DNA of 64,000 nucleotides from a bacterium (GTDB lineage Bacteria; Patescibacteriota; Patescibacteriia; UBA9934), in contig JBDRFP010000002.1 in the NCBI GenBank assembly GCA_043818555.1, positions 16,774-80,773 on the forward strand. Direction: 5' to 3'. Position numbers and translations under genes: made by a program. Positions 1 to 64,000 of this stretch are shown here, piece by piece. The notes beneath the pieces were generated by a model. That model ran no database searches. It saw only the letters and a program-made list of their open reading frames with translations, and was not told where the DNA came from. Numbering within the stretch: position 1 is the first letter of the stretch; the number at the start of each line of letters is the position of its first letter.

Positions 1-126
1 ATTGCCAAGCGTAGGCAGTGAAAAATTTCCTCCAACCAGCACGGTGACGGCTACGCCGGCAACCAGGCCAAAGACAAAAACCATTTTTGGGTTTCCGTCA
101 AAAAAACCTCTTTTTTGATCTTCCAT
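1..126 (-). CDS. Partial CDS (N-terminal 42 codons; the gene continues beyond the window start). Hydrophobic N-terminus MEDQKRGFFDGNPKMVFVFGLVAGVAVTVLVGG, putative membrane protein.
   Basis: ATG at 124-126 on the minus strand, 4 nt after the lgt stop, open to the window edge. Not in the ORF track because it is under 60 aa. No clear SD. Confidence 0.3.
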   Translation of the reverse strand, partial: MEDQKRGFFDGNPKMVFVFGLVAGVAVTVLVGGNFSLPTLGN

Positions 127-130
127 ATAA

Positions 131-874
131 TTATTTACGGTTTTTTAGTTTGTAAATTGTAATAATCCCAAACGCTGCGAGTAAGATCGACAAATACTGT
201 GCAGGCGTCAGACCGAGGTATCTTACATCAAATGCGCGCAGGAAGTCCAGCCCAAATCGAACAATGCCGTACCAAAGTGCAAAAATCGCAATGTAGAGGC
301 CTGTTTGGCGCTGTTTTCGCGCCAATAGCAGGAAGGTTATTGCCATGGCAAGGCCGTTAATCGACAAGTATAAGCCGTGGTCGTGGCGGATGATTCCATC
401 CGGAAATTCAATGCCGAGCGGGAATGAAGTTTGCGTGCCAGGGTGGTCATGGATAAGGAAGCAGCCGATCCTGCCAATCCAGAGCCCTACCGGAAGGCCG
501 AAAACCGCTGTGTCAGCATAGTCCCAAACGCTTAATTTTTTTCTGCGAAGGTAAATTGCTCCGGCGATTACAACAGCTATGAACCCGCCATAAACCGACA
601 GCCCTCCGTGCCAGATCATCAGGATCTCCGAAGGGTTGCCAAGATAATATCCGGGGTCGTAGAGCAGAATGTGCGCAAGCCGACCGCCGACAAGTCCTGC
701 AAGCATTGCAATCGCGGCAAGGTCGTACACTGCCACGATTTTTAGATTGCGACGACGCGCCATCCATCCTGCCGCAAGCGACCCTGCAACAAAGCCAAGC
801 GCTACAAAAAAGCCCCACACATAAAGTGTAAGCGGACCAGCCTGGATCGATGTAAATTCAAAATATGGGATCAT
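131..874 (-). CDS. lgt: Prolipoprotein diacylglyceryl transferase
   Basis: 247 aa multi-TM protein with the Lgt signature stretches GGRLAHIL, WHGGLSVYGG and GRIGCFLIHDHPGT. Confidence 0.85.
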   Translation of the reverse strand: MIPYFEFTSIQAGPLTLYVWGFFVALGFVAGSLAAGWMARRRNLKIVAVYDLAAIAMLAGLVGGRLAHILLYDPGYYLGNPSEILMIWHGGLSVYGGFIAVVIAGAIYLRRKKLSVWDYADTAVFGLPVGLWIGRIGCFLIHDHPGTQTSFPLGIEFPDGIIRHDHGLYLSINGLAMAITFLLLARKQRQTGLYIAIFALWYGIVRFGLDFLRAFDVRYLGLTPAQYLSILLAAFGIITIYKLKNRK

Positions 875-1512
875 GCATCAATATATTTCGTGAACGATTT
901 TCGATGCTTAATAATCAACGCCGAGCCAACAATGGCACCAAGCGTGTCGTAGACAATGTCGCGAGTAGTGTCGCCAGGCTGGCCTGCCTCGCCATATGCT
1001 GCAGACCCAAATACGGCATCGAGCGACCATTCGCCAAGCTCAACAATAATCCCAAGAGCCAAAGTGATTACTATCAGCGCTGCCAGCACGCCAAACCCAC
1101 TAGGCCCCGATTTACTATCTGACATAACATATGCGAACGCATAAAGCGCCACTGCGGCAAGGGCTGAGCTTGAAAAATGCACAAACGAATCAAACCCAAT
1201 GTCCCAACGATACGGCCCCATAGCTCCAATCCATGAAAGAATTGTGGCAATAACCAAAATGAATTCAATTGTCCCCAGCGCCTGTTCTTTGCCCCGGTCT
1301 CTCAAGCCTGGCACAAGCTCAAAAAATAATTGCGGTAGAAACAAAAGAATCGCTGACAGAACAAACAAATACGCCAGCAACCACTCGAAATCATGGTCAA
1401 TATCAATAACTCGAAAATAAAACAACGGCGCAGCAATAAGGAATAGCCAAAAGCAGGCGTGTACGGTACGTCGTGTTGGTAATTTTGATTTAAATAAACT
1501 CGGAAACGTCAT
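871..1512 (-). CDS. Hypothetical polytopic membrane protein
   Basis: 213 aa with several predicted TM helices. The start overlaps the lgt end by 4 nt (ATGA). No diagnostic motif recognised. Confidence 0.5.
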   Translation of the reverse strand: MTFPSLFKSKLPTRRTVHACFWLFLIAAPLFYFRVIDIDHDFEWLLAYLFVLSAILLFLPQLFFELVPGLRDRGKEQALGTIEFILVIATILSWIGAMGPYRWDIGFDSFVHFSSSALAAVALYAFAYVMSDSKSGPSGFGVLAALIVITLALGIIVELGEWSLDAVFGSAAYGEAGQPGDTTRDIVYDTLGAIVGSALIIKHRKSFTKYIDA

Positions 1513-1551
1513 ATTAGCTCAGTTAGCTCCTTTAGCCCCACTAGCCCTCGC

Positions 1552-3003
1552 TTATTCCTCCTCCGCCTCCTGCGTATGCCAATTCGTAACTGACTGGTAC
1601 GCGTGCGCTGCGTGCAAAATCTTGCCGTCACCCAAGTGAGCGCCCATAAATTGCATGCCGACCGGCAAATCATCCACAAATCCGCATGGCACCGAAATGG
1701 CAGGAATGCCGGCAATGTTTGCTGTGACTGTAAAAATATCAGCCAAGTACATTGCAATCGGATCATTAAATTTCTCACCAATGTCCCAGGCTACTGTAGG
1801 CGATGTTGGGGCAAGCAAAACATCAACCTTCTTGAGAACTTCCTGGATTTCGTCATGAATGGCAGTTCGGACAGCCTGTGCCTTTTTGTAATACGCGTCA
1901 TAATAGCCGGCTGACAAAATATATGTTCCGAGCAAAATTCGGCGCTTCACCTCAGCGCCAAATCCTTCGCCGCGCGCATGAACATAGCTCTCCTGAAGTT
2001 TATCGGTTTGAGCTCGTGTGCCGTAGCGCAGGCCATCGAACCGACCCAAATTAGAGCTTGCCTCTGCTGGTTGAATAATATAATAGGTAGCGAGCGCATA
2101 CTCAGTAAGCGGCAAGCTAACATCTACAATTGTCGCTCCGTTCTCCTTTAAAACATCAATCGCATCTTCTACACACTTTCGCACGCCGTCGTCCATGCCC
2201 GGCACAAAGAACTCGCGCGGCACGCCAATCGTCATACCTTCAATGTTTGACTCCATTAGCTCGGCAACAGTCTTATCCGGCAAATTAAGCGATGTCGCAT
2301 CATATTCATCACCGCCTTCGATCACTTCCAGCAGAAGCGCAACATCTTCTGCGCTCCTGGCAATAGGACCGATCTGGTCCAGGCTGGACGCAAAAGCAAT
2401 CAAACCGTTTCTAGATACTCTGCCGTAGGTAGGTTTTAACCCTGTAACTCCGCATAACGACGCAGGCTGACGAATCGATCCTCCTGTATCGCTTCCCAAT
2501 GCTGCCGGTACCATACAGGCCGCCACCGCAGCTGCCGACCCACCGGAAGATCCTCCCGGAACCTTGGATAAGTTCCACGGATTTTTTGTTTTTTGCCAAA
2601 ATGAGTTTTCAGTAGACGACCCCATTGCAAACTCGTCCATGTTTGTGCGACCAATAATAATCGCGCCGGCTTCGAGCAATCGATCAACTACTGTCGAATT
2701 GTACGCGGCCTTGTAGTTCTCAAGCATTTTCGATCCTGCGCTCGCCGTGTGACCTTTGTATAAAATATTGTCCTTGATTGCAATTGGCACACCCGAGAGT
2801 CGCGGCATAGACTCGCCAGCGTCGCGACGATCATCGATTGCCTGCGCAGCCGCACGCGCTTCATCTTCAAAAACCTCCAAAAACGCGCCAACCTTGCCGT
2901 CGAGCTTTTTTATGCGATCAAGATACAAATCAACTACGCGCACGGCTGTAACTTCACCGCTCGCAACCGCCTCTGCAATTTGTTTTACACTGTCGTATTC
3001 CAT
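1552..3003 (-). CDS. gatA: Glutamyl-tRNA(Gln)/aspartyl-tRNA(Asn) amidotransferase subunit A
   Basis: 483 aa with the amidase signature (GGSSGGSAAAVAA, KDNI, SGVPIAIKD). Typical GatA N-terminus. Confidence 0.9.
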   Translation of the reverse strand: MEYDSVKQIAEAVASGEVTAVRVVDLYLDRIKKLDGKVGAFLEVFEDEARAAAQAIDDRRDAGESMPRLSGVPIAIKDNILYKGHTASAGSKMLENYKAAYNSTVVDRLLEAGAIIIGRTNMDEFAMGSSTENSFWQKTKNPWNLSKVPGGSSGGSAAAVAACMVPAALGSDTGGSIRQPASLCGVTGLKPTYGRVSRNGLIAFASSLDQIGPIARSAEDVALLLEVIEGGDEYDATSLNLPDKTVAELMESNIEGMTIGVPREFFVPGMDDGVRKCVEDAIDVLKENGATIVDVSLPLTEYALATYYIIQPAEASSNLGRFDGLRYGTRAQTDKLQESYVHARGEGFGAEVKRRILLGTYILSAGYYDAYYKKAQAVRTAIHDEIQEVLKKVDVLLAPTSPTVAWDIGEKFNDPIAMYLADIFTVTANIAGIPAISVPCGFVDDLPVGMQFMGAHLGDGKILHAAHAYQSVTNWHTQEAEEE

Positions 3004-3048
3004 AATTTTACTTTTGACTTTCTGACTTTAGACTTTTTGACTTTCGAC

Positions 3049-3360
3049 TTAATGACTCTCATCCGGCATATCAAAAACCGCCGGCACCTCAAGCGCTCCA
3101 CCCGTGCTCTTCGGGAACGCTTCCCTGCACGCCTCGCGGACGCCCTCGCTACATCCCGTGACTTCATCAGCTCGAAATACATTCACCTGATCGGTCAAAT
3201 AAGCTTTCATGTCGACCTTTGATGTATCGACTTCGTGTAGCTTGCTAACATAGGAAACGATTGACCCAAGTTGGTCAGGGAGTTCCGCTCGCTCCGAATC
3301 ATTTAGATCAATAAGCGCGAGTTTTGAGATGTGATCAATGTCAAATTCGATTTGGGGCAT
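3049..3360 (-). CDS. gatC: Glu/Asp-tRNA amidotransferase subunit C
   Basis: 103 aa small acidic protein immediately upstream of gatA on the same strand. N-terminal region is GatC-like (ISKLALIDLNDSE...). Confidence 0.75.
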   Translation of the reverse strand: MPQIEFDIDHISKLALIDLNDSERAELPDQLGSIVSYVSKLHEVDTSKVDMKAYLTDQVNVFRADEVTGCSEGVREACREAFPKSTGGALEVPAVFDMPDESH

Positions 3361-3449
3361 AAATGTTATTGAGTTATTGAGTGGTTGAGTTATTGAGAGA
3401 CTAAATCACTCAATCACTAAATCACTAAATAACTGTCGTTTCGCATTAA

Positions 3450-5516
<2,067 letters not shown>

Positions 5517-5520
5517 TCAG

Positions 5521-5700
5521 ATTTTTAACCTCCTGAGGAGTTCCCACCCCTTAACCCTGAAGGTTTAACCCCTGGGGTTAAACGTTTAGCGTTAAACCCT
5601 GAGGGTTAAGAAGCCTAAACCGCCAAGGTTGGCCCACCCTACTCTTAATCAACGGCCAAAACCAGGGTTTAACCCTGAAGGTTTAATTTGGAGATAAATA
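5521..5700. repeat. Cluster of TTAACCC / GGGTTAA-type palindromic repeat units (TTAACCCTGAAGGTTTAA and variants) directly upstream of ligA
   Basis: Visible repeated units ttaaccctgaaggtttaacccctggggttaaacg...gttaaaccctgagggttaag...agggtttaaccctgaaggtttaa. Confidence 0.7.
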
Positions 5701-5760
5701 TTTTCAAAAATAAATCCCCGACGTGAATCGGGTACGGGCTGATCAAGAACGATCGCTGGC

Positions 5761-5892
5761 CTTTGTGGCCGATCGGGCAAAATGTGCAACATTTGTAAAT
5801 CGTGACAATTGTGTAAACTTAGCAAAGATCCTCTATTTTTATAAAATGAAGTGTTGTAGATTGTGGCCGATCGGGCAAAATGTGCAACACAT
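5761..5892. repeat. Two 29-bp direct repeats TTGTGGCCGATCGGGCAAAATGTGCAACA (palindromic CCGATCGG core) about 100 bp apart, flanking an AT-rich TATAAAAT segment. Candidate operator pair in the ligA upstream region.
   Basis: Identical 29-mers at about 5763-5791 and 5862-5890. Confidence 0.6.
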
Positions 5893-6029
5893 GCAAAATA
5901 AATCCCCCGAAGTTAATCAGGAATGTGCTAATCACGAATGATCGCTGAGCTTGGCGATACCAACGCGGTGGATCGCTTACATGTCCAACATTGTTGCCGA
6001 TCATATGTAATGTTGGACAACAATCGCAT

Positions 6030-6058
6030 TATAAAACCGCCCCATCAGGAGCGGTCAG
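6030..6058 (-). terminator. Rho-independent terminator of small paralog 1 (ACCGC-TCCTGATGGG-GCGGT followed by TTTATAAT on the minus strand)
   Basis: GC stem followed by a T-run immediately after the stop at 6067. Confidence 0.6.
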
Positions 6059-6066
6059 CAGCGCCT

Positions 6067-6369
6067 TTACGACGCCATACGAGATTGAGCGCGCTTGGCC
6101 CATTCGTCCAGGCAGTCCTCGGCAAGAGCCAAATACCTGCCTGCTTCAACATCGCGCTCAACGATAGTGACTGTCTCCGGCATGGTGTTCATAATCGCCT
6201 TGCGGCGAACCACAGTAAGAACACCGAGTCTGCTGCGGAACGCCGGGCTTATGAGAACCTTTGCGACTCGTCCGCCAACATTTGCATACAGGACGAGCGC
6301 TTTCCTATTCGCATTCTGTGCCTGCACCAGAGCGTAGTCAATGAATACGCATTTTGCTGAACTTTTCAT
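6067..6369 (-). CDS. Small conserved protein, tandem paralog 1 (100 aa; MKSSAKC...LDEWAKRAQSRMAS)
   Basis: Start moved to the internal ATG preceded by GGAGG. Paralogous over its full length to 6516..6818. Has its own sigma70-like promoter and terminator. Confidence 0.7.
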   Translation of the reverse strand: MKSSAKCVFIDYALVQAQNANRKALVLYANVGGRVAKVLISPAFRSRLGVLTVVRRKAIMNTMPETVTIVERDVEAGRYLALAEDCLDEWAKRAQSRMAS

Positions 6370-6394
6370 TTTTACCTCCAGTAAACAAGAGTTA

Positions 6395-6423
6395 TGTATA
6401 TTATGTTTTTTGAATTTTGTCAA
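6395..6423 (-). promoter_or_regulatory. Sigma70-type promoter of paralog 1 (-35 TTGACA, 17-nt spacer, -10 TATACA), followed by SD GGAGG
   Basis: Minus-strand reading is TTGACAaaattcaaaaaacataaTATACA...GGAGGtaaaaATG. Confidence 0.55.
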
Positions 6424-6451
6424 CCTTTATGGCCCGAGCTCGGTCAAGATT

Positions 6452-6481
6452 GCAAAAAAATCCCCCGAACTTAGTCGGGGG
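6452..6481 (-). terminator. Rho-independent terminator of paralog 2 (CCCCCGA-CTAAGT-TCGGGGG plus a T7 run)
   Basis: Perfect 7-bp GC stem followed by TTTTTTT on the gene strand, right after the stop at 6516. Confidence 0.75.
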
Positions 6482-6515
6482 ACGCTCCACTCATGAGGAC
6501 AGGTCAACGGCGCCT

Positions 6516-6818
6516 TTACGACGCCATGCGGGATCGGGTGCGTTCGGCCCACTCGTCCAGGCTCGCGCCCGAAAGCGAGTAATGGATGCCGCGCCCCATG
6601 TGCCGAGCAACTACGGTTACACTTTCAGGCATGGTGTCCGCAATCGCCTTGCGAACGGCTGCATCCAACTCGCCAATTCGATGCCGGAAAGCGCTGCCAA
6701 TATTCACCTTAGCAGCACACTCATGAATTTCTATGTGAAGCACGAGATCGTTGCCGCTTGATCCCTTTACGATTACGCGCTCGAAAGCGACCAAATGACA
6801 CTTTGCAGAACATTTCAT
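6516..6818 (-). CDS. Small conserved protein, tandem paralog 2 (100 aa; MKCSAKC...LDEWAERTRSRMAS)
   Basis: SD AAGGGGG 5 nt upstream of the ATG. About 40% identical to paralog 1, with shared blocks TMPE(T/S)VT(I/V)V and LDEWA.R..SRMAS. Family not recognised. A weak Asp23/Gls24-like pattern is noted but not asserted. Confidence 0.7.
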   Translation of the reverse strand: MKCSAKCHLVAFERVIVKGSSGNDLVLHIEIHECAAKVNIGSAFRHRIGELDAAVRKAIADTMPESVTVVARHMGRGIHYSLSGASLDEWAERTRSRMAS

Positions 6819-6827
6819 ATTGCCCCC

Positions 6828-6980
6828 TTACCGGCCGCTTCGCTTGCTGCCAGAAGGCAGGCTCGACCTTGCCCTTGCCCAGTCCTCCACGAACCCGCAG
6901 GTTCGTCTTGATGCATCGCGACACCTGCGAGCGCGCTCCTCGAGCACGCAGGAAGTCAGGTTTATCAGGATCTCGATCAT
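6828..6980 (-). CDS. Candidate upstream small ORF (50 aa, MIEILINLTSCVLEERARRCRDASRRTCGFVEDWARARSSLPSGSKRSGR), Arg-rich with 3 Cys
   Basis: Canonical SD AAGGAGG 8 nt before its ATG. Its TAA stop overlaps the SD of paralog 2. Lies inside the roughly 200-nt GC-rich leader downstream of a TTGACA-N17-TATCTT promoter. Confidence 0.4.
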   Translation of the reverse strand: MIEILINLTSCVLEERARRCRDASRRTCGFVEDWARARSSLPSGSKRSGR

Positions 6981-7027
6981 TTTTCTCGCCTCCTTTTGGA
7001 TGATTTTGAGTGAACGAACAAGTGATA

Positions 7028-7056
7028 AAGATAACAAAACTTAGCCAAGTTGTCAA
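7028..7056 (-). promoter_or_regulatory. Sigma70-type promoter (-35 TTGACA, 17 nt, -10 TATCTT) driving the upstream ORF plus paralog 2
   Basis: Minus-strand reading is ggccTTGACAacttggctaagttttgtTATCTT. Confidence 0.5.
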
Positions 7057-7109
7057 GGCCAGACATCGTAATAGGCCATATTGGTCCAATGGGTCCTATT
7101 TCAACAGAA

Positions 7110-7140
7110 AACAGACCCCTCGGCCTGTTTATCCAGTCTA
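7110..7140 (-). terminator. Putative Rho-independent terminator downstream of the prepilin peptidase gene (AAACAGGCCGAGGGGTCTGTTT followed by a T-rich tract on the minus strand)
   Basis: Stem with one G-U pair, followed by TCTGTTGAAAT. Confidence 0.4.
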
Positions 7141-7173
7141 ATCAAGTTCCAAATCCAGCCCCATCCAGTCACC

Positions 7174-7968
7174 CTAACCAAAGAACCCCATATACCAATC
7201 CAGCAAATACTGCCCCCAAATCATAGTGATAATCGTCGCGCCTGCCATAAAGGTGCCAAACGGCACGTGGCTGTCGAGTTTGTATTTCTTAGTTGTGATC
7301 AAAATGATTCCGGCGATCGCTCCAAGAACGTAGGATAAGAACAGTGCGACGATTCCGAGTTCAATGCCAAGCAAAAATCCCATTAATAAGCCCATTCGAA
7401 TATCTCCACCGCCAATCCACTTTCCACCTGAAATCAAAAATTGAAAGGCAAAGAACCCGCCAAGCAAAAATCCGCCAGCAAGAATATTCATTGCGTCAGT
7501 CCCAAGGAAAATGTTAAATAGCAGTACAATGATCATCGCTGGGATGGAAAATCTGTCCAGAATGTATGAATAGCGCAGGTCGTAAACGAAAATGATGACT
7601 AGGAATACAGCCACTAATGCATCGCGAACGAAAAGCGTTACCCACTCGCCGCCTGCAACGAAAATCGGCAAGCCAAACCCCAGAGCTGCGCGCGCAAACA
7701 AAAGACCAAACAAAATTCCCATCGCAAGCTCCACGGCCGGATACTGCCACTCAATAACGCTTGAGCACTTCCTGCAACGTCCTTTTAGCGCAAAGTAGCT
7801 CCAAATTGGGATGAGGTCGAGTGTGGCTACCGGCACAAGGCACTGACGACATTTTGATCGCCCTGTGATTGGCTCGTTCGCGCCGGTTCGAAAAACCACA
7901 ACATTAATAAAGCTGCCAACAGCAATGCCGAGGACGCAGGCGAAGATTGTCCAAAGGATGATGTTCAT
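7174..7968 (-). CDS. pilD: Prepilin leader peptidase / N-methyltransferase (A24 family)
   Basis: 264 aa. N-terminal Cx2C...Cx2C zinc motif (CRQC...CRKC) and polytopic membrane topology typical of PilD. Confidence 0.85.
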   Translation of the reverse strand: MNIILWTIFACVLGIAVGSFINVVVFRTGANEPITGRSKCRQCLVPVATLDLIPIWSYFALKGRCRKCSSVIEWQYPAVELAMGILFGLLFARAALGFGLPIFVAGGEWVTLFVRDALVAVFLVIIFVYDLRYSYILDRFSIPAMIIVLLFNIFLGTDAMNILAGGFLLGGFFAFQFLISGGKWIGGGDIRMGLLMGFLLGIELGIVALFLSYVLGAIAGIILITTKKYKLDSHVPFGTFMAGATIITMIWGQYLLDWYMGFFG

Positions 7969-7979
7969 ATCGTAGGGCG

Positions 7980-8115
7980 TGGGATTTATTGTCGGGAAAC
8001 GATTGTTTATTATCGGCTAGCAAAGTTTATTGGCGATTTGCGAGGTTTATTGTCGGGAAGCTGGGGTTCGTTACAGACCTACAGACCGATAGATGAAGAT
8101 TATTGTCGGGAAGCT
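7980..8115. repeat. Array of five TTTATTGTCGG-like units at about 21-bp phasing between the pilin gene and pilD. Phased A/T tracts, predicted curved DNA.
   Basis: gatttattgtcggg / gtttattatcggc / gtttattggcg / gtttattgtcggg / gattattgtcggg at about 7986, 8007, 8028, 8048 and 8101. Confidence 0.65.
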
Positions 8116-8122
8116 CGACTGG

Positions 8123-8632
8123 CTACTCTGAAACCGTGAGCGCTGAACACTCGCCTGGGTCAATTCCTGATTCTGTAGCGCAATTAAGACCGCTCTCAAG
8201 TTCGATTAGCGGATTTGCGCGTTCAAGTTCAAATTGAATTCTGTACTCACCGTCGTCGCCAGCATAGCAATACGCATTGTTAGCACTGCCGCACGATGAC
8301 AATTTTTCCAGCCCCGCAGTCGGGGTCGATGGAACTACCAACATATAGACCGTCTGAGTCGCCTCAGGACACGAACCCGCAAACCCGGACTCCCCAAGAC
8401 AAATGGTAGATGCCTGCCCAAGCGCAATAGCCTCAGCCGTTTCCGGGTACATGTTTGTGTCGTTGAAATAAAGCTCCAGCGCAGCCTGAGTCTGTCTGAC
8501 ATCGGAAAGCCGAACAGCGTCGCGCGTGCGCGAGCGCGCTGTGGAGACCGCCACGACAGCCATTAGGCCAAGTAGACCTATGATTAGGCCTATAATTAGG
8601 ATTTCAATCTTAGTGATCCCTTGGTTGTTCAT
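8123..8632 (-). CDS. Type IV pilin-like protein (prepilin-type N-terminal cleavage/methylation domain)
   Basis: Leader MNNQG followed by ITKIEILIIGLIIGLL (Glu at +5) and a hydrophobic helix. 169 aa with C-terminal Cys residues. Confidence 0.75.
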   Translation of the reverse strand: MNNQGITKIEILIIGLIIGLLGLMAVVAVSTARSRTRDAVRLSDVRQTQAALELYFNDTNMYPETAEAIALGQASTICLGESGFAGSCPEATQTVYMLVVPSTPTAGLEKLSSCGSANNAYCYAGDDGEYRIQFELERANPLIELESGLNCATESGIDPGECSALTVSE

Positions 8633-8649
8633 AGATTTTCGGTAAACGA

Positions 8650-8745
8650 GTTTTATTGTCGGAAAACTTTGTTTATTGGCTGACGACGAAGTTTATTGCA
8701 CGGCCTACGGAGATTTATTACGAATAGTAGAATTTATTGTCAAAA
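8650..8745. repeat. Second array of five (G)TTTATTG units at about 20-21-bp phasing, upstream of the pilin gene
   Basis: gttttattgtcgg, gtttattggc, gtttattgcacgg, gatttattacg, aatttattgtc. Confidence 0.65.
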
Positions 8746-8760
8746 ACTACTGTACGCTGT

Positions 8761-9150
8761 CTACTGACTACTGTCTACTTTCGTAATCAATTTTTTCATC
8801 TTCGACACGGCCTCTTGCGGGACGAAATGGCCTACAAGCAAATATTCACTTGCGCCTGCCTGCAAGGAGCGTTCGATTTCAGAGCGATCTCCCATTTCAG
8901 CCAAAATAACAATTTTACTGTTCAAAATCGTCGGCATAGACCGCAACTTTCGTACCTCTTCGGAAATATCTGCCGCACAATCAGCATCAAGCAAAATAAT
9001 TGATGGACGAATTTTCACTGCCTTCCTCTCCCCTTCAGAAAGCGATTCAGCAACTTCCACCTCCCACCCGTCAAGTTCGAATTTTCGACCGTAAATTCCA
9101 GCAAGGTAAGGATCGCAGGCGACTATTAAGATAGATGGTGCGCTTGTCAT
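8761..9150 (-). CDS. Receiver-domain (CheY-like) protein, atypical
   Basis: 129 aa. Phospho-acceptor-like Asp in IILLDAD and a CheY-like beta-alpha pattern, but the conserved C-terminal Lys appears absent (YLLVGHFVP). Confidence 0.5.
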   Translation of the reverse strand: MTSAPSILIVACDPYLAGIYGRKFELDGWEVEVAESLSEGERKAVKIRPSIILLDADCAADISEEVRKLRSMPTILNSKIVILAEMGDRSEIERSLQAGASEYLLVGHFVPQEAVSKMKKLITKVDSSQ

Positions 9151-9173
9151 AGGTCGTATAGGTCCTATAAGAC

Positions 9174-10349
9174 CTATTTAGCGTTCTTCATCGCAAGCCC
9201 GGCCGCTACTGAAAACCTCGGACCGATTTCAGCCAAAACAGGCCTCAATCCTTCCGGAGCCGCAATTCGCGCCCATGGGTCTCCCAGGTAAACACTAATG
9301 TTCATAGCCTCTGTGATGATTGGGTCAATCTGAGGGAGCATGGCCGATCCTCCGGTCAAAATAATCTTCTCAACCGTTTGGTGCTGATGGAAATCCTGCT
9401 GGGCAAACAGTTCGAGTGAATACTTAATTTCGTGCAAAATCGGCTGAATTGCTTCTTTGAGAACAGGCGGAATCCCGCCCGGCGGAGGCGAAATTGCCAA
9501 ATCGAGCTTGGTTTGCTCGGCTTCAGACAACGAAATGCTCATTTGCTTTGCGATCATGTCGGTTACTGTTGCTCCTCCGGCCTTTATACTTCGGTGCAAG
9601 AACGGAAATCCTTTGTGAACGATTGTAATGTTTGTGCGCTCATAGCCGATGTCAACAATCATTAACCGCGACTTATCATTGCCGACCAACGATCGAATCA
9701 GCGCGAACGCCTCTGTTTCGAGCGAAACTAAATCAATCTTTGCCGCCTTGAATGCCGCAACATACTTTCCTACCATTTCCTTCGGAGCTCCGGAAACTAA
9801 AACGCGAATATGTTTACCGCCTTGAACTTTTGCAGGATACTCCTCTTTAATCTCCAGTCCCTCGTCTCCGGTTCCTTTGTCTTTTGCCTTATCGATCTTT
9901 TCAGCAAGCGGCGCCTTTGGCAGTAAATCCTTGTCGATTATGGTTGAATCCAGAATCATATCGCCAAGAGGCTTTGGCAGCAGCTTCTGAACCTGATTTT
10001 CAATCAGTGGCTTAAGGTCTTCCTTGTGGCTCTTTGGCTGTGGAATCGTAATTATTGCATGAAAAACCGAATGACTCGGGAGCGATGCGTTCGCCTTGTT
10101 CGACTTCATACCAGACTCCTGCATTATTCTGCGCAAAACCTCAGCGGCCATTTTTGGATCGTCCAAAAGAGCTCCGGCATGCTTTTCCGGATCTCTAAAT
10201 TCTGAGTAGCCATAAGTTACCAGGCGCAGGCGCTTGCCCTCCGGGACCAGCTCAACCATTTTGATTCCGCCGGCTCCAATGTCAACACCCATTAAACCGG
10301 GCGCTACCTTGTCTTTTTTTCCGAAGATTGCCATAAATGAGAGTATCAA
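9174..10349 (-). CDS. pilM: Type IV pilus assembly ATPase-fold protein PilM
   Basis: N-terminus LMGVDIGAGGIKMVEL matches the PilM/actin-like phosphate-1 motif. Located in the pilus module. The start may be at the second ATG (MAIFGKK). Confidence 0.75.
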   Translation of the reverse strand: MILSFMAIFGKKDKVAPGLMGVDIGAGGIKMVELVPEGKRLRLVTYGYSEFRDPEKHAGALLDDPKMAAEVLRRIMQESGMKSNKANASLPSHSVFHAIITIPQPKSHKEDLKPLIENQVQKLLPKPLGDMILDSTIIDKDLLPKAPLAEKIDKAKDKGTGDEGLEIKEEYPAKVQGGKHIRVLVSGAPKEMVGKYVAAFKAAKIDLVSLETEAFALIRSLVGNDKSRLMIVDIGYERTNITIVHKGFPFLHRSIKAGGATVTDMIAKQMSISLSEAEQTKLDLAISPPPGGIPPVLKEAIQPILHEIKYSLELFAQQDFHQHQTVEKIILTGGSAMLPQIDPIITEAMNISVYLGDPWARIAAPEGLRPVLAEIGPRFSVAAGLAMKNAK

Positions 10350-10412
10350 ATTTCAAGCTCCAAATAACAATTTATTATTTGGATTTTGGATTTTGGAATT
10401 GATTACAGTATA

Positions 10413-10862
10413 TCACAACCCAAGAGCTTCATCGATGGCTTTGTTTACCATTGCGTCCGCCTCCTTGTTAAACTCACGTCTCACATGAGAAAATCTGATT
10501 TCGCGAAACTTTTGTTTAAAGTTGTGGATCTCCAAAAAATATTCTGCGAGCTTGGCGTTTTTCACCCTATACTCGCCGTTTAATTGTTTGACTGCCAATT
10601 CTGAATCGAGCCTGACATCGATTGACTCAATCCCAAGCTCTTTTGCTTTTTTAAGACCATAAACGATTGCGGAGTACTCAGCCTGATTGTTGGTTGCAGT
10701 GCCAAGGTAAACTCCCTGTTCGAAAATTTTCGGTCCAAGACTTCCGTCCGCATCAAGTTCAAATAAAACAAAACCTGCCGCAGCCGGCCCGGGATTCCCC
10801 CGCGCTCCTCCGTCAGCGAACAATCGTGCTCGTTTTAAGCCCATACGGATATATTGTATCAC
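10413..10862 (-). CDS. rnhA: Ribonuclease HI
   Basis: Catalytic N-terminal motif LFADGGARGNPGPAAAGFVL and the RNase H fold. The start may be the internal Met (MGLKRA). Confidence 0.85.
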   Translation of the reverse strand: MIQYIRMGLKRARLFADGGARGNPGPAAAGFVLFELDADGSLGPKIFEQGVYLGTATNNQAEYSAIVYGLKKAKELGIESIDVRLDSELAVKQLNGEYRVKNAKLAEYFLEIHNFKQKFREIRFSHVRREFNKEADAMVNKAIDEALGL

Positions 10863-10948
10863 GAAGTGGAATAAGGTGAAAAAGTGAGATGAGGTGAAAT
10901 ATAAAACCCCATCGACTATTACTAGTCAACGGGGTCGAGTCGTCCACT

Positions 10949-13009
10949 TTACGATGAACGAATTCTGTAGTACTCGTCGCGGTGGACGAGATACTCCTCA
11001 AGCATGAACCCTACGAGGATTTCGTCGTCGTAGAGCCAGCGGAAAACTTCTTCCTCCGGATTCCGCTCGAACATACGCTGGAGCTCCTTATTCGTTACGC
11101 CAAGCAGTGAACAGTACCTACTGCGCTCGGCGCTTTCCGACACATCCTCCCAGCGCGGGTAGAACTCAAAGTCGGTTGACTCCGTGTCAGCGTACGCTTC
11201 TCTGCGCCCCTCAACCTCAATCGAGAGGTAAAACAGATGCAGAAGGTCCTTCCCAATGCGGCGAACAAACGGGAGGTACTCGTCCTTTGTGATGCCAGCC
11301 CTTGGACGATCTGTAGGGCTGCGGATCTCTGCAAACAGCATATCCCGCAACGCCTGCCTGTATTTCAAATCACCTGCAATCCTGCGAGCATCGGCCTTTG
11401 CAATCCTTGCAAACGAATCCACAACGGTCGATCGCCACAGGTTGATCTCCATGTCCTCGTGGCTTTCGATAAGCCCGGGCAGGCCCTCCACGAGCGCGCT
11501 CGCGGGCAGCAGGCTGGCGTAGCACGCCATAAACTCGGGCGTAATCTCTACAAGGCCGCTGCGGAGTAGACCCTTCATTGAGCGCTCGTCCAACCCTCTC
11601 TCGAAAATCATTCGGATCACTTCTTCGCGGTATGAAGGACAGGCTTTGGGCAAAAAGTCGACGACCATGCGCAAAGGCAGCACTTCTGCTTCAATAACCG
11701 ACAACCAATCTTCAGGGTTCAACATAGCCCAGTCAATGGCTCCGGCAACCGTATTTCGGAGGTATTTTTCCCGCTCGGACTCTCTCAGCCCTTCCGGGAA
11801 GTCAAACTCCCCGCCCCTTGCCGCCATCAGCGCATTTTCCGAGTTGAGCATCGCCTGGTCGTCTGTCAGAGCCAGAAAGACGATTTCAAGAGTGTGCTCG
11901 TCGATTGTATCCGTTCTTATTTTGCAAAGACTTCGGATTCCGTCCTCAATGGTTCTATGCACGATCACGAGCTCAGAATCACTAGGATCCCAGCCACGGC
12001 CGATCAGGCGTCCTACAACTCGCCTGGCCAGATCGTTCCCGGGTTCCTCCAGACGAATTTGCTTCATGGACTCCTGAAACTCTTCTAGGTCCACAAAGTC
12101 CTTGTCCGGTCCGTTGATGACTGCGAGAAGAATCTGCGCATTGATCCATGTACGCTCAATGGACTGCGTTTGCTGTCCGAACGCGTTCTCGGGGATTTCC
12201 TCAAGCTTCTTTGGCAGCCTACTGAAAGCTTCTGCCATCATAGTGTAGCGCAGCATCGTTTCACGGGCGTTTACAATTCTTGTAACACTGTTCGGATTTC
12301 CCCTTCCGAAAATGTCCAACTTTGACGCACCCGAACTCAGAAAGTCCAGCTTTCCGCCCTGCGCAGAGAGCATCGGCATTGGCGTGGCGCGTACGAAATG
12401 AGTGTACGAATTTTCGAAATCTTCGCAGAATCGCCCAATTGCTTCACCAAGCGCGCGAGCTTCCTTCACCATCCGCCCAAAGAACTGGGCGACAGGTGGA
12501 ACAAGCACATTACTCAGAAGATCAACGCCCTGCGCGTCCTGCCTGGAGATTTCTAGCCGCGCGATGATGTCATTTCCAAGCCCCAGGTCAGCCCAGGCTT
12601 GCTTGCTAAGCTTCATTCCAGGCTGTATGCCAATCTTGAGAGCATGATTCACAGCATGAACCACTTCGCGCTCAAATGCGTCTGCGGCCTCCCCCATGTC
12701 CTCGAACGAAAGGGCCAGACCGGCATTTACCAACGAATCGGTCTTTTGGCAAATGCGCTCAAAGTCAGATTCGCTCTCAATGTTCAGCCCCATAGCTTTC
12801 CCAATCACCTCAAGCAACTTGTACATACCGCGAATCACGGCTTCGCGAACAGGAAACTCGCTCCAAGTTACCTGGCCGCACATAGTTGTCGTGACCGGAG
12901 CGTAGCGGCGAATCAGCTCCGCATACAGCTCGGTAAACGGCGCACCGCTCGATTCCTCGATCACCCGCGCCACAGGCACGAGCGCCGTGGTATATTCTTC
13001 GTGAGTCAT
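10949..13009 (-). CDS. Hypothetical large protein (686 aa), high GC
   Basis: Long ORF with GC near 58-60% against a background near 42%. No recognisable catalytic motif. Predicted mainly alpha-helical. Confidence 0.6.
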   Translation of the reverse strand: MTHEEYTTALVPVARVIEESSGAPFTELYAELIRRYAPVTTTMCGQVTWSEFPVREAVIRGMYKLLEVIGKAMGLNIESESDFERICQKTDSLVNAGLALSFEDMGEAADAFEREVVHAVNHALKIGIQPGMKLSKQAWADLGLGNDIIARLEISRQDAQGVDLLSNVLVPPVAQFFGRMVKEARALGEAIGRFCEDFENSYTHFVRATPMPMLSAQGGKLDFLSSGASKLDIFGRGNPNSVTRIVNARETMLRYTMMAEAFSRLPKKLEEIPENAFGQQTQSIERTWINAQILLAVINGPDKDFVDLEEFQESMKQIRLEEPGNDLARRVVGRLIGRGWDPSDSELVIVHRTIEDGIRSLCKIRTDTIDEHTLEIVFLALTDDQAMLNSENALMAARGGEFDFPEGLRESEREKYLRNTVAGAIDWAMLNPEDWLSVIEAEVLPLRMVVDFLPKACPSYREEVIRMIFERGLDERSMKGLLRSGLVEITPEFMACYASLLPASALVEGLPGLIESHEDMEINLWRSTVVDSFARIAKADARRIAGDLKYRQALRDMLFAEIRSPTDRPRAGITKDEYLPFVRRIGKDLLHLFYLSIEVEGRREAYADTESTDFEFYPRWEDVSESAERSRYCSLLGVTNKELQRMFERNPEEEVFRWLYDDEILVGFMLEEYLVHRDEYYRIRSS

Positions 13010-13159
13010 CTTGTCTCCAATTGTTGTGCGAGCTTAGCCCGCGATGTAATGAACTTTCTTGTCGATTGCTGAAGCAATGACAATGACAATTACTATAACT
13101 TTGGATGAAGATTGATTTTCATTCCTTGGTCATGGTCACTGTCATAGTCATAGTTTCGT

Positions 13160-13214
13160 GTTAAGAAACGACCCGGCCCCGTCCATCTTGCAATGGATAG
13201 AGCCGGGCAAGTTT
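13160..13214 (-). terminator. Rho-independent terminator after the 326-aa acidic protein gene (CCCGGC...nested TCCAT-TGCAAG-ATGGA...GCCGGG followed by TCGTTTCTT)
   Basis: GC-rich stem with a nested stem directly downstream of the stop at 13215. Confidence 0.45.
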
Positions 13215-14195
13215 TCAGATCAGGTCGTCATCGTCGTCCGCGGAAGCCTGTTCTGCCTCCTGGAACGATGTGACTTCCTGCCGCACTCGCTCGCGCGCCG
13301 CGCGCAGATCCTTCTGCGCGGCGCGGAGCATGTCATCCGTGGTGAGGATCATATCCCCCTCCTCAACGAACTCCAGATATTCCTCCTGGAGTTCTTCGTT
13401 GAGCCCTACAAGCTCTAACAACTCCGTGATTCGATGGTCGAAGAAGTCGCCGTCGATGGCTTCGGCATCCCCTTCCTCATCTTCCTCATCTTCATCTTCC
13501 TCGTCCTCATCCTCGGAAATCCCCTGGATCTCGTGGAATATGGCCGAGAATAGGTAAGCTTTCAAGCTCACGCCCTGAGCGACTACCTCTTCGAGAAGCT
13601 CGCGGAAGTCGTCTCGCTCCGAGAGCTTGCGCCCCCATGCGAGAATTCGCGCCATGATGGACGCATCCAGATCCGCGAACGGGATCATGTCATCGATACC
13701 GGAATATTCACCTTCGCCGTCGCCTTCGGATTCACCGGGATCGCCTTCGCTCCCAAGGGCATCGAATGCCGTAGAAGCAGCTGCTGCTGCGTCCAGGTCC
13801 CGACCATCGGCCTCGTCCTTGAGCTCCTTTCGGAGCGCGGCAAGCACTGCTTCCTTCGAAGCTACAACGAACATCGAGCTCGGCAGGTCGCCCTGCAAAA
13901 GCAGTAGGTCTCCCAGATGCACTGTGGCGATGTGGTCGCTGAGCAACTCATGCGCTTGCTCGTTCGTGTGCTCACCCACCACCACCTCGACCACTCGGGC
14001 GCGTTCCCCAACGAGGAGCCCGCCCTTGCCAATCGACAACGGCTTGCACAGCATGAGCGCCGCCTTCGGGTCTGCCCTGACCGCTGCCTTGGCGACCGGG
14101 TCAAACTCGTCGCGGAACAATCTGGCCGCGTCGCGCCCGCCTCTTTGAAGGGCGTTCACAGCTTCAGATACCTGAAGATCGAATTTCTTGCTCAT
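13215..14195 (-). CDS. Hypothetical highly acidic protein (326 aa) with an Asp/Glu run (DEDEEDEDEEDEEGD)
   Basis: ORF in the same GC-rich block, about 65-70% GC. Contains acidic low-complexity tracts. Confidence 0.6.
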   Translation of the reverse strand: MSKKFDLQVSEAVNALQRGGRDAARLFRDEFDPVAKAAVRADPKAALMLCKPLSIGKGGLLVGERARVVEVVVGEHTNEQAHELLSDHIATVHLGDLLLLQGDLPSSMFVVASKEAVLAALRKELKDEADGRDLDAAAAASTAFDALGSEGDPGESEGDGEGEYSGIDDMIPFADLDASIMARILAWGRKLSERDDFRELLEEVVAQGVSLKAYLFSAIFHEIQGISEDEDEEDEDEEDEEGDAEAIDGDFFDHRITELLELVGLNEELQEEYLEFVEEGDMILTTDDMLRAAQKDLRAARERVRQEVTSFQEAEQASADDDDDLI

Positions 14196-14203
14196 CTCAC
14201 CTC

Positions 14204-14722
14204 CTATCGGTAAATGCTGAGTTTGGTGTTTCGCGCCATGGCTAGGATGTCGTGGAGCTCGGCCAATAGCGCCTTACCAACCGCTAGTCCTGCCAAGGCA
14301 TTCAAGAATGCGCTCACATTGGCGTTGTTAGGCTTTACCCGAAACCCTTCGCCCAAATCAACTGCCACGCAGCAACTCAGGAAGACCGCGAGATCTGGGC
14401 CCGAAACTGAGTTCGCGAGCCTGAGCGTCATATCGAGCACATCCTCGCCCGCTTCGGGCGTAAGGTATGCATCGAGCGTCTGCCGTCTCCGGTCACGCTC
14501 GTAATCCACATAGGCCTCGAACACATCCCTGAACTCGGAGAACAAGTTCTCCTGAGAGTTCGCTGTCAAGTCCGGATCGAACTCATGAAACAGGTCGTCC
14601 GGATGTTCCTCGTGGTCGTCCGCGTACGGATCGAGCAAGCGCTCGTCCTCTGCAGTCAAGTCACCGAGCCTCATCTTGAATCCACTTGTGCTTGCGGGCC
14701 GTACGATCCTTCTTTTTCCCAT
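14204..14722 (-). CDS. Hypothetical acidic protein (172 aa)
   Basis: Same strand and composition as its neighbours. Separated from the 326-aa gene by 8 nt. Confidence 0.55.
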   Translation of the reverse strand: MGKRRIVRPASTSGFKMRLGDLTAEDERLLDPYADDHEEHPDDLFHEFDPDLTANSQENLFSEFRDVFEAYVDYERDRRRQTLDAYLTPEAGEDVLDMTLRLANSVSGPDLAVFLSCCVAVDLGEGFRVKPNNANVSAFLNALAGLAVGKALLAELHDILAMARNTKLSIYR

Positions 14723-14843
14723 GATTTCTCCTGATTTTATTGGAAAGAACTGTGTCGCAATGACAATTCAGACTAACAAAAATCGGGCGATTTGTCAAGT
14801 AAAAAACCTGCTCCACGACTCTTGGTCGAAAAAGCAGGTTGCT

Positions 14844-15362
14844 TTAGCGCAAAAACACGAATAAATTGCCCGATTCTGCGCCATTCATACCCTCAGGGCC
14901 AACGCCGGAGATCTTTCCCCATAGAGAACGGCCTGGCATATTCGGAAGGGCTATTTCCACTCGATCGAGCGGCAACGGCAATGGCGAATTGAGTTCAATC
15001 GTAGCATGTTTTTCCGAGGGCCCCACCCATGCCACCACCATCACATCCGTACCGGGCGCCGGCTCCAGCCTGGCCTTGTCGCGCATGATTTCTCGCACGC
15101 GCACGCCGGCAGGGTCTGCCTTGAACAAGTCACCAATTGTTTCAACATTTGTCCCGCGATCATAGTTGCGACGCCGAACAAGGTCGGTCAAAATGCCGTA
15201 CGCGTATCTCGCACGCTCAAAACGCTCGGCAGATGCCAGGTCATCTCCGGCAATATCCGGATGAGATTCACGGGCAATGGCTCGAAACGCCCTCTTAATT
15301 TCCCTCTTGGACGCGTCCCGGCTAACGCCAAGAACATCGTACAAACTCTCGTGAGCCATCTT
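14844..15362 (-). CDS. J-domain protein (DnaJ-like co-chaperone domain, about 172 aa) with an uncharacterised C-terminal domain
   Basis: J domain with the HPD motif (MAHESLYDVLGVSRDASKREIKRAFRAIARESHPDIAG). Start placed at the internal Met. The ORF track extends further to 15533. Confidence 0.7.
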   Translation of the reverse strand, partial: KMAHESLYDVLGVSRDASKREIKRAFRAIARESHPDIAGDDLASAERFERARYAYGILTDLVRRRNYDRGTNVETIGDLFKADPAGVRVREIMRDKARLEPAPGTDVMVVAWVGPSEKHATIELNSPLPLPLDRVEIALPNMPGRSLWGKISGVGPEGMNGAESGNLFVFLR

Positions 15363-15626
15363 GACCTCCATGGTTAAAATGAACGAGGAAAAAGAGTAAC
15401 ACAGGCATGACCCATTGTCAAGATTCACGCTCAATTTGACAACATTACCGTTTTTGTTTATCATCCTAGTAAATTCGAATTTCCTACGAATATGATTGCG
15501 AATAAAACAACGCTTACCCGATTGCATCATCATGCAGAACCCTCTTTCAAGAAGAGATCTGTTTGATTTTCGACTACTTTAGAAAACAGACCAGGCCCCT
15601 TCTTGAAAAAGAGGGGTCTTTATTTT

Positions 15627-16478
15627 ATGGAAAAAATCATGCAAATAATCACTAAATACGACGCAAAAGGCAAACAGAATGAATCCTATGCCCAATTGCG
15701 TCAACGCGTCGCCTCAATCGTATCGCAAGGCGAACGGTTAGTGTTGCTTACGTTTACCTGCTCTACAATTAACGCTCAGGAGATGTTTAGTCGTACGCCA
15801 TGGAAGTATGTCGCTCTAGATCCACAAGGCAATAATCTTTCAAACGACATTCAAAGGCTGACACGAATCTTCACCGAAATAAAAACCATTTACCCCAACA
15901 CATCGCTGAAAGTATTAATTGGTAACACGGATCCATACTACATTTATACAAGGCAATTCGATGAACTCGCTTTTGACAAGGCAAGGCTGTGGTATGAGTT
16001 CGAGAAGCGATGGAACATATACAGGTTAAGACTTGAGCAGTGGATCAAAGAGCAGAATCCCGAATGCGACTGCGAAGTAGTCAGTTGGTACGAATTTGAA
16101 AAAGATATCGAAAAAAAAGGACGAAATTTCGAACAAGAATTTGAAGACGCATTATTTGCGATCGATAATTGCGCTAGGCGGTCGGACTTAGACTGGGAGC
16201 TCAGGCAACTTAGTGCCCAGTTTGCTCCCGGCAAATATTTTGACGGCCTTGAACGGCCCGGCGATGATATGCTGCGCGATTGGGTAAGGCGAAAATTTGC
16301 CCAATACGCTGTCCAGGCTTTATGGATTCGGCAATACATGCCAAGCGCAATCCTAATCCAAAATGAAAAACCAAGCGACCTTCGAACATCCATGTACCAA
16401 CCGCTTGTGCGTGAGCAGCTAAATGAAGATTTTCCGGTTTTATATTTTTGTGGGGTTGACAATGAAGGATACCGGTAA
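15627..16478 (+). CDS. Hypothetical protein (283 aa), paralog A of a tandem pair
   Basis: Start moved from the track TTG to the first ATG. The C-terminal half is similar to the downstream ORF (ILIQNEKPSDLRTSMYQ versus ILAQSEKPYDRKDRMYQ). Confidence 0.6.
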   Translation: MEKIMQIITKYDAKGKQNESYAQLRQRVASIVSQGERLVLLTFTCSTINAQEMFSRTPWKYVALDPQGNNLSNDIQRLTRIFTEIKTIYPNTSLKVLIGNTDPYYIYTRQFDELAFDKARLWYEFEKRWNIYRLRLEQWIKEQNPECDCEVVSWYEFEKDIEKKGRNFEQEFEDALFAIDNCARRSDLDWELRQLSAQFAPGKYFDGLERPGDDMLRDWVRRKFAQYAVQALWIRQYMPSAILIQNEKPSDLRTSMYQPLVREQLNEDFPVLYFCGVDNEGYR

Positions 16479-16537
16479 ACAGCTCACCTCCTGAATCATG
16501 CGGCCTTGGCCAAAGGCCTCATGTCAAGGAGGTGAAA

Positions 16538-17326
16538 ATGTGTCCTAGGATTCTCCACAATGGGACGGTACAGACCGCCAACCGCGAACTACGTTCGTGT
16601 GTACATAAAATGACGCCAGCGGACCAAGCAGTTATCGGCATCCTGGAAAAATTCGAGAACGGTTCTGTCGGCAGCTTGTCGATGGTAAATCCGACAGGGG
16701 TGTACAAGCGTATTCAATGTCGACCAATCCAACTTTTAGGATTCTCTTGCCTGGCAACATATTCGGGAAGAGAGGAGCTAATCCCGGAGATCAATCAAAC
16801 CTACTTTTTCCGCAATTCCAAATACGTCAATCGGATCGAACGATTACGCGCGGATTTACTGCGGACAGGGATCGATTTAGAAGTCGAGATCATCCTGCCC
16901 GACACCGAGCCTATCAGAACCTGGGGTTGGGGAACGGATCAGGAAGAACTTACATACTACTGCGAGTGTATGCGTGATGACTTCCAATTGTCTGATGGCT
17001 GGAAAGTAACGATCTGGTCGGAAATCGAAGCTCAACTTGAAAAGCCTATCGACTTTTCGACCTGGGTTGTATGGGCAGGGTCAAAGCCTTTGCTTATCTC
17101 ACAAGTCGTGGCGCACCTTCGACAATTCAAATCAATTAAGTTCCCAAAAGGTGTAGAGTGGTCTGCGCTTCGTCAAGTTGCGGCTTATGCCATGGAAGGA
17201 TTTGTGCTCGAGCAGCTGCGCTCTGAGTCAATACTGGCGCAATCCGAAAAGCCTTACGATCGCAAGGATCGTATGTACCAGTTGTGTCGAAATACTCCGC
17301 TACCAATCATTCACCCATTTATTTAG
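16538..17326 (+). CDS. Hypothetical protein (262 aa), paralog B of the tandem pair
   Basis: SD AAGGAGGTG upstream of the ATG. Similar to the 15627..16478 product. Confidence 0.6.
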   Translation: MCPRILHNGTVQTANRELRSCVHKMTPADQAVIGILEKFENGSVGSLSMVNPTGVYKRIQCRPIQLLGFSCLATYSGREELIPEINQTYFFRNSKYVNRIERLRADLLRTGIDLEVEIILPDTEPIRTWGWGTDQEELTYYCECMRDDFQLSDGWKVTIWSEIEAQLEKPIDFSTWVVWAGSKPLLISQVVAHLRQFKSIKFPKGVEWSALRQVAAYAMEGFVLEQLRSESILAQSEKPYDRKDRMYQLCRNTPLPIIHPFI

Positions 17327-17359
17327 GAGGGGACATGGGACTTCAATGGAGGACGCTAC

Positions 17360-17392
17360 ACCGTAGCGTGGGCGGAATCGCGTGTCACGAAG
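17360..17392 (+). terminator. Rho-independent terminator after the paralog pair (TGTCACGA-AG-TCGTGACA followed by TTTTCC). A second hairpin with a T-run lies at about 17410-17450.
   Basis: 8-bp stem followed by a T-run. Confidence 0.5.
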
Positions 17393-17474
17393 TCGTGACA
17401 TTTTCCTCCGATAGCTTAGGCTGTCGGGGGATTTTTCTTTTGAGTCGAAGGTCAGAATGTCAAAAGTCTAACCT

Positions 17475-19208
17475 CTAACACCCAGCCCCTAGCTCCTCTG
17501 AGATACGCAGGTCTACCACGTGGCCCTGCAAACTTCGATTGCCGTTCCACTCGTTCACATTGATCTCGTAGACCACATCGATCATGTCTCCCATGTTCAA
17601 CTTCTTAGCCCATTTACCAAAGCCAAATGCAATCATATTCCAAACAGACCCTTCAGGAGGATTCACACTTAGCTTTAAATGCTTACCCTCCTTCCCAACA
17701 GCGTTAGCCGTCATCACTTGAAGCCCGCGGGCGACAAAAAGAGGTTTGGGGTTGCCCTTTCCAAACGGAGCAAATCTCTGCAATGTTTCATAAAGTTCCC
17801 AGTCGATCTTGCCGAGCGGCAACTCGGCATCGATCTCAATTGCCGACTGCGGCTCGTTAATTCCAAAAAACTCATCAGCAAACTCGGTGACTTTTTGACG
17901 AAATTGCTCGACATGATCAAGCGTCGCCAGCGATAGCCCGCATGCCTGAGGATGGCCACCGGCTTTGATAAAAATATCACCGCACGAGTGCATTGCCTCC
18001 ACCAAATGGAGTCCACCCGCACTACGACCCGACCCAACAAACTGATTTTCAATCTTGGTAAGCGCAAAAGCTGGCACGCCAAACTCACTCACCAACTTCC
18101 CTGCTACCAAACCAACTATCCCCGGCGCCCACACCTCGCTCCACACAATGTATACTGAGCACTTTTGATCCTCCACAACCATTTCACGCGCTTCGGCATA
18201 CGCGACTTCGGTCGCTTTTTGGCGTTCACGATTTAAGATTTCGAGCTCAGCGGCGCGGTCGGCAGCCTCACGATCATCAGTCGCGATTAAGGTCTTAAAC
18301 GCAATTTCCGCCGACGACATGCGCCCAGCTGCGTTGAGGCGTGGCCCAATCCTGAATCCAATCGCCTGCGTATCAATTTCGCCCAACTTAGTTCGTGAAG
18401 ACTCGATGATCTTTTTTAACCCTGGCCGCCGAGTCTTATTGAGTACCACAAGCCCAAACTTTTCAAGTGCCCGATTCTCACCTGTGATCGGCATAACATC
18501 GGTAACTGTTGCGATTGCGACCAAATCGAGATACCACTTTTCGTGTCCGTCCGGCAGGTCAGCGCCGCGTTTTCGAGCTTCACGAATTAACGCTGTCGCA
18601 AACTTAAACGCTACGCCTGTGCCGCAAAGATCTTTATTTGGATACGCGTCCTCGAGCAGCGGATGGATAATCGTCGCGCGTGCAGGCAGATCACTAGCGA
18701 GCTGATGGTGGTCGCAAATAATTACATCCATGCCAAGCTCGTGCGCGCGATTCAGCTCACTGGCGTTCGATGTACCGCAGTCGACTGTTATGATTAAATT
18801 GACACCATCCCGATGCAATTTATCGATCGTATGCATTACCACGCCATAACCGTCGCGCTCTCGATCAGGCAGGTAAGCTTCGACATCGAGTGCCGAACCG
18901 CGTAGCCCGACTCCCGGTGTCGAGCTAGCCACGTCATGCAACACATTCCAAAGCAAAGCCGATCCGCAAACGCCATCAGCGTCGTAATCACCATGAACAA
19001 CTATTTTATCACCTCGCTCTAAAGCCAAAAAAACGCGATCTACCGCGTCCTGCATTTTTCTGAATAGCGACGGGTCAAGCACATCCTCCCACCTTGGATG
19101 TAAGAAATCCTCTCTGTCCTCCGTCTTAATCCGACGGTTGAGCAAAAGCTGCTCAACAACATCGTCCGACCTTCGCTCAGCTACTTTCCATTGTTTATTC
19201 ATGCACAA
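17475..19208 (-). CDS. recJ: Single-stranded-DNA-specific exonuclease RecJ
   Basis: 577 aa. DHH motifs (HGDYDADGVCGSALL, ITVDCGT, DHHQ) and a DHHA1 C-terminal region. Confidence 0.9.
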   Translation of the reverse strand: MCMNKQWKVAERRSDDVVEQLLLNRRIKTEDREDFLHPRWEDVLDPSLFRKMQDAVDRVFLALERGDKIVVHGDYDADGVCGSALLWNVLHDVASSTPGVGLRGSALDVEAYLPDRERDGYGVVMHTIDKLHRDGVNLIITVDCGTSNASELNRAHELGMDVIICDHHQLASDLPARATIIHPLLEDAYPNKDLCGTGVAFKFATALIREARKRGADLPDGHEKWYLDLVAIATVTDVMPITGENRALEKFGLVVLNKTRRPGLKKIIESSRTKLGEIDTQAIGFRIGPRLNAAGRMSSAEIAFKTLIATDDREAADRAAELEILNRERQKATEVAYAEAREMVVEDQKCSVYIVWSEVWAPGIVGLVAGKLVSEFGVPAFALTKIENQFVGSGRSAGGLHLVEAMHSCGDIFIKAGGHPQACGLSLATLDHVEQFRQKVTEFADEFFGINEPQSAIEIDAELPLGKIDWELYETLQRFAPFGKGNPKPLFVARGLQVMTANAVGKEGKHLKLSVNPPEGSVWNMIAFGFGKWAKKLNMGDMIDVVYEINVNEWNGNRSLQGHVVDLRISEELGAGC

Positions 19209-19257
19209 ATCTTACCAGAAAAAAAAGAAGCGCGCCACTTGGACGCGCACTAGTAGG

Positions 19258-19920
19258 TTACCCTGTCATTCTCGGGTTCAGAGCCTCTTGGAGTCTCTGT
19301 ACGATTCGTTCATGAGTCGGGATCTCTCCGCTGATCACCGGGTCGTCGCAATCAACGAAGACGCCTTCCTCGTTCTGCCTTTGGAACTTGCGGAAGTAGA
19401 GAGTCTTTCCGCTTTTTGACGGCCTACTGGCTACAATGGACTCACCGTCCCAGTTCTTCCAGTACGCCAGGAAGTGGTCCATGGTTCTGCCAAGCCACCA
19501 AGCCTTTGCCGGGGCCTGTTCGACCCCCTCCACAAGAGAATTGCGACCGACAAAAATTCTGTACACCGTTAGGCTCTTTTCGATTTTCTGACACGCGTCA
19601 TACTCATCTTCAAAAAACCATGTTGACACAACCGGGGACAAGCCGCCAGGATGCTGTCTCCTGTTGGGGCTACCCCTGAAGCATACCCGGTCATCAACTT
19701 TGACATCTCGAGTTCTATCCGGTACATAGTCTACCCCGACCATCCGACCGCGTTCCGTTACCCAGGCGAACTTTTGATTGTCCACCTTGAAATAGTATTC
19801 GAGCCCAGACTCATCTTCTGTGATGAACCCATAGCCCATATTTGGGTTGTACCACCTTACAACTCCTCGTCGACACTTTGGCCACTCTCTTGTCTCTCTA
19901 TCCCTGTCATTCACCATCAT
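19258..19920 (-). CDS. Cold-shock-domain protein with a long C-terminal extension
   Basis: N-terminal CSD (RGVVRWYNPNMGYGFITEDESGLEYYF). 220 aa, with GC above background. Confidence 0.65.
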   Translation of the reverse strand: MMVNDRDRETREWPKCRRGVVRWYNPNMGYGFITEDESGLEYYFKVDNQKFAWVTERGRMVGVDYVPDRTRDVKVDDRVCFRGSPNRRQHPGGLSPVVSTWFFEDEYDACQKIEKSLTVYRIFVGRNSLVEGVEQAPAKAWWLGRTMDHFLAYWKNWDGESIVASRPSKSGKTLYFRKFQRQNEEGVFVDCDDPVISGEIPTHERIVQRLQEALNPRMTG

Positions 19921-20197
19921 TTCCTCCGCTTTGACACTGAATTGTGACGCTAAAGTGTATCACTAAATTAGATTCCTGTCAACAAAACAACCGCCAAGGA
20001 CGGTCGTTTTATTCAAGCATCTAGAAGCCGAAGCTAAGACTGAAAAACACCATTGTAAAAGCGATTATGGCCGCAACCACTGCCCACCCTGTCCGAACCT
20101 TTGGTTGTTTTTTCATACAGATTGATTATATCAGATCGTAAATCTACTGACTACTGCCTCCTGACTTTATGACTTTCAACTTTCTGACTTTAGACTC

Positions 20198-22000
20198 CTA
20201 TCTCTTCAACACCTTCAAATACGCCTCGCTTGGAATCCTCACCTTCCCCTTCCCATGCGCGAGCATTTTCTTCTTTCCTTTCTTCTGCTTTTCGAGCAGC
20301 TTGCGCTTACGGGTTACATCGCCTCCGTAAAGCTTTTCCGTAACATCCTTTCTAAGCGCAGAGATCCTTTCAGATGCTACGATTTTGCCGCCAACCGCTG
20401 CCTGAAGTTTAATAACATACTGCTGTTTTGGAATCGACTCTTTAAGAGACTGTACAACTTTACGGCCAATTCTCTCTGCCTCTTTTCGATATGCAAAAGT
20501 GGCAAGCGCGTCGACCGGCTCTTCGGCTACGAGAATATTGAGCCTCACAATGTCGCCGGTTCGATACGCTACAACTTCATAATTCATTGACGCAAAACCG
20601 CTTGAGACGCTTTTTAGTTTATCGTAAAAGTCAACGATTATTTCAGCAAGCGGAATTTCGTAGCGAAGAATTGCGCGGCCTTCGGAAAGAAACTCGGTAT
20701 TTTTGTATATTCCGTGACGCTCCTGAACCAGTGTCATGACATTCCCAATGTAGTCAGATGGCGTAATAATATCAACTGCCGCCCAAGGCTCTTCTATTCT
20801 ATCAACAATTGACGAGTCCGGCAGGTCAAGAGCGCTTTTCACAATGTGCGGTTCTTGAACACTTTTTTGATACACCTTGTAAGCCACTGAAGGAACCGTG
20901 ACAATCAGATGAATACCAAATTCACGCTCCAGCCGTTCTTTCAAAATCTCAAGATGAAGCATGCCGAGTAGCCCGCAACGAAAGCCGTAACCGAGCGCAG
21001 GCGAATGTTCTGGTTCAAAAATCAATGCAGCGTCGTTCAGCTTAAGCCTTTCCATGGCATCGCGTAGCGCCGAATAGTCGTCGCCCTCTTCCGGGAAGAC
21101 GCCGGCAAAAACCATTGGTTGCACTTCTCGGTAGCCTGCAAGGGACTTTACATCTGCAACGCTGTCAATGGTCATCGTGTCACCAACTCGGCAGGCGCTA
21201 ATGTCCTTAAAGCCTGTTACAACATAGCCGATCTGACCTGTCTCAAGTTCTGGCATTGGGTCAAACCCAGGCTTTAGAGCCCCTACTTCAAGCATCTCCG
21301 TAGACGCTCGAGTTGCCATCATTTTCATCCTGTCACGCGCGCGGAACTTGCCGTCAACAACCCGCACATACGCAACAACGCCACGATAATCGTCGTAGAA
21401 CGAATCAAACACCAACGCTCGCGCCGGCTCAACTTCCTTGCCCTTAGGCTGCGGAATTTTTTCGACCACAATATCCAGTAGCTCGCCAACTCCCTCACCG
21501 GTCTTTGCAGACACTGAAAAAATATCTTCCGGCTTACAGCCAACCAGCTGCGTCAGCTCCTTCCTACGAGCTTCAATGTCAGCTGCCGGAAGGTCAATTT
21601 TATTTAAAACTGGGATGATTTCAAGATTCTGATCCAGCGCCAAGTACAAGTTGCCGATTGTTTGAGCCTGTACACCTTGAGTAGCGTCAACGAGAAGAAT
21701 CGCCCCCTCAACAGCTGCAAGCGATCGGCTCACCTCATAGTTAAAATCAACATGCCCCGGAGTATCAATTAAGTTTAGTGTGTACTCCTTGCCGTCTTTG
21801 ACATGCTTCATTCGGACAGGCGCAAGCTTGATTGTAATCCCACGTTCGCGCTCAAGATCCATACTGTCGAGAACCTGCTCCTGCATATTTCTCTTTTCAA
21901 TCGTGCCTGTGATCTCAAGCAACCGATCGGCAAGGGTAGACTTGCCGTGGTCGATGTGCGCAATAATGCAAAAGTTTCGGATTTGATTTTGGTTGGTCAC
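20198..22000 (-). CDS. lepA: Elongation factor 4 (LepA)
   Basis: 600 aa. G-domain AHIDHGKSTLADRLLE, DTPGHVDF, NKID. GTG start. Confidence 0.92.
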   Translation of the reverse strand: MTNQNQIRNFCIIAHIDHGKSTLADRLLEITGTIEKRNMQEQVLDSMDLERERGITIKLAPVRMKHVKDGKEYTLNLIDTPGHVDFNYEVSRSLAAVEGAILLVDATQGVQAQTIGNLYLALDQNLEIIPVLNKIDLPAADIEARRKELTQLVGCKPEDIFSVSAKTGEGVGELLDIVVEKIPQPKGKEVEPARALVFDSFYDDYRGVVAYVRVVDGKFRARDRMKMMATRASTEMLEVGALKPGFDPMPELETGQIGYVVTGFKDISACRVGDTMTIDSVADVKSLAGYREVQPMVFAGVFPEEGDDYSALRDAMERLKLNDAALIFEPEHSPALGYGFRCGLLGMLHLEILKERLEREFGIHLIVTVPSVAYKVYQKSVQEPHIVKSALDLPDSSIVDRIEEPWAAVDIITPSDYIGNVMTLVQERHGIYKNTEFLSEGRAILRYEIPLAEIIVDFYDKLKSVSSGFASMNYEVVAYRTGDIVRLNILVAEEPVDALATFAYRKEAERIGRKVVQSLKESIPKQQYVIKLQAAVGGKIVASERISALRKDVTEKLYGGDVTRKRKLLEKQKKGKKKMLAHGKGKVRIPSEAYLKVLKR

Positions 22001-22071
22001 AGGCGTGAGTAAGTAGATAGTAGTAAGTAGTCAAAGGGTACAATAAATTGGCGATTCTGTCGAGATGTTGG

Positions 22072-22116
22072 CAGGTTCAACCCTGAAGGTTGCTGCAACC
22101 TTCAGGGTTGAACCTG
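22072..22116. repeat. Perfect palindrome with 20-bp arms, CAGGTTCAACCCTGAAGGTT-GCTGC-AACCTTCAGGGTTGAACCTG, in the divergent lepA / 22181 intergenic region
   Basis: Member of the TTAACCCTGAAGGTT repeat family. Candidate operator or REP-like hairpin. Confidence 0.8.
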
Positions 22117-22180
22117 CACGCTTGACCAAATCGACCAAAACTGCTAACCTTGCCTCAGCGCCCTAACAAAGGAGACTTAA

Positions 22181-22711
22181 ATGTCGCACGAACCATTGAC
22201 TCTCGAAGCCGCCCGCGAGCGAGGACTGTACAAAATGCTCGCGTCTTCAATACGAGCGCTACAGGTAGGCAAGCATGAACTCAACCTAGGCTGGGAGACG
22301 GCCTACAATTTGGAAAGACGAGGTATCGTCTGCATCTTCCAACTGTGTGAGCTTACCCTAGATCAGTCATCCCCTATCTGCCATGCGCTAGATAGTGTGG
22401 AGATCGAATCAGCTCTAAAAAAAATTAGGCTAGGATACGGCATGAGCTTCAGCGACGAGCTCAAGCACGCTCTACTCAATGAGCCGACCCTGCTGGAGGG
22501 ACTAGACAGGGTGATCGAAGTCCTGACAGCTGAAGGAACGGCTAAGCGAACCGAACTCAATGCGCTCGACCGCGACCTAGGAGCGCTCAAGATGATCCAA
22601 CGGGAACTGACTGGCGAGGAAGAGCCAGAATCTATCGATAGAGCCAGCGATTCTGATCCGTCGCTCGATGACCTTCCGCAGGACATCTGCCCGAGAGCAA
22701 ATGGATCCTAG
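22181..22711 (+). CDS. Hypothetical protein (176 aa)
   Basis: SD AAAGGAGA upstream of the ATG. Bracketed by two copies of the AACCCTGAAGGTT palindrome. Confidence 0.6.
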   Translation: MSHEPLTLEAARERGLYKMLASSIRALQVGKHELNLGWETAYNLERRGIVCIFQLCELTLDQSSPICHALDSVEIESALKKIRLGYGMSFSDELKHALLNEPTLLEGLDRVIEVLTAEGTAKRTELNALDRDLGALKMIQRELTGEEEPESIDRASDSDPSLDDLPQDICPRANGS

Positions 22712-22752
22712 GGACAAACAACCCGCTTGCGCGATCGCAGGCGGGTTTCTTA

Positions 22753-22787
22753 TTAACCCTGAAGGTTGCTGCAACCTTCAGGGTTAA
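22753..22787. repeat. Palindrome TTAACCCTGAAGGTT-GCTGC-AACCTTCAGGGTTAA between convergent genes. Probable bidirectional terminator hairpin.
   Basis: 15-bp perfect arms around the same GCTGC loop as the 22072 copy. Confidence 0.75.
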
Positions 22788-23863
22788 GCACTAGCGATCA
22801 CCCCCGAGCCGACCAACTCGTCGTCAACATAAAACGCCACAAACTGCCCAGGCGCTACTGCGCGCTGAGGTTTGTCGAATGTGACTTTCGCCTGTGCTAT
22901 TGGATGCTGACTACTGGCTACTGGATGCTCACGCTTCACGACACACCCCTGCAACGGTTGACGGTAACGAATTCTAGCCTGGATAGGCTTATTAAAATAT
23001 GTGTTCAAGTTGCCGGGAACGGTCTCAGTTAGGTCAGTAACGATTATTTCTGATGAATACAATTTTGGGTCATCCTCATGCGCAACAACAACCTCGTCGG
23101 TATCCGGCCTGCGCTCGACAACAAAGTACGGATCGCCTCCGCCAATGCCCAAACCCTGGCGCTGGCCAATTGTGTAGTACGCATGGCCTTTGTGTGTTCC
23201 AAGAACGCGACCCTCAATATCGACAATATTCCCTTCTCGCGGAGGTATGCTTGTCTTTAAAAACTCAGACAGCTCAATCTTGCCCACAAAGCAAAGTCCT
23301 TGGCTATCCTTCTTATCCGCCACGACGATGTTTAGCTCGCGAGCTTTAACGCGAACATCTGACTTTTCCATATCGCCAATCGGAAACATAACGCGCTTGA
23401 GCTGACCCTGAGTGAGCTGGCATAGAAAGTAACTCTGATCCTTTCCAGCATCGCGCCCGGCTAAAAGATGAGCCGTGCCGTCGTCATTGCGCCTCACGCG
23501 AGCGTAATGCCCTGTCGCGATCATGCTGCAACCCAACTTCTCAGCCTCGCGCAGCAAAAATCCAAACTTCATATACTTATTGCACAGCACATCAGGATTT
23601 GGCGTACGCCCTGCTTTGTATTCCTGCACCATGTACTCAAAAACGTTTCGACGATACTCAGACTCAAAATCAAAAGTCAGCAAATCAATCCCAAGCTGGG
23701 CAGCAACGCGCGTGGCGTCACGACGATCGTTGTCAGACTCACACCCAGTCCAATTGTGCATATACGCGCCGATAACATCAAAACCCTGCTCCACCAACAA
23801 AGCAGCCGACACACTCGAGTCGACCCCGCCGCTCATTGCCATTAGTACTTTAGGCTTATTCAT
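22784..23863 (-). CDS. mnmA: tRNA-specific 2-thiouridylase
   Basis: PP-loop SGGVDSSV at the N-terminus. 359 aa, MnmA-like throughout. Confidence 0.88.
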   Translation of the reverse strand: MNKPKVLMAMSGGVDSSVSAALLVEQGFDVIGAYMHNWTGCESDNDRRDATRVAAQLGIDLLTFDFESEYRRNVFEYMVQEYKAGRTPNPDVLCNKYMKFGFLLREAEKLGCSMIATGHYARVRRNDDGTAHLLAGRDAGKDQSYFLCQLTQGQLKRVMFPIGDMEKSDVRVKARELNIVVADKKDSQGLCFVGKIELSEFLKTSIPPREGNIVDIEGRVLGTHKGHAYYTIGQRQGLGIGGGDPYFVVERRPDTDEVVVAHEDDPKLYSSEIIVTDLTETVPGNLNTYFNKPIQARIRYRQPLQGCVVKREHPVASSQHPIAQAKVTFDKPQRAVAPGQFVAFYVDDELVGSGVIASA

Positions 23864-23897
23864 AACGGAATGAGGATAGCACGATTATGAGCATTGA

Positions 23898-24182
23898 TCA
23901 AGTATCGGATAGCTCTTCTTTAAGATACCGACGTAACATCAGTCTAAGTGTGCGCTTCCCTGCCGCTGTCTTGAAATACTGTTCCCGACGTTTTGCATCC
24001 ATCCGATGAAGAAACGTCTCATAGAAGATTAGTTTGATCGGCAACCTGCCCTTGGTCGCAAAGACCTCTCCATTCTTATGGCGCGTGACTCGCTCCTTCA
24101 GATCAGTAGAATAGCCGATGTAAAATTTATCGTCGTCACAAAGAAGAACGTAGACATAATACATACAACCATGGCTTAGCAC
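23898..24182 (-). CDS. GIY-YIG nuclease-domain protein (UPF0213-like)
   Basis: YYVYVLLCDDDKFYIGYSTDLKERVTRH is the GIY-YIG motif. The real start is probably the internal Met (MYYVYV). Confidence 0.75.
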   Translation of the reverse strand: MLSHGCMYYVYVLLCDDDKFYIGYSTDLKERVTRHKNGEVFATKGRLPIKLIFYETFLHRMDAKRREQYFKTAAGKRTLRLMLRRYLKEELSDT

Positions 24183-24315
24183 AGATGGTTCCCCTGAAGT
24201 AGAGCTGTAAAGGATAAAGCATCAAAATCCTTCACAGCACACTTCAGGGGTAAACCATGAAGTGTGACATCAGCAAAAAGCAAAGACACCAGCGTTTGCT
24301 GATGTCTCTACTTCA

Positions 24316-24389
24316 TGGTTCCCGGGCAGGGATTCGAACCCCGATTTTCTGGACCAGAACCAGACGTCCTGCCGTTAGACTACCCGGGA
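24316..24389 (-). tRNA. tRNA-Gln (anticodon CUG), CCA encoded
   Basis: Hand-folded cloverleaf. U1:A72 acceptor stem TCCCGGG/CCCGGGA, D-arm GTCT/GGAC, anticodon stem TCTGG/CCAGA with loop TTCTGGT, T-arm CGGGG-TTCGAAT-CCCTG, then ACCA. Position 37 is G and the discriminator is A, which is unusual for Gln, so the isotype call is moderate. Promoter TTGACG-N17-TATTAT lies directly upstream and overlaps the dnaX stop. Confidence 0.7.
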
Positions 24390-24431
24390 ATGTTGCAGGG
24401 AGATAATAACAGGAATTGCTCTTTTCGTCAA

Positions 24432-26018
24432 CTACTCCACCACCGTTCCCCCAAAAGCCGAGGCGAGGTTTTCGAGTGCTGCTTCTTGTTCGCCTCCGAT
24501 CATATCTGCCACGATCGTCACCTTAACTAGCATGACTTCTTCAATCGCCGCTTCCAGAATTTCAGCGTTTTTTCTCTGATTTAGAGTATCGCAATGAAAC
24601 GAATGTTCAAAGCCGATCGTTACTGAATTGCCTACCATCGATATTGGCTTAGCGCAATGCAGTACCAACGGCAATGCTATGTTGCGTCTTGAAACAGCTT
24701 CGCAGCAGCGCTTCCATTTGTTTTGTAATTCTTCGATAGAGAAAGAGACCCGCGAGGTCTCTGGGGCTCCTTGGGATTTTGAGAGAGGAGGTTGAGGGAT
24801 TTTGAGGGAATTTGAGGGAGCTTCTGAATCGGGGGGAGATTGAGGGGTGTTGAGGGATGCTGAGGGAGGTTGAATATCAGGAGGAGATTGAGGGATGTTG
24901 AGAGAGGTTGAGGGATTTTGAGGGTCGCACATCTTGACCACGACGATCTCGAGCGGTAAGTGCGGCATTGCATCTGGCGCAAGCTTAGCGCGAGCTTCCA
25001 GCATTGCGTCAATAAACTCGGCGCACCGATTAACACTCATAAATTCCATCATTGAACGCATCTTCGCAGTCGTGGCAGCGTCGTAGTGATCGTGAACCGG
25101 ACCGTCGAGAGCGAGCAAAAGCATTGTTCGGACAAGATCTATTAACTCGTCTGTCAAATTCTGCACCGACCCGCCTTGATCAACAAAATTGTTCAACGCT
25201 TCAATCCCACTCTTCGCATCGCGCCTGGCTACAGCGTCAACCAAGCCAACAACCGTTGCCGTATTAGTTACTGGTAAAATTATAGAAGCTTCCTCAACGC
25301 CAATCGTTTTCTCTCCAAGCGCCAAAATCTGCCCAAACAAACTTTCCGCATCGCGCAAACACCCCTCGGAAAGCCTGGCGATCGAGCTTAAAACTTCGTC
25401 GTCAATCTTGACTCCTTCGGATTTGGCAATCATCTTGAGCCTGTCGATCATATCCTGAGCAGCAATCCTGTGGAAATCGAATCGCTGGCAACGCGAAAGA
25501 ATAGTCTGCGGAATTTTATGAATCTCGGTAGTAGCCAGAACAAAAATCACATTAGCCGGCGGCTCCTCCAAAGTCTTCAGAAGCGCATTAAAAGCCGAAC
25601 CGGAAAGCATATGCACCTCATCGATAATGAAAACTTTGTTCTTTCCCTGACCTGGAGCAAACCGAACAGCTTCGATGATGTTCTCGCGCACGTTATCTAC
25701 TCCGGTGTGTGATGCAGCGTCGATCTCAACAACGTCGAGCGCCTTGCCGAGCATAAACTCTTTACAATGCGCGCACTTTCCACACGCCTCGTTCGCGCCC
25801 TCTGCTCGATCTTCACAATTGACTGTTTTAGCCAACAATCGCGCAATTGTAGTTTTTCCAATTCCACGCGGGCCAGAAAATAAATACGCGTGAGCAACAT
25901 TGCCGCTCAAAATTTGACTCTGCAGCGTTGTTTTTATATGCCCCTGACCAGTAACGTCACTAAAGCTTGAAGGGCGGTATTTACGGTAAATTACTTCTGT
26001 CATACCCGGATAGTACAA
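24432..26018 (-). CDS. dnaX: DNA polymerase III subunit gamma/tau
   Basis: Walker A GPRGIGKTT, clamp-loader boxes, Zn module CGKCAHC. The C-terminal part has a tandem degenerate NIPQSPPD repeat (DNA about 24690-24930). Confidence 0.9.
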   Translation of the reverse strand: MYYPGMTEVIYRKYRPSSFSDVTGQGHIKTTLQSQILSGNVAHAYLFSGPRGIGKTTIARLLAKTVNCEDRAEGANEACGKCAHCKEFMLGKALDVVEIDAASHTGVDNVRENIIEAVRFAPGQGKNKVFIIDEVHMLSGSAFNALLKTLEEPPANVIFVLATTEIHKIPQTILSRCQRFDFHRIAAQDMIDRLKMIAKSEGVKIDDEVLSSIARLSEGCLRDAESLFGQILALGEKTIGVEEASIILPVTNTATVVGLVDAVARRDAKSGIEALNNFVDQGGSVQNLTDELIDLVRTMLLLALDGPVHDHYDAATTAKMRSMMEFMSVNRCAEFIDAMLEARAKLAPDAMPHLPLEIVVVKMCDPQNPSTSLNIPQSPPDIQPPSASLNTPQSPPDSEAPSNSLKIPQPPLSKSQGAPETSRVSFSIEELQNKWKRCCEAVSRRNIALPLVLHCAKPISMVGNSVTIGFEHSFHCDTLNQRKNAEILEAAIEEVMLVKVTIVADMIGGEQEAALENLASAFGGTVVE

Positions 26019-26232
26019 CTTCGAATGATGCCAACGGTAAACTGTGGCATCAAAGTTGTAGAGTTAAATATGATTTTATCTAAAAGGTGGCTCTCAACTC
26101 GGCACTATCAACCCCTTAATATCGAAGTTGTACTACCGAGCATACGGGAAGCATTTTAACATAAGACGGCGAAAAAACAAAAGTAGACAGCTACTGACTA
26201 CTGTCTACTGACTACTGGATGCTAGTTGCCGA

Positions 26233-28764
26233 TCACAAACTCGGCGGAACAGGCTCAGCCGTTGTAGGCTTTGACATTCCAATCCCGGCCCTAATCCTAA
26301 TCTCGCGGTCAACAATATCTCTTGGACGGCCATAAGTCAGGCGCGAGATCTCCTTAAGAGCATCGGCAAGCTTTTTGTTCGGCTCGCCTGGCCATTCCGT
26401 TTTAAGCGTGTAAGGCTTTAACAACTTTTCATTTGCAACAGTTTTTGCATTCCAAGTAAACTTTCCTGTGTTCATTAAGTCGTAAGGGCTAAATGTAGGC
26501 TCAAACACCTTGGCAAGAACCTCAACATCGTCCGGACCAATCCGCGCCGATAACATGCTGCCAACGTTACCAAGCACAGCGTCGCGAATTTCCGTCCTGC
26601 CACTCTCATCAGTCAATTGCCCCATGTACTGATGCGCAAGAATTAGGTTCAACTTGTATTTTCGAGCCTCGGACAAAATAGTCGCAATCGACGGAGTAAT
26701 ATAATTTTGGAACTCGTCAATATAGAGGTAAAAGTCCCTGCGTTCGTCTTCTGGAATGTCTGCCCTGCTAAACGCTGCCATTTGCAATTTGGAAATAAGA
26801 ATGAGCCCGATTAGATTTGAGTTCACTTCGCCGGTTTTACCTTTGGACAAGTTAACTAGCAAAATTTTACCCTCGTCCATAATTTCGCGAAAATTGAAGG
26901 CGCTATTTTTCTGCCCAATAATATTGCGCATCATCTCGTTTTCCACAAACCTACCAACCTTAGAAACCAGGTAGCCCATAGTTTCCGACTTATGGTAATC
27001 GCTCGTTTTTGCCATTTCGTCCTCCCAGAAACTTCGTACAACAGGATCCTTAACGCGCGCAATCCATTTGGCCTGGAACTTATCGTCAGCGATAATCCGC
27101 GGAATTTCGATCAAAGTCCCTGTGTCAGACAAGTCGGCCATCAAGGTCAGCATGAAGTTCCTCATGTAGTGCTCAAACATTGGCCCCATTGTTTCCGGCG
27201 GGAACAGCATATAAAAGATCGAGATCATTTCCTGCACGGCAAAGTCGCGCATGTTCTCATCTGGCGCCTCAAGCATATTCAAGCCCATTGGCCGCTCAAT
27301 GTCTGACGGGTTGAAGTAGATAACATCGTCGATTCTATTCTTTGGGATTTGACCAAGCACAGCATCGGCCAAGTCGCCATGCGGATCAAGCACAGCCACG
27401 CCTTTCCCTGCCTTAATGTCCTGATTAATCAGTGAGCGCAAAAAGACCGATTTACCTGTACCGGTTTTACCAATGATGTAAAAATGTCTTCGGCGGTCAG
27501 AATCCCCAATGAATACATCGGTTCTAACTCCGCGATATTCGTTGTATCCAAGACGCAAACCCTCCTTGGCTATCTCCGGTGGCACAGGCGCCACGCGCGA
27601 TTCCAGCCAGCGAATGTTTGGGGTCTCCGTTGACGCCAAAGGCAAATGCCACAAGCTAGCCATTTCCTCAGTGTTCAAAACAATACTGTACTTTGGATTA
27701 AAGCCGCGGTAAATAAAATCTCGAACTATCCTAGATTTCTTATTTGGAATCTCAGCACTAAAAGCATTGCCGTATTCGTAGATATTAAATTGGTTGAACG
27801 CCTTCAGGGCACCGTCCAAATCTTCCTTAACCGACTGAGCGCTCTTGCCCGACGCTACAACTCGAATATTGGCCTCTATCCCGGCCTTGGTCATCTTGGC
27901 CTCGATGCGCTGCGACATCTGCTCTTCAGCCTGAGTCAGCTTCCTTGGCTCTTCCGGCTTGTCTTTATCTTTCGACTTAAACATGTCTTTCCAGGTCGAT
28001 TTACCCTTCAGCGCATCTTCAAACGACATGCCCTTGTTCATGTTTTTGACCACCTTTTTGCCCAAGCCCCGCCAGCCCGGGCGAGCCGAGCGAACAATGT
28101 ACTGGATTGCCACGCCCTCGCCTTCGCCGATCTTTGAAAGCGCGTTGGTAATTCCATCGAGCGGATCAGACTCACTCTCCTTGTAGGTCTTCACCGGCAA
28201 CATGGACTGACGCTTAAAATTCAAATACCCGCCGGCAACAGTGGAAGTCGGCGTGAACAAGTTATAATCTTCAACCGGCTCAATTGCCGCGTCAGGATAC
28301 TGCGCATGCAACTGCTCCTCAATAAAGTCCCTCATGTACACCGGAACTGTCACATAAAAATCGATCATTTTGTCGATTACGACAATCTCCAAAGCCAACG
28401 AATCGGTCCTGCCAAAAAGCCATGCGCTAAAACCCTTCTGAGCTGTCAAGCCACCGATCGCGCTATAAAATGTCTCGGCAATTGCAATGTCTTCCTGCCA
28501 CTGCGCTATTGTGGCATCGCCCTTAACATCTCCTTCGGTTACAAACTTTGGCACCAAAACTTGCAAAGTGATGTTTTGATACTGCCCGCCGTGAATATTG
28601 CGGTTTTTCTGCAGAAAGTGTCGCAATAGGTAAACCGACCCCACTGCTGCAAAAATTATTAGCGCTACTGTAATCAAAATCGTAAGTGCCTGAAAAGCAT
28701 CAACCTGTGTGAAAGCGGGCTGAGTTGGAGCGCCTACTGTGATTTGGATCAATCCGATGTACAT
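26233..28764 (-). CDS. Fused membrane-domain plus VirD4/TraG/TrwB-like P-loop ATPase (type IV coupling-protein-like), 843 aa
   Basis: The N-terminal 400 aa are homologous to the 560-aa protein at 51759..53441 (LHAQYPDAAIEPVEDY versus LYAQYPEAQMLEVEDY). The C-terminal ATPase is homologous to 49518..51635 (RRRHFYIIGKTGTGKS, LDPHGDLA). Start set to ATG 28764. The track N-terminus MGIHWELIVGHWSL comes from reading through a conserved leader. Confidence 0.75.
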   Translation of the reverse strand: MYIGLIQITVGAPTQPAFTQVDAFQALTILITVALIIFAAVGSVYLLRHFLQKNRNIHGGQYQNITLQVLVPKFVTEGDVKGDATIAQWQEDIAIAETFYSAIGGLTAQKGFSAWLFGRTDSLALEIVVIDKMIDFYVTVPVYMRDFIEEQLHAQYPDAAIEPVEDYNLFTPTSTVAGGYLNFKRQSMLPVKTYKESESDPLDGITNALSKIGEGEGVAIQYIVRSARPGWRGLGKKVVKNMNKGMSFEDALKGKSTWKDMFKSKDKDKPEEPRKLTQAEEQMSQRIEAKMTKAGIEANIRVVASGKSAQSVKEDLDGALKAFNQFNIYEYGNAFSAEIPNKKSRIVRDFIYRGFNPKYSIVLNTEEMASLWHLPLASTETPNIRWLESRVAPVPPEIAKEGLRLGYNEYRGVRTDVFIGDSDRRRHFYIIGKTGTGKSVFLRSLINQDIKAGKGVAVLDPHGDLADAVLGQIPKNRIDDVIYFNPSDIERPMGLNMLEAPDENMRDFAVQEMISIFYMLFPPETMGPMFEHYMRNFMLTLMADLSDTGTLIEIPRIIADDKFQAKWIARVKDPVVRSFWEDEMAKTSDYHKSETMGYLVSKVGRFVENEMMRNIIGQKNSAFNFREIMDEGKILLVNLSKGKTGEVNSNLIGLILISKLQMAAFSRADIPEDERRDFYLYIDEFQNYITPSIATILSEARKYKLNLILAHQYMGQLTDESGRTEIRDAVLGNVGSMLSARIGPDDVEVLAKVFEPTFSPYDLMNTGKFTWNAKTVANEKLLKPYTLKTEWPGEPNKKLADALKEISRLTYGRPRDIVDREIRIRAGIGMSKPTTAEPVPPSL

Positions 28765-28794
28765 GCTACTAAATAGGCAATCTTGAAGTGACAC

Positions 28795-28881
28795 TAATGA
28801 CCAATGCCCAACTATCAATTCCCAATGAATCCCCAATATCCAACCCCTAATTGGTTATTGGGTACTTGTGAATTGGTCATT
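28795..28881. repeat. CCAAT-box-rich leader element copy A, inverted-repeat bounded (TAATGACCAATG ... GAATTGGTCATT). It contains a 43-nt block identical to copy B.
   Basis: taatgaccaatgcccaactatcaattcccaatgaatccccaat is identical at 28795-28837 and 51642-51684. Confidence 0.8.
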
Positions 28882-29358
28882 CTACTGTTTCTCGATATAA
28901 TTCAAAACCTTGTCTGTCCTAATCTTCGCCTCCTGCTCTAAGAAAAACTTATTCACACCCGGAATCATTTTTAGCCAATCGCTAATAAGCTTTAATACTT
29001 TTCGAGCCGTAATTTTGCCCTTATCAACCATTTCTTTGATGGCCGCAGCGACTTCCTCACCCCTTTGTTTGAAAGCTGGCCTTCTATCTGCCGGAAGCGC
29101 AAGGAAAATATCGGTAAGGTCATCGGCAAGAATCTCTTCAATGTCTTCGGTGACTTTATCTTTCTCTGGCCTTATCGATGACGGCTGAGCAGTCGGCGTC
29201 TCCGCGACCTCGACAACCGGCGCTTCTTTTTTCTCTTTTACCTCTTTCACTTTTTTCACCTCTTCCACCTCCGCAAGCTCTTTCACCTCCCCAACCTCAA
29301 CAACTTCCGGCTTTTCCGAAAGTGCTTCTTTTTTCTTTGGCTTCATTGCATCTGCCAT
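28882..29358 (-). CDS. Hypothetical Lys/Glu-rich protein (158 aa)
   Basis: Low-complexity KE-rich N-terminal half (VKELAEVEEVKKVKEVKEKKE) and a structured C-terminal part. Confidence 0.55.
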   Translation of the reverse strand: MADAMKPKKKEALSEKPEVVEVGEVKELAEVEEVKKVKEVKEKKEAPVVEVAETPTAQPSSIRPEKDKVTEDIEEILADDLTDIFLALPADRRPAFKQRGEEVAAAIKEMVDKGKITARKVLKLISDWLKMIPGVNKFFLEQEAKIRTDKVLNYIEKQ

Positions 29359-29386
29359 GTACTTATTTTACCACATTCCCGCACGT

Positions 29387-29416
29387 AACCCTAAAGGTTT
29401 CTGAACCTTTAGGGTT
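29387..29416. repeat. Variant palindrome AACCCTAAAGGTT-TCTG-AACCTTTAGGGTT downstream of cysS. Terminator-like.
   Basis: 13-bp arms. Variant of the same family with TAAAGG in place of TGAAGG. Confidence 0.7.
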
Positions 29417-29418
29417 GT

Positions 29419-30804
29419 TTAGTCTCGCTTTTCGCGAACCCTTTGCCCTGTTGAAGTATCCTCCACAGTAAAACCCTCCTCGGCAATCTTTCCGCGAATT
29501 ACATCTGACTGACTCCAATCTTTTTCTGCGCGAGCTTTTTGACGCTCGGCTAGCAACTTTTTAATCTTTTCCGATACCTGAACAGGCCTTGCCACATACT
29601 CGCCAAGCTGAAGGCCCAGCACCTCGTCGAGTTTTAGAATCGTCGCTGATTTCGCAGACGATTCCATTTTTTCATCATTAACAATCCCCCACAGCTCTGC
29701 AACAGCGCCAGGCATATCCAAATCGTCGTTGATTTTGGCCTTGAATCGATCGACCGCGTTTGCATCTGCCTCGCCCGGGCTGTCCCACTCGCGCGCAGAA
29801 TCGCGCAGGTTATTCAACGCATTTTGAGCTCCCTCAAGCGCTTCCCAAGTGAAATTAAGCTTCGACCTGTAGTGGGCTGTGAAAGTAAAATATCGGTACG
29901 CCAGCGGATCAAAGCCCTTTTCGATAAGATCATCTACCGTGTAAACATTTCCGAGCGACTTGCTCATTTTCCCGCCGTCAATTAGCAAAAACTCACCATG
30001 TAACCAATAATTAGCCAGCTTGTTGCCGCGCGCGGCAATCGTCTGAGCCATTTCGTTTTCGTGATGCACTGGCGCCAGATCTATCCCGCCGGTGTGAACA
30101 TCAAAAGGCGAGTCCAGATACTTTTCACTCATGGCGCTACATTCAATGTGCCAACCTGGAAAGCCAACGCCCCAAGGAGAATCCCACTCCATTTGGCGGT
30201 GCCCGTCTGCTGGCGAGTACTTCCAAAGCGCAAAGTCGCTTGGATTGCGTTTTTCCTTATTGGCCTCCACGCGCGCGCCTTCTTCTTTTTCTTCAAGCTT
30301 TTGACCGCTAAACTTACCATAGCTGGCGAGCTTAGAAGTATCAAAATAAACCCCATCGCTTGTCCTGTACGTAATTCCCTTCTCCTCAAGTGCCTTAATA
30401 AAAGCAATCTGATCTTCAATGTGTTCAGTTGCCTTTGGCATTGTAGTCGGGCGCTTGTTGCCAAGACGATTCTGATCTTTGAGGAATCTCTCAGTGTAAA
30501 ACTCGGCAACATCCCAAGCGCTCTTTCCTTCGCGACGCATGGCCACGATCATTTTGTCCTCGCCTTCGTCAGCATCATCAGTAAGATGGCCGACATCGGT
30601 GATATTCATAACGTGGCGGACTTCATAACCGTTAAACTCAAGCATGCGACGAAGAACATCGCTCATTATGAAAGTCCTAAAATTGCCAATGCTCGCAGTC
30701 TGATAAACAGTTGGACCACAAGAATACATGCCGACTTTTCCTTTGTGGATCGGTGTAAACTCCTCCTTCCTCCGAGTGAGTGTGTTGTAGAGGGTAATAG
30801 GCAT
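29419..30804 (-). CDS. cysS: Cysteinyl-tRNA synthetase
   Basis: HIGH (GHLTDD / HIGN region) and KMSKS (KMSKSLGN) class I motifs. 461 aa. Confidence 0.92.
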   Translation of the reverse strand: MPITLYNTLTRRKEEFTPIHKGKVGMYSCGPTVYQTASIGNFRTFIMSDVLRRMLEFNGYEVRHVMNITDVGHLTDDADEGEDKMIVAMRREGKSAWDVAEFYTERFLKDQNRLGNKRPTTMPKATEHIEDQIAFIKALEEKGITYRTSDGVYFDTSKLASYGKFSGQKLEEKEEGARVEANKEKRNPSDFALWKYSPADGHRQMEWDSPWGVGFPGWHIECSAMSEKYLDSPFDVHTGGIDLAPVHHENEMAQTIAARGNKLANYWLHGEFLLIDGGKMSKSLGNVYTVDDLIEKGFDPLAYRYFTFTAHYRSKLNFTWEALEGAQNALNNLRDSAREWDSPGEADANAVDRFKAKINDDLDMPGAVAELWGIVNDEKMESSAKSATILKLDEVLGLQLGEYVARPVQVSEKIKKLLAERQKARAEKDWSQSDVIRGKIAEEGFTVEDTSTGQRVREKRD

Positions 30805-30924
30805 AGCGGTGTGCGAGAGTTAGTAGGAAGTAGGTAGTAGGAAGTAGGTTTGGATGCAGGTATTATAGCCGAGTTTTACGTAAAAGTTAAGGTTTCAAAG
30901 GTTTCAAGGGTCGCAAAGGTTTCA

Positions 30925-30990
30925 GAAGCTCAGTCCGTAGGTCTGTAACGTAAATCAAAATCCCCACTGCTATTTCTAACAGCGGGGACA
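30925..30990 (-). terminator. Terminator-like hairpin (CCCCGCTGTTAGAAATAGCAGTGGGG followed by ATTTTGATTT) downstream of 31002..32042. The adjacent AAAGGTTTCA tandem repeats and a TCTGTAGG-family motif are inside this interval.
   Basis: Stem-loop with a T-rich tail on the minus strand. Confidence 0.4.
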
Positions 30991-31001
30991 GGGTGCGGGC
31001 T

Positions 31002-32042
31002 CTAGGCGCGCACCTTGGCGACCTCCAGACTGGCGATCGTGAAGCCGGTTGCTTCTTCGATCTCCCTCCTGCGATCGCGCATGCGATCCATGCGCTCTGC
31101 CATTTCATGAACCATGTCGATGGCCGAGTGCGAACGCACCGACTGCTGGCCGAATTCGCCTTCACACGCCCTGCGACGGGCGTACTCAACCTGGCTCTCC
31201 AGCCATTCTTGGTCGGCCCTGCATGCCACGAGAAAGTCCTTCACCTTCTGGCGGTCGGTGTCCTTCTCGATTAACCCAAGCTCCAGCTGATCCTGAAGAC
31301 CGGCGAGGAACTTCACTTGCCTGTTCCAGCTCTCCAAGCCTTCGAGCAAGGACCGGAATAGCTTGTAGCGGTCGTCCTCAAGCAGAAACTTACCGGGCTT
31401 CCTTCCGCCGAGTGAAACATGGCTCACTTCAAGACTTGGAGCGAGCTCCTTATCTGCGAAGAAGAAATACACCCCTCTTACGACCGCGAGTACGGCCTGT
31501 AGGCCGAGCGGCCGCTTGCCACGAACTTCATCCGGAATCAGCTCTGACCTCACCACATGATAGGCGAATAGGCCGATCGCCAAGAACGGAAAGGTAGCGA
31601 ATCCTGCCAAGACCGCGGCCAAACCGACACCAACTTTCGTGATAGGGCTAATGTTCTGCCAATCCTGATCCAACATGCCCGACAAGCCCATTGCGACAAT
31701 CATCACGACTGCGGTGGCCAACAGGTAAAATGGGGTCGCGATGGGGCCGAGCCACAGTGCGAGCGGCACTGCGAGCGCTGCCCAACCCAACATGGCCGAC
31801 GGGTACCACTTCCCAATCTTCATTGCCATGTCACGGCTGAACGCGCGCTTGCGCGCGAATGCCTGCTGCTCGTGTAGCAGAAGCGTCACGCAGTCGAGCT
31901 TGTTTGCCAGATCTGCCGGCAAACTCTCGATTTTGAACTTCTTGAAAGGAGCAAGCGAATCACTCATGTTTTTCTCCAGTTTTTCAAGTTTTTGTCGATC
32001 TAAAGAACTGCCTACAGTATACCATTTTGGGCTTTTTGTCAA
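31002..32042 (-). CDS. Hypothetical membrane protein (346 aa), high GC
   Basis: Several TM helices in the first half and a charged C-terminal domain. GC about 58%. Confidence 0.55.
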   Translation of the reverse strand: MTKSPKWYTVGSSLDRQKLEKLEKNMSDSLAPFKKFKIESLPADLANKLDCVTLLLHEQQAFARKRAFSRDMAMKIGKWYPSAMLGWAALAVPLALWLGPIATPFYLLATAVVMIVAMGLSGMLDQDWQNISPITKVGVGLAAVLAGFATFPFLAIGLFAYHVVRSELIPDEVRGKRPLGLQAVLAVVRGVYFFFADKELAPSLEVSHVSLGGRKPGKFLLEDDRYKLFRSLLEGLESWNRQVKFLAGLQDQLELGLIEKDTDRQKVKDFLVACRADQEWLESQVEYARRRACEGEFGQQSVRSHSAIDMVHEMAERMDRMRDRRREIEEATGFTIASLEVAKVRA

Positions 32043-32136
32043 GCTGTCGCGGGGTGTTACAAACCTACAAAATTCAACCCAAAAACCGGGTGGCAGATCC
32101 CGGTTTTATCTAATCCTACTGGCTACTGGCTGCTGT

Positions 32137-32982
32137 CTACTGACTACTTTCATTAACTGGCGGCTGACTGCTGTACATGCCCTGCCCGCGCTCGATTGGC
32201 GGCTTTGGGAATCGTGGTTTTTCAAATACAGGCTTTGGTTCTCCTTCAACATGCTCAGGCGGTACAAAATCTTTTGGCAAATCCTCAGGCCGTACGAAAT
32301 CATCCGGCAACTTTGGAGGCGCTCCAAACATGTGCATCTGCGGCATTATCGCCTGCCTTTCTTCCGGAGTCAAATCAGCCTCGTTAATCTTCTCCTGTAG
32401 CGCCTGCATTTTTTCATCAATTTCCCCAGGCGATGGTCTGCGGTCAATATTATTGACAAATACGGTTTCAAACAGATGGTTGTAACGAAGATTCTGCGCT
32501 TGCAAACGGTCAATTAACCCTCTTCGAAATTCAAGATCGTCCCTGGCGCGAATCAGCTCATCAACAGTAACATCCAGCTCCTCGGCGATCTTCTCAAGAT
32601 GCCCCGGACCCAACCGCTCTTCGCGCATCATCACCTCGCCCTCAGCAATTCGGCGCTCCATCATGCGCGCATGAAACTCCGCAGCGCCCTCTGGGGAACG
32701 AGGCAACAACGCCTCTACAGCTTCAATCCCCCGCTTGAACGGATGCAGAAAATGACCTTGCGTGACTTCCGGACTTGCGTACGCATAACTCCCCATGCCC
32801 ATGGTCACCAACACGACTACCAGAGCCACTGGCATTGCAAGCGCGCGCTTGAACGAAGGCCTGTTTGCCGGATATTCGCGGCCAAACTCATCGCCAAGCT
32901 CGCTTGCAAGAGCGTTCTTAAATCCACGCTCAGGCTTTCCGGCCTTTTTAATTTCTTTTAAGTTTCGTTTGATTTCTTTCAT
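32137..32982 (-). CDS. Putative anti-sigma factor (single-pass membrane protein downstream of the ECF sigma gene)
   Basis: 281 aa with one TM helix (AMPVALVVVLVTMGMGSYAYA). Positioned immediately after the sigma factor gene. Pro-rich C-terminus. Confidence 0.45.
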   Translation of the reverse strand: MKEIKRNLKEIKKAGKPERGFKNALASELGDEFGREYPANRPSFKRALAMPVALVVVLVTMGMGSYAYASPEVTQGHFLHPFKRGIEAVEALLPRSPEGAAEFHARMMERRIAEGEVMMREERLGPGHLEKIAEELDVTVDELIRARDDLEFRRGLIDRLQAQNLRYNHLFETVFVNNIDRRPSPGEIDEKMQALQEKINEADLTPEERQAIMPQMHMFGAPPKLPDDFVRPEDLPKDFVPPEHVEGEPKPVFEKPRFPKPPIERGQGMYSSQPPVNESSQ

Positions 32983-32989
32983 AAATTAT

Positions 32990-33045
32990 AAAATAACATG
33001 GTTTATTATCGCAAAGCAGGGTTTATTGACTGTCGACATGGTTTA
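32990..33045. repeat. Three phased GGTTTATT units (about 21-bp period) upstream of the anti-sigma-like gene
   Basis: tggtttattatcgc / gggtttattgactg / tggtttatttttcg. Confidence 0.55.
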
Positions 33046-33694
33046 TTTTTCGTGTAGCCTGATTAAAATCCCAGCTAGTCACCTTAACCTCTGCGCTCTT
33101 CGCCATAACCTCTCCGCCATCTGCTAAAACCTCTTCGTTTCTCGCCTTAACCTCTGCGTCCTCAGCGATAACCTCCTTGTTGATTGTTAATGAATTATTC
33201 TGATTTTCGAAAATCGTTTTTAAATTTTTCATTGCTCTATGGGCATCGATCCGAGCAGCCCCGGCAGTCTTGCCGAGTAACTCACCAATTTCTTTATATC
33301 GATAACCGAGCAAATACTTTAGCTCAATTATGTGTTTTTCTTTATCGTCAAGCTCGCACAAAGCAATATTTAGTCGATACTTGTCGTCGGCCTTGATTAA
33401 ATCATCACGGCCATCAGTGCCCTCAATCTTGAACGCGATTTGATCAATGTCGATTACATCCTTTCGATCCCTCCAATGGTTGATTACATGATTGCGGGCA
33501 ATGGTCATAATCCAGGCGTTCTGAGACTGCGCCGGATCATACACCGCAAAACTCCGTAGAGCCTTTATGAAAATCTCGCTCGTAAGATCTTCTGCCACTT
33601 CCCTGTTCATGTTTACACGATAGAACACAAATCGATACACTCGACTGAAATGTTTATTGTAGAATTTGTTGAAATTTGACTTGGTAAGTTGCAT
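33023..33694 (-). CDS. RNA polymerase sigma factor, ECF / sigma-70 family, with a C-terminal repeat extension
   Basis: Region 2 (EDLTSEIFIKALRSF...AWIMTIARNHVINHWR) and region 4 HTH (ELKYLLGYRYKEIGELLGKTAGAARIDAHRA). C-terminal AEVKARNEEVLADGGEVMAKSAEVKV-type repeats. Confidence 0.8.
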   Translation of the reverse strand: MQLTKSNFNKFYNKHFSRVYRFVFYRVNMNREVAEDLTSEIFIKALRSFAVYDPAQSQNAWIMTIARNHVINHWRDRKDVIDIDQIAFKIEGTDGRDDLIKADDKYRLNIALCELDDKEKHIIELKYLLGYRYKEIGELLGKTAGAARIDAHRAMKNLKTIFENQNNSLTINKEVIAEDAEVKARNEEVLADGGEVMAKSAEVKVTSWDFNQATRKINHVDSQ

Positions 33695-33797
33695 AAACTT
33701 AAATAACTGACGCTTTTGCTTTACACGGCCTGTGAATAAATGTTACTTCGAGTCTATTTTGAGCTTAAACATTGGCATATTTTGGTTAAAAAGTAAA

Positions 33798-33866
33798 GGG
33801 GGTAATCGGATCGCGAAGGGGTTAATCGTAAACAAGAGTTCACAGTTAACAGTTCACAGTTCAGCG
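33798..33866. repeat. GGGGGTAATCGGATCGCGAAGGGGTTAATCG plus GTTCACAGTTAACAGTTCACAGTTCA heptad element, copy 1 (upstream of the ECF sigma gene)
   Basis: Near-identical to the element at 35453..35567. On the gene strand it reads as tandem TGAACTG heptads. Confidence 0.75.
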
Positions 33867-33959
33867 ACTTGCAATTTTCTACTTATGACTTGAAACATTT
33901 GACTTTAGACTTTCCGACTTTAGACTAAATTAAACCCGGCCGTAACGACCGGGCTAGAA

Positions 33960-34376
33960 TCAGGGATCGCGCTGAAGCGTGGCGAACAAAGGGGTTGCTA
34001 GCCACTGGTCGTGGCCCTTGGGCTCGAGGCGCTGCTGGCAGACCTTCATGAGCGCCGAATAGGTCGCAGGCAGTGGCGAACCCGGGTCGGCGGCCAGTTC
34101 TTTGCACTCAGGAGTATCGACTGGCACGGCCTTCTCTTGTTCGCCCAGCGGATCACGCTCCCACCATCCTGCACGCGAAAGCGACTTTGCCGTCTCCCGC
34201 TCCTTCCACTCGCGCGGGTCGTAGAAGACCCTTGACCTGCTGTCATATGCCCTCACAGCGACCACTCCGGCGGCAAAGATCCTCATGCCGATCGGCCACT
34301 CATGCTTGAACTTGCCGACCACAAGCATTTCACGCACGGCATCAATCAACTCTTTCCCTACCTCTTTCACTGCCAT
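33960..34376 (-). CDS. Hypothetical protein (138 aa), high GC (about 62%)
   Basis: ORF with compositional contrast to its flanks. No motif recognised. Confidence 0.5.
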   Translation of the reverse strand: MAVKEVGKELIDAVREMLVVGKFKHEWPIGMRIFAAGVVAVRAYDSRSRVFYDPREWKERETAKSLSRAGWWERDPLGEQEKAVPVDTPECKELAADPGSPLPATYSALMKVCQQRLEPKGHDQWLATPLFATLQRDP

Positions 34377-34444
34377 GTTACCTCCGTTTTTTTGATATAA
34401 ATGACTACGCCCAAACTAGCATAAACCAACGATTCTGTCAATAT

Positions 34445-34879
34445 ATGCTACAATATCGCCATATGGACAAAAACAAGATCTTCGACGTAATTAAGGCCTT
34501 AGAGCTCCCAATCAAAGACTTTGCGATTGTTTCAAGCGGACCTATGATTGTTCGCAATCTTATCCCGTGCAATCACGACATTGATATTCTAGCGCGCGGC
34601 AAGGCTTGGGAAATGGTAACTAAACTCGGCGAGGTTACGCAGGCTGCTATGCGCGACCACATGGTTAAACTCGAAAATGGTACGATTGAGATTTTTGATG
34701 GCTGGGCGCCGTCGGACAGGAGCGATGATGAATTGATCGACTCGGCTGAGATGATTGACGGGTTGCCGTTCGTAAAGCTTGAGTACGTTCTGGAGTACAA
34801 AAAGAAGTTAGGTCGAGTTAAAGATTTGAAGCATGTTGAGATTTTGGAAGCTTATTTGGACAAACAAAAAAAGGCCTAG
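34445..34879 (+). CDS. Hypothetical protein, possible minimal nucleotidyltransferase fold
   Basis: 144 aa. FAIVSSGPMIVRNLIPCNHDIDIL resembles the GS...DhD nucleotidyltransferase motif. Weak. Confidence 0.4.
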   Translation: MLQYRHMDKNKIFDVIKALELPIKDFAIVSSGPMIVRNLIPCNHDIDILARGKAWEMVTKLGEVTQAAMRDHMVKLENGTIEIFDGWAPSDRSDDELIDSAEMIDGLPFVKLEYVLEYKKKLGRVKDLKHVEILEAYLDKQKKA

Positions 34880-34914
34880 GTGGCAAAAGAGGTTAGAAAG
34901 AGGTTATAGAGAGG

Positions 34915-35424
34915 TTAAGCGCGGCCGCGGGTTCCGAGGAGTAATGCCACGGGTGCTAAAGGCCAAAGTATTAGCGCAAGATCGCTCGCAAGTACGCCTC
35001 GTACGACCGGAGAAAGTGAACCAATAACATCGGCTGGTAAAAACATAAACACAGCGGTTAAAAACAGCCCAGTAAATACAGTTGCGAAAATAGCAGACTC
35101 CCAACTCGAAGGCACCACAGACGGCTCAGAAAAGCCGTTTTTTGCTACAACGCCGAAAATAATCAAGAACAGCACTACAAACATTCCAATCTCGCCGTAA
35201 TAAGGCTCTGGGCCAATCGCGGGCGCAGCGTCGATCCAAAAACTTGTAATCATCATAGCCGCAATCGCCATGTAAAGCGCATAAATCATGGTCATATTGT
35301 AGTCCTTGCCAAGCGTGTACGCATACACAATAACGAGCGCAAGTACGCCAAGAACAATCAGCAGGTCAGCTGTGAAGATGTCTGTGTTGATTTCGCTAAG
35401 TTGTTCGAGTGTGTCGGTTGGCAT
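34915..35424 (-). CDS. Hypothetical membrane protein (169 aa)
   Basis: 4-5 predicted TM helices. Confidence 0.55.
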   Translation of the reverse strand: MPTDTLEQLSEINTDIFTADLLIVLGVLALVIVYAYTLGKDYNMTMIYALYMAIAAMMITSFWIDAAPAIGPEPYYGEIGMFVVLFLIIFGVVAKNGFSEPSVVPSSWESAIFATVFTGLFLTAVFMFLPADVIGSLSPVVRGVLASDLALILWPLAPVALLLGTRGRA

Positions 35425-35452
35425 GGGGTGATTATACCATATCGGAAAGCGT

Positions 35453-35567
35453 GGGGGTTAATCGGATCGCGAAGGGGTTAACGAGAGTGCCGGGGGGTTA
35501 ACGGTGGGCTGAAGGGGTTAATCGATGCGCAAGAGTTGACAGTTGATGGTTCACAGTTCACGGTTCA
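35453..35567. repeat. GGGGTTAATCG x4 plus GTTGACAGTTGATGGTTCACAGTTCACGGTTCA heptad element, copy 2 (upstream of the 34915..35424 membrane protein gene)
   Basis: Four GGGGTTAA(T)CG units followed by five TGAACYG-type heptads on the gene strand. Confidence 0.75.
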
Positions 35568-35570
35568 TTA

Positions 35571-35611
35571 ACAAAATGAAAACCGCATCTTGATGTTATC
35601 GCTGATGCGGT
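35571..35611 (-). terminator. Rho-independent terminator of the 54-aa small ORF (ACCGCATC...GATGCGGT followed by TTTCATTTTG)
   Basis: 8-bp stem and a T-rich tail on the minus strand. Confidence 0.55.
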
Positions 35612-35638
35612 CGGTAGGGTCGCGGGCCTGTCCACGAT

Positions 35639-35803
35639 CTACGATGGCGATGGCGATGGCGCGGAAGAGTCTTCACGCTTCTCCGACGGCTTGTTGTCGA
35701 TCTTGGCCTGAGCGCAGTCCTCCGGACGGCGCCTCTTGGCCTTGAGAATATCCACGAACTCTGGCGTCATCATGCACGCCTTGCTACCTGCAACAGATGC
35801 CAT
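35639..35803 (-). CDS. Unannotated small protein, 54 aa (MASVAGSKACMMTPEFVDILKAKRRRPEDCAQAKIDNKPSEKREDSSAPSPSPS)
   Basis: Below the 60-aa track cutoff. Perfect SD AAGGAGGTG 5 nt before the ATG, a -10-like TATCAT upstream, an intrinsic terminator downstream, and about 62% GC. Confidence 0.5.
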   Translation of the reverse strand: MASVAGSKACMMTPEFVDILKAKRRRPEDCAQAKIDNKPSEKREDSSAPSPSPS

Positions 35804-35876
35804 AACTCACCTCCTTGTTGTACTTTTATGATACCACTGATTGCCGCAGTTGGTAAATCTATACAGGCAAAATACC

Positions 35877-35965
35877 GTCATTGCGAGGAGCCCTGCAACT
35901 CGGCGACGAAGCAATCTACGCGCTAGATCGCTTCGCTAAACGACAAGCAGCCACTCGCGATGACG
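35877..35965. repeat. 89-bp nested-palindrome element, copy A (outer arms GTCATTGCGAG/CTCGCGATGAC, inner arms CGAAGCAATCTA/TAGATCGCTTCG), downstream of dnaJ
   Basis: About 85% identical to the copy at 38360..38448. Candidate structured RNA or complex terminator. Confidence 0.8.
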
Positions 35966-36045
35966 AAAAACTATTTTTCTCGCGTAAATCCAATCCCTCA
36001 ACTAACTTATTCTCCATCTTACTCCGATCGTCCTAAGACGGTAAA

Positions 36046-37098
36046 TTACTTTTCTCGTAGATCCAGTTCTTCGACCAACTTCTTTTCCTTCCGGCCTAAT
36101 CGAGTCGGCGTTACAACTTGAACGATTACAATCTGATCGCCTCGACCGCGGGCGGTTTGGACTCCTTTCCCGCGCAGCTTAAGCTTGTCGCCAGCTTGAG
36201 TCCCGGCTGGAATTTTCAGCTTAACCTTACCATCAACCGTGTCAACCTCAACTTCATCGCCCAAAGCCGCCTGAGTAAAACCGATCTTTTTATCAACATA
36301 AATATTGTTGCCTTCGCGACGAAAACGCGGGTCAACATCAACATGCACGCGCAAGTACAAATCACCCGCATTGCCACTCGCCCCAATCGCCTCGCCCTGC
36401 CCGCGCACGCGAATCTGCATTCCGTTCTCAATCCCGGCCGGAATTTCAACTCGAATGGTGCTACGGCCGTATTCCAGGCCGATTCCGTGGCAAGTTGAGC
36501 ATTTGGTCTCCGGGTCCTCTCCTCGGCCCTGACAGGCCGTGCAGGCAGTCTGGCGCTGCATTGTGCCAAACATAGTACGCTGCACCACTGTTTCCATTCC
36601 ACTGCCTTTGCACGCGTCGCAAGTCTTCATGTTTGTGCCAGGTTCAGCTCCAACACCTCCACAGCGCTCGCAATCGCTATTCTTCGATACTTGAAGTTCC
36701 TTTTCGACTCCAAAAACCGATTCTTTAAAACTCAACTTAACATCGACTGCAATGTCAGCCCCTCGCGCCCTGCGAGATCGACCGCCGCCACCCCCAAACC
36801 CTCCTCCGAAAATATCACCAAAAATATCTCCCAAGTCTTCAAAATTAACACCTTGGCCGCTAAAACCTCCTCCAGGAAAACCTCCAGCACCATCAAAAGT
36901 AGTACCAAACTGGTCGTACTGCGCGCGCTTTTCATCGTCATGCAAAATATGATACGCCTCGTTAATCTCTTTAAACTTGGCTTCATCCCCGCCCTTGTCC
37001 GGATGATGCTCATGCGCAAGGCGCCTAAAAGCCCGCTTAACTTCATCCTTCGAAGCGGTTTTATCGACCCCCAATGTTGCGTAGTAATCTTTGGACAT
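36046..37098 (-). CDS. dnaJ: Chaperone protein DnaJ
   Basis: J domain with HPD, G/F-rich region, four CxxCxGxG zinc-finger repeats, C-terminal domain. 350 aa. Confidence 0.92.
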   Translation of the reverse strand: MSKDYYATLGVDKTASKDEVKRAFRRLAHEHHPDKGGDEAKFKEINEAYHILHDDEKRAQYDQFGTTFDGAGGFPGGGFSGQGVNFEDLGDIFGDIFGGGFGGGGGRSRRARGADIAVDVKLSFKESVFGVEKELQVSKNSDCERCGGVGAEPGTNMKTCDACKGSGMETVVQRTMFGTMQRQTACTACQGRGEDPETKCSTCHGIGLEYGRSTIRVEIPAGIENGMQIRVRGQGEAIGASGNAGDLYLRVHVDVDPRFRREGNNIYVDKKIGFTQAALGDEVEVDTVDGKVKLKIPAGTQAGDKLKLRGKGVQTARGRGDQIVIVQVVTPTRLGRKEKKLVEELDLREK

Positions 37099-37109
37099 GT
37101 TTTTATTTT

Positions 37110-37129
37110 CCCCCCCTTTTTAAGGGGGG
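37110..37129. terminator. G/C hairpin CCCCCCC-TTTTTAA-GGGGGG between the DUF559 gene and dnaJ
   Basis: Perfect 6-7-bp G/C stem. A similar hairpin lies on the other side of the DUF559 gene. Confidence 0.5.
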
Positions 37130-37140
37130 ATTAAGGGGGG

Positions 37141-37512
37141 TTACTCGCTTAATCGCTTTAAAGCAACCTTTATTTGATCAATAACCCCCTCGATACTCTC
37201 GTAAACATCAATGTTTGTAAATCTGATTGTCGTAATCGCATTATCTGACATTAAGTAACCTCTTTGCTTGTCATGGTCGCGACCCAGATCGTCGAAATGG
37301 CTATCTCCATCAATCTCAACAACAAGCTTAACCTTCGCACAGTAGAAATCAACAACATAGGGCCCAATCCCCTGCTGTCTACGAAACTTGAACCCGTCGA
37401 CCTGTGAACCGCGTAAATATTGCCACAGTCTCTGCTCTGCAGGCGTCATTTTTCGCCGTAGCTTTCTACGAAAATCAATGCTACTCGTCCAGTTGTACAG
37501 CTTTCGATCCAT
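37141..37512 (-). CDS. DUF559 (Vsr-endonuclease-like) domain protein
   Basis: 123 aa. YVVDFYC...LVVEIDGDSHF motif is typical of DUF559. Bracketed by G/C hairpins inside the dnaK-dnaJ region. Confidence 0.65.
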   Translation of the reverse strand: MDRKLYNWTSSIDFRRKLRRKMTPAEQRLWQYLRGSQVDGFKFRRQQGIGPYVVDFYCAKVKLVVEIDGDSHFDDLGRDHDKQRGYLMSDNAITTIRFTNIDVYESIEGVIDQIKVALKRLSE

Positions 37513-37527
37513 AGTAACCACCCCCTA

Positions 37528-37548
37528 CCCCTCCTTAAAAAGGAGGGG
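37528..37548. repeat. G/C hairpin CCCCTCCT-TAAAA-AGGAGGGG upstream of the DUF559 gene
   Basis: Perfect 8-bp stem. Partner of the 37110 hairpin. Confidence 0.5.
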
Positions 37549-37556
37549 GGTCGAAA

Positions 37557-37745
37557 TTAACTAAACAGCTTTTTCTTGTCCTCCTCCTTCACAACCTTCG
37601 CCTTTGCGTCAACGACCTTTTGCTGGCCCTTGCCAACAGTCTTCTTCCAAATAAAGTTTCGTACAGGTGGAAACGAGAGGATGGTTAGAATTGCACTCCC
37701 AATACCGAGAGCACCCTTCCACATGTAGTGAAGCATTTTTTTCAT
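37557..37745 (-). CDS. Hypothetical small membrane protein (62 aa)
   Basis: ATG 10 nt downstream of the rdgB stop. One hydrophobic helix (GALGIGSAILTILSF). No SD. Confidence 0.35.
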   Translation of the reverse strand: MKKMLHYMWKGALGIGSAILTILSFPPVRNFIWKKTVGKGQQKVVDAKAKVVKEEDKKKLFS

Positions 37746-37755
37746 ATGACAAGCG

Positions 37756-38349
37756 TTAGATTAAACTTTGGTCTTTTAATTTTTGTGCGAGTTTCTTTCC
37801 TGCGCGGACGCGGTGAGAAAGCTCGGATTTTTTATCGTATCGTTCTGCAAGCGTGGCTCCAACATCTTCTGCCCAGAAAATCGTATCAAACGGCAGGCCC
37901 GGCTTGTACTCTGCAGTTCTAGCCTCAGTAATCCGACCATTTAGATGCCCCTCCACTGCAATCTTATTTCCGTCAGGATCTACATACACCATTGCTGTCG
38001 TAAACCTTGCTGTGCGTTTTTCAAGAGGCACTCCTTCAAGCTTTTCAAGGCACAAGTCGATCAACTCCTCGTCTTCAGCCTCGTAACCCGGCCATCTGCG
38101 AACCTTTAGCCCAGGCTCGCCATCCAGCGCGTCGATGAATAACCCAGTATCGTCCCCGATCGTCGGCAGTCCACTAGCCTCCATACCAGCGCGCGCCTTC
38201 TTGAGCGCATTACCCTCAAGCGTTTGCTGATCTTCGTCAACGTCAAGTTCGATACCCCGATCTTTAAGCGTGACCGTATCGATCCCACCGAGAATCTTCG
38301 AAATCTCCTCGGCTTTACCTTGATTGTTAGTGCAGACTAGAATTGGCAT
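37756..38349 (-). CDS. rdgB: dITP/XTP pyrophosphatase (Ham1/RdgB family)
   Basis: N-terminus MPILVCTNNQGK (compare ATGNPGK) and C-terminal FDTIFWAEDVGATLAE...KSELSHRVRA (RdgB SHR motif). Start set to the internal Met. Confidence 0.8.
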   Translation of the reverse strand: MPILVCTNNQGKAEEISKILGGIDTVTLKDRGIELDVDEDQQTLEGNALKKARAGMEASGLPTIGDDTGLFIDALDGEPGLKVRRWPGYEAEDEELIDLCLEKLEGVPLEKRTARFTTAMVYVDPDGNKIAVEGHLNGRITEARTAEYKPGLPFDTIFWAEDVGATLAERYDKKSELSHRVRAGKKLAQKLKDQSLI

Positions 38350-38359
38350 ACATGCATCT

Positions 38360-38448
38360 GTCATTGCGAGGAGCTCAGAAACTCGGCGACGAAGCAATCT
38401 AACGAGTAGATTGCTTCGCTAAACGACAAACGACCACTCGCAATGACG
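38360..38448. repeat. 89-bp nested-palindrome element, copy B, directly downstream of dnaK
   Basis: GTCATTGCGAGGAGCTCAGAAACTCGGCGACGAAGCAATCTAACGAGTAGATTGCTTCGCTAAACGACAAACGACCACTCGCAATGACG. Confidence 0.8.
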
Positions 38449-38456
38449 AATTAAAT

Positions 38457-40373
38457 TTATTTTTCGCTTTCCGATCCTTGATCATCAACATCCTTAAACT
38501 CAGCGTCTTTTACTTCAGGCTCGGCGTCGGCAGGTTGATCCCCAGTTTCTGACGCTTGAGCCCCAGTTGCCTGCTCTTGCTGGTACATTTTTGCCCCAAT
38601 CTTCTGAGCCTCTGTGGATAACTCATCAGACGCCTTTTTAATAGCATCGATATCGTCTCCGTCTTTAACAGCCTTCAAAGCATCGATCTTTTCGCCAATT
38701 ACTTTCTTTTCATCGTCAGCGATCTTTTCGCCATACTCACTCATCATTTTCTCAGTTGTGTAGACCATTGTATCAGCCACATTCCTAACTTCAATCTGCT
38801 CCTTTTTCTTTTTATCATCCTCAGCGTGAGTTTCCGCGTCAGCCTTCATCTTTTCGATCTCCTCGTCGCTAAGCCCTGACGAAGCTGTGATTGTAATCTT
38901 CTGCTCACGACCGGTCGCCTTGTCCGCAGCCTTTACGTTTAAGATTCCATTAGCGTCAATATCAAACGAAACTTCAACCTGCGGGATTCCTCGCGGCGCC
39001 GGTGGAATGCCGTCCAGCATAAACTGCCCGAGCAGTTTGTTGTCGACCGCCATCTGACGCTCGCCCTGGTAAACTTTAACATCTACCGAAGGTTGGTTGT
39101 CAGCAGCGGTTGAGAAAATTTGACTCTTGCTTGTTGGAATAGTGCTGTTTCGATCGATCAGCTTGGTGAACACACCGCCGAGCGTCTCAATGCCAAACGA
39201 CAACGGCGTAACATCGAGAAGTAAAATATCTTTCACATCGCCCTGCAAAACTCCAGCCTGAACAGCCGCGCCAAGCGCCACCACTTCGTCCGGGTTCACA
39301 CTAATGTTTGGTTTCTTGCCAAAGAACTCCTCAACTCGCTTTTGCACAATTGGCATGCGAGTCATCCCGCCGACCAGAACGATCTCTTCGATCGCGCTAG
39401 CGTCCAACTTGGCATCAGCCAAAGCCCTTTTAACTGGCTCTAGGGTTTTATCTACAAGTGGCGACACCAGCTCTTCAAGCTTTGAGCGCGTTAGTTTCAT
39501 AACAAGGTGCTTTGGACCTTCAGCGCCCTGAGTAATAAATGGCTGATTAATCTCGGTTTCTTGAGCTGTGGATAACTCGATTTTAGCTCGCTCAGCAGCA
39601 TCTTTCACGCGCTGCATGGCCAAAGAGTCGCCTGCCAAATCAACACCCTCCTGAGTCTTGAACTCTTGAATTATCCAGTCAATTATCACCTTGTCAAAGT
39701 CGTCACCGCCCAAATGAGTGTCGCCGTTGGTTGAAATAACCTCAACAGTTGAATCGGAAACATCGAGCACTGACACATCAAAAGTTCCGCCTCCTAGATC
39801 GTACACAAGAATCTGCTGGCCAACTTTTTTATCAAATCCGTATGCCAGCGCAGCCGCGGTCGGCTCGTTGATTATACGCGATACTTTCAAACCGGCAATC
39901 TCACCAGCGTCCTTAGTAGCCTGGCGCTGTGAGTCATCAAAGTAAGCCGGCACAGTAATCACCGCCTCAGTTACAGGCTCGCCAAGACGCTCTTCGGCAT
40001 CGGCCTTCATCTTTTGGAGAATCATTGCGCTCACTTCCTGCGGCGTATGCTCCTTATCTCCAATCTTCACTGCCACACCTTCGCCACGAGCAACAATTTC
40101 AAACGGCATCACTTTAACATCGTTTTGAATCTCATCGTCGGAAAACCTGCGTCCAATCAGGCGCTTAATCGAGTAAAGTGTGTTATTTGGATTTGTAACT
40201 GCCTGACGCTTTGCCGGCACGCCAACCAGGCGCTCGTTATTCTTTGTGATTGCCACCATTGACGGCGTGGTACGCGCGCCCTCCTTGTTTTCTAAAATTT
40301 TCGGCTGTCCACCCTCCATTACAGCCATTGCGGAATTGGTAGTTCCAAGGTCTATTCCTAGAATTTTTGACAT
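38457..40373 (-). CDS. dnaK: Chaperone protein DnaK (Hsp70)
   Basis: 638 aa. [18 protein letters not shown], Hsp70 signatures throughout. Confidence 0.95.
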
Positions 40374-40384
40374 AATGTTTCAAT

Positions 40385-40465
40385 TACGAATGTTTATTTC
40401 CCAGCCTGCGGAGTTTTATTCCGGCTTGCCGAGTTTTATTCCTTAAAGCTTAGATTTATTGTCGA
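40385..40465. repeat. Four phased TTTATT(G/C) units (about 21-bp period) upstream of dnaK
   Basis: tgtttatttcc / agttttattcc / agttttattcc / gatttattgtc. Confidence 0.55.
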
Positions 40466-40490
40466 ATAGGTCGTATGGGTCCTATAGGTC

Positions 40491-41030
40491 CTATCCTGAC
40501 CCTTGATCTTCTGTGACCTGATTCACAATTACCATAGCTGGTCGCAAAACCCCCTTTCCAAGCGTCCAGCCTTTTTGCACAACTTCCAAAATCGCCCCAT
40601 CAGCAGCATCTTTTTCATTCCTCATACCAACCGCTTCATGCAAATTCGGATCAAATTTCCCTGTACTACTAATCTCATGCACTCTATGAAGTTCGAAAAC
40701 ATGTTCAAGTTGACTATGTGCACAAGCGACCCCCTTTAGCCAATTTTCGATCTCAGCTCGCTTGGCTTTGTCGAGCGCTGATAAATCCGGCTGATGACAC
40801 TCTGTCTGTTCCAAGGCATCCATTGCATTAAGTAGTTCAAGAAAAATATCAGATTCGTAACGATACAAAGATTTAAACACCCGGCTTTCAGTATCGCGCT
40901 TTAGGTTCTCATAGTCAGCCAACGCGCGCTTCCAGCCATCCAGATACTCTGCACACTTGGCCTCGAGTTCCTGATCGACTTCTACGCTTTCTATGTCTTC
41001 TACGTTTTTTACATCTTTCTTCTTACTCAT
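40491..41030 (-). CDS. grpE: Nucleotide exchange factor GrpE
   Basis: 179 aa. C-terminal GWTLGKGVLRPAMVIV is the GrpE signature. Overlaps the hrcA stop by 4 nt. Confidence 0.85.
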   Translation of the reverse strand: MSKKKDVKNVEDIESVEVDQELEAKCAEYLDGWKRALADYENLKRDTESRVFKSLYRYESDIFLELLNAMDALEQTECHQPDLSALDKAKRAEIENWLKGVACAHSQLEHVFELHRVHEISSTGKFDPNLHEAVGMRNEKDAADGAILEVVQKGWTLGKGVLRPAMVIVNQVTEDQGSG

Positions 41031-41728
41031 AATTCTTCATCTAATAACTTCTTAGCTTCGCGTAGCAACTTCATGTTTCTCCCATAATCCATACGAAGCG
41101 GGCCAACTAAGCCCATAATTCCTGTAAATCCTCCAGGCATTTTATATTTTACAAGCATCGTTGTCATTTGACTGCCAAACGGACTTTGCTCGCCGATCCA
41201 GACGCTAACATCTCTATCGACACGCTCAAAAACATCATTTAAAACATCGTCAAACTTGTCGATAATGCCAGAGAGCTCGCGCAAAGTGTCCACATTGCCA
41301 AACTCGGGCTTATCGAAAAGATTTGATATTCCAGTGTAATAATTTTGATTAGAGTCCATTGATGAAAACGCGGTTTCGCCTGAAAGCTCAACAAGACATT
41401 TGGCGATTTTGCGAACAATGTCGCGCGGGTCACCAACGTGCTGGCGAGCTTCTACGAGTGGAGCGCGCGGCCGCATCGATCCGGCTGGCTGCATAAACTG
41501 CTCAACATAAAGTCGAAAGCCTTCCTCGGTTGGCACGCGCCCGGCAGAAGTGTGCGGTTGGCGGAGCAGTCCGAAATCCTCGAGCGCAACCATTGTATTT
41601 CGTACCGTAGCCGATGAACACCCAAGGCTAAACTTGTTAACTAAAATTTGCGAAGCAACCGGCTGTGCTGTTTTTACATAATGCTCAATTATGGCTGAAA
41701 GTATTTGTGACTGTCTGTCGGAAAGCAT
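41027..41728 (-). CDS. hrcA: Heat-inducible transcription repressor HrcA
   Basis: N-terminal wHTH (LSDRQSQILSAIIEHYVKTAQPVASQIL). CIRCE operator upstream. Start set to the internal Met. Confidence 0.85.
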   Translation of the reverse strand: MLSDRQSQILSAIIEHYVKTAQPVASQILVNKFSLGCSSATVRNTMVALEDFGLLRQPHTSAGRVPTEEGFRLYVEQFMQPAGSMRPRAPLVEARQHVGDPRDIVRKIAKCLVELSGETAFSSMDSNQNYYTGISNLFDKPEFGNVDTLRELSGIIDKFDDVLNDVFERVDRDVSVWIGEQSPFGSQMTTMLVKYKMPGGFTGIMGLVGPLRMDYGRNMKLLREAKKLLDEEL

Positions 41729-41739
41729 AAGACAAATTT

Positions 41740-41850
41740 CCAATTCACAAGCACCCAATCCCCAATGAATTCCCAATGTCCAATCTCCAATTGGTCATTG
41801 GTAATTGGATATTCATTGTATATTGGCTAGTTGGTCATTGGACATTACTC
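41740..41850. repeat. CCAAT-box-rich element copy C (shares CCCAATGAAT(T/C)CCCAAT and CTTGTGAATTGG with the two T4CP-gene leaders), between CIRCE and the hrcA start
   Basis: caattcacaagcacccaatccccaatgaattcccaatgtccaatctccaattggtcattggtaattgg. Confidence 0.7.
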
Positions 41851-41855
41851 GATCG

Positions 41856-41882
41856 TTAGCAGTCAGTATTATAGACTGCTAA
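41856..41882. promoter_or_regulatory. CIRCE-like operator (TTAGCAGTC-N9-GACTGCTAA) upstream of hrcA-grpE-dnaK
   Basis: 9-bp inverted repeat with a 9-nt spacer, one-position variant of the consensus TTAGCACTC-N9-GAGTGCTAA. Confidence 0.8.
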
Positions 41883-42067
41883 GTTTGAACCGTCAAGTTT
41901 TTAGACCTACAGACTACAGATTTTTTTGGATTTACAGATCGAAAAACTCGTACTTCATTCTGTATATCTGTAAGCAATCAGTAGTCTGTAGGAAATAAAA
42001 AATCCCCTCAGCAATAAGCTTCGGGGACCAGACACTCTTCGTCAAGACTCCTAGAAAGAGGGATGCC

Positions 42068-42496
42068 CTATTCTTCGCCTTCATCCATAGGAGGAGGCAA
42101 AACCTTGGGCATACCTGGGACATTGTGCAAGAGCAACGGCCCACTTCGGCCATTGAAAACTTGCGAGTGGTGGCGCGGTAGAGTAACTCCGCGCGCTTGC
42201 CGGATCTCTCCAGCTAGAACCTTGAGCTTCAGCACCATGCACTCGTGCCGGGGGCTGAACTCTATGTACGCCTTCGCCGCGCGATCAACAAAGTACTGAT
42301 CACGGAAGAACCTGACCGTGAAGCCAAGCGATGCAAAATCCTCTTCATCAAAATTCTCCGTAGGTAATTTGAAGTTAAAGAAGACAACCAGACCTTCTTT
42401 CAGGTGCCGATACTGCACACCGATCAAGGGGCCAACGATTTCGACCGGGTTAACCCTGATTTCCTCAGGGCATGTTTCTTTTTGGATTGCGCACAT
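42068..42496 (-). CDS. Hypothetical protein (142 aa)
   Basis: ORF with moderately elevated GC. No motif recognised. Confidence 0.5.
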   Translation of the reverse strand: MCAIQKETCPEEIRVNPVEIVGPLIGVQYRHLKEGLVVFFNFKLPTENFDEEDFASLGFTVRFFRDQYFVDRAAKAYIEFSPRHECMVLKLKVLAGEIRQARGVTLPRHHSQVFNGRSGPLLLHNVPGMPKVLPPPMDEGEE

Positions 42497-42679
42497 GGCA
42501 ACCTCCTTCTGAAAAATGAACAGCTGATTAGACTACCATAAATATAGACTTTAGTCAAGTGTTGGCCATTTTCTTCAAACATACTTCGGTCCGGTCTGGC
42601 CACAAACGCCACGAATATAACAAAAAATACGAATTTCAATCAAAAAACATGAAAATCACGGTTTGTTGTAGATTTCTTG

Positions 42680-43528
42680 TTACGCTACCTTTTCGCTAGA
42701 CAAAGCCGCTTCTAACGCATACGCGCTTAGCTTAATGACATAGTCGCGGGCAGATTCTCCGGCATCGTAATTAATATTCACATTCGGATCAATAAACTCG
42801 TACAGCCCGTCAGCCCCTTTCCCAACATATCGCAGCGTTGCTCCCCCGCCTTCACCGACCATATCCTGCAGACGCTTGAATGCAGGATGCTCCGGATTGC
42901 CGGCAAAATCTTCCGCCACTCGCCTCATGGCCTCGGCGCTAAAATCCAATGACACATCTCCTTTCAAATCAAACCCGATCTCTGCAGGTTCCGGCTCAGC
43001 TTCCACTTCCGGCTGAGCGCCCTCCATTCCTAGCATTTGACGGATTTCAGCCTTAAGCTCGGCGACTTTTTCCCTGTCACCTGCAGTCCTTGCGGCATCA
43101 TACTCTGCTTTTATCTGGATCGCCCGCTGGGCTTCTGTTTGAGTTTCCCAGCCGCCGGCTTCCTGAGCCTCAACTTTGTGAGCAGGCATCTCAACCGGAC
43201 CAGCTCCGATCTTCTCACGATGCTCGCGCAAAATCCGCTGCACTTTTTCAAGGTCGGCATCCTGTTGCGACCCTGGCTGTGGAGGACTCTCTAATTCAGC
43301 CTCCTCGCCTCTATTAGCCCACAAGCCCCTAATCTCTTCTCGCAATTCAGACAGCTTTACTTCATCCCCGACTTGTTTAGCGGCCAAATACTCATCCCGA
43401 ATACGCAAAGCTTGCGCAGATTCTGGTTCGTATATATTTTCTACTTGCGGCTCTTCTCGTGTTTCTCGATGTTTCGCAGCCTGAGCCGCTTTGAGTTTTA
43501 GATATGTTGAATCGCTTGATCTTTCCAT
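42680..43528 (-). CDS. Hypothetical acidic protein with two internal repeats (282 aa)
   Basis: Repeat DEYLAAKQVGDEVKLSELREEIRGLW / AEYDAARTAGDREKVAELKAEIRQML. Confidence 0.55.
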   Translation of the reverse strand: MERSSDSTYLKLKAAQAAKHRETREEPQVENIYEPESAQALRIRDEYLAAKQVGDEVKLSELREEIRGLWANRGEEAELESPPQPGSQQDADLEKVQRILREHREKIGAGPVEMPAHKVEAQEAGGWETQTEAQRAIQIKAEYDAARTAGDREKVAELKAEIRQMLGMEGAQPEVEAEPEPAEIGFDLKGDVSLDFSAEAMRRVAEDFAGNPEHPAFKRLQDMVGEGGGATLRYVGKGADGLYEFIDPNVNINYDAGESARDYVIKLSAYALEAALSSEKVA

Positions 43529-43543
43529 ACAAAAATTATATTA

Positions 43544-45226
43544 TCACATGTCCCGAATCGCACCAAGCGCCTTTTTTTGACGCCTAGCAAGCGACTCCCA
43601 GGACGCTCGACGGAACTTTTTCTTTTGTAAGATGTCTGAAAATAACTCGCCTCCTAGCACGCTTGGAATAATCACAAAAGTCGCGCCCAACTCGTACATC
43701 TTTTCAATATCCTCTGCGCTCTTTACAGTCACCACGGTTGCCGCCTTGGATTTTTTAACTCTTAGATACTGCAAGATGTCACTACTGATTGCCGCGTCCG
43801 GAATAGTAGAAATTACTAGGTTTGATTTTTCAGCGCGCAGGAAGCTTAAAAAGTCATCGCTTGCTGCGTCGCCATAATGATGCGGGACCCCCCTCTCTTC
43901 CAAATCGTCGATCGCATCCGGGTCGAAATCGGCCACTACATAATCCTCGCCCAGCTTCTGGATTGACGGCAAAATTACCTCGCCCATCCTATGATAGCCA
44001 AACAAAATTATCTTTGGCGCCTTTCTGCGCTTTTTACCTTGCTTATCTTCGCCACGCTCAAGCCATGAAAACATCCAATGAATCTTGTCGTAAATTTGTT
44101 CATTGTAGCCAATGAGATATGTTGAAACCGCAATAGTAAACAGGCCGACAATAGCCGCCATGGTCATAATGCCTCCATTTGCGACTCCGGCCGCGATCGC
44201 GGCAGCAATAATAATAAACGAAAATTCGCTGACCTGCGCAAGGGCCGACCCTGTCAAAAACCCGGTTCGTGGGTGGTATCCAAACGCTCGCAGGATCAAA
44301 ATTACAATAATCGGATTGCCAACCAGAACAAAAATGCTAAACGCTATTGCCGGCACAATCATGTCGCCAAGTGATTCAAATGACAGGTTTGTGCCAAGCA
44401 CAATGAAGAAAATAATAAGGAAAAAGTCGCGTAGCGGGCGGATTTTAGAACCGATTTCGTGCTGGAAGCCGGTGCTGGCAAGCGAAATTCCTGCAAGTAG
44501 AGCGCCAATCTCAATGCCAAAGCCAATAAAATGAAGTGTGCTTGCGACTGCAAAACACCAGGTAAGAGCGGCAAGGAACAACAGCTCTGAAGATTTGGCC
44601 GCGTAGTGCATTAAGTGTGGCAGAATAAATCGACCAAGCGCCCACAAGATTCCTAATACGACTACGCCCTTTAGGATCGAAACAATGAATACGTCTGCCA
44701 CACTCATCCCGCCGGTGCCAAGCGCGCTAAGAGTCAAGAGCGCAAGCATGGCCGCAATGTCCTGGACAATTAGAATCCCAACTGTAATTCGGCCGTAGAA
44801 ACGGTCCAAATCTTCTTTATCGGAAAGCAGCTTGATTATTACGATTGTGCTTGAGAGCGCAAAGGCGATCGACAAAATCAAGCTGGTCCAAACATCAAAC
44901 CCGAGCCAGAAGGCCAGCAGCAATCCAAAGAGTGTTGTAAAAATAATCTGCCCAAGGCCGGCAAGAATTGAAATACGGCCAACATGGCGTACGCTGCGCC
45001 AATCAAGGTTAAGACCAACGAGGAACAGCAAGAAAGCAATGCCGATTTCCGCGAGCGCGTTGAAGATTTCAGGCGAGCGGGCCAGATCGAAAAGACTCGG
45101 GCCAACAAGTAGCCCGGTGATCATGTAAGCGATGATTAGCGGTTGCTTGAGACGAAAAATCACCAGCGCAACAAGGCCGGCTGTTACAATCACCGCCGCG
45201 ATTTCGAGGAAGAGAATGTCGAGCAT
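43544..45226 (-). CDS. Cation:proton antiporter (CPA2/Kef-type) with a C-terminal RCK/TrkA-N domain
   Basis: 12-13 TM helices, then a Rossmann-like segment (KIILFGYHRMGEVILPSIQKLGEDYVVADFD). Confidence 0.8.
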   Translation of the reverse strand: MLDILFLEIAAVIVTAGLVALVIFRLKQPLIIAYMITGLLVGPSLFDLARSPEIFNALAEIGIAFLLFLVGLNLDWRSVRHVGRISILAGLGQIIFTTLFGLLLAFWLGFDVWTSLILSIAFALSSTIVIIKLLSDKEDLDRFYGRITVGILIVQDIAAMLALLTLSALGTGGMSVADVFIVSILKGVVVLGILWALGRFILPHLMHYAAKSSELLFLAALTWCFAVASTLHFIGFGIEIGALLAGISLASTGFQHEIGSKIRPLRDFFLIIFFIVLGTNLSFESLGDMIVPAIAFSIFVLVGNPIIVILILRAFGYHPRTGFLTGSALAQVSEFSFIIIAAAIAAGVANGGIMTMAAIVGLFTIAVSTYLIGYNEQIYDKIHWMFSWLERGEDKQGKKRRKAPKIILFGYHRMGEVILPSIQKLGEDYVVADFDPDAIDDLEERGVPHHYGDAASDDFLSFLRAEKSNLVISTIPDAAISSDILQYLRVKKSKAATVVTVKSAEDIEKMYELGATFVIIPSVLGGELFSDILQKKKFRRASWESLARRQKKALGAIRDM

Positions 45227-45327
45227 GGGAGTTCGTTACAGACCTACAAACTGTACAGACTTACAGACTGATTGCGTATTTTTTGATTGTCGGTTCGTAG
45301 GTTCGTATAGTCTGTAGTTCTGTAACG

Positions 45328-45639
45328 TTACTTCGTTACTTTGTGTTCGTCGCCGCGTCGGAGCATGCGTTCGTACACAGATTCAGCAATTAGCTCCATG
45401 GCAATAAGTAGAAATGGTACGGTGAGGAGCATGTAAATTGTAGTGACGATTCTTGAAATTGGCGTTGTTGGTGCCAGGTCTCCAAAGCCGACCGTGGTCA
45501 TGGTTGAGATTGTAAAGTATAGGGCGTCAATAAAACTCCAACCTTCAAGATAAATAAAAACAATCGTACCAAATAAAATCAATACGATTGCGATACTTAT
45601 TAGCCCGCGAAGTCTTGGGTGAGCAATTGCACGTAACAT
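45328..45639 (-). CDS. Two-TM potassium channel (ion transport 2 family)
   Basis: Selectivity filter TTVGFGD between two TM helices. 103 aa. SD AGGAGGA. Confidence 0.8.
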   Translation of the reverse strand: MLRAIAHPRLRGLISIAIVLILFGTIVFIYLEGWSFIDALYFTISTMTTVGFGDLAPTTPISRIVTTIYMLLTVPFLLIAMELIAESVYERMLRRGDEHKVTK

Positions 45640-45808
45640 AAAATCCTCCTGGTTAATTGATGAGGATATTATATCACAGATTGCGGAGGAAGTACTAAGT
45701 AGTAAGTAGTAAGTAGGCGAGAGCTATAGGTCTTATAGGTCCTATGCGACCTATCCGACCCCGACGACTAGCCTCGCAGAGGCCCAGCTCCCCCGGATCC
45801 AATTCCGG

Positions 45809-45837
45809 GGGTTTTTCTTGACATAATGATGCAAATG
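45809..45837 (+). promoter_or_regulatory. Sigma70-type promoter of tRNA-Glu (TTGACA, 17 nt, TATCCT)
   Basis: TTGACAtaatgatgcaaatgcgaTATCCT, 28 nt upstream of the mature tRNA 5-prime end. A CCCCCGGATCCAATTCCGGGGG hairpin with a T-run precedes it. Confidence 0.55.
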
Positions 45838-45865
45838 CGATATCCTACTCCCACAAATCACAGAC

Positions 45866-45940
45866 GGCCCCATCGTCTAGTGGTTAGGACACATGGTTCT
45901 CATCCATGAAACCGGGGTTCGACTCCCCGTGGGGTCACCA
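45866..45940 (+). tRNA. tRNA-Glu (anticodon CUC), CCA encoded
   Basis: Cloverleaf: acceptor GGCCCCA/TGGGGTC (one G-U), D-arm TCGTCTAGTGGTTAGGACA (Glu-like), anticodon stem CATGG/CCATG with loop TTCTCAT, T-arm CGGGG-TTCGACT-CCCCG, then ACCA. Confidence 0.85.
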
Positions 45941-45950
45941 CAAAAGCGAG

Positions 45951-45973
45951 CCAGCTTCAGCTGGGTCGTTTTT
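45951..45973 (+). terminator. Rho-independent terminator after tRNA-Glu (CCAGCT-TC-AGCTGG followed by GTCGTTTTT)
   Basis: Palindromic stem and a T-run. Confidence 0.6.
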
Positions 45974-46094
45974 GTGATGTTCTGGAGTCGAGCCCCCGCT
46001 CGTAGGTTCGATAACCAAGCGAGTGAGCGGAGAGCTGAGTTTACTCAAGTTCTCCCGAGCGAGTGCAGGATATCTCGAGCGAAGCGAAGAGATT

Positions 46095-46113
46095 CCCCCT
46101 GGGGTCACCACAA
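46095..46113 (+). repeat. Direct repeat of the tRNA-Glu 3-prime end (CCCCCTGGGGTCACCACAA versus CCCCGTGGGGTCACCACAA), about 170 bp downstream
   Basis: 19/20 identity to 45924-45943. att-like scar or partial tRNA duplication. Confidence 0.6.
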
Positions 46114-46477
46114 GGTCCTCCAACTCAATGCTGGGGGATTTTGTGTTACCTTACAGCCTTAATCACTTTCGCGCGAAAGTATCTAAACTGCTTTCTCGCT
46201 TTCGTACGAAAGCGAGAAAAAGAAATGAGGTAATAAAATACCCCATAGTAGAACCTTGCGGTTCGCTACGGGGCCACACCGCCCGGGTGGGCGGCTGAGT
46301 TGATGGGGTCAGTCAGGGTCGCTAGGCTTATCCCAGCCTTCTCCCCACTCCTCCACCAGCTTTTTGAACATGCGATCTGATCGTTCAATCGCGACGTCCA
46401 ACTGCTTAAGTCTTGGACGCACGTAGAGCAGGTGGATCACGACGATTGTAATGCCACCGATCCCGCCTACTACAATC

Positions 46478-46612
46478 TTAACCCTCAGGGTTAAACCTTC
46501 AGGGTTAAACCTTCAGGGTTAAGAGTGTAATCTTGCTAAAATTAGCCAAGCCCATGCTTAAATGGTGGTCAAAATGTATTGTTAACCTTCAGGGTTAAAC
46601 CTTCAGGGTTAA
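46478..46612. repeat. Array of AACCTTCAGGGTTAA units (three tandem copies, a 53-bp unique insert, then two tandem copies) downstream of the HD-domain gene
   Basis: ccctcagggttaaaccttcagggttaaaccttcagggttaag...gttaaccttcagggttaaaccttcagggttaaaa. Confidence 0.8.
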
Positions 46613-46643
46613 AAATCCGCCCCGAGTTAACGGAGCGGATAGG

Positions 46644-47873
46644 TCATCCCTTGAAAACCAGGATGTAGTACAAGTTGTCGACAGGCATCTGGAAGTTTAC
46701 TTGCGCGCGGAGGTTGTGGACTGTGCCATCCGGCGTGGTGACAGAAACCACCTTGCGCCCAAAGTCGTAATACGGCACCAGAAGCACACCCTCAAACTGC
46801 ATCTTCCTTGCCGCCTGCTCAAACTCATCACTCGTGGCAAAGCTATGCGACTCCCAGCGTTTCAACTCCTTCATGTAGCCGTTTACGATCTTCCAGCAGG
46901 AACGAATCCACTTCGCAACCCTGAACCCGCGGTTGAACATGTTTCTTAGCGCCCCGATCACCTGATCGTCTGTACCATTAACAACCATCTCTGGCTGTAG
47001 CGCGCCAACAGTGAAGGCGAACTTGAGTACTTGGGCAAACGCCGCGTTGTAGATCTTGCCACGCAGGCTGCGGTAGAGCTGTTGATACATACACGCACGA
47101 ACGTCGAGCAAACGCTGAATCGGACCTGTATTTCGAACCGATACGGTACTGTCTCCCACGTAAGTGATTGGCTTGATTACTTGCCAAATAAAGTCATCCG
47201 ACAGATCAATATCAATCACCCTGCAGTCGATCTCCACATAGGAAAGCGTATCGGCAAGCGACTGCACCATTCCAAAAGGTCCGGTTTCAGCCATGACTGT
47301 CAAGACATCAGCAAGATCCACACCGCAAAGCTCTAAAACCCTGTGGATTTCCTCGTCGGTTTGCACAATCTTCAAGCCTCGCCTCTCATGGCCTGAATAT
47401 CCGCAAAGATTCACGAGCGCATTATCCGCATCGTGGCCAAAGGCGCTGTGACCAAAGTCGTGCAACAACCCAGCGAGCGCCAGATTGGCAATTAGCTTAA
47501 ACGGCAGCCCCCGATGCAGGCCGATGGCTATGTTGATCGCCGCGGTCAGCCGGCAGTGCTCCCAGCGCATTTGCGGCAAAGGCTCGCCAGGCTTGCGGTT
47601 GGACTTCAGCCCGAGTTGGCGGTTTACAGCCAGCCGTCTGGCCACCGTATGGTTCTCCAAGTCGAGAAAGCGATCCTCATACATGTCCATAAAGCCGTTG
47701 CCCCAGAACTGCAAGGAAAAGTGATGGTCATCATCCTCGGGCAGGATTCTCTTTACATGCTCGCGCACGCTCATTCTGCGCAGCGCCTCCACGGCTGCGT
47801 CAGCCTCTTCGGTTGGTGAAGGAGCCACTATTGCAGCTTGTGAAAATGCGGCAGCGCCGTCTTGAGGCGTCAT
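46644..47873 (-). CDS. HD-domain phosphohydrolase family protein (409 aa), high GC
   Basis: H...HD motif (WEHCRLTAAINIAIG ... LLHDFGHSAFGH). GC about 58%. Confidence 0.6.
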   Translation of the reverse strand: MTPQDGAAAFSQAAIVAPSPTEEADAAVEALRRMSVREHVKRILPEDDDHHFSLQFWGNGFMDMYEDRFLDLENHTVARRLAVNRQLGLKSNRKPGEPLPQMRWEHCRLTAAINIAIGLHRGLPFKLIANLALAGLLHDFGHSAFGHDADNALVNLCGYSGHERRGLKIVQTDEEIHRVLELCGVDLADVLTVMAETGPFGMVQSLADTLSYVEIDCRVIDIDLSDDFIWQVIKPITYVGDSTVSVRNTGPIQRLLDVRACMYQQLYRSLRGKIYNAAFAQVLKFAFTVGALQPEMVVNGTDDQVIGALRNMFNRGFRVAKWIRSCWKIVNGYMKELKRWESHSFATSDEFEQAARKMQFEGVLLVPYYDFGRKVVSVTTPDGTVHNLRAQVNFQMPVDNLYYILVFKG

Positions 47874-47987
47874 TTACTCTCCTCGTTGTTAGGGCTATGG
47901 TACATCCCCAGATTGTCCCCCGTGTGCCTAGTTTAAAAAATCGACCCATTTGGGTCAATGAAGGCTGTTGATAAGCTCGATTGGGTT

Positions 47988-48779
47988 TTAGGTGATAAAC
48001 ATAAATAATATCAACGCCAAAATGATTCTGTACGCAGCAAACCAGCGATAGTTGGCTTTTTCTATGAATCTAAACAGGAACCTTATCGATACTCCGCCGG
48101 CGATGAATGCGGCAATGAATCCAACTATCATCGAAGCCAGTGGGGTCTCAAGCCCGGTCTGCAGGGCATCATAACCGGTTAAAACTCCTGCGCCGGCAAT
48201 TGCGGGAATCGCAAGCAAAAACGAGAACTTGGCCGCGGTTTTACGATCAAGCCCTGCAAATAAACCTGCAGTAATCGTTAATCCCGAGCGCGAACTGCCC
48301 GGCAACAATGCAATAGCTTGAAACACTCCGATTACAACCGCCTGCCACCATTTCACTTTGCCGATCTTGTCGATTCTGTTTTTAATACTTTCCGAATACC
48401 AGTCCGCTGCCCAAAGAACCGCGCCCCAAAGTGCCAGATTAATAGCCACGAGCCTCACGGTACGGATCTGATCAAAATACGCTCCACTTATCGCCAAGCC
48501 AAAAATCACAACCGGCAGCGTGCCAACAACAATTTTCCAAAACAGCGTCTTGTCTCCTTTACGGCCAAACAGGTCTTTTCCAATCTTCAAAATGTCACCC
48601 CACATCACCCACAAAATCGCGAGCACGGTTGCAAGGTGGATCATTACGTCAAAATCAAGCGCATGAACATCCCAGCCAAAAAGCTCAGGGAAGAAAATTA
48701 AATGCCCTGAACTAGAAATCGGCAGGAATTCTGTGATTCCTTGAACTACGCCCAATATAATCGCCTCAATAATACTCAT
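47988..48779 (-). CDS. uppP: Undecaprenyl-diphosphatase
   Basis: 263 aa. N-terminal GITEFLPISSSGHLI signature and 7-8 TM helices. Confidence 0.88.
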   Translation of the reverse strand: MSIIEAIILGVVQGITEFLPISSSGHLIFFPELFGWDVHALDFDVMIHLATVLAILWVMWGDILKIGKDLFGRKGDKTLFWKIVVGTLPVVIFGLAISGAYFDQIRTVRLVAINLALWGAVLWAADWYSESIKNRIDKIGKVKWWQAVVIGVFQAIALLPGSSRSGLTITAGLFAGLDRKTAAKFSFLLAIPAIAGAGVLTGYDALQTGLETPLASMIVGFIAAFIAGGVSIRFLFRFIEKANYRWFAAYRIILALILFMFIT

Positions 48780-48871
48780 GCAAAAATTCTAAATTCGAAA
48801 TCCTAAATTCTAAATAAGCTCAAAATTATAAATTCGAATTTTGGATTTATTTAGAGTTTAGAGCTTTGGAT

Positions 48872-49528
48872 TTAGAGTTTCTCAGCAACCCAGTTCACTA
48901 CGTAGTCGAACAACTCAGGGTCGTTTTCAAACATAGTTGTACCATGGCCAATTCCTGACTTTTTAACCAGCTCGACCTGATCAGGCTTTAGCTCTCCGAG
49001 CTTCAATATTGACTTAAACGATGTTTCATCTTCCTCGCTTGCAACTAAAAGCACGCGCTGTTCGTCGGCAAGCTTACCGATCTTGTCATCAGTTGTAACT
49101 CCTCGATAATCTACCCCAGGCGAAAGCGCAACTGCGGCCGGCATTCTGGCCTCCACGGCCATCTGAATTGCTAAATTTGCTCCAATTGACGCCCCAACAA
49201 CTACCGTTTTTTCAACTACTGCTCCTCGACGTTTAAGCTCCTCCCACGCCGCGCGCGCATCCAAAATCTTCGCCTGCTGCTCGGCCTCAGTAAACTCCTT
49301 GTACCCGCCAGGACCACCTTCGCTGGCACCGTGCCCTCGCTCGTCAATAGCAATCGATGCCACTCCACGCCCTGCAAGCGCAGCGGCAAACCCAGCCCAG
49401 CTCTCCTTAGTGGCCGGCATCATATGCAAAAGGATCGCGTATTTTTCACCTTCAGCAGGGTAAAAATCAGCCGCGATCGTCTTGCCGTCTTTGGTTGTGA
49501 GTCTTATCTGCTCCATGCTAATCACCAA
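48872..49528 (-). CDS. Alpha/beta-hydrolase fold protein
   Basis: 218 aa. Nucleophile elbow GASIG and an HGxxM-type C-terminal motif. Confidence 0.6.
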   Translation of the reverse strand: MVISMEQIRLTTKDGKTIAADFYPAEGEKYAILLHMMPATKESWAGFAAALAGRGVASIAIDERGHGASEGGPGGYKEFTEAEQQAKILDARAAWEELKRRGAVVEKTVVVGASIGANLAIQMAVEARMPAAVALSPGVDYRGVTTDDKIGKLADEQRVLLVASEEDETSFKSILKLGELKPDQVELVKKSGIGHGTTMFENDPELFDYVVNWVAEKL

Positions 49529-51635
49529 AAGACAAAATTTCGTTCGGCCTCACGCTTTGCGCGCCGGTAATAGCCGACCCCCTGTCGTCAGTCCTTTCCC
49601 GATCACTGGCTCCACTAGCCCCACTAGCTCCTTTAGCTCCACTGGCTCCTCCCCGATCACTAGCCCCTTCACGATCGCCAGCAGATCTCTTTTTGTTTCT
49701 ATTCCTTCTTTTCCGCTTCCTCGGAACCTGCCGTTGATCATCCTGCCTACTCTCATCAGCTCGATCCCTAGCTCCTTCGCGATCACTAGCTCCTTCGCGA
49801 TCACTAGCTCCGCTAGCCCTGCTAGCCCTACTAGCTCCTTCGCGATCATTCTCTCCTTCTTCTACTTTCTTCTTCAACAAATCACCAGCCTTAATTTCCG
49901 GCTCCGTTTCCTCTTTTATCTCAACTATTTCACTTTCTTTCACCTCTTTCGCTTCTATCGCCTTTTTCGCCTCTGCCTCCTGACCTTTAGCCCTACTAGC
50001 CCAATTAGCCCCTCCCCGATCACCAAGCGCGCTCAACCCAATTTCCTCCCCAACCTTTTTCTCAATAACCTCGCCCTCCTCTACTTTTGGCGGCCTATCA
50101 ACAACTGTTTTCTCTTTACGGTCGTCAGGCTTCTGCTTCCTTCGATTTTTTGACTTCTCGCGCTCTTCTTTAATAATCGGTACACAATCTTCGCAATAAA
50201 TCGGCCGTTCGCGATCAAGCTGAACAGGCAACTTAAACACCTTACTGCAACGCGTGCAGGTGTACTCATGCGAAAATCGTTCCTGTTTTACAGCCTTTTT
50301 TAGATCTTTCGCAGCTTTCATTTCTTTTTCCAAATCAACATCATCTCCAAACCCGCTCCACTCTGCCACATGCTTTTCAATAGCGACCCGATCGCCGGCA
50401 AAGCGCTCGCGCGACTGGTCGATTACCTTTTGCTCGCTTCCAGTTCTGACAGCAATAGGATGCAGCGTTACGGCAGAAAACGGCTGGCTTGTGATTCCGT
50501 CGATCATCAACTTTACATAAACCTGAAACTTGGCAAGGTTGACCAAATCCTGCGGAATAAACCTTGGCATAAACTCATCCTCCATAAACTGAGCGTCAGG
50601 CGAGCCAACACGAAAACTGATCAGCGTACCAATGTTACCAAACACGGCATCGCGGACTTCTTCGCTGAGCTGAGCAATAAACTGGTGAGCCATCACAAGA
50701 TTCAAACGGTACTTTCGAGCCTCGCTCAAGATCGCAGCAAAAGATTCGTTTGCAAAGTTTTGAAATTCGTCAACATAAACATAAAAGTCCTGTCGTTCGC
50801 TTTCCGGCATGTCAACGCGCTCCATTGCAGCCATCTGAATTTTGGTGATTATCATTCCGCCGAGGAGCCGCATGGCATCTTCACCAATCCGGCCCTTGGA
50901 CAAGTTCACAATAAAAATCATCTGATCGTCCATTATTCTGCGCGGATTGATTGACGACTTTGCCTGGGCTACAATATTTCGAATAATAGATGCGGAAAGA
51001 AACTGACCGACCTTGTTTTGAATAGGCGCCACAGCTTCGGACGCAAATTTGCTCTGGTAGGACTCAAATTCTTTAATCCAGAACTGCTTAATTATCGGGT
51101 CCTTAACATTGCCGATTATAATTTTTCTGTAATCAGCGTCAGAAAGTAGCCTGTTGATTCCCAAAAGCGTACTGCCAGGCGTTTCAAGAAGAGCCAAAAT
51201 AGTATTATTCAAAATGTACTCCATTCGGGCACTCCAGACATTTTCCCAAATCTTTTTGAACACGCTCATCATTCCGGCTGCAACAAGATGGCGCTGAGTG
51301 TCGTCGACCGATTCGAGAATGTTAAAACCGACCGGATAATTCAAATCTGCCGGGTTAAAGTAGACAACATCGTTAATTCTCCAACTTGGGATGTAGTCAA
51401 GCAGGCGCTCAGCAGTGTCGCCATGCGGGTCAATGTAGCAGCAGCCGTGACCGGCATAAATGTCTGCAAGAATCATGTTTTCGAGCAGAGTCGTTTTTCC
51501 AACACCGGTTTTTCCAATTATATACATGTGCCGACGGCGGTCGTCGGTTTTAATCCCAAATTTCCGCATTTGATTGCGGAAGTTCGTCTTTGCAAAATAG
51601 ATGACGTCGTTTTCGTGATCGTGTTCGTATCTCAT
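49518..51635 (-). CDS. VirD4/TraG/TrwB-like P-loop ATPase (type IV coupling-protein-like / T4SS DNA-binding-domain family), 705 aa
   Basis: Walker A YIIGKTGVGKTT, DPHGD, Walker B-like ..VDEFQNF. C-terminal Cx2C...Cx2C zinc ribbon, then a highly charged tail with tandem repeats (REGASRASRASGASDREGASDREGARD; DNA about 49560-49860). Start set to ATG 51635. Confidence 0.75.
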   Translation of the reverse strand: MRYEHDHENDVIYFAKTNFRNQMRKFGIKTDDRRRHMYIIGKTGVGKTTLLENMILADIYAGHGCCYIDPHGDTAERLLDYIPSWRINDVVYFNPADLNYPVGFNILESVDDTQRHLVAAGMMSVFKKIWENVWSARMEYILNNTILALLETPGSTLLGINRLLSDADYRKIIIGNVKDPIIKQFWIKEFESYQSKFASEAVAPIQNKVGQFLSASIIRNIVAQAKSSINPRRIMDDQMIFIVNLSKGRIGEDAMRLLGGMIITKIQMAAMERVDMPESERQDFYVYVDEFQNFANESFAAILSEARKYRLNLVMAHQFIAQLSEEVRDAVFGNIGTLISFRVGSPDAQFMEDEFMPRFIPQDLVNLAKFQVYVKLMIDGITSQPFSAVTLHPIAVRTGSEQKVIDQSRERFAGDRVAIEKHVAEWSGFGDDVDLEKEMKAAKDLKKAVKQERFSHEYTCTRCSKVFKLPVQLDRERPIYCEDCVPIIKEEREKSKNRRKQKPDDRKEKTVVDRPPKVEEGEVIEKKVGEEIGLSALGDRGGANWASRAKGQEAEAKKAIEAKEVKESEIVEIKEETEPEIKAGDLLKKKVEEGENDREGASRASRASGASDREGASDREGARDRADESRQDDQRQVPRKRKRRNRNKKRSAGDREGASDRGGASGAKGASGASGASDRERTDDRGSAITGAQSVRPNEILSFGD

Positions 51636-51641
51636 ATTCGA

Positions 51642-51760
51642 TAATGACCAATGCCCAACTATCAATTCCCAATGAATCCCCAATCCCCCAATTCGATCTT
51701 CAATTGGTTATTGTGCATTGGATATTCATTGGTCATTGGGTTTTTGTGAATTGGTCATTT
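51642..51760. repeat. CCAAT-box-rich leader element copy B (TAATGACCAATG...CATTGGTCATTGG...GAATTGGTCATTT), between the 560-aa gene and the ATPase gene
   Basis: 43-nt block identical to copy A. Internal inverted repeats. Confidence 0.8.
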
Positions 51761-53441
51761 AAATTGGTAGATTCTCAGGTCCTGATTCTTGACCGATTGG
51801 TTCATCAGCTAAATCTAATCCCGGCGGCAACGGAGCCGGCATGCCAGCTTTTGGCATGTATTCGCCTTCTACGATTTGATTAACCCCCGCGTCATACGAT
51901 TCAACCTCCGCGCTTTTCGAAATAACCCCCTCATCTTTTGTCAAACCCCCTTCAACTCCTAAACTCGGCGTTGGCACAACAAGCGGTTTTGGCTCAGGGA
52001 GTTTTTTATGCACTGTAACGCCTGCGGCAGCCTGCACATCCGGCGATACACGGTCCAAATTCGGCAAGGTAGGATCGTCGGCCCCTGCAAATTCAAGCTC
52101 GCTAGGGGCTTCCGCGCGCCGCGCGCCAATACTTGTCAACACCGGCGTTCGAGCGTCAGCGGCCGGGAAGTGGAACAAAGTCGCAAGTTCCTCACAGTTC
52201 AAAATGTACGGTGTTGCGCCAGCGCCAAACGAACGATTCTTATATCGCTTAATCAGCCGGCGCTGTTTCATTGGCATCTGCCAGAGCATGTAAAAATAAT
52301 CATCCTTTGGAGTTGAAGGAATGTGCAAACCAAATTTATTCATTCCCAAGTGACCGTACTGGTGGAAAATACCTTTAATCATTGAAGCCGCGGTCCCCTT
52401 GCGGAAAACATCTTTTTTACCACAATAAACAACCCTGATCTTTGTGAGCCAGCCGATTGATCCAGTTTTCCGCGAAACCGAATCAATTAGTTCTTTTTCG
52501 TCAGGCGTAATCCTAAACATTGCCCAGTTATCTGCCGATTTTTCTTCTGCTGAGGCCGCGCCCATCCCAATTGCCTGGCTCAAGAGTTCCTGAGGCACCC
52601 AGCCGACAGCTTCTGCCAAAAAGCTCTTTTTCTTTAGCTCTTCCTTCCCAAACTTGCTATTAACAAACTTTTCGCCTTCTTTAATCCAACCCTGACTGTC
52701 CGGTTGCATAACCAAAAGCTGAATCCAAAAATGCTCACCGGGACGCATTTTCCCCAAAATCTCAATTACTCCAAGAAGCGGATCTTTAAACCGCTGATCT
52801 TTTTCGCCCTGATGTTCGAACAGATCCCAGGTTTTGATTGGAACATACTGTGGCTTCTTTAGCATCATCTCCGTACCAAAACAATCGTATTCCTCATGCG
52901 GGTAATCGTTAGGGATCAGATCAACATAGTCCTCCACTTCGAGCATCTGAGCTTCCGGATATTGGGCGTAGAGCGATGCCTCCAAGAGGTCGCGATACTT
53001 GTCGGTTGTTCGAATGTAGAATTTAATGTGCCCACCGTTGCTTACAATTTCAAAAGCAAAATATGATTGGAACTTTCCCCAAAACCACTTTTCCTTCCAT
53101 GTGATTGACGATTTTGATCCGGCAAGGTTGGTAAAAAAGTTCGCCATTCCCATTGGGGTTTGGATGGCGTCCTGCGGCACACTGATTTCGTACAGGGTCC
53201 ATTTAAACTTTTCCCAGTACTGAACCTGCTTGCGGAAAAGCCAAACTTCTGAGAAGCCCCAAATGGCCACAGCAAAAATCGGCACCCACCCAATTGCCAA
53301 AAGGATGTGCGCGCCCATTACCTCCACAGGCGTTGTGGCAAGGTACTGTTCGATTGCAGCCGGAAGAGCTATAAACACTCCGATCATAATGAGATTATTA
53401 TAGCATATTGCGAGAGTAGACAGTAGGGACGCTGTATGCAA
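51759..53441 (-). CDS. Membrane-anchored partner protein of the T4CP-like ATPase (560 aa), homologous to the N-terminal half of 26233..28764
   Basis: N-terminal TM helices and a conserved LYAQYPEAQMLEVEDY block. Precedes the ATPase gene on the same strand. Confidence 0.65.
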   Translation of the reverse strand: MHTASLLSTLAICYNNLIMIGVFIALPAAIEQYLATTPVEVMGAHILLAIGWVPIFAVAIWGFSEVWLFRKQVQYWEKFKWTLYEISVPQDAIQTPMGMANFFTNLAGSKSSITWKEKWFWGKFQSYFAFEIVSNGGHIKFYIRTTDKYRDLLEASLYAQYPEAQMLEVEDYVDLIPNDYPHEEYDCFGTEMMLKKPQYVPIKTWDLFEHQGEKDQRFKDPLLGVIEILGKMRPGEHFWIQLLVMQPDSQGWIKEGEKFVNSKFGKEELKKKSFLAEAVGWVPQELLSQAIGMGAASAEEKSADNWAMFRITPDEKELIDSVSRKTGSIGWLTKIRVVYCGKKDVFRKGTAASMIKGIFHQYGHLGMNKFGLHIPSTPKDDYFYMLWQMPMKQRRLIKRYKNRSFGAGATPYILNCEELATLFHFPAADARTPVLTSIGARRAEAPSELEFAGADDPTLPNLDRVSPDVQAAAGVTVHKKLPEPKPLVVPTPSLGVEGGLTKDEGVISKSAEVESYDAGVNQIVEGEYMPKAGMPAPLPPGLDLADEPIGQESGPENLPI

Positions 53442-53493
53442 TGTCCCTACGACAGAGGTTCGCAGTTGCCTGTTCGCGGTTCACAAAACAAAA

Positions 53494-53521
53494 CAAGAGC
53501 CTGGGCTCTTGCTTTTTTTTT
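53494..53521. terminator. Hairpin CAAGAGCC-TG-GGCTCTTG flanked by a T9 run (plus strand) and a T-rich tract (minus strand). Bidirectional terminator-like.
   Basis: 8-bp stem followed by T9. Confidence 0.5.
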
Positions 53522-53867
53522 ACGATGTTGCCAGTCCTACTTTTTGTTCAACTATGTTCAGCCGCTCCTCGAGACGATCTTGTCTGTGCCGCATCATTAG
53601 AAGTTCCTGATCCAGAGTCTCGTGCAGCTTACAAAAACGATCAAATTCGGTCAAAATCCTTGATTCTGTTTCCTTCAGCCTTGTGTCCACAAGGCCCTCT
53701 ACATCCTCATGCGACAATATTTTTGCCTCTATTGGTATCAATTTCTTATCCGCAACTTCTGCAACAATATTCTCAACATCCTCTCGCATGAGCATGTTCT
53801 GCTGGAGAAAGTCCAGAATCTCGCTTGTCGATACGTCGCCATTTGTCATAAATTGATTATACCACAA
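53520..53867 (-). CDS. Hypothetical coiled-coil protein (115 aa)
   Basis: Helical, charged ORF. No motif. Confidence 0.5.
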   Translation of the reverse strand: MWYNQFMTNGDVSTSEILDFLQQNMLMREDVENIVAEVADKKLIPIEAKILSHEDVEGLVDTRLKETESRILTEFDRFCKLHETLDQELLMMRHRQDRLEERLNIVEQKVGLATS

Positions 53868-53873
53868 ACCGAC

Positions 53874-56828
53874 TTATCGATGCCTTCGCTTCTCCCACGC
53901 CACCAATAACGGACTTGCGATAAAGATTGACGAGTACGCACCGGAAACAATTCCGACCATCAACGCCAGGATAAACTCGCGCGTGGTTTCTCCTCCGAAC
54001 AAGAATATTGCAAGCAGCACCAGCAATGTCGTCAGCGAGGTGTTAATTGACCGCGCAAAGCTCTGCATAACACTTTGGTTTACGATTTGACCAAACGAAG
54101 CGTCGCTATGGCGGTTACTGATCAAGTTTTCACGAGTACGATCGAATACAACAATAGTGTCGTTAATCGAGTACCCAAGAATTGTGAGCATGGCAGCTAC
54201 AAACGCCGTGTCAATTTGAAAGCCGTAAAAATATCCGAGGGCTGCGAAAAGTCCAAGCGGGATTATTACATCGTGCACTGCTGCAACGATCGTGAGAATT
54301 CCGTACTTCCAGGAAGCAATTGGTTTTGTGACTTTTCTGAACGCCCAAGCAACATAGAGAACAATCAGTACGAGCAAAAGTACCACTGCTGAAACTGACT
54401 TTTTCTTCAGCTCTTCGCCAATCACAGGCCCGACAGCGTCATAACGGAGCTCTTCAATTTCGCCGTAGCGTTCCCCAAGCCCTGCAATAACCGCATCGTG
54501 CTCTTCGGTTGTAAGAGGCGCGAAGCGAATAAGCATTTCGCTCTCGCCGCTGTCCTGAACTACTGCGTCAAATCCGATTTCTGCCAAAGCTATGCGAATT
54601 TCACCAGATGCCGCAGAAGTCTCCATTGTGATCTCCATCAAGCTACCGCCGGTAAAATCAATCCCCAAATTCAGGCCAAAAATCGCTATGCTCGCTATTG
54701 CAGCAACCAGCAGCACGGTAGAAATCCCGAGCCAGATTTTTGTTTTCCCAATTACGTTAAAATTTTTCATATATTTGCTGACTACTGAATACTGTCTACT
54801 TTTGCTTTTAGATCCCCCATACAACCACTTTGACTTCAAAATCTTCCCACCGCTTACCCAGTGTAAAAGCACGCGCGTGACCAAAATCGCAGTCAGCATG
54901 GACACCAAAATTCCAAGCGCCAGCGTAAGCGCAAAGCCTTTAATAAAGCTGGTGCTCATTGTAAACAGCACTGCTGCGGCGATTAGCGTTGTAATGTTGC
55001 CGTCTCGGATTGATGTCCAGGCCCGGCGGAATCCTTCGTCAATAGCTGTTGACAAGTCGCGACCACTTATTAATTCTTCCTTAAGCCGTTCAAAAATCAA
55101 CACATTGGCGTCCACTGCCATACCAAGCGAAAGGATAAATCCGGCGATTCCGGCAAGCGTAAGCGTAACGCCAAGCCATTTGTACAAGGCAAGGTTGACT
55201 GCGCCGTACACAACAAGGGCCAGCACTGCGAGCAATCCGGCCAATCGATAATATGCAATCATGAACAAAGCCACAAGCGCAAAGCCAATCAGGGCCGCAT
55301 TAATGCTTCTCTCTAGCGAAACCGCTCCAAGCGACGGGCCAACCGTCTGCTGGCTGAGAAGATCCACCGGAACCGGCAAGGCGCCCGCGTTCAGGCGCTG
55401 CGCAAGCAATTTTGCTTCTTCGAGCGTAAAGCTACCGGTAATCGTGGCATCGCCTCCGTAAATAACATTTTGAACAACTGGGGCTGAAATTGGATCTCCA
55501 TCCAGGAAAATTCCAATCACTTCGCCAATCTGCTCTTCGGTCAGAATCTGGAACAGATCACCGCCTTCATCGTTAAAGTCTAGCGTAACATAAGGTGCGC
55601 CCGTACTCTGATCAAAAGCGACTGCCGACCCCTGTACATGCTTTCCAGAAAGCCCTGTGTTTTCCCACATTGCGTCTTCCATCAGGTCACTGACTGTTGT
55701 CCAATCCATTTTAATGTGCGCGATCTCGTAAGTTGGCACAGCGCGGGAGTTGGTTCGATAGATTATATGATATCCAAACCTGGTCTCAACAACATCTGAA
55801 ATTGTGTTGTCTTCCATTGCAAACAGCGCGGTTTCAAAATCCTCAACCATCATCCCTTCACGCACCCATCCAAGCGACCCCTCGTCTTGCGCGCTTGGAC
55901 CCTCTGACTTTTCTACTGCAGTTTCGCCAAAAGTTGCAGCCGTTACTTCGCGCTGAATTTCCTCTGCAATCAGCTGGGCTTCAATTTTTGAGCGTTCAGA
56001 ATCACATCCGTCCGATTCGCTGTGGCAAATCAGGATGTGCGATGCTTCAACTTCGATGCGGTCCTGCTCGGAAATGTAATTTACAATGTGAAGTTCTGAT
56101 TCAGCTTCGTAAATTCCGTTAATCACGCCGGTTGGAATGTTTTCCGATCCAATCTGCTCAACTAGCTCGTCAAAAATGTAATTTTCAGAATCTACAAAAC
56201 CAATGTATCCGCCATTATTGTTGGTGGATGTTGCTGTTGAAAATTCTGCCGCAAGCGCTCCAAAATCCTCTCCCGCAAGCGCGCGATCCAGCACTGCAAG
56301 CGCGGCCGTGTATTCCTCAGCCTGAGCAGCTTCGACTTGTGCTTCCTGCTCTTCAGTCGCCTCAACCTCGTCAAGATTTGTTGGAATCTTAAACTCTAAA
56401 ATAGGCGTCTCACCGATTTCCGCAATCGCTTCGCTAATGTCAAACACGCCAGCAAGTTCAATAATTAGTCGGTAATGGCCGTCGGTGATTGTTGTCTGCA
56501 CCAAAGGCTCTGCAACGCCGAATGCGTTCACGCGTCGCTCAATAACATCACGGACTCCTTCCAAAGCACTGGCGCGGTCGTCAGCGTCGATGTTAGACAT
56601 GTCGGCTTCGTAAAGAAGGTGCGCGCCGCCCTGCAAGTCCAACCCAAGCCGAAAACCTTCATCGGAAAAATGCGGACCAAAGCCGATTTTGTCCATTGCG
56701 CTGTTCCACATGCCTGGAAATGCGGCTGATGCCGTAAGTACAAAAACCACTACGATTGCCAGAATCGTAGCATGTAAATTCCATCGCCTCCTGCCTTGTT
56801 TTCGTTCCATAGTATGTTCGTTAGCCAA
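53874..56828 (-). CDS. secDF: Protein translocase subunit SecDF (fused) with an inserted parvulin-type PPIase domain
   Basis: 984 aa. SecD head (LGLDLQGGAHLLYE), 12 TM helices, SecF-like C-terminal half (MLTILGYSINDTIVVFDRTREN). Periplasmic insertion carrying ASHILI...GSLGWVREGMMVEDFETALF...RFGYHIIY (PpiC/parvulin signature). Confidence 0.85.
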   Translation of the reverse strand: MANEHTMERKQGRRRWNLHATILAIVVVFVLTASAAFPGMWNSAMDKIGFGPHFSDEGFRLGLDLQGGAHLLYEADMSNIDADDRASALEGVRDVIERRVNAFGVAEPLVQTTITDGHYRLIIELAGVFDISEAIAEIGETPILEFKIPTNLDEVEATEEQEAQVEAAQAEEYTAALAVLDRALAGEDFGALAAEFSTATSTNNNGGYIGFVDSENYIFDELVEQIGSENIPTGVINGIYEAESELHIVNYISEQDRIEVEASHILICHSESDGCDSERSKIEAQLIAEEIQREVTAATFGETAVEKSEGPSAQDEGSLGWVREGMMVEDFETALFAMEDNTISDVVETRFGYHIIYRTNSRAVPTYEIAHIKMDWTTVSDLMEDAMWENTGLSGKHVQGSAVAFDQSTGAPYVTLDFNDEGGDLFQILTEEQIGEVIGIFLDGDPISAPVVQNVIYGGDATITGSFTLEEAKLLAQRLNAGALPVPVDLLSQQTVGPSLGAVSLERSINAALIGFALVALFMIAYYRLAGLLAVLALVVYGAVNLALYKWLGVTLTLAGIAGFILSLGMAVDANVLIFERLKEELISGRDLSTAIDEGFRRAWTSIRDGNITTLIAAAVLFTMSTSFIKGFALTLALGILVSMLTAILVTRVLLHWVSGGKILKSKWLYGGSKSKSRQYSVVSKYMKNFNVIGKTKIWLGISTVLLVAAIASIAIFGLNLGIDFTGGSLMEITMETSAASGEIRIALAEIGFDAVVQDSGESEMLIRFAPLTTEEHDAVIAGLGERYGEIEELRYDAVGPVIGEELKKKSVSAVVLLLVLIVLYVAWAFRKVTKPIASWKYGILTIVAAVHDVIIPLGLFAALGYFYGFQIDTAFVAAMLTILGYSINDTIVVFDRTRENLISNRHSDASFGQIVNQSVMQSFARSINTSLTTLLVLLAIFLFGGETTREFILALMVGIVSGAYSSIFIASPLLVAWEKRRHR

Positions 56829-57165
56829 ATTCGCTAGTCAGATCGTTTTAACATATTAAACGATTTTAATGTTTTGAACGTTAATGATAAGTGGCCCTAT
56901 TTTAGATTAAATAGCCAAAATTGGCAAGTGGATAGTCGAGAAACGAGAGTAGTCAGTAGACAGTAGACGGTAGACGGTAGACGGTCGAAGGCCTATAATA
57001 AACCTCGTCTATCGGTCTGTAGTTCTGTAGAGTCTGTAGGTCTGTAACGACCTCCAACTTGACACAACACCCCAAATCGGGTTAGATTACCACCTCTGCA
57101 AGGTCCAAACCCAAACAGAGACCCACCCCACCCTCCTTCGCAACTCTCCTGGAGCAAAAACACGG

Positions 57166-57765
57166 ATGCCCGCAACATTCGATCCTTACATCCCAACACA
57201 CCAGCTCATCGAAGAGCTACACAACTCTCTCCCCGCCGCCTCATCCCGCATGCATGAAGCGATCCAATTCGCTATTCGTGCATACAAAAACGCCAAGCGC
57301 TACGACGGCTCAAACTTTCTTGGCCACGCACTTCGCGTTGCACTGATCCTGACGCAGGAGGTGGAAGAAGCTGACGAGGAAACCATTGTCGTCGCAATCC
57401 TGCACGACGCGGTAGAAGAACATGGCGTAGGGATGGTGGAGATCTCCCGAGCGTTCGGGCCGATCACCACTTCTCACATCGCCTGGCTCACCAAGTTCTC
57501 GCCTCCACGAGAGCGTGAGAAAGAAACTGACGTGTTCCACCTGAATTGCGTTACAGGCGCGCCGAGGTGCGTACGCATGGCTCGACTGGCCGACAGGCTC
57601 GACAACATGCGGAGCGTCCCGTTCCTGCCCGAGGAGCAGTACGCGCGCATCCGCGACTACCACGAGCACGCGCTCCCGACCGTGCTCGAACTCGCTGGGA
57701 TGACGAACGAGTGGTTTATCGAACCGCTCAAGAGCGTCAACATGGACCGCTTGGCCGATCGCTAG
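57166..57765 (+). CDS. Small HD-domain protein of the RelA/SpoT hydrolase type (putative (p)ppGpp hydrolase)
   Basis: GHALRVALIL...VAILHDAVEE...RLADRLDNMR matches the RelA/SpoT HD hydrolase motifs. 199 aa. GC about 60%. Confidence 0.6.
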   Translation: MPATFDPYIPTHQLIEELHNSLPAASSRMHEAIQFAIRAYKNAKRYDGSNFLGHALRVALILTQEVEEADEETIVVAILHDAVEEHGVGMVEISRAFGPITTSHIAWLTKFSPPREREKETDVFHLNCVTGAPRCVRMARLADRLDNMRSVPFLPEEQYARIRDYHEHALPTVLELAGMTNEWFIEPLKSVNMDRLADR

Positions 57766-57800
57766 CTCACGATCACTGGCTCACGATCGCTAAAAAAACT

Positions 57801-57837
57801 ACTGGCGCTTTCGCACGAAAGCGCCAGTCTTTATTTT
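57801..57837 (+). terminator. Rho-independent terminator (ACTGGCGCTTTCG-CAC-GAAAGCGCCAGT followed by CTTTATTTT)
   Basis: 13-bp stem and a T-run directly after the stop of 57166..57765. Confidence 0.75.
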
Positions 57838-57839
57838 GG

Positions 57840-58406
57840 CTAACTTACCTCCTTGATCAACCGCTGCATCAACTCAAGTGGCATTCCGCTGGTCGAATCC
57901 TGCGGGCCGTCGATGTGATCGACAAAATTGCATAGCGGCTCGTCTTCCACGCGCATCGCGCCTGAGCAGTACATGATTTTCTCCATCGATATCGCCTGTT
58001 CGATCGCCTCGCTTGCGATTGGCTTAAAGTAAACTTTGACTATGTCGATTCCCTCAGCGCGATCATTTATCGCCGTATTGACGACCACAACACCGTTTAC
58101 AATCTCCATCGGGTGACTATGATACTTTGCAAGCCACTCGCGAGCTTCAGCAGCTGATTCTGGCTTTTCCCGAATCTCTCCGTTCCAGACTACGACCTGA
58201 TCGGAAGTAATTAATATCGCCGGCTCGTCGATTTTGTCGACTATGGCGTCTGCCTTCGCATGCGCTAACTTAATCACCAGTTTAGCCGGATCTGGATCTC
58301 GAATCGCTTTTTCGTCAATATCGGCTACTAAAACATCAAACTCAATCCCAGCATCGCGCAGGACTTGTTGACGTGATTTTGAGCTAGAGCCGAGGATTAG
58401 TTTCAT
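57840..58406 (-). CDS. maf: Maf-like nucleoside triphosphate pyrophosphatase
   Basis: N-terminal LILGSSS(K/P)(S/R)R and the overall Maf pattern. 188 aa. Confidence 0.85.
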   Translation of the reverse strand: MKLILGSSSKSRQQVLRDAGIEFDVLVADIDEKAIRDPDPAKLVIKLAHAKADAIVDKIDEPAILITSDQVVVWNGEIREKPESAAEAREWLAKYHSHPMEIVNGVVVVNTAINDRAEGIDIVKVYFKPIASEAIEQAISMEKIMYCSGAMRVEDEPLCNFVDHIDGPQDSTSGMPLELMQRLIKEVS

Positions 58407-58890
58407 ACCAACTGGTTAATATATGGTCGCGGACGAGGTCGAAATGCGGGTGAAGACAAGAATGAGGCGGGTCGGGAAATTCTTCCGGATGAAACCAACC
58501 GAGCTCATCTATTTTATCAGGTTCGCCAATCTTTACTTCGTCAGAATTTAAATGCACGGCGTGTAGCAGAGCAATCCAGTGAGTGGGCACTCCTTCATTA
58601 TCGCGCATCACATTAGTCGCCTGAACGAATTTCACATCCAAGGGATCGGCACAATACTCTTCCATGACTTCACGACGAACAGCATCTTCGATCTTCTCCC
58701 CGTGCTCCATTGATCCACCACCGCAGTCCCATCGCCCACGCTCGTCGCGGCAAGTCTGTGATCGTCGATGAAGCAATACTCGCCCAGCACCGTCGTGGCA
58801 AAAGAAAACAACGCAGACTCCAATGTAGTCTACGCCGCGTTTTGCATCTATTTGACGATACTCTTCACCGATCATAAATCTCTCTTCCAC
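58384..58890 (-). CDS. NUDIX hydrolase
   Basis: Nudix box GGGSMEHGEKIEDAVRREVMEEYC. Overlaps the maf start by 23 nt. Confidence 0.8.
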   Translation of the reverse strand: MEERFMIGEEYRQIDAKRGVDYIGVCVVFFCHDGAGRVLLHRRSQTCRDERGRWDCGGGSMEHGEKIEDAVRREVMEEYCADPLDVKFVQATNVMRDNEGVPTHWIALLHAVHLNSDEVKIGEPDKIDELGWFHPEEFPDPPHSCLHPHFDLVRDHILTSWYETNPRL

Positions 58891-58948
58891 GAAAATACCG
58901 AGGGCTTATTTGTTAATTCAATTGAATTAGCAAATAAGTAATCTTGGG

Positions 58949-59476
58949 CTAAATCTTGCCAATTTTATGCAACGCCTCAAGCGCCTTCAAGGTTACGCGA
59001 CGCTTCCCGCGTTGGTAAATCCCTTCAGCCAAATTCAACGCTTCTTGATAGTTGAGCCATCTAAAATCATCAAATTCAGTATCGTCAACATTTAAATCAT
59101 CCGTTCCCGCATCGGCAACTGCAAAAAAATATAACTTCCCTTTCATAAAAACTTCCTTGCCGTCGTCGGTCTGTAAATCGCGCGTGCCCTGAGTCTTAAT
59201 TGGAAACTCAACAAGGTCTTTTTCAAATACACTAATGTCGCCCTCGGCCTTGTCGACAAATGTTTTTCCAAGCTCCTCGGCCATCTCGCGCCGAAAAGCG
59301 CTATCGAGCGTCTCCTGGTTATTAATCCCGCCTTGCGGGAACTGCCATAGCTCATGTTCGGCCTTGTAGACGAACAGGGCCTTCTTATCGTGCACAAAAC
59401 AACCAACTACCTGGGGCCTAAACCCAGCGCGACGAATTTCGTCGATTTTTTCAAGCGATGTGTTGATCATACACAC
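58949..59476 (-). CDS. NUDIX hydrolase (RppH-like)
   Basis: Nudix box PQGGINNQETLDSAFRREMAEELG. The real start is probably the internal ATG (MINTSLEKI). Confidence 0.8.
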   Translation of the reverse strand: MCMINTSLEKIDEIRRAGFRPQVVGCFVHDKKALFVYKAEHELWQFPQGGINNQETLDSAFRREMAEELGKTFVDKAEGDISVFEKDLVEFPIKTQGTRDLQTDDGKEVFMKGKLYFFAVADAGTDDLNVDDTEFDDFRWLNYQEALNLAEGIYQRGKRRVTLKALEALHKIGKI

Positions 59477-59795
59477 TTATGCTAGCACGATCGTCTGCGT
59501 TGATCAAACACACTGCGCCAATTAAGCGGGCCTTGACAATAATCAAGAATTGAGATAACTTTATATTGATCCAGCGCCCCTTGTGGGAAGTGCGGAGGGC
59601 CGGATATCGAGCAAGATCTGACTTTGCCGCAAACTTACGCTCGAAAGAGTGTGCGGAGAACAGAGTCGCCAATCAAGATCGAGCTCCGGCGAAGCCCGAG
59701 TTTAACTGGGCGCTGCAATGTCGCCAATGGTGTCCGTTGTGTTCGGTGAGTATCGCGAACGGAACGACGGCATTGTAGTAATGGACTCACACTTG

Positions 59796-59835
59796 CCGTC
59801 CCTTGGGAAACCTCGGGGCGGCATTTTTATCGCAT
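59796..59835 (+). terminator. Rho-independent terminator-like hairpin (GCCGTCCC-TTGGGAAACCTC-GGGGCGGC followed by ATTTTTAT) ending an ORF-poor plus-strand interval
   Basis: 8-bp stem (one G-U) and a T-run. Confidence 0.45.
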
Positions 59836-59859
59836 CGAAGCAAAGCCGAGGGACAATTT

Positions 59860-59889
59860 AACCTTCAAGGTTCAGAAACCTTGAAGGTT
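59860..59889. repeat. Variant palindrome AACCTTCAAGGTT-CAGA-AACCTTGAAGGTT downstream of 59937..60284
   Basis: 13-bp arms. Member of the TTAACCCTGAAGGTT family. Confidence 0.7.
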
Positions 59890-59936
59890 AAGATACATTC
59901 GCTACAGACAGCCTCGTAGAAATGCTGAGGTAATAT

Positions 59937-60284
59937 TTATTCCTTCTTAAACGCCACTCTAAACACCGGGTACCACTTGTTGTCATACTCATCGACAATC
60001 TCAACTATCTCCTTGTTTGTGTACATATTCAATGCAATATCTGAAAGTAGCTCCTGGTCGGTTTCAATGTCGATCTTCAAGTCCTCCAGTTCTCGGAACT
60101 CTCGCGAGTCTTCTTTGATTTCAGTTTCGATCGACTTCTTTTCATCGCGCAACACTTTAATTTCCTCAACCAACTCTTTATGTCGCGAGTTCTGAACAAG
60201 CTCATCCTTGTACATCTTGTTGATCTCACTTCGCTTCTTTTTATTTTCAGTTAACCTTTTGTAAACATCTTCGAGCTTGTGCAT
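59937..60284 (-). CDS. Hypothetical coiled-coil protein (115 aa)
   Basis: KE-rich helical ORF. Confidence 0.5.
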   Translation of the reverse strand: MHKLEDVYKRLTENKKKRSEINKMYKDELVQNSRHKELVEEIKVLRDEKKSIETEIKEDSREFRELEDLKIDIETDQELLSDIALNMYTNKEIVEIVDEYDNKWYPVFRVAFKKE

Positions 60285-60501
60285 AGTTGAAAAAAATTAC
60301 GGCTAAGAGCCGCATTATAACAGACTGGTTAATATTGTGAAATGATGATAAGCTAGCATGGCTCAAAGTGGCGCGTCGGGTTTTGGCCAATGGTTGGCCG
60401 ATCCCAACTTCGTGAGCTATACGACACCTCAGCGTTGATCGGAGTAGCTCTTCTGCGAGTATCCCTTTGCCGCTTGGACTAATAATCCAGGCGGCATATT
60501 T

Positions 60502-61041
60502 TTATTTCAGCTCGTACTCCCACCCCGGCTGCCAACTCCAAGGAGCCGGCACGATCTCATCGAGCGATTTTTCTAAAATCAAGCTCTCAAGTCCATATTG
60601 AGTCGCCCGGTGACCTATTACCATCACGCGCTTGTCGTCGTAGAACTTCCGCAGATCTTCTAAAAAACTTTCAATCCTGGTAGTAGTCTGCTCGTAGCTT
60701 TCACCTCCGGGGAAAGGCTCGGAAATCCGTTTCGATTTCTCGGCCTTTACAGTCTCCGCGTCGCCTTGAGTCATTTCGCCATAATCAGCCTCACGCAGGC
60801 GCCAGTCCATGAAAATCTTAATATCGTCTCGATCCCCGAATGCAATTCTCGCTGTTTCGTACGAACGTTGTAAATCTGAGCAAAAAATTGCATCAAAACT
60901 TTCCTCTTTGTTGCGCTCACCTAAGTTCTGTGCTTGCTGACGCCCAAGCTCGGACAGCCCAACATCGTACCAGCCCGATGCTTTCTCTGCTTCGTTATCA
61001 ATAGTTGTTGAATGAGATTCAAATTTGATACTTACTGACAT
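60502..61041 (-). CDS. Histidine phosphatase superfamily (phosphoglycerate-mutase-like) protein
   Basis: N-terminal ...ESHSTTIDN with a catalytic His in the RHG position (Arg not conserved), GLSELGRQQAQ, SDLQRSYETA, VMVIGHRATQ. Confidence 0.55.
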   Translation of the reverse strand: MSVSIKFESHSTTIDNEAEKASGWYDVGLSELGRQQAQNLGERNKEESFDAIFCSDLQRSYETARIAFGDRDDIKIFMDWRLREADYGEMTQGDAETVKAEKSKRISEPFPGGESYEQTTTRIESFLEDLRKFYDDKRVMVIGHRATQYGLESLILEKSLDEIVPAPWSWQPGWEYELK

Positions 61042-61080
61042 ATATTATTTACTTAGGGTATATTCCATAACGCTCAACGT

Positions 61081-61097
61081 TTAACCCCAGGGGTTAA
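61081..61097. repeat. Small palindrome TTAACCCC-A-GGGGTTAA
   Basis: Same core as the TTAACCC/GGGTTAA family. Confidence 0.5.
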
Positions 61098-61132
61098 GGC
61101 ATCGGGGACTAACAATCCAAGCGGTAATTTTT

Positions 61133-61429
61133 TTAGTCCAAAAACGGTTCTACGTACCATGGCGCAACTGTCGACGGCCAAAACTGTACATGCTTTTCGT
61201 AAACGCTTGGACCGCAACCTGAAAGCATCTGGCTATCGGAATCCTTAATCGGGTAACTAAGCGTCAATAAAATCGAGATTACCAACAGCGCGATAAACCG
61301 CTTCTTGCCTAGCTTCTTCCTAAGAATTACCGTCGCTAAAATAAGAAAAGGAAAAATTGCATGAAAAATCGTTGTGGTGACTACTTTGATCTGGTAAAAC
61401 GAATCGCAAGTTAGTGCTGTAGGATCCAT
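61133..61429 (-). CDS. Hypothetical membrane protein (98 aa)
   Basis: Two TM helices. Confidence 0.45.
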   Translation of the reverse strand: MDPTALTCDSFYQIKVVTTTIFHAIFPFLILATVILRKKLGKKRFIALLVISILLTLSYPIKDSDSQMLSGCGPSVYEKHVQFWPSTVAPWYVEPFLD

Positions 61430-61432
61430 ATA

Positions 61433-61948
61433 TTACAATTCAACCTCCAGCTCGGCGTCAACCCAAGCATCAAAACCACCATCTAGCAAATAGACTTCCT
61501 CCCAGCACCCACGGCCCTTGGTTCGCTCAATAGCCTTTCGAACTTCCTGATAGTCCTCACCATGACCAGAGTAGTAAAAGTAAGTCTGTCTTTCTGAGCA
61601 ATCTTTCTCTTCACATGCCAATCCACGGAAAAGGTGGCATGGGTCGTTGCCTCCCCAAATTGCTCCTGGTAGGCGTGACTGTTTGTACAAACTATAATCT
61701 CTAATATCCACAACAACAGAATTGCTTGTTGAGCTAAATTGAGCTTCGAATTCTTCCAACTCAACAATCGAAATATCTGGCGCAGGCACAAGGGTAATGT
61801 TGGTAAGCCTTAAAAATATAACTACAAGCACCAGTAGTAGGCCTGCAAGAATTAATACTCTAGGAGTGATTTTTAGACGCTCTTTCCGGGTTTTAGCAGA
61901 TGATCCCTCACTCTGATCTTTGCCATTTTGTAATTCAACTCTTTCCAT
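61433..61948 (-). CDS. Membrane-anchored rhodanese-like domain protein (probably catalytically inactive)
   Basis: One TM helix, then a rhodanese fold (VVDIRDYSLYKQSRLPGAI ... YLLDGGFDAW). No Cys in the active-site loop position. Confidence 0.55.
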   Translation of the reverse strand: MERVELQNGKDQSEGSSAKTRKERLKITPRVLILAGLLLVLVVIFLRLTNITLVPAPDISIVELEEFEAQFSSTSNSVVVDIRDYSLYKQSRLPGAIWGGNDPCHLFRGLACEEKDCSERQTYFYYSGHGEDYQEVRKAIERTKGRGCWEEVYLLDGGFDAWVDAELEVEL

Positions 61949-61972
61949 ATTGCTTTATTGTAACATATCTGA

Positions 61973-62518
61973 CTAATGCCCTCTCTCCTCCCTACGCTTT
62001 TTATACATCCGCTCGGTGAAGCCGCCTTGTTGTAGAAATTCATTTCCCAAGGCCACTAATTGTTTGTCCAACAGGTAACATGCTTGGTGAATAAGGCAAA
62101 TTGCTGTGTTTGCCGCAGCACTCCGGTCAGCAATATAGGTCTCATAAGTCTTATAGGACCTATTTTCGCTATATGCAAGCGCGCGAACTGCCTCCGCTGT
62201 CGGGTGATCTTTTGGCCACTGCTCAAGATCCCTTTGCCGTAAAAAATCCTCATAATCACACAAAAGCTCTTCTAGGCTCGCACGGGCGACATTCACCAAC
62301 TTAATCTCAGACTTCTTGGATACTCCGGAAGCCTGGCATCCCTCAGCAATATTTTGCCTGCCCGATCTTGCTGCGTGAACCATCTGATCGCGCAAACGAT
62401 AATCGTTAATGAAGCTTTTACAAAAATGAAACGTGAAATCGTAGATTATGGTAGCGGCCTGGTAGGATTTTAATTTTCTGTATCCGCCATGCGGTGTAAT
62501 TAGGTTCGCTCCGCTCAT
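61973..62518 (-). CDS. Four-helix-bundle protein (23S rRNA intervening-sequence protein family, TIGR02436-like) with a C-terminal extension
   Basis: YRKLKSYQAATIIYDFT...NIAEGCQASG matches the family motifs. Start set to the internal Met. The ORF track extends to 62593. Confidence 0.6.
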   Translation of the reverse strand: MSGANLITPHGGYRKLKSYQAATIIYDFTFHFCKSFINDYRLRDQMVHAARSGRQNIAEGCQASGVSKKSEIKLVNVARASLEELLCDYEDFLRQRDLEQWPKDHPTAEAVRALAYSENRSYKTYETYIADRSAAANTAICLIHQACYLLDKQLVALGNEFLQQGGFTERMYKKRREERGH

Positions 62519-62541
62519 AAGTCTTATTGGTCCGATAGGAC

Positions 62542-62949
62542 TTATTTTTTCATTTTGAATAACTTCTCCGCAGACTCGTGGTACAAATCCCAAACTTTAT
62601 ACTTTTCAAAATCTGACAGGTTCATCCATTTATATTCTGTCACTTCTTTCTTGTCTAAAACCGGAACCTGATCGTCATCGACTAAAGATGCTTCAAAAAT
62701 CACCACAAAATGATGCTGTCCTGACGCGCTGGTGAATGGGAAACAGTCGAGCACGTCGCCTGCAGTAACATCCAAACCGACCTCCTCTTTCATTTCCCGT
62801 GCTAAGGCATCCCTTGGAGATTCATTTCCGTGCATTCTCCCACCGGGGAAAGTCCACCTTCCGTCGCTTTCCTTAACCATAAGCACTTCTTCGCCTTTAC
62901 GAATCCAGGCTTTCACTGGAATGTCTGCAATAAAATGTTCGTTTGACAT
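62542..62949 (-). CDS. NUDIX hydrolase
   Basis: Nudix box PGGRMHGNESPRDALAREMKEEVGL. 135 aa. Confidence 0.8.
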   Translation of the reverse strand: MSNEHFIADIPVKAWIRKGEEVLMVKESDGRWTFPGGRMHGNESPRDALAREMKEEVGLDVTAGDVLDCFPFTSASGQHHFVVIFEASLVDDDQVPVLDKKEVTEYKWMNLSDFEKYKVWDLYHESAEKLFKMKK

Positions 62950-62950
62950 A

Positions 62951-63259
62951 TTACCAAAGTTCCTTCATTGATTTTAGTTTTTTGGTTTTCCCAGACTGAT
63001 ACTCTTCCCTGCCTATTTCGAACTCATCTGTCTCCTCTGCAATAACTGGCTTTTCTCGCATCCAAGTAAACCTCGGCACTCCCTGGCCGTCGATGACGAC
63101 ATTCTCCATGAACATCCCCAAAGGCCGAGCCCAAATCTGGCCGTCGCCATACAGGGCCTTGTAGATTACGAACTCTTCCTGCGTCTCGCTATGCTTGGCG
63201 ATCCCCATGAACTCGTACTCGTTGCCCTTGTAATGCTTATAAATTCCCGGTTTGAGCAT
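62951..63259 (-). CDS. DUF1653-domain protein
   Basis: [13 protein letters not shown] matches the DUF1653 YRHYKG motif. 102 aa. Confidence 0.6.
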
Positions 63260-63265
63260 ATTTAA

Positions 63266-63634
63266 TTATCTTTTCACCCAAGCTCGAGGTAATAACTCTG
63301 ATGCCTTCACAGACTCAGTTTCCGATAATATCACCTGTGCATCGGGGCAGTAAGTTAAAAACAGTTCACGACACAAGGCGCACGGAGGATAGATCTCATA
63401 ATTCCCCTCCTGATCGCGGTGAACAGCCACGACCATTTCGATTTCGCCATCGCCTTGTGAAAAAGCCTGGCTGACTAGCCCCCATTCGCTACAAAGATCA
63501 AGCTTTTGTGAATTCAAACAAACGCCGGTGTACACATTCCCGGATTTTGCACGCAAAGTCGCGCCAACAGTATGCCTACGCTTATCGTAACGCTTTTCAA
63601 TTATGTCTTTTGCTGCCTGAATCAGTTGTTGCAT
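63266..63634 (-). CDS. cdd: Cytidine deaminase
   Basis: Zinc ligands C-S-E ... PCALCRELF (CAE...PCxxCRQ pattern). Start set to the internal Met to avoid overlap. The ORF track gives 63691. Confidence 0.7.
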   Translation of the reverse strand: MQQLIQAAKDIIEKRYDKRRHTVGATLRAKSGNVYTGVCLNSQKLDLCSEWGLVSQAFSQGDGEIEMVVAVHRDQEGNYEIYPPCALCRELFLTYCPDAQVILSETESVKASELLPRAWVKR

Positions 63635-63635
63635 A

Positions 63636-63980
63636 TTATTTTCCGTGGCATTTTTTGTATTTCTTCCCACTTCCACACGGACATGGATCATTTCGACCTG
63701 CCTTGGAGACGTCGGACTTTACCGATGCTGGCTGATCCTCGCTCGGCGTTGTTCCGCTTGCGACAGCTGCGGCAGCCGCTCGAGCCTGAGGTCCCATCGT
63801 CTTCTGAGCTCCTGCAAACTGCAAACGAGCCCGCTCGATTATTGACGGCGCCAGCTTAATCACCTTTTGCGCTGCCAAAGCCTGATCGTAAATCTTCATT
63901 ATGTTGTACACCACTTCACGGTCGATATTTTCAAGCAATGCGTTGTAAAGCCCATACGACTCACGCTTGTACTCCACCAA
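63636..63980 (-). CDS. SEC-C motif (SecA C-terminal metal-binding) domain protein. The N-terminus may lie beyond 63980.
   Basis: C-terminal [17 protein letters not shown]. Confidence 0.6.
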
Positions 63981-64000
63981 CGGATCGCGCTGCCCGTACC

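What the first reader, a model, noticed from the sequence alone, without database searches (positions are those of the whole stretch)
26233..28881. Two paralogous T4CP-like ATPase loci: one fused, one split, sharing a 43-nt identical leader
The 843-aa product of 26233..28764 is collinear with the 560-aa membrane-domain protein (51759..53441) plus the 705-aa VirD4/TraG/TrwB-like ATPase (49518..51635). The same module therefore exists once as a gene fusion and once as two genes. The block TAATGACCAATGCCCAACTATCAATTCCCAATGAATCCCCAAT is 100% identical at 28795-28837 and 51642-51684. It sits just upstream of the fused gene start and, at the split locus, just upstream of the ATPase gene in the gap after the 560-aa gene. 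Perfect 43-nt conservation between diverged paralogs implies strong selection on a cis element (promoter, operator or structured 5-prime leader) or recent gene conversion.
Basis: seen in the sequence. Interest (0 to 1): 0.7.

Follow-up and report, generated by a model that had tools for sequence, protein, structure and literature searches.

The report
Intergenic repeat hairpin, not conserved leader
The identical 43 bases are one arm of a small hairpin-forming repeat that recently spread into gene junctions of this uncultivated Patescibacteria genome, including the junctions in front of two anciently duplicated secretion-type ATPase genes, so they are not a conserved control element of those genes.

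Summary
Both observations are real. The 43-mer is exact at 28795-28837 and 51642-51684. The 843-aa protein is collinear with the 542/560-aa protein plus the 705-aa ATPase.

The window is chromosome of a Patescibacteria (Uhrbacteria-like) MAG. The fused form and the split form are two old paralogues, and both are conserved in related genomes in housekeeping neighbourhoods.

The "leader" reading fails. The 43-mer is the 3' arm of an 86-117-nt imperfect palindrome built of degenerate CCAAT/ATTGG heptamers. A third copy lies in the hrcA 5'UTR. In relatives both junctions are tight. The p158|fused gap has a median of 3-5 nt in 73 loci, and the DUF8128|ATPase gap ranges from -4 to 132 nt in five relatives. 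None of these carries the element.

Genomes whose junctions do carry hairpins are the ones rich in 7-8-nt tandem repeats overall. The identity therefore reflects recent copying or gene conversion inside a lineage-specific dispersed repeat family, comparable to ERIC, Correia or cyanobacterial STRR/SDR elements.

One refinement came from structure prediction. The N-domain (DUF8128) has the fold of the VirB4 N-terminal domain, so these "orphan T4CPs" have a VirB4-like architecture.

Interest is modest. Two things remain unexplained: the element sits in front of both ATPase genes, and all three copies are in frame with the downstream gene.

The parts
28796..28881 (-). Element A. An 86-nt imperfect palindrome of CCAAT.../...ATTGG heptamer-like units with a 10-nt terminal inverted repeat AATGACCAAT/ATTGGTCATT. 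It starts 1 nt after the TAG stop of the 158-aa gene and ends 31 nt before the ATG of the fused gene. Its left arm is 25 nt shorter than in element B.
   Evidence: (RNA fold -31.3 kcal/mol, z -2.85)
28795..28837 (-). The reported 43-mer, copy 1. It is the 3' arm of element A as read on the coding strand.
51643..51759 (-). Element B. A 117-nt full-length copy of the same palindrome. Its first A is the last base of the TAA stop of the DUF8128 gene, and it ends 7 nt before the ATG of the ATPase gene.
   Evidence: (-42.3 kcal/mol, z -3.70)
51642..51684 (-). The reported 43-mer, copy 2. It is the 3' arm of element B.
41735..41846 (-). Element C. A diverged third copy (about 70% identical to B), located in the hrcA 5'UTR. 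It lies between the TTGACG-17-TATAAT promoter with its CIRCE-like operator (41896-41856) and the hrcA ATG (41728).
   Evidence: D9, D14; I1; -42.1 kcal/mol, z -3.77
26233..28764 (-). Fused paralogue, 843 aa. It has one N-terminal hydrophobic helix (aa ~27-48), a DUF8128 domain (about aa 60-400, VirB4-NTD-like fold) and a P-loop ATPase (Walker A GKTGTGKS at 432, Walker B YLYIDE at 679).
28882..29358 (-). 158-aa acidic protein with no known family. It is the conserved upstream partner of the fused gene (73 of 80 related loci) and normally abuts or overlaps it.
51759..53387 (-). Split paralogue, N part: a 542-aa membrane-anchored standalone DUF8128 protein. The ORF is open up to 53441.
49518..51635 (-). 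Split paralogue, ATPase part: 705 aa with no hydrophobic segment. Walker A is GKTGVGKT at 41 and Walker B is YVYVDE at 285. The C-terminal tail carries a CxxC-x17-CxxC zinc finger and low-complexity repeats.

Best explanation
The 43-mer is the gene-proximal arm of a small (86-117 nt) imperfect palindromic repeat built from degenerate heptamers, (CAATNNN)n on one arm and (NNNATTG)n on the other. The repeat belongs to a lineage-specific family of dispersed intergenic elements in a Patescibacteria genome whose non-coding DNA is saturated with 7-8-nt tandem-repeat hairpins.

Two nearly identical copies (B full length; A with a 25-nt slippage-type deletion in the far arm) were recently placed, or homogenised by gene conversion, in two operon junctions that are normally tight: p158|fused gene and DUF8128|ATPase gene. 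A third, older copy lies in the hrcA 5'UTR. The sequence identity is therefore young and belongs to the repeat family. It was not inherited from the ancient gene duplication.

Shown:
- the anatomy of the element and its three copies;
- its absence from orthologous junctions;
- the correlation between junction hairpins and genome-wide repeat richness.

Inferred:
- The elements are co-transcribed and fold into a stable stem-loop (-31 to -42 kcal/mol) in the polycistronic mRNA or 5'UTR.
- At most this uncouples translation or alters mRNA stability and processing, as ERIC, REP and Correia elements do.
- The mode of spread is unknown.

The genes themselves are two old, core-genome paralogues of a membrane-anchored ATPase with a VirB4-like layout: a VirB4-NTD-like DUF8128 domain plus a VirB4/T4CP/HerA-type motor. 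One is fused and one is split, and neither is next to T4SS genes.
For: - Hairpin anatomy and the third copy.
- Orthologous p158|fused junctions have a median gap of 3-5 nt. 66 of 73 are 59 nt or less and at least 10 are 4-nt overlaps (10 or 12, depending on which start codon is taken). Only 7 are 120 nt or more, and those carry assorted other repeats.
- DUF8128|ATPase junctions in relatives are -4, 36, 49, 76 and 132 nt, none with the element.
- An nhmmer profile of A/B/C finds only these three copies in the window. In 1.0 Mb of relatives' loci it finds one weak hit, L053 (E 2.7e-5).
- Arrays of period 6-9 per 10 kb: window 5.0; L056, L053 and L039 (whose junctions carry a tandem array or hairpin) 7.6, 5.5 and 5.4; median 0.69; 41 of 85 sources have none.
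- 24 of 32 such arrays lie in the 12.6% of the window that is non-coding.
- Many other dispersed exact intergenic repeats of 19-31 nt exist.
- The paralogues are only 42% identical at protein level, while orthologues of the ATPase are 82% identical. No ancestral DNA identity can have survived the duplication.
- Both paralogues co-occur in related assemblies.
Against: - Two of the three copies sit directly in front of the two paralogous ATPase-domain genes. The only CCAAT/ATTGG cluster in the relatives' loci (L053) is again at the p158|fused junction. This is post hoc, but unlikely for random placement.
- The arms of A and B are 74/76 identical while the 11-17-nt centres differ. In A the 3' arm is intact although 25 nt of the opposite arm, pairing with part of it, are deleted. 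This could mean sequence-specific constraint on that arm.
- All three copies are in frame with the downstream ATG, and B and C have identical 48-nt spacing.
- Only 64 kb of the genome could be examined, so the genome-wide copy number is unknown.
- No target-site duplication or transposase was found.
Confidence: 0.7

Rival explanations
1. The element is a co-opted cis-regulatory RNA or DNA element. A hairpin placed just 5' of the start codon would coordinate expression of the two ATPase paralogues, and of the hrcA-grpE-dnaK operon. It could act as a protein-binding site, a processing site or a temperature-sensitive structure.
For: - Non-random placement: two of three copies are in front of the paralogous ATPase genes and the third is in a stress-operon leader.
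- L053 carries a CCAAT-type hairpin at the same junction.
- The 3' arm is perfectly conserved although part of its pairing partner is deleted in A, and the centres have diverged.
- The folds are more stable than shuffled controls (z -2.9 to -3.8).
Against: - The element is absent from nearly all orthologous junctions, including the closest available relatives (66-70% protein identity).
- No Rfam family matches.
- The start codon itself is not sequestered in the predicted folds.
- Other intergenic regions carry equivalent hairpins made of unrelated units.
- With three sequences the covariation evidence is nil: covariation term +0.45 and 2 compensatory pairs.
Confidence: 0.15
2. The 3' arm is translated. 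The true starts would be the in-frame TTG inside the element, giving both ATPase proteins (and HrcA) a shared N-terminal peptide LGIHW(E/G)L..., or an in-frame upstream initiation site.
For: The ORFs run open from TTG 28836, 51683 and 41776 into the annotated ATGs. All three are in frame, with spacings of 72, 48 and 48 nt.
Against: - Orthologous ATPases start at MRYEHD or MKYPHD with no such extension.
- HrcA begins with the typical MLSDRQ.
- NCBI annotates the 843-aa form.
- Two of the three frames of the arm are open anyway, so the a priori chance is about 1/27.
- A peptide encoded inside a stable stem is unlikely to be initiated efficiently.
Confidence: 0.05
3. The repeat is an assembly or collapse artefact, or a chimeric join at a repeat.
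For: The source is a metagenome-assembled genome, and the repeat is short enough to confuse small k-mers.
Against: - The two copies have unique flanks and differ in the other arm and in the centre.
- Gene order across each copy is exactly the conserved order in relatives: cysS..p158|fused|dnaX and secDF|DUF8128|ATPase|bacA.
Confidence: 0.02

Closest known systems
ERIC/IRU elements of enterobacteria, and REP/BIME elements (own knowledge of the literature)
   Same: They are imperfect palindromes of about 40-130 nt confined to transcribed intergenic regions, often inside operons. Copies are dispersed, some with internal deletions. They form mRNA stem-loops that can affect the stability of neighbouring cistrons.
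   Different: This element is built of degenerate heptamer tandem units. It occurs in a Patescibacteria genome. No RAYT-type transposase or IHF/gyrase site was seen. Only three copies were visible.
Correia/NEMIS and other bacterial MITEs (own knowledge)
   Same: They have terminal inverted repeats (here 10 nt, AATGACCAAT/ATTGGTCATT), insert next to genes, are co-transcribed, and have full-length and internally deleted variants.
   Different: No target-site duplication is recognisable at A, B or C. No parent IS element was found. The centres are more diverged than the arms.
Cyanobacterial STRR heptamer repeats and the small dispersed repeats (SDR) nested in them (Mazel 1990 and Elhai 2008, recalled from memory; not retrievable)
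   Same: The units are 7 nt and include the same words CCCCAAT and TTGGTCA. They are restricted to non-coding DNA. Small hairpin elements are nested inside heptamer arrays; compare L053, where a CCAAT core sits inside AATTTCT/AGAAATT arms.
   Different: The phylum is different. Here the arrays are mostly arranged as inverted arms that form hairpins. No link between the two systems has been demonstrated.
Type IV coupling proteins (VirD4/TrwB/TraD)
   Different: - All NCBIfam T4CP models score far below cut-off.
- There is one hydrophobic helix rather than two.
- A ~350-aa VirB4-NTD-like domain lies between the anchor and the motor.
- There is no relaxase or T4SS neighbourhood.
- The genes sit in core-genome synteny with cysS/dnaX and secDF/bacA.
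- Literature: 5,713 such homologues were found in 2,918 Patescibacteria genomes, only 148 near virB4, and exaptation was considered possible (PMC12102498).
VirB4/TrwK ATPases, and standalone VirB4-NTD-like TrsD
   Different: There is no sequence-level match of DUF8128 to PDB or to Pfam CagE_TrbE_VirB. NCBIfam VirB4 models score 20 bits or less. No VirB3, VirB6 or VirB8 gene is nearby.

Membership tests
Conserved structured 5' leader / riboswitch-type cis element of the ATPase genes | Presence at the orthologous position in related genomes | tested here: not met
   Absent from 73 p158|fused junctions (median gap 3-5 nt) and from 5 distinct DUF8128|ATPase junctions.
Conserved structured 5' leader / riboswitch-type cis element of the ATPase genes | Match to a described RNA family, or covariation supporting the structure | tested here: not met
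   No Rfam hit other than two tRNAs. In the three-sequence alignment the covariation term is +0.45 and 2 of 28 pairs are compensatory.
Dispersed intergenic palindromic repeats (ERIC/REP/MITE-like) | Multiple copies at unrelated intergenic sites in one genome | tested here: met
   Three copies in 64 kb, one of them in the hrcA 5'UTR. The genome-wide number could not be obtained.
Dispersed intergenic palindromic repeats (ERIC/REP/MITE-like) | Imperfect palindrome able to form a stable stem-loop, with defined ends | tested here: met
   Fold energies are -31 to -42 kcal/mol with z -2.9 to -3.8. There is a 10-nt terminal inverted repeat, and identity stops sharply at both ends.
Dispersed intergenic palindromic repeats (ERIC/REP/MITE-like) | Target-site duplication or a cognate transposase (for MITE or REP-RAYT membership) | tested here: inconclusive
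   No flanking direct repeat is visible at A, B or C. No transposase was found among the 43 largest ORFs scanned against Pfam. The rest of the genome was not available.
STRR-like heptamer tandem repeats | Tandem units of about 7 nt confined to non-coding DNA, many loci per genome | tested here: met
   There are 32 arrays of period 6-9, and 24 of them lie in the 12.6% of the window that is non-coding. The same pattern is seen in some relatives.
Type IV coupling protein (VirD4/TrwB/TraD) | FtsK/HerA-clade P-loop motor with Walker A and B, matching T4CP profiles | tested here: met
   Pfam TrwB_AAD_bind scores 38-43 bits against a 20.5 cut-off. Walker motifs are present. TrwB gives E 1.7e-7.
Type IV coupling protein (VirD4/TrwB/TraD) | Membership of a curated T4CP equivalog or subfamily | tested here: not met
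   The best NCBIfam match, SXT_TraD, scores 49-50 bits against a cut-off of 366. All others are also far below cut-off.
Type IV coupling protein (VirD4/TrwB/TraD) | Genetic linkage to a relaxase or a VirB4-type T4SS | tested here: not met
   None was detected among the 43 largest ORFs of the window scanned against Pfam, nor in the related loci whose called genes carry Pfam annotation. Neighbours in 80 related loci are cysS, p158 and dnaX. Literature gives the same picture for Patescibacteria (PMC12102498).
VirB4 family | N-terminal VirB4 domain followed by a RecA-like ATPase domain | tested here: met
VirB4 family | Sequence-profile membership (Pfam CagE_TrbE_VirB, TIGR00929) | tested here: not met
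   None of the 45 DUF8128 members hits PF03135. TIGR00929 scores 18-19 bits against a cut-off of 643.

The most novel reading that the evidence does not exclude
Two linked readings remain open.

(a) The CCAAT/ATTGG hairpin may not be placed at random. It may be a structure-specific mobile or recruited element that targets, or is retained at, the junction immediately 5' of the ATPase-domain genes, in frame and at fixed spacing to the start codon. That would make it a lineage-specific post-transcriptional control shared by the two paralogues and hrcA.

(b) The 'orphan T4CPs' found about twice per Patescibacteria genome may form a distinct, core-genome VirB4-like ATPase family (DUF8128 = VirB4 N-domain fold). 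It would exist as one fused and one split paralogue, with its own small partner protein (p158), and would work independently of any T4SS.
Probability: 0.2. Interest if true: 0.6.

Novelty: new member of a known kind. Interest (0 to 1): 0.3.

Why it matters
As a regulatory discovery it does not hold up. A perfect 43-nt match between diverged paralogues turned out to be a young repeat, which is a useful caution for sequence-only scans of repeat-rich genomes.

Two by-products are worth recording:
- Some Patescibacteria genomes are saturated with heptamer-based intergenic hairpins that invade otherwise tight operon junctions. This resembles cyanobacterial STRR/SDR elements, and I could not find it described for this phylum.
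- The widespread 'T4CP homologues' of Patescibacteria, whose role is an acknowledged open question (PMC12102498), carry a VirB4-N-domain-like module. They come as a conserved fused and split paralogue pair in housekeeping neighbourhoods. This narrows hypotheses about what these motors do.

Tried and rejected
- **Source genome.** Exact-protein look-ups for four window proteins found nothing on record. The rest of the MAG (contig of 105,802 bp) could not be read.
- **Collection scans with the 21-mer GATAGTTGGGCATTGGTCATT.** Genome contigs gave 0 hits and metagenome contigs gave 0. Viral contigs gave 1 hit, a chance match inside a coding region with no CCAAT arms.
- **Split-locus orthologues.** A metagenome scan with the DUF8128 protein gave only 2 loci.
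- **Known RNA and signal models.** Rfam, sigma-70 promoter and intrinsic terminator scans found nothing on the coding strand at either copy.
- **Literature.** Searches for DUF8128 and for tandem-repeat hairpins or STRR in Patescibacteria returned nothing relevant.
- **Sequence link from DUF8128 to VirB4.** A PDB profile search and a Pfam scan of 45 members at E up to 1 gave none; the link is by fold only.
- **p158 as a relative of the DUF8128 protein.** Rejected.
- **L053 junction hairpin as a true family member.** The alignment is weak. I treat it as the same kind of element, not the same element.
Full report
**Observation.** The 43-mer occurs exactly twice, at 28795-28837 and 51642-51684, with none expected by chance. 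It is the longest exact dispersed repeat in the window. All genes concerned are on the minus strand. On that strand copy 1 ends 30 nt before the ATG of the 843-aa gene (26233-28764). Copy 2 ends 6 nt before the ATG of the 705-aa ATPase gene (49518-51635).

The protein collinearity is real:
- Fused aa 90-402 aligns with aa 94-453 of the 560-aa ORF (26% identity, E 1e-21).
- Fused aa 412-792 aligns with aa 27-393 of the ATPase (42% identity, E 3e-101).
- The 560-aa ORF is annotated elsewhere as 542 aa.

**What the window is.** The neighbours are housekeeping genes, almost all on one strand. They include lgt, gatA, ligA, pilD/pilM, recJ, lepA, mnmA, dnaX, cysS, a sigma factor, dnaJ, dnaK, grpE, hrcA, a Na/H exchanger, bacA, secDF, maf and two tRNAs. 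The best protein matches are Patescibacteria, mostly Candidatus Uhrbacteria. An identical protein from an NCBI MAG lies on a 105,802-bp contig. This is chromosome, not a plasmid or conjugative element.

**The two loci are old, conserved paralogues.**
- The fused architecture (DUF8128 PF26449 plus TrwB_AAD_bind/DUF87, about 835 aa) gave more than 4,150 hits.
- The standalone DUF8128 protein (about 420-600 aa) is also a large family: 184 hits, and 3,857 50%-identity representatives at E up to 1e-3.
- Both forms occur on the same long contigs and assemblies. One example is L001 and L081 of GCA_018664485.1.
- Synteny is conserved. In 80 loci the order is cysS ... p158 | fused | dnaX, with p158 directly upstream in 73 and dnaX downstream in 55. 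For the split pair the order is secD(PPIase)-secF | DUF8128 | ATPase | bacA.
- Orthologues of the ATPase are 82% identical to the window protein, whereas the two paralogues are 42% identical. The duplication long predates these lineages, so no DNA identity can have been inherited from it.

**What the 43-mer is.** Read on the coding strand, each intergenic region is an imperfect palindrome. Its left arm is made of CCAAT-containing heptamer-like units and its right arm of ATTGG units. It is bounded by a 10-nt inverted repeat, AATGACCAAT ... ATTGGTCATT.
- Element B (51643-51759, 117 nt) is full length.
- Element A (28796-28881, 86 nt) has the same ends. It lacks 25 nt of the left arm, a deletion between CAAT repeats, and it has a different 11-17-nt centre. 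Outside the indel and the centre the two are 74/76 identical by my reading. MAFFT places the indel differently.
- The 43-mer is simply the right arm.
- A third, roughly 70%-identical copy (C, 41735-41846) lies upstream of hrcA. It sits between a TTGACG-17-TATAAT promoter carrying a CIRCE-like TTAGCAGTC-N9-GACTGCTAA and the hrcA ATG, so it is in a 5'UTR.
- The predicted RNA folds are -31.3, -42.3 and -42.1 kcal/mol, with z scores of -2.85, -3.70 and -3.77.
- A profile of the three finds no further copy in the window.

**Test of the leader hypothesis.**
- In 73 related loci the gap between the p158 stop and the fused-gene start has a median of 3-5 nt. 66 gaps are 59 nt or less, and at least 10 are 4-nt overlaps (10 or 12, depending on which start codon is taken). 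Only 7 are 120 nt or more, and those hold assorted other repeats.
- The DUF8128|ATPase gap in five distinct relatives is -4, 36, 49, 76 and 132 nt. None has the element, including the closest one available at 70% protein identity.
- Clusters of CCAAT/ATTGG occur at the three window sites only. No cluster of four or more closely spaced motifs occurs in 1.01 Mb of relatives' loci.
- There is no Rfam family, no sigma-70-type promoter and no intrinsic terminator on the coding strand.

The element is therefore an insertion into two junctions that are normally tight or overlapping. It is not a conserved leader.

**Genomic background.**
- The window's non-coding DNA is full of tandem arrays of 7-8-nt units, often arranged as two complementary arms. 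Examples are 3361-3449, 10350-10412, 45227-45327 and 48780-48880.
- 24 of 32 arrays of period 6-9 lie in the 12.6% of the window that is non-coding.
- Several other dispersed families exist, such as the AACCCTGAAGGTT palindromes and a 91-nt repeat.
- Among relatives the array density is patchy. The median is 0.69 per 10 kb and 41 of 85 sources have none.
- The window has 5.0 per 10 kb. L039 and L053, which also carry a tandem-repeat hairpin at the p158|fused junction, have 5.4 and 5.5. L056, whose junction carries other hairpins and a tandem array, has 7.6.
- L083 shows a hairpin of yet another unit at the DUF8128|ATPase junction.
- Junction hairpins therefore track genome-wide repeat richness, not the gene.

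**Most likely mechanism.** This is a lineage-specific dispersed palindromic repeat, functionally comparable to ERIC, REP/BIME or Correia elements. In composition it resembles cyanobacterial STRR/SDR sequences; the words CCCCAAT and TTGGTCA are shared (from memory). It recently copied itself, or was homogenised, between sites. Because all three copies lie in transcribed spacers, they should form stem-loops in the mRNA. I infer at most an uncoupling of translation or an effect on mRNA stability. How the element spreads is unknown. No target-site duplication or transposase was seen.

**What remains odd.**
- Two of three copies precede the two paralogous ATPase-domain genes. The only CCAAT-type cluster in the relatives' loci (L053, nhmmer E 2.7e-5, weak alignment) is again at the p158|fused junction.
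- The arms of A and B are near-identical while the centres differ. A keeps an intact right arm although 25 nt of the opposite arm, which pair with part of it, are deleted.
- All three right arms are in frame with the downstream ATG, at 72, 48 and 48 nt.
- These points keep a co-opted regulatory role alive at about 15%, and a translated extension at about 5%. Orthologues lack any such N-terminal extension.

**The proteins.**
- The ATPase domains carry Walker A and B motifs and pass the Pfam T4CP family thresholds. They fall far below every curated NCBIfam T4CP or VirB4 cut-off.
- TrwB is the only PDB sequence hit.
- There is no sequence-level link from DUF8128 to VirB4.
- Each N-domain protein has one N-terminal hydrophobic helix, and the 705-aa ATPase has none.

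The module therefore has a VirB4-like layout, with a motor that profile searches call a T4CP. A 2025 survey reported 5,713 VirD4-like T4CP homologues in 2,918 Patescibacteria genomes. Only 148 were near virB4, and the authors suggested possible exaptation (PMC12102498). That is about two per genome, which fits the fused and split pair seen here. Their function is unknown. Among the ORFs scanned, the window shows no T4SS or relaxase partner.

**Verdict.** The shared 43-mer is a young copy of a dispersed hairpin repeat, not a selected leader of the paralogues. It is a new member of a known kind of element, of modest interest, with two side observations worth following up.

Noticed in passing
window 3004-3050, 3361-3449, 10350-10412, 13075-13154, 20144-20196, 22008-22031, 26190-26225, 30822-30848, 32116-32148, 33837-33926, 45227-45327, 48780-48880, 56948-57046: Non-coding DNA is saturated with tandem arrays of 7-8-nt units, many arranged as complementary arms that fold into long hairpins. 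Each locus has its own unit: AGTAG/CTACT, CAGAC/GTCTG, AGTCAAA, AAATTCT and others. 24 of 32 arrays lie in the 12.6% of the window that is non-coding. Some distant relatives (L039, L053, L056) are equally rich, while most have none.
   Followed up: partly
window 41856-41896: hrcA has a textbook TTGACG-17-TATAAT promoter whose -10 box sits in the spacer of a perfect CIRCE-like inverted repeat, TTAGCAGTC-N9-GACTGCTAA. Element C is inserted between this operator and the start codon.
   Followed up: partly
window 28836/28764, 51683/51635, 41776/41728: All three hairpin copies are in the same reading frame as the downstream gene, so mechanical ORF calls extend into them (shared LGIHW...). Copies B and C have the identical 48-nt distance from the TTG to the ATG.
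   Followed up: partly
window 53874-56828: SecD carries an inserted PPIase (rotamase) domain and is fused to SecF in a single 984-aa ORF. In relatives, SecD(PPIase) and SecF are two adjacent genes.
   Followed up: no
window 49518-50400 (C-terminal third of the 705-aa ATPase): The C-terminal tail has a CxxC-x17-CxxC treble-clef-type zinc finger (aa 455-485). It is followed by low-complexity GASDRE-type repeats encoded by 9- and 18-nt tandem repeats (49604-50011). This tail is absent from the fused paralogue.
   Followed up: no
window 35877-35967 and 38360-38450; L038 about 3900-4060; L067 about 2870-2990: A 91-nt repeat, GTCATTGCGAGG...CTCGCAATGAC, occurs twice at 86% identity. Elements of the same flavour occupy the p158|fused junction in two other genomes.
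   Followed up: no
window 7969-8122, 8633-8760, 40374-40490: Arrays with a period of about 20 nt carry a CGACAATAAA-like core. They lie in three intergenic regions, two inside the pilus gene cluster and one between dnaK and grpE.
   Followed up: no
window 5550-5690, 22071-22117, 22753-22787, 29387-29417, 46478-46613, 59860-59893, 61067-61112: A second dispersed family consists of (T)TAACCCTGAAGGTT palindromes. It includes a 31-nt exact pair flanking the plus-strand ORF 22181-22711.
   Followed up: no
window 28882-29358 and L001-L080: A small acidic 158-aa protein with no family assignment is the conserved upstream partner of the fused ATPase gene. It has a C-terminal motif WLxMIPGVNKFFLEQEAKIK and is present in 73 of 80 loci, usually abutting or overlapping the ATPase gene.
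   Followed up: partly
window 26019-26232: Downstream of the fused gene, a heptamer-repeat hairpin (AGTAGACAG...CTGTCTACT) is followed by a T-run. It looks like an intrinsic terminator built from repeat units.
   Followed up: no
window 24785-24930 (inside dnaX): A 48-nt / 10-nt tandem repeat (TTGAGGGATG-like) lies within the coding region of the DNA polymerase III gamma/tau gene.
   Followed up: no

What the first reader, a model, noticed from the sequence alone, without database searches (positions are those of the whole stretch)
35877..38448. Two copies of an 89-bp nested palindrome placed exactly after dnaK and after dnaJ
Elements at 35877-35965 and 38360-38448 are about 85% identical. They share outer arms GTCATTGCGAG/CTCGCRATGAC (11 bp) and inner arms CGAAGCAATCTA/TAGATYGCTTCG (12 bp). 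Each starts within about 10-80 nt of the stop codon of a chaperone gene. Candidates are a structured 3-prime UTR element (mRNA-stability or heat-responsive RNA structure), a complex terminator, or a MITE.
Basis: seen in the sequence. Interest (0 to 1): 0.55.

Follow-up and report, generated by a model that had tools for sequence, protein, structure and literature searches.

The report
REP-type palindromic repeats in dnaK operon
The two 89-bp palindromes after dnaK and dnaJ are real, but they are copies of a widespread, insertion-prone family of small hairpin repeats (REP-like, "CGTC/TGTC-tagged") found in many bacteria and phages, not a chaperone-specific regulatory element.

Summary
Two 88-nt palindromes (35877-35964 and 38360-38447) are 86% identical. 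They lie 81 nt after dnaJ and 9 nt after dnaK, and both genes are on the minus strand.

Each palindrome is a head-to-head pair of a about 40-nt hairpin module: YGTC, AT+NNN, GA, a variable hairpin closed by G..C, GA(A), N'N'N'+AT, C.

The module is very common. Mismatched stem halves gave only 1 and 9 hits. The NNN/N'N'N' triplets were complementary in 495 of 519 cases. Inside the window, copy 1 carries a compensatory double change (35929/35959). That change keeps the module hairpin intact but breaks the long palindrome.

Copies occur in CPR bacteria, Omnitrophica, Chloroflexi and true phage contigs. Homologous loci show filled and empty sites.

Related genomes rarely have a copy at these positions: 2 of 46 dnaK 3' ends and 0 of 71 dnaJ 3' ends.

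The closest known kind is the CGTC-tagged REP superfamily (Di Nocera 2013). The tag, the AT-first stem, head-to-head dimers and intergenic location all match. The interrupted stem with a variable apical hairpin does not match.

Heat regulation of this operon is canonical: a CIRCE operator lies upstream of hrcA.

A local role as an mRNA hairpin (stabiliser or partial terminator) is inferred, not shown.

The parts
35876..35965 (.). Copy 1: a head-to-head dimer of two hairpin modules, including the flanking tag bases (cGTC...GACg). It lies 81 nt 3' of the dnaJ stop codon (36046-36048, minus strand).
35877..35916 (+). Module 1A: GTC-ATTGC-GA-G[GA-GCC-CTGCAACTC-GGC-GA]C-GAA-GCAAT-C
   Evidence: fold -10.3 kcal/mol. 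Its last 19 nt, ACTCGGCGACGAAGCAATC, recur in modules of Omnitrophica, Chloroflexi and other MAGs.
35917..35925 (.). 9-nt spacer between the two modules (TACGCGCTA). Its ends, TA/TA, extend the inner arms.
35926..35964 (-). Module 1B, read on the minus strand, which is the mRNA strand: GTC-ATCGC-GAG...CGAA-GCGAT-C. Its basal stem carries a compensatory double change (35959 and 35929) relative to ATTGC/GCAAT.
38359..38448 (.). Copy 2: a head-to-head dimer including tag bases (tGTC...GACg). It lies 9 nt 3' of the dnaK stop codon (38457-38459, minus strand) and 10 nt 5' of the Ham1/ITPase start codon (38349).
38360..38399 (+). Module 2A: GTC-ATTGC-GA-G[GA-GCT-CAGAAACTC-GGC-GA]C-GAA-GCAAT-C
38400..38408 (.). 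9-nt spacer (TAACGAGTA)
38409..38447 (-). Module 2B, on the minus (mRNA) strand: GTC-ATTGC-GAG-TGGTCGTTTGTCGTTTAG-CGAA-GCAAT-C

Best explanation
Each element is a head-to-head (tags outside) dimer of a short REP-type hairpin module. The module is an unpaired YGTC tag, a 5-bp basal stem (A-T, T-A, then three covarying pairs), a purine internal loop GA/GA(A), a G-C pair, a variable apical hairpin, and a 3' C. The modules belong to a very large, cross-phylum family of intergenic interspersed repeats that are inserted and lost as units. The family is a variant of the CGTC/TGTC-tagged REP superfamily, whose mobilising enzyme is unknown. By analogy with REP/RAYT and IS200/IS605, the hairpin is probably recognised as single-stranded DNA; this step is inferred. 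The two window copies are each other's closest relatives and share no flanks. I therefore read them as a recent local copy event into two spacers of the hrcA-grpE-dnaK-...-dnaJ operon. Once transcribed, each folds into a hairpin of about -40 kcal/mol. It probably acts as a 3'-to-5' exonuclease barrier or partial terminator, protecting the dnaK and dnaJ segments and uncoupling them from downstream genes. That is a secondary, co-opted or neutral effect, inferred from E. coli REP biology and not shown here.
For: Shown:
- The repeat and its fold are real.
- The module is the unit. In 291 loci there are 298 single modules, 80 head-to-head, 34 head-to-tail and 8 tail-to-tail dimers, and 41 of the 80 head-to-head dimers combine different basal stems.
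- The basal stem covaries. The contingency table is diagonal for the triplets TGC, TCT, CCT, TCC, CCC, TTT and CGC, with 495 complementary and 24 not. Scans with mismatched halves gave 1 and 9.
- The apical part is a hairpin of free sequence and length. It is more stable than its own shuffles in 121 of 276 cases, Wilcoxon p = 1e-19.
- Within the window, the 35929/35959 double change keeps module 1B paired and damages the long palindrome.
- The tag base before GTC is T in 70% and C in 26% of modules.
- Modules are depleted in ORFs: 37% inside crude ORF calls versus 82% coding fraction. Most lie between co-directional genes, in both orientations (69 sense, 43 antisense).
- Homologous loci show filled and empty sites. 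The dnaK-small ORF spacer is 16-30 nt and element-free in L123 and L126.
- Hosts include CPR (window, L121, L123), Omnitrophica (at least 9 copies on 6 contigs), Chloroflexi and true phage contigs.
- Real CGTC REPs from Sulfurovum and Shinella share CGTC-ATTCT.. and CGTC-ATCCC.. with ..AT-CCA.
Against: - Only two copies occur in 64 kb, and both are in one operon. The source genome could not be retrieved, so its genome-wide copy number is unknown.
- The same arrangement, an element after dnaK and another after dnaJ, recurs in a distant MAG (L158, DnaJ 52% identical). An element after dnaK also occurs in L121, L303 and L323. This hints at a preferred niche. The enrichment test was marginal to null, and the L158 element lies in the opposite orientation relative to the gene.
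- No mobilising enzyme was found.
- No target-site duplication was seen.
- Any effect at the RNA level is untested.
Confidence: 0.78

Rival explanations
1. The element is a dedicated structured 3' UTR RNA of chaperone genes. It would confer mRNA stability or respond to heat, and would be selected specifically at dnaK and dnaJ.
For: The structure is stable. Copies lie directly 3' of dnaK and dnaJ in the window. They lie in the same places in the distant MAG E14_metabat.bin.105 (L158). They also lie 3' of dnaK in L121, L303 and L323.
Against: Only 2 of 46 dnaK 3' ends and 0 of 71 dnaJ 3' ends carry a module in a sample of related loci. The density after dnaK is no higher than expected for intergenic DNA. 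The same module lies next to gyrB, scpB, phage structural genes and many others. The orientation relative to the gene differs between the window and L158. The covarying unit is the half-module, not the long hairpin. The operon already has a CIRCE/HrcA operator.
Confidence: 0.06
2. The elements act mainly as intrinsic transcription terminators or attenuators of the operon.
For: On the mRNA strand, copy 1 is followed by GGUAUUUUG. A promoter-like site (35857-35828) and a ribosome-binding site for the next gene follow it, so it lies at a plausible operon end.
Against: Copy 2 has no U-tract, and the next start codon is 10 nt away. The terminator scan calls neither copy. Most family members lack U-tracts and occur in both orientations and upstream of start codons.
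Confidence: 0.12
3. The element is a classical MITE: a deletion derivative of an insertion sequence, moved by a DDE transposase through its terminal inverted repeats.
For: It has 11-bp terminal inverted arms, is small, is intergenic, and is polymorphic for presence or absence.
Against: The 'terminal repeats' are parts of autonomous single modules, which outnumber dimers (298 versus 80). Half of the dimers have non-matching arms. No target-site duplication flanks either window copy. No IS or transposase has matching ends among ORFs flanked by inverted modules.
Confidence: 0.04
4. The two direct copies are recombination sites (attC-like or Xer-like) bounding a mobile gene cassette: Ham1, the 62-aa ORF, DUF559 and dnaJ.
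For: Direct repeats flank a 2.4-kb block. Part of its content (Ham1, DUF559) is absent in relatives. In some phage contigs, modules separate successive genes in one orientation.
Against: dnaJ and the small ORF inside the block are ancestral and syntenic. There are no integron core sites (GTTRRRY). No integrase lies nearby. The DUF559 gene has its own separate inverted repeats.
Confidence: 0.03

Closest known systems
CGTC-tagged REPs (families CGTC-1 to CGTC-4; Di Nocera, De Gregorio & Rocco 2013, BMC Genomics 14:522, PMC3733652). These include Neisseria dRS3 and Rickettsia RPE-4/RPE-6.
   Same: Both have an unpaired 5' tag, CGTC or TGTC. Both have a stem that starts with A-T, T-A. Both have a 3' C or CCA-like tail. 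Both are mostly head-to-head dimers with spacers of 2-100 nt, often heterodimers. Both are intergenic, typically just 3' of an ORF. Both are spread over several phyla, and neither has a flanking transposase. Real CGTC REPs in Sulfurovum (CGTC-ATTCTCGGG-CTTGA-CCCGGGAAT-CCA) and Shinella (CGTC-ATCCCCGGG-CTTGA-CCCGGGGAT-CCA) share the tag and the first five stem pairs with the TCT and CCC variants found here.
   Different: The described families have an uninterrupted 8-9 bp stem and a 4-5 nt loop. Here the stem is 5 bp, followed by a conserved GA/GA(A) internal loop, a G-C pair and an apical hairpin of free sequence and length (3 to more than 60 nt). The hosts found here (Patescibacteria/CPR, Omnitrophica, Chloroflexi, environmental phages) are not among the five phyla listed for CGTC repeats. 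The paper's Figure 2 consensus was not readable, so identity with one of the four families cannot be fully excluded.
GTAG REPs / REPINs mobilised by RAYT (REP-associated tyrosine transposases)
   Same: Both are short tagged hairpins. Inverted doublets are the common unit. Both have an extragenic location, and a single-stranded hairpin is the likely substrate.
   Different: The tag is YGTC, not GTAG. No RAYT or Y1 transposase was seen next to any module. Sequence conservation across phyla is far higher than for lineage-specific GTAG REPs.
E. coli REP/BIME as mRNA stabilisers and translation modulators (my own knowledge: the malE-malF REP; REPs within 15 nt of a stop codon)
   Same: Both are stable hairpins inside a polycistronic operon directly after a highly expressed gene. 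Copy 2 starts 9 nt after the dnaK stop codon.
   Different: There is no experimental evidence here. The organism is an uncultured CPR bacterium.

Membership tests
CGTC-tagged REP superfamily | Unpaired terminal tag CGTC (variants TGTC, CCTC) | tested here: met
   The window's four modules have tags CGTC, CGTC, TGTC and CGTC. Across 542 modules the base before GTC is T in 70%, C in 26% and A or G in 3%.
CGTC-tagged REP superfamily | Stem begins with complementary A-T and T-A pairs | tested here: met
   GTCAT...ATC is invariant in alignments A1 and A2.
CGTC-tagged REP superfamily | Uninterrupted stem of 8-9 bp and loop of 4-5 nt (families 1-4) | tested here: not met
   The module has a 5-bp basal stem, a GA/GA(A) internal loop, a G-C pair and a variable apical hairpin of 3 to more than 60 nt.
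CGTC-tagged REP superfamily | Short unpaired 3' tail, consensus CCA | tested here: inconclusive
   A C always follows the stem. The next two bases are TC in 42%, CC in 12% and CA in 11%. The window copies have C-TA.
CGTC-tagged REP superfamily | Predominantly head-to-head dimers (tags outside); tail-to-tail rare | tested here: met
   There are 80 head-to-head versus 8 tail-to-tail dimers (34 head-to-tail, 298 single). Both window copies are head-to-head.
CGTC-tagged REP superfamily | Intergenic, mainly between co-directional or convergent ORFs and close to the upstream stop codon | tested here: met
   37% of modules fall inside crude ORF calls versus an 82% coding fraction. The flanking-gene contexts are 112 co-directional, 17 convergent and 24 divergent. 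In L010 the modules lie 10-20 nt after stop codons. In the window they lie 9 and 81 nt after stop codons.
CGTC-tagged REP superfamily | Many dispersed copies per genome | not testable with these tools
   The source genome could not be retrieved, and only 2 copies occur in 64 kb. The feature is met in other hosts: at least 9 copies on 6 contigs of one Omnitrophica MAG and 11 copies in a 10.4-kb phage contig.
REPIN/RAYT system | GTAG tag, and a RAYT gene flanked by the repeats | tested here: not met
   The tag is YGTC. ORFs flanked by inverted modules are phage or housekeeping proteins, and none has a Y1 transposase domain. A genome-wide search for RAYT was not possible.
Classical MITE | Terminal inverted repeats plus a target-site duplication, and a related autonomous IS | tested here: not met
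   No duplication flanks either copy. The arms are parts of independent single modules. No parent IS was found.
Intrinsic (Rho-independent) terminator | GC-rich hairpin immediately followed by a U-tract on the transcribed strand | tested here: inconclusive
   Copy 2 has no U-tract. Copy 1 is followed by GGUAUUUUG. The scan calls neither copy.
Rfam RNA families | A match to any curated covariance model | tested here: not met
   No relevant hit at E <= 10 in the window region or at E <= 1 in five module-rich loci.
CIRCE / HrcA operator | TTAGCACTC-N9-GAGTGCTAA at the promoter | tested here: not met
   The palindromes do not match this pattern. A genuine CIRCE-like site lies elsewhere, at 41856-41882.

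The most novel reading that the evidence does not exclude
The GA-loop YGTC modules could be a single, still active, pan-bacterial and phage-borne family of mobile hairpins. An as-yet unidentified enzyme that recognises single-stranded hairpins would copy them, and phages would shuttle them between phyla, including CPR bacteria. Small phage genomes carrying about one module per kb (L075, L010) would then be the place to find the long-missing mobilisation machinery of the CGTC-type REPs. A weaker form of this reading is that such modules are preferentially retained in the dnaK-dnaJ spacer as expression-tuning hairpins.
Probability: 0.15. Interest if true: 0.65.

Novelty: new variant of a known kind. 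Interest (0 to 1): 0.35.

Why it matters
For this window the result is mostly deflationary. The palindromes are interspersed repeats, not a new heat-shock RNA.

The family behind them is of moderate interest. It is an apparently undescribed structural variant of the CGTC-tagged REPs: a conserved tandem-GA internal loop with a free apical hairpin. Its core is nearly identical in CPR bacteria, Omnitrophica, Chloroflexi and environmental phages. How CGTC-type REPs spread has been open since 2013, and module-dense phage genomes could make that question testable.

There is also a practical point. These modules create spurious ORFs and false N-terminal extensions in MAG annotation. Examples are the 213-aa TTG ORF 37756-38397 and the dnaJ start in L158.

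Tried and rejected
- Rfam searches of the region and of five module-rich loci gave no relevant family.
- Literature searches by sequence (11-13-mers, both strands, three variants) returned only unrelated primers. Searching REP together with Patescibacteria found nothing. There are no follow-up papers on CGTC REPs beyond citations.
- BLAST of the element against PLSDB plasmids and INPHARED phages gave nothing.
- Exact look-up of the window's DnaK, DnaJ and Ham1 found nothing on record, although an identical DnaJ (P0001, NCBI MAG, 105.8-kb contig) exists.
- A GTDB scan with the window-specific 19-mer did not contain the source genome. About 30 of its 43 hits are chance coding matches (ELGDEAI in Rhodococcus and Mycobacterium).
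- I considered hammerhead, other ribozymes, a k-turn, a CRISPR repeat, attC and a sigma-54 promoter from the sequence. I rejected them because the core motifs do not fit and there are no Rfam hits.
- A REPtron-like test on ORFs flanked by inverted modules found no transposase.
- Covariance model R1, built from short GA-type modules, scores the long window modules poorly (10-15 bits). It served only to show that the window has no further strong copy.
- A register-based test of upper-stem pairing was blurred by heterogeneous architectures and was replaced by a comparison of folding energy against shuffles.
- The test for enrichment at dnaK/dnaJ gave small numbers, p = 0.05 to 0.27, and no excess once the intergenic restriction is taken into account.
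Full report
**1. Observation**

The two elements exist as described. The repeat finder returns a single family, 35877-35967 and 38360-38450, at 86% identity. The outer arms GTCATTGCGAG / CTCGCRATGAC and inner arms CGAAGCAATCTA / TAGATYGCTTCG are at the stated positions. No shuffle of the window gave as many arm matches. Either strand folds into a long hairpin of -39 to -46 kcal/mol, with z-scores of -4 to -6.

The genes are all on the minus strand:
- hrcA, 41027-41776
- grpE, 40491-41030
- dnaK, 38457-40373
- a Ham1/ITPase gene, 37756-38349
- a 62-aa ORF, 37557-37745
- a DUF559 gene, 37141-37521
- dnaJ, 36046-37098

Copy 2 therefore begins 9 nt after the dnaK stop codon and ends 10 nt before the next start codon. 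Copy 1 begins 81 nt after the dnaJ stop codon. No other copy is in the 64 kb, by regex or by an unfiltered covariance-model search.

**2. Anatomy: the unit is a half-element**

In the fetched loci, most occurrences are single half-elements. These are 25-45 nt modules of the form YGTC / AT+NNN / GA / G-[variable hairpin]-C / GA(A) / N'N'N'+AT / C.

The variable part is a hairpin of free sequence and length. Examples are CCGAAGG, GCTGACGAAGTCAGC, TCCCGATTTATCGGGA and ACCTGC...GCAGGT. It is more stable than its own shuffles in 121 of 276 modules (Wilcoxon p = 1e-19).

The three variable pairs of the basal stem covary:
- ATTGC/GCAAT, ATTCT/AGAAT, ATCCT/AGGAT, ATTCC/GGAAT, ATCCC/GGGAT and ATCGC/GCGAT all occur.
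- In a non-circular tabulation, the first Y-like motif downstream of an X motif was complementary 495 times and not complementary 24 times.
Scans with mismatched halves gave 1 and 9 loci, and most of the 9 span two tandem modules.

Among 542 modules there are 298 singles, 80 head-to-head dimers (tags outside, as in the window), 34 head-to-tail and 8 tail-to-tail. Of the head-to-head dimers, 41 combine different basal stems, so they cannot form the long 'nested' hairpin.

The window itself carries the same signal. The double change preserves the module hairpin but introduces a mismatch and a wobble into the long palindrome on either strand. The 'nested palindrome' is therefore an inverted pair of hairpin modules.

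**3. Distribution and mobility**

Module-bearing contigs range from 35 to 68% G+C. They include genuine phage contigs:
- L075 has portal, terminase and capsid genes and 11 co-oriented modules in 10.4 kb.
- L010 has a capsid gene and 7 modules, each 10-20 nt after a stop codon.

A GTDB scan with the 19-mer that ends the window's module A found true elements in four kinds of genome:
- one Omnitrophica MAG, with at least 9 copies on 6 contigs
- two unclassified MAGs
- a Chloroflexi MAG
- a proteobacterial MAG

The window's organism is a Patescibacteria/CPR bacterium near Candidatus Uhrbacteria.

Modules are depleted in coding sequence: 37% fall inside crude ORF calls against an 82% coding fraction. 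Most lie between co-directional genes and occur in both orientations (69 sense, 43 antisense).

Homologous loci show filled and empty sites:
- L002 and L108 versus L022, L070, L001 and L025
- L258 versus L212
- the head-to-head dimer of L064 and L041 versus L104

In the window's own lineage, the ancestral layout is dnaK, a conserved 60-aa ORF, then dnaJ. The spacer after dnaK is 16-30 nt and element-free in L123 and L126. It is filled with two dimers in L121 and with one dimer plus a Ham1 gene in the window.

The two window copies share private sequence in their unconstrained parts but share no flanks. This points to a copy event of the element alone.

**4. Is it chaperone-specific?**

One result gave me pause. 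In the distant MAG E14_metabat.bin.105 (L158; DnaJ 52% identical), an element again follows dnaK and another follows dnaJ.

I therefore sampled 80 related dnaJ loci from metagenomes:
- Strict modules lie within 250 nt of 2 of 46 dnaK stop codons and 0 of 71 dnaJ stop codons.
- A spacer-based Fisher test gave p = 0.27 for dnaK 3' and p = 0.046 for the whole dnaK-dnaJ interval, on 1-3 events.
- The density of arm motifs after dnaK (0.29 per kb) is about what intergenic DNA gives in these loci.

E14 is module-rich, with about one element per 4 kb. Its dnaJ element lies in the opposite orientation relative to the gene. I conclude that the element is not a conserved feature of chaperone genes. A mild preference for, or tolerance in, the dnaK-dnaJ spacer cannot be excluded.

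Heat regulation has its own canonical basis. The promoter TTGACG-17-TATAAT is overlapped by the CIRCE-like site TTAGCAGTC-N9-GACTGCTAA upstream of hrcA.

**5. Mechanism**

Shown: the hairpin module is under selection as a folded single strand, and the elements come and go as units.

Inferred: recognition as a single-stranded DNA hairpin by a trans-acting enzyme, by analogy with REP/RAYT and IS200/IS605. No such enzyme was found beside any module.

Inferred for this locus: in the polycistronic mRNA the dimers form very stable hairpins, one 9 nt after dnaK and one at the operon end. There, copy 1 is followed by GGUAUUUUG and then by a promoter-like site and a ribosome-binding site. By analogy with E. 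coli REPs (my own knowledge: the malE-malF REP, and REPs within 15 nt of stop codons), this would stabilise the upstream message and attenuate downstream expression. Neither copy is called as an intrinsic terminator.

**6. Comparison with the known**

No Rfam family matches. Sequence-based literature searches found nothing.

The closest described kind is the CGTC-tagged REP superfamily of Di Nocera et al. 2013 (PMC3733652). Its features are:
- a terminal CGTC or TGTC tag
- a stem starting with AT
- a short tail, consensus CCA
- mostly head-to-head dimers, often heterodimers
- a location just 3' of ORFs
- presence in several phyla
- no dedicated transposase

Real CGTC REPs that I retrieved from Sulfurovum and Shinella replicons share the tag and the first five stem pairs with the variants found here.

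The difference lies in the rest of the stem. The described families have an uninterrupted 8-9 bp stem and a 4-5 nt loop. This family has a 5-bp stem, a conserved GA/GA(A) internal loop and a free apical hairpin. The hosts (CPR, Omnitrophica, Chloroflexi, phages) are also new relative to that paper. Its consensus figure was not readable, so this difference rests on the paper's text.

**7. Verdict**

It is a new variant of a known kind. Interest is modest for the window itself and somewhat higher for the family.

Noticed in passing
window 41856-41896 (minus strand): A sigma-70-like promoter, TTGACG-17-TATAAT (41896-41868), has its -10 region overlapped by a CIRCE-like inverted repeat, TTAGCAGTC-N9-GACTGCTAA (41856-41882). 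It lies upstream of hrcA, so the operon appears to have canonical HrcA/CIRCE control in a CPR genome.
   Followed up: partly
window 37110-37145 and 37513-37548: Two 36-nt inverted repeats rich in G and C runs, 81% complementary (CCCCCCCTTTTTAAGGGGGGATTAAGGGGGG...), closely flank the DUF559 (Vsr-like endonuclease) gene at 37141-37521. Each arm is itself a hairpin. The gene is absent from the dnaK-dnaJ interval of relatives, so this looks like a separate small insertion.
   Followed up: partly
window 37756-38349: A Ham1/ITPase gene lies between dnaK and the conserved small ORF only in this genome. The mechanical 213-aa TTG ORF (37756-38397) runs into the palindrome and would be a spurious N-terminal extension.
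   Followed up: partly
window 37557-37745; L121 9657-9908; L123 9227-9412; L126 5735-5908: A conserved ORF of about 60 aa, lysine-rich and probably membrane-associated, with no Pfam match, lies between dnaK and dnaJ throughout this CPR lineage (39-56% identity).
   Followed up: partly
window 33798-33863 and 35441-35560: Two related repeat blocks lie just upstream of the minus-strand ORFs 33023-33694 and 34915-35424. Each has GGGGTTAA-N12 units with a 20-nt period, followed by CAAGAGTT(C/G)ACAGTT...TTCACAGTTCA. They may be repeated regulatory regions.
   Followed up: no
window 33079-33175: A 21-nt periodic tandem repeat (4 or more units, 68-82% identical) lies inside the 223-aa minus-strand ORF 33023-33694. 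This implies a 7-residue peptide repeat.
   Followed up: no
L075 2397-10278; L010 3339-12744: These are true phage contigs (portal, terminase, capsid) with about one module per kb, all co-oriented. In L075 the module is the core of a longer repeat of about 80 nt (ccgt-module-CCCCTCAATGTAAGTACGGAGTAAC...). In L010 every module lies 10-20 nt after a stop codon, antisense to the genes.
   Followed up: partly
L158 2877-3032 and 4121-4234 (MAG E14_metabat.bin.105): The same layout as in the window recurs in a distant genome: an element after dnaK and another after dnaJ. The longest dnaJ ORF there starts at an ATG inside the element's arm (CGCAATGAC), which is a repeat-derived false start.
   Followed up: yes
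L029 2695-2818: Four minimal modules (GTCATTGCGAGCCTGCGAAGCAATC) form a perfect head-to-tail array with a 33-nt period.
   Followed up: no
L002 4340-4395 versus L022, L070, L001 and L025 (alignment A3): In the filled sites, the module is inserted between a Shine-Dalgarno sequence and the start codon of a conserved phage gene. This pushes them about 55 nt apart unless the hairpin folds.
   Followed up: no

What the first reader, a model, noticed from the sequence alone, without database searches (positions are those of the whole stretch)
41740..41882. hrcA carries both a CIRCE operator and a copy of the CCAAT-box element found upstream of the T4CP-like genes
A CIRCE variant (TTAGCAGTC-N9-GACTGCTAA, 41856-41882) lies upstream of hrcA-grpE-dnaK as expected. 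Between it and the hrcA start lies a roughly 110-bp element rich in CCAAT/ATTGG boxes that shares CCCAATGAAT(T/C)CCCAAT and CTTGTGAATTGG with the leaders of the two T4CP-like genes. A shared cis element linking the heat-shock regulon and the DNA-translocation ATPase genes would imply co-regulation, or else a promoter-associated mobile mini-element.
Basis: seen in the sequence. Interest (0 to 1): 0.55.

Follow-up and report, generated by a model that had tools for sequence, protein, structure and literature searches.

The report
Palindromic repeat inserted in hrcA leader
The "CCAAT-box element" is a roughly 90-120 bp hairpin-forming repeat that this candidate-phylum bacterium gained at three gene junctions where the related genomes examined do not carry it, so it is more likely an inserted small repeat than a shared heat-shock/DNA-transfer control switch.

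Summary
A CIRCE variant (41856-41882) sits in a TTGACG-17-TATAAT promoter upstream of hrcA-grpE-dnaK. Between it and the hrcA ATG lies a 113-nt CCAAT/ATTGG-rich imperfect palindrome (41735-41847). It has two homologues, each just upstream of a T4CP-like gene.

The co-regulation reading is not supported:
- The nearest relatives (Uhrbacteria-like Patescibacteria) keep the same promoter/CIRCE but have only 5-8 nt between CIRCE and ATG.
- At the two T4CP junctions, four of six relatives have the genes overlapping by ATGA.
- The hrcA copy is inverted relative to the other two.
- No copy carries a sense-strand promoter.
- All three are transcribed spacers ending 6-30 nt before a start codon.

The element is best read as a new, lineage-specific small palindromic dispersed repeat (MITE/ERIC-like). 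Its stems are conserved and its internal loops vary freely. No target-site duplication or transposase was found.

It is one of many hairpins and short-period tandem repeats that fill this genome's intergenic DNA (26 arrays observed against about 1 expected). Another relative carries an unrelated periodic hairpin at the same DUF8128/T4CP junction, so a generic post-transcriptional role is not excluded.

The parts
41735..41847 (-). Copy B of the CCAAT/ATTGG imperfect palindrome (113 nt). It lies in the hrcA 5' leader, 8 nt after CIRCE and 6 nt before the ATG. Its homologous orientation is opposite to copies A and C.
   Evidence: nhmmer E = 3.7e-32 on the minus strand against 1.3e-18 on the plus strand. 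Pairwise score 90 for B-/C+ against 69 for B+/C+. Arms 41735-41790 and 41791-41846 are 71% complementary. RNA MFE is -42 kcal/mol, z = -3.9. GC is 37% against 48.6% for the window.
28795..28881 (+). Copy A (87 nt, with an internal deletion in the right arm). It lies between the stop codon of gene 28882-29358 and the start of T4CP-like gene 1.
   Evidence: nhmmer E = 1.6e-22. The left arm is 43/43 identical to copy C. The stop codon TAG (28882-28884) abuts the element, and the ATG is 30 nt beyond the other end.
51642..51759 (+). Copy C (118 nt, full length). It lies between the stop codon of the DUF8128-homologue gene and the start of T4CP-like gene 2.
   Evidence: nhmmer E = 2.4e-32. RNA MFE is -42.3 kcal/mol, z = -3.9. 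The stop codon TAA (51759-51761) touches the element end, and the ATG is 6 nt beyond the other end.
41856..41882 (.). CIRCE operator variant TTAGCAGTC-N9-GACTGCTAA. Its 9-nt spacer holds the -10 box.
   Evidence: The same variant sits at the same place in relatives L003, L045 and L046; L048 has the canonical TTAGCACTC.
41868..41896 (-). hrcA promoter TTGACG-17-TATAAT (11 of 12 consensus matches).
   Evidence: The promoter is conserved in L003, L045, L046 and L048.
41027..41728 (-). hrcA (233 aa), the first gene of hrcA-grpE-dnaK.
   Evidence: Pfam PF01628 and PF03444. It is 100% identical to NCBI MAG protein ABIA47_00465, and the closest homologues listed are also about 230 aa.
26233..28764 (-). 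T4CP-like gene 1 (843 aa; the ATPase domain starts near residue 412), downstream of copy A.
   Evidence: Pfam DUF87, TrwB_AAD_bind and T4SS-DNA_transf. It is 65% identical to the L046 homologue.
49518..51635 (-). T4CP-like gene 2 (705 aa), downstream of copy C.
   Evidence: Pfam TrwB_AAD_bind. The start MRYEHDHEN matches MKYEHDHEN in L045. It is a paralogue of gene 1, 42% identical in the ATPase domain only.
51759..53441 (-). Gene upstream of copy C, a homologue of the DUF8128 protein of relatives. It ends ...NLPI*, as in L045.
   Evidence: tblastn 52% identity to L045 774-2372, which carries PF26449. C-terminus.
28882..29358 (-). Gene upstream of copy A (158 aa). It is 8 residues shorter at the C-terminus than its homologues.
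   Evidence: Removing 28796-28884 would extend it by SVTSRLPI*, which is 8 aa. This is suggestive only.
41906..41992 (.). A second, unrelated periodic-arm hairpin (CTACAGA-type heptamers). It lies between the upstream gene's terminator-like hairpin and the hrcA -35 box.
   Evidence: MFE about -35 kcal/mol on either strand. It is absent from the 58-nt spacer of L003.

Best explanation
The CCAAT-box element is a lineage-specific, non-coding, AT-rich dispersed repeat of about 90-120 bp whose two halves form a long imperfect palindrome. It resembles a MITE or ERIC element. It was inserted into three very short, transcribed gene junctions of this Uhrbacteria-like Patescibacteria genome: the hrcA leader just downstream of the promoter/CIRCE operator, and the spacers in front of the two paralogous T4CP-like ATPase genes. 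HrcA control of hrcA-grpE-dnaK still runs through the conserved CIRCE that overlaps the -10 box, and the element is not part of that circuit. Because every copy is co-transcribed with the downstream gene, it forms a stable stem-loop in the mRNA. The loop base brings the preceding stop codon (or the 5' end of the transcript) to within 6-30 nt of the next start codon. Its likely effect is generic and post-transcriptional: on mRNA stability or processing, or on how upstream and downstream translation are coupled. It is not a dedicated regulatory link between heat shock and DNA translocation. Shown here: three homologous copies, the hairpin, their positions, their absence at the corresponding junctions of relatives, and an intact promoter/CIRCE. 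Inferred: spread by copying (transposition or gene conversion), and any effect on expression.
For: - Copies: there are three and only three in 64 kb.
- Origin of A and C: they share a 43/43 identical arm, yet their flanking genes are either unrelated or only 42% identical paralogues. The copies are therefore not relics of a gene duplication.
- hrcA site in relatives: L003 (HrcA 68% identical) has TTGACG-17-TATAAT with the same CIRCE, then T8 and ATG, in a 58-nt intergenic region. L045 has CIRCE, then TTTGT and ATG.
- T4CP junctions in relatives: the genes overlap by ATGA in L045 (T4CP2) and in L046, L047 and L048 (T4CP1). The T4CP2 start and the C-terminus of its upstream protein are conserved around the insert; at the T4CP1 junction both ends differ from relatives.
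- nhmmer finds no copy in any relative locus.
- Orientation relative to the downstream gene differs: B is inverted.
- The only sense-strand promoter match near a copy is the hrcA promoter, which lies upstream of copy B.
- Hairpin: z is about -3.9 for B and C, with 10-nt terminal inverted repeats AATGACCAAT/ATTGGTCATT.
- B against C: paired columns differ at 5 of 66, including one compensatory pair; unpaired columns differ at 28 of 44.
- GC is 37-39% against 48.6% for the window.
- Genomic context: there are 10 long inverted repeats in the window against 0 in 64 kb from four relatives, and 26 intergenic period 6-9 arrays against 0.93 expected. A different hairpin fills the Ion_trans_2/Na-H exchanger junction, which is 5 nt long in L003.
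- MITE transcripts are known to fold into stable stem-loops and to alter expression of co-transcribed genes through RNase III or RNase E (PMC10969869).
Against: - No convincing target-site duplication. At best there is TA, perfect only for copy C.
- No transposase or RAYT gene was found in the window, and no longer parent element.
- Only three copies could be examined.
- Two of the three copies precede paralogous T4CP-like genes, and all three end 6-30 nt before a start codon that has no Shine-Dalgarno motif. That is more orderly than random insertion would predict.
- A relative (L050) carries a sequence-unrelated periodic hairpin with the same stop-hairpin-6 nt-ATG geometry at the same DUF8128/T4CP2 junction. 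This hints at selection for a hairpin there.
- Stem sequence is conserved rather than covarying, which fits a sequence-specific binder as well as it fits a structure.
Confidence: 0.62

Rival explanations
1. The element is a post-transcriptional control module. The periodic CCAAU/AUUGG hairpin, placed between a stop codon (or the 5' end) and an SD-less start codon, is recognised by an RNA-binding protein or by the ribosome. It sets translation (re)initiation or mRNA half-life of the T4CP-like ATPases and hrcA-grpE-dnaK, and so co-regulates them. This is analogous to what has been proposed for TAACTGA heptamer repeats just upstream of start codons.
For: - All three copies end 6-30 nt before a start codon that lacks an SD motif.
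- The sense-strand RNA folds better than the antisense strand in all three copies, even though B is inverted.
- Stems are conserved while loops drift.
- An independent, unrelated hairpin occupies the same junction with the same geometry in L050.
- Many SD-less genes in this window, and dnaK/dnaJ in relatives, are preceded by short tandem repeats.
- A published precedent proposes a translational role for heptamer repeats that overlap the RBS position (PMC4679880).
Against: - No relative locus contains the element, and four of the six relatives examined at the T4CP junctions have no spacer there at all.
- Other hairpin classes in the window show no sense-strand folding advantage, and G>C composition of the minus strand can explain the advantage seen here.
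- The many unrelated repeat families would each need their own binder.
- Three copies give no statistical power.
Confidence: 0.2
2. The structures are generated in situ and are not mobile. Replication slippage creates short-period (about 7 nt) tandem arrays in intergenic DNA. Intrastrand template switching then copies one arm into an inverted array, so similar CCAAT-based palindromes grow independently at several junctions.
For: - The genome's intergenic DNA is saturated with period 6-9 arrays: 26 against 0.93 expected.
- CCAAT cores are spaced 7 and 11 nt apart.
- Between B and C almost all similarity lies in the repeated cores; unpaired columns are 64% different.
- Sequence-unrelated periodic hairpins occur in L050 and in unrelated metagenome contigs L014, L027 and L030.
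- Heptamers are the commonest long simple-sequence repeat unit in prokaryotes, and this has been attributed to polymerase slippage (Mrazek 2007, as summarised in PMC4679880).
Against: - A and C share 43 consecutive identical bases, including non-core positions, and have the same sharp ends.
- B shares the same order of non-CCAAT blocks (TAATGNCCAATGNCCAACTA, CAATGAAT, GGGTNNTTGTGAATTGG) over its full length. Independent growth would not reproduce this.
Confidence: 0.1
3. The element is a double-stranded DNA binding-site array. A transcription factor or nucleoid protein binds the oppositely oriented CCAAT boxes and represses or activates hrcA and the T4CP-like genes together.
For: The CCAAT/ATTGG cores are the most conserved positions. 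Their dyad arrangement resembles operator arrays.
Against: - Copies A and C lie between cistrons that overlap or abut in relatives and have no sense-strand promoter.
- Copy B lies downstream of the promoter and CIRCE.
- The element is absent from relatives that have identical gene sets.
- A 7-nt spacing puts successive sites on different faces of the helix.
Confidence: 0.05

Closest known systems
Bacterial MITEs such as the neisserial Correia/NEMIS element
   Same: It is small (under 500 bp), non-coding, AT-rich and dispersed in several copies, with terminal inverted repeats. It inserts next to gene starts and is co-transcribed. Its transcript folds into a long stable stem-loop. MITE features and known effects (promoters, IHF sites, RNase III cleavage) are summarised in PMC10969869.
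   Different: No target-site duplication beyond a doubtful TA. No promoter in the element. No partner insertion sequence or transposase seen. The whole element, not just its ends, is an inverted repeat built from 5-bp CCAAT/ATTGG cores at 7- and 11-nt spacing. The host is a Patescibacteria MAG.
ERIC/IRU-type imperfect palindromes of enterobacteria (about 127 bp)
   Same: It is an imperfect palindrome of about 120 bp that lies in transcribed intergenic regions and inside operons. Its presence varies between related genomes, and such elements can change the stability of the host mRNA (ERIC and RNase E: PMC10969869; the general description of ERIC is from my own knowledge).
   Different: Sequence similarity to ERIC was not tested. 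The taxon is different. The periodic core/loop organisation is not a described ERIC feature.
Short-period intergenic tandem repeats: cyanobacterial STRR heptamers, TAACTGA repeats of Beggiatoaceae, LSSRs
   Same: The units are about 7 nt. They are strongly intergenic, often directly upstream of start codons that lack a Shine-Dalgarno site, and sporadic in phylogenetic distribution (PMC4679880). The metagenome scan retrieved many TAATGAC/CAATGAC heptamer arrays of this kind.
   Different: Those are direct tandem arrays of one unit; 169 direct sets against one indirect repeat in the orange Guaymas Maribeggiatoa (BOGUAY) genome. Here a defined element of about 120 nt consists of an array followed by its inverted complement, and it recurs as a whole with fixed ends.
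REP/REPIN elements mobilised by RAYT transposases
   Same: They are palindromic, extragenic, dispersed and lack a target-site duplication. They form hairpins as single-stranded DNA or RNA (PMC3116915).
   Different: REP units are about 20-40 nt and G+C-rich. This element is 87-118 nt with 37-39% GC. No RAYT gene is in the window, and the genome was not otherwise testable.
CIRCE/HrcA operator (for the operator part of the finding)
   Same: It is a 9-nt inverted repeat with a 9-nt spacer that overlaps a sigma-70-type promoter in front of hrcA-grpE-dnaK. An HrcA gene is present.
   Different: There is one symmetric substitution (CAGTC/GACTG instead of CACTC/GAGTG), shared by three relatives. HrcA is a short form of about 233 aa.

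Membership tests
MITE (miniature inverted-repeat transposable element) | Length under 500 bp and no coding capacity for a transposase | tested here: met
   The copies are 87, 113 and 118 nt. They contain no ORF beyond read-through of the downstream gene's frame.
MITE (miniature inverted-repeat transposable element) | Terminal inverted repeats | tested here: met
   AATGACCAAT...ATTGGTCATT is perfect in A and C. In B one of the 10 pairs is a compensatory change and one is a mismatch.
MITE (miniature inverted-repeat transposable element) | Flanking direct repeats (target-site duplication) | tested here: inconclusive
   The best flanking matches are 2-4 nt and differ between copies. TA is possible, but it is exact only for C. 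Direct repeats are known to decay with age (PMC10969869).
MITE (miniature inverted-repeat transposable element) | Several dispersed copies, with empty sites in related genomes | tested here: met
   There are three copies in 64 kb. Empty orthologous sites are seen in L003, L045, L046, L047 and L048.
MITE (miniature inverted-repeat transposable element) | A related autonomous insertion sequence with the same ends that can mobilise it | not testable with these tools
   No transposase domain was found in the ORFs scanned. The rest of the MAG could not be fetched.
MITE (miniature inverted-repeat transposable element) | AT-rich, with a transcript that forms a stable stem-loop | tested here: met
   GC is 37-39% against 48.6% for the window. 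MFE is -30 to -42 kcal/mol; z is -3.9 for B and C and -1.4 for the deleted copy A.
REP/REPIN | Short (about 20-40 nt) G+C-rich palindromic unit, with a RAYT transposase in the genome | tested here: not met
   Unit size and composition do not fit. RAYT was not seen in the window and is not testable genome-wide.
Simple heptamer tandem repeats (STRR / TAACTGA / LSSR type) | Head-to-tail direct copies of a single unit of about 7 nt | tested here: not met
   TRF finds only 2-3 unit runs of period 7 or 11 inside the element. The element is an inverted array with fixed ends that recurs as a whole. The resemblance is partial.
CIRCE/HrcA operator | 9-nt inverted repeat with a 9-nt spacer matching TTAGCACTC-N9-GAGTGCTAA | tested here: met
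   16 of 18 positions match, and the two differences are one symmetric substitution.
CIRCE/HrcA operator | Overlaps a promoter in front of a chaperone operon, with hrcA present | tested here: met
   The -10 box lies in the CIRCE spacer. hrcA-grpE-dnaK lies downstream. The arrangement is conserved in four relatives.
Known structured RNA families (Rfam), including RNA thermometers | Match to a curated covariance model, or sequestration of the SD/AUG | tested here: not met
   No family reaches its gathering score. Only chance hairpin matches to plant miRNA precursors appear. The AUG lies outside the hairpin and there is no SD motif.

The most novel reading that the evidence does not exclude
The CCAAT element may belong to a class, not found in my limited literature searches, of periodic-arm hairpins in Uhrbacteria-like Patescibacteria. 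These hairpins have arms built from tandem units of about 7-8 nt. They settle exactly between a stop codon and the next SD-less start codon (stop, hairpin, about 6 nt, ATG). Sequence-unrelated members have arisen independently at the same DUF8128/T4CP junction in different lineages. On this reading the hairpin is a functional module. It would hold stop and start together so that terminating ribosomes reinitiate across its base, or it would set the stoichiometry or stability of the two cistrons. It would then be a repeat-based substitute for Shine-Dalgarno-driven initiation.
Probability: 0.12. Interest if true: 0.65.

Novelty: new member of a known kind. Interest (0 to 1): 0.33.

Why it matters
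For this finding, the result removes a tempting but unsupported regulatory link between the HrcA heat-shock regulon and the T4CP-like DNA-translocation ATPases. It also fixes the real hrcA control region: a promoter with CIRCE in its spacer, and in relatives a leader that is almost absent.

More broadly, the small, gene-dense genome of a candidate-phylum bacterium turns out to carry a rich set of intergenic hairpins and short-period repeats. These were inserted at junctions that are only 0-8 nt long, or overlapping, in relatives. I found no description of such repeats for Patescibacteria in the literature I could search.

If the stop-hairpin-start geometry proves functional, it would bear on how these organisms initiate translation without Shine-Dalgarno sites. 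In practice, the elements also mislead gene callers, because all three downstream ORFs stay open into the element.

Tried and rejected
- Whole-collection scan of GTDB representative genomes with CAATYCCCAATGAATYCCCAAT gave two unrelated hits: a Planctomycetales coding region and a Phormidium heptamer array. The source genome is therefore not in that set.
- Viral-contig scans: TAATGNCCAATGNCCAACTA gave nothing. ATTGGGTNNTTGTGAATTGG gave 8 hits, all in a phage coding motif (DDWVVVNW) and not the element.
- Metagenome scan with TAATGNCCAATGNCCAACTA gave 33 loci and no true copy. Most were heptamer tandem arrays; three were analogous but non-homologous hairpins.
- Exact-protein look-ups of the window's HrcA, DnaK and P0001 to fetch the rest of the MAG all failed.
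- A T4CP2 homologue search for closer relatives found nothing above 77% identity.
- Rfam at gathering and permissive thresholds gave no real family.
- Test for RNA-level selection through a sense-strand folding advantage: it holds for the three CCAAT copies but not across the other hairpin classes, and it is confounded by G>C skew. I rejected it as evidence.
- Target-site duplication search found nothing consistent.
- No promoter lies inside the elements on the sense strand.
- A terminator role is rejected: no terminator-like site was called at any copy, and I see no clear T-run after the hairpin.
- An RNA thermometer is rejected: the AUG and SD position are not sequestered, and -42 kcal/mol is too stable.
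- The idea that A and C are left over from duplication of the T4CP genes is rejected. The paralogues are only 42% identical, and the flanks are unrelated.
- My first claim that copy A is an in-frame 90-nt insert was wrong. The remnant reading SVTSRLPI* needs removal of 89 nt (28796-28884) and is only one of three frames. I keep it as suggestive only.

Full report
**1. What is at the coordinates**

The window (48.6% GC, with nearly all genes on the minus strand) encodes hrcA (41027-41728, 233 aa), grpE and dnaK in that order on the minus strand. On the sense strand the upstream region reads, in order:
- a terminator-like hairpin belonging to the preceding gene;
- an 87-nt hairpin built from CTACAGA-type heptamers (41906-41992);
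- TTGACG-17-TATAAT (41896-41868; 11 of 12 consensus matches);
- the CIRCE variant TTAGCAGTC-TATAATACT-GACTGCTAA (41856-41882), whose spacer is the -10 box;
- 8 nt of spacer;
- a 113-nt CCAAT/ATTGG-rich segment (41735-41847);
- 6 nt of spacer;
- the ATG.

- The 17-mer occurs three times against 0.04 expected.
- The 12-mer occurs at the same three sites.
- Only these three sites in 64 kb are dense in CCAAT/ATTGG.
- An nhmmer profile finds exactly three copies: A at 28795-28881, B at 41735-41847 and C at 51642-51759, with E = 1e-22 to 1e-32.

**2. Anatomy**

Each copy is a long imperfect palindrome. For B, the arms 41735-41790 and 41791-41846 are 71% complementary with no loop gap. As RNA, copies B and C fold at about -42 kcal/mol (z about -3.9). 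Copy A has lost about 25 nt of one arm and folds less well.

The stem consists of 5-8 bp blocks (CCAAT/ATTGG, CAATGAAT/ATTCATTG) separated by small internal loops. The cores are spaced 7 and 11 nt apart.

The ends are sharp: TAATGACCAATG...GAATTGGTCATT. Similarity between A and C starts and stops exactly there, and their left arms are 43/43 identical.

Copy B aligns end to end with C only when reverse-complemented (score 90 against 69; nhmmer 3.7e-32 against 1.3e-18). Its orientation relative to the downstream gene is therefore opposite to A and C. This also explains why the 12-mer is on the other strand.

Between B and C, paired columns differ at 5 of 66 positions: one compensatory A-T to T-A pair and three G-U/Watson-Crick changes. 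Unpaired columns differ at 28 of 44. The stems are conserved and the loops drift. With so little covariation I cannot tell whether pairing or the core sequence is what is kept.

The copies are AT-rich, at 37-39% GC.

**3. Where the copies sit**

All three lie in transcribed spacers directly in front of a start codon that has no Shine-Dalgarno motif.
- B lies in the hrcA leader.
- A lies between the stop codon of a 158-aa gene (the TAG abuts the element) and T4CP-like gene 1, with the ATG 30 nt beyond.
- C lies between the stop codon of the DUF8128-homologue gene (the TAA touches the element) and T4CP-like gene 2, with the ATG 6 nt beyond.

No sense-strand sigma-70-like site lies in A or C, and the only one near B is the hrcA promoter upstream of it. 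The two T4CP-like proteins are old paralogues, 42% identical in the ATPase domain only. The genes upstream of them are unrelated to each other. The near-identity of A and C is therefore not inherited from a gene duplication.

**4. Relatives**

The window's HrcA is identical to protein ABIA47_00465 of an NCBI MAG labelled only "bacterium". Its homologues are Candidatus Uhrbacteria or "Patescibacteria group" proteins of about 230 aa. Synteny is conserved in relatives: SecDF - DUF8128 - T4CP2 - BacA ... Na/H exchanger - x - hrcA - grpE - dnaK ... dnaJ ... CysS - x - T4CP1.

At the hrcA site:
- The closest relative, L003 (HrcA 68% identical), has a 58-nt intergenic region: TTGACG-17-TATAAT with the same CIRCE variant, then T8 and ATG.
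- L045 has CIRCE, then TTTGT and ATG.
- L048 has the canonical TTAGCACTC CIRCE.
- L046 and L047 carry a different, unrelated leader of about 150 nt.

At the T4CP junctions:
- In L045 the DUF8128 gene and T4CP2 overlap by ATGA.
- In L046, L047 and L048 the small gene and T4CP1 overlap by ATGA.
- The window's T4CP2 still begins MRYEHDHEN (L045: MKYEHDHEN), and its upstream protein still ends NLPI*, as in L045.
- The gene upstream of copy A is 8 residues shorter than its homologues. Removing 28796-28884 would restore exactly 8 codons, SVTSRLPI*. That is one of three possible frames, so it is suggestive only.

No relative locus contains the element. The element is thus an addition specific to this lineage, at three junctions that were ancestrally 0-8 nt long or overlapping. 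From the position of the -10 box I infer that the hrcA leader grew from roughly 13 nt to roughly 133 nt.

**5. The wider pattern**

The CCAAT element is not a singular signal. The window's intergenic DNA (12.5% of bases) holds 26 tandem arrays of period 6-9 nt, against 0.93 expected (maximum 4) in dinucleotide shuffles. It also holds many dispersed short-unit families: CTACTGA, GACTTTA, ATAGGTCCT, AGTTCAC, AACCCTGAAGGTT and 20-nt GTTTATT/GGGGTTAA units.

Several further hairpins have arms made of tandem units: 3361-3440, 13068-13160, 41906-41992, 45227-45327, 48780-48885 and 56948-57050. Long inverted repeats number 10 in the window against 0 in 64 kb from four relatives. The Ion_trans_2/Na-H exchanger junction is 5 nt in L003 and a 101-nt hairpin here.

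Heptamer arrays directly upstream of dnaK and dnaJ also occur in relatives, with different sequences.

The best T4CP2 homologue locus, L050, carries a sequence-unrelated 8-nt-period hairpin at the very same DUF8128/T4CP2 junction: GTTCAAAC.../...GAACACTT. It starts right after the stop codon and ends 6 nt before the ATG. A second hairpin lies one junction upstream. L051 has a plain 54-nt spacer at this junction. Periodic hairpins therefore arise repeatedly in this clade.

**6. Searches elsewhere**

- The 22-mer core is absent from GTDB representative genomes, apart from two unrelated hits.
- The terminal 20-mer pattern finds no true copy in viral or JGI metagenome contigs. It finds heptamer arrays and three analogous hairpins of other sequence.
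- Rfam has nothing.
- No transposase domain was found in the ORFs scanned, and no consistent target-site duplication.
- I found no paper on such repeats in Patescibacteria.
- The nearest descriptions are prokaryotic MITEs (PMC10969869, PMC3184786, PMC2229807) and intergenic heptamer repeats immediately upstream of start codons that lack ribosome-binding sites (PMC4679880).

**7. Interpretation**

The best-supported account is a new, lineage-specific small palindromic dispersed repeat of the MITE/ERIC kind, inserted into transcribed junctions. hrcA regulation rests on the conserved promoter/CIRCE, and the element is an add-on in the leader.

Co-regulation of heat-shock and T4CP-like genes through a shared operator is not supported. 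I keep a minority probability for a generic post-transcriptional role, for two reasons: the orderly stop-hairpin-start geometry, and its independent recurrence in L050. In-situ growth by slippage and template switching can explain the periodic architecture, but it cannot explain the full-length, sharp-ended homology of the three copies.

**8. Verdict**

Novelty is modest: a new family of a known kind, with an unusual periodic build and an undescribed host group. The main value is in correcting the regulatory reading and in flagging the repeat-rich intergenic landscape of this CPR genome.

Noticed in passing
window, all intergenic regions (for example 3004-3048, 1513-1551, 8746-8779, 20144-20196, 26190-26223, 30821-30849, 32115-32148, 33837-33926, 40393-40494, 45690-45760): Intergenic DNA is saturated with short-period tandem repeats. 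There are 26 arrays of period 6-9 nt in 7.76 kb, against 0.93 expected from dinucleotide shuffles. The same units (CTACTGA, GACTTTA, ATAGGTCCT, AGTTCAC) recur at distant loci. Many lie directly upstream of start codons without a Shine-Dalgarno motif; only about 17 of 65 genes have an SD-like motif.
   Followed up: partly
window 3361-3440, 10350-10400, 13068-13160, 41906-41992, 45227-45327, 48780-48885, 56948-57050, 58895-58948: Further long hairpins have arms that are tandem units of 6-8 nt (TTATTGAG, ATGACA, TACAGAC, CTAAATT and others). They are unrelated in sequence to the CCAAT element. The hairpin at 45227-45327 fills a junction that is 5 nt long in relative L003.
   Followed up: partly
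L050 2934-2994 and 1159-1250: The closest T4CP2 relative (Logan SRR22808039) has a different 8-nt-period hairpin at the same DUF8128-stop/T4CP2-start junction, with the same geometry (stop, hairpin, 6 nt, ATG). It has another heptamer-flanked terminator one junction upstream. This is independent recurrence of periodic hairpins.
   Followed up: partly
window 22079-22109 and 22755-22785; also 29387-29417, 46478-46613, 5551-5610, 59860-59893, 61067-61112: A recurrent hairpin, AACCCTGAAGGTT-GCTGC-AACCTTCAGGGTT, occurs at several sites. Two 31-nt copies are 100% identical and flank the plus-strand ORF 22181-22711, which looks like a small cassette. Tandem 14-nt versions occur at 46478-46613.
   Followed up: no
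window 35877-35967 and 38360-38450: A 91-nt repeat (86% identical) with inverted ends GTCATTGCGAG...CTCGCGATGAC lies in the spacers just downstream of the dnaJ and dnaK stop codons. This is a third dispersed palindromic family.
   Followed up: no
window 41856-41882; L003 5964-5990; L045, L046, L048 upstream of hrcA: The CIRCE variant has one symmetric substitution in both half-sites (CAGTC/GACTG). It is shared by three relatives, while L048 keeps the canonical CACTC/GAGTG. In all of them the -10 TATAAT is the CIRCE spacer, and the leader is only 5-8 nt beyond CIRCE, so the mRNAs are nearly leaderless and lack an SD motif.
   Followed up: partly
window 41027-41728: HrcA is only 233 aa, against roughly 340 aa in model bacteria (the latter from my own knowledge). 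There are 3,461 homologues with E <= 1e-10, and almost all of the 120 best listed are 225-260 aa. This appears to be a short Patescibacteria form.
   Followed up: no
L046 9860-10000 and L047 7890-8029: In another relative a different insert of about 150 nt, containing TCAGTA-type repeats, lies between CIRCE and the hrcA ATG. The CIRCE-ATG gap has therefore been invaded more than once.
   Followed up: no
window 41729-41776, 51636-51683, 28765-28836: All three downstream ORFs stay open 48-72 nt into the element, up to TTG codons. Gene callers may therefore place wrong, longer starts. The window's own T4CP2 was not returned as an identical protein in the database search.
   Followed up: no
window 49604-50011: The 3' part of T4CP-like gene 2 contains 9- and 18-nt coding tandem repeats (CACTAGCTC and CGATCACTAGCTCCTTCG). 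This part of the protein has no counterpart in the L045 homologue, where the alignment stops at residue 537 of 705.
   Followed up: no
L014 1877-2007, L027 5261-5404, L030 642-743; L020, L021, L037, L042, L043: Unrelated metagenome contigs (GC 0.37-0.60) carry analogous hairpins whose arms are TAATGAC/CAATGAC-type heptamers, or plain tandem arrays of those heptamers. These resemble cyanobacterial STRR-type repeats and are not homologues of the element.
   Followed up: partly
window 24183-24325: Two strong hairpins of about 75 nt (about -37 to -43 kcal/mol) lie side by side next to tRNA-Gln (24316-24389).
   Followed up: no
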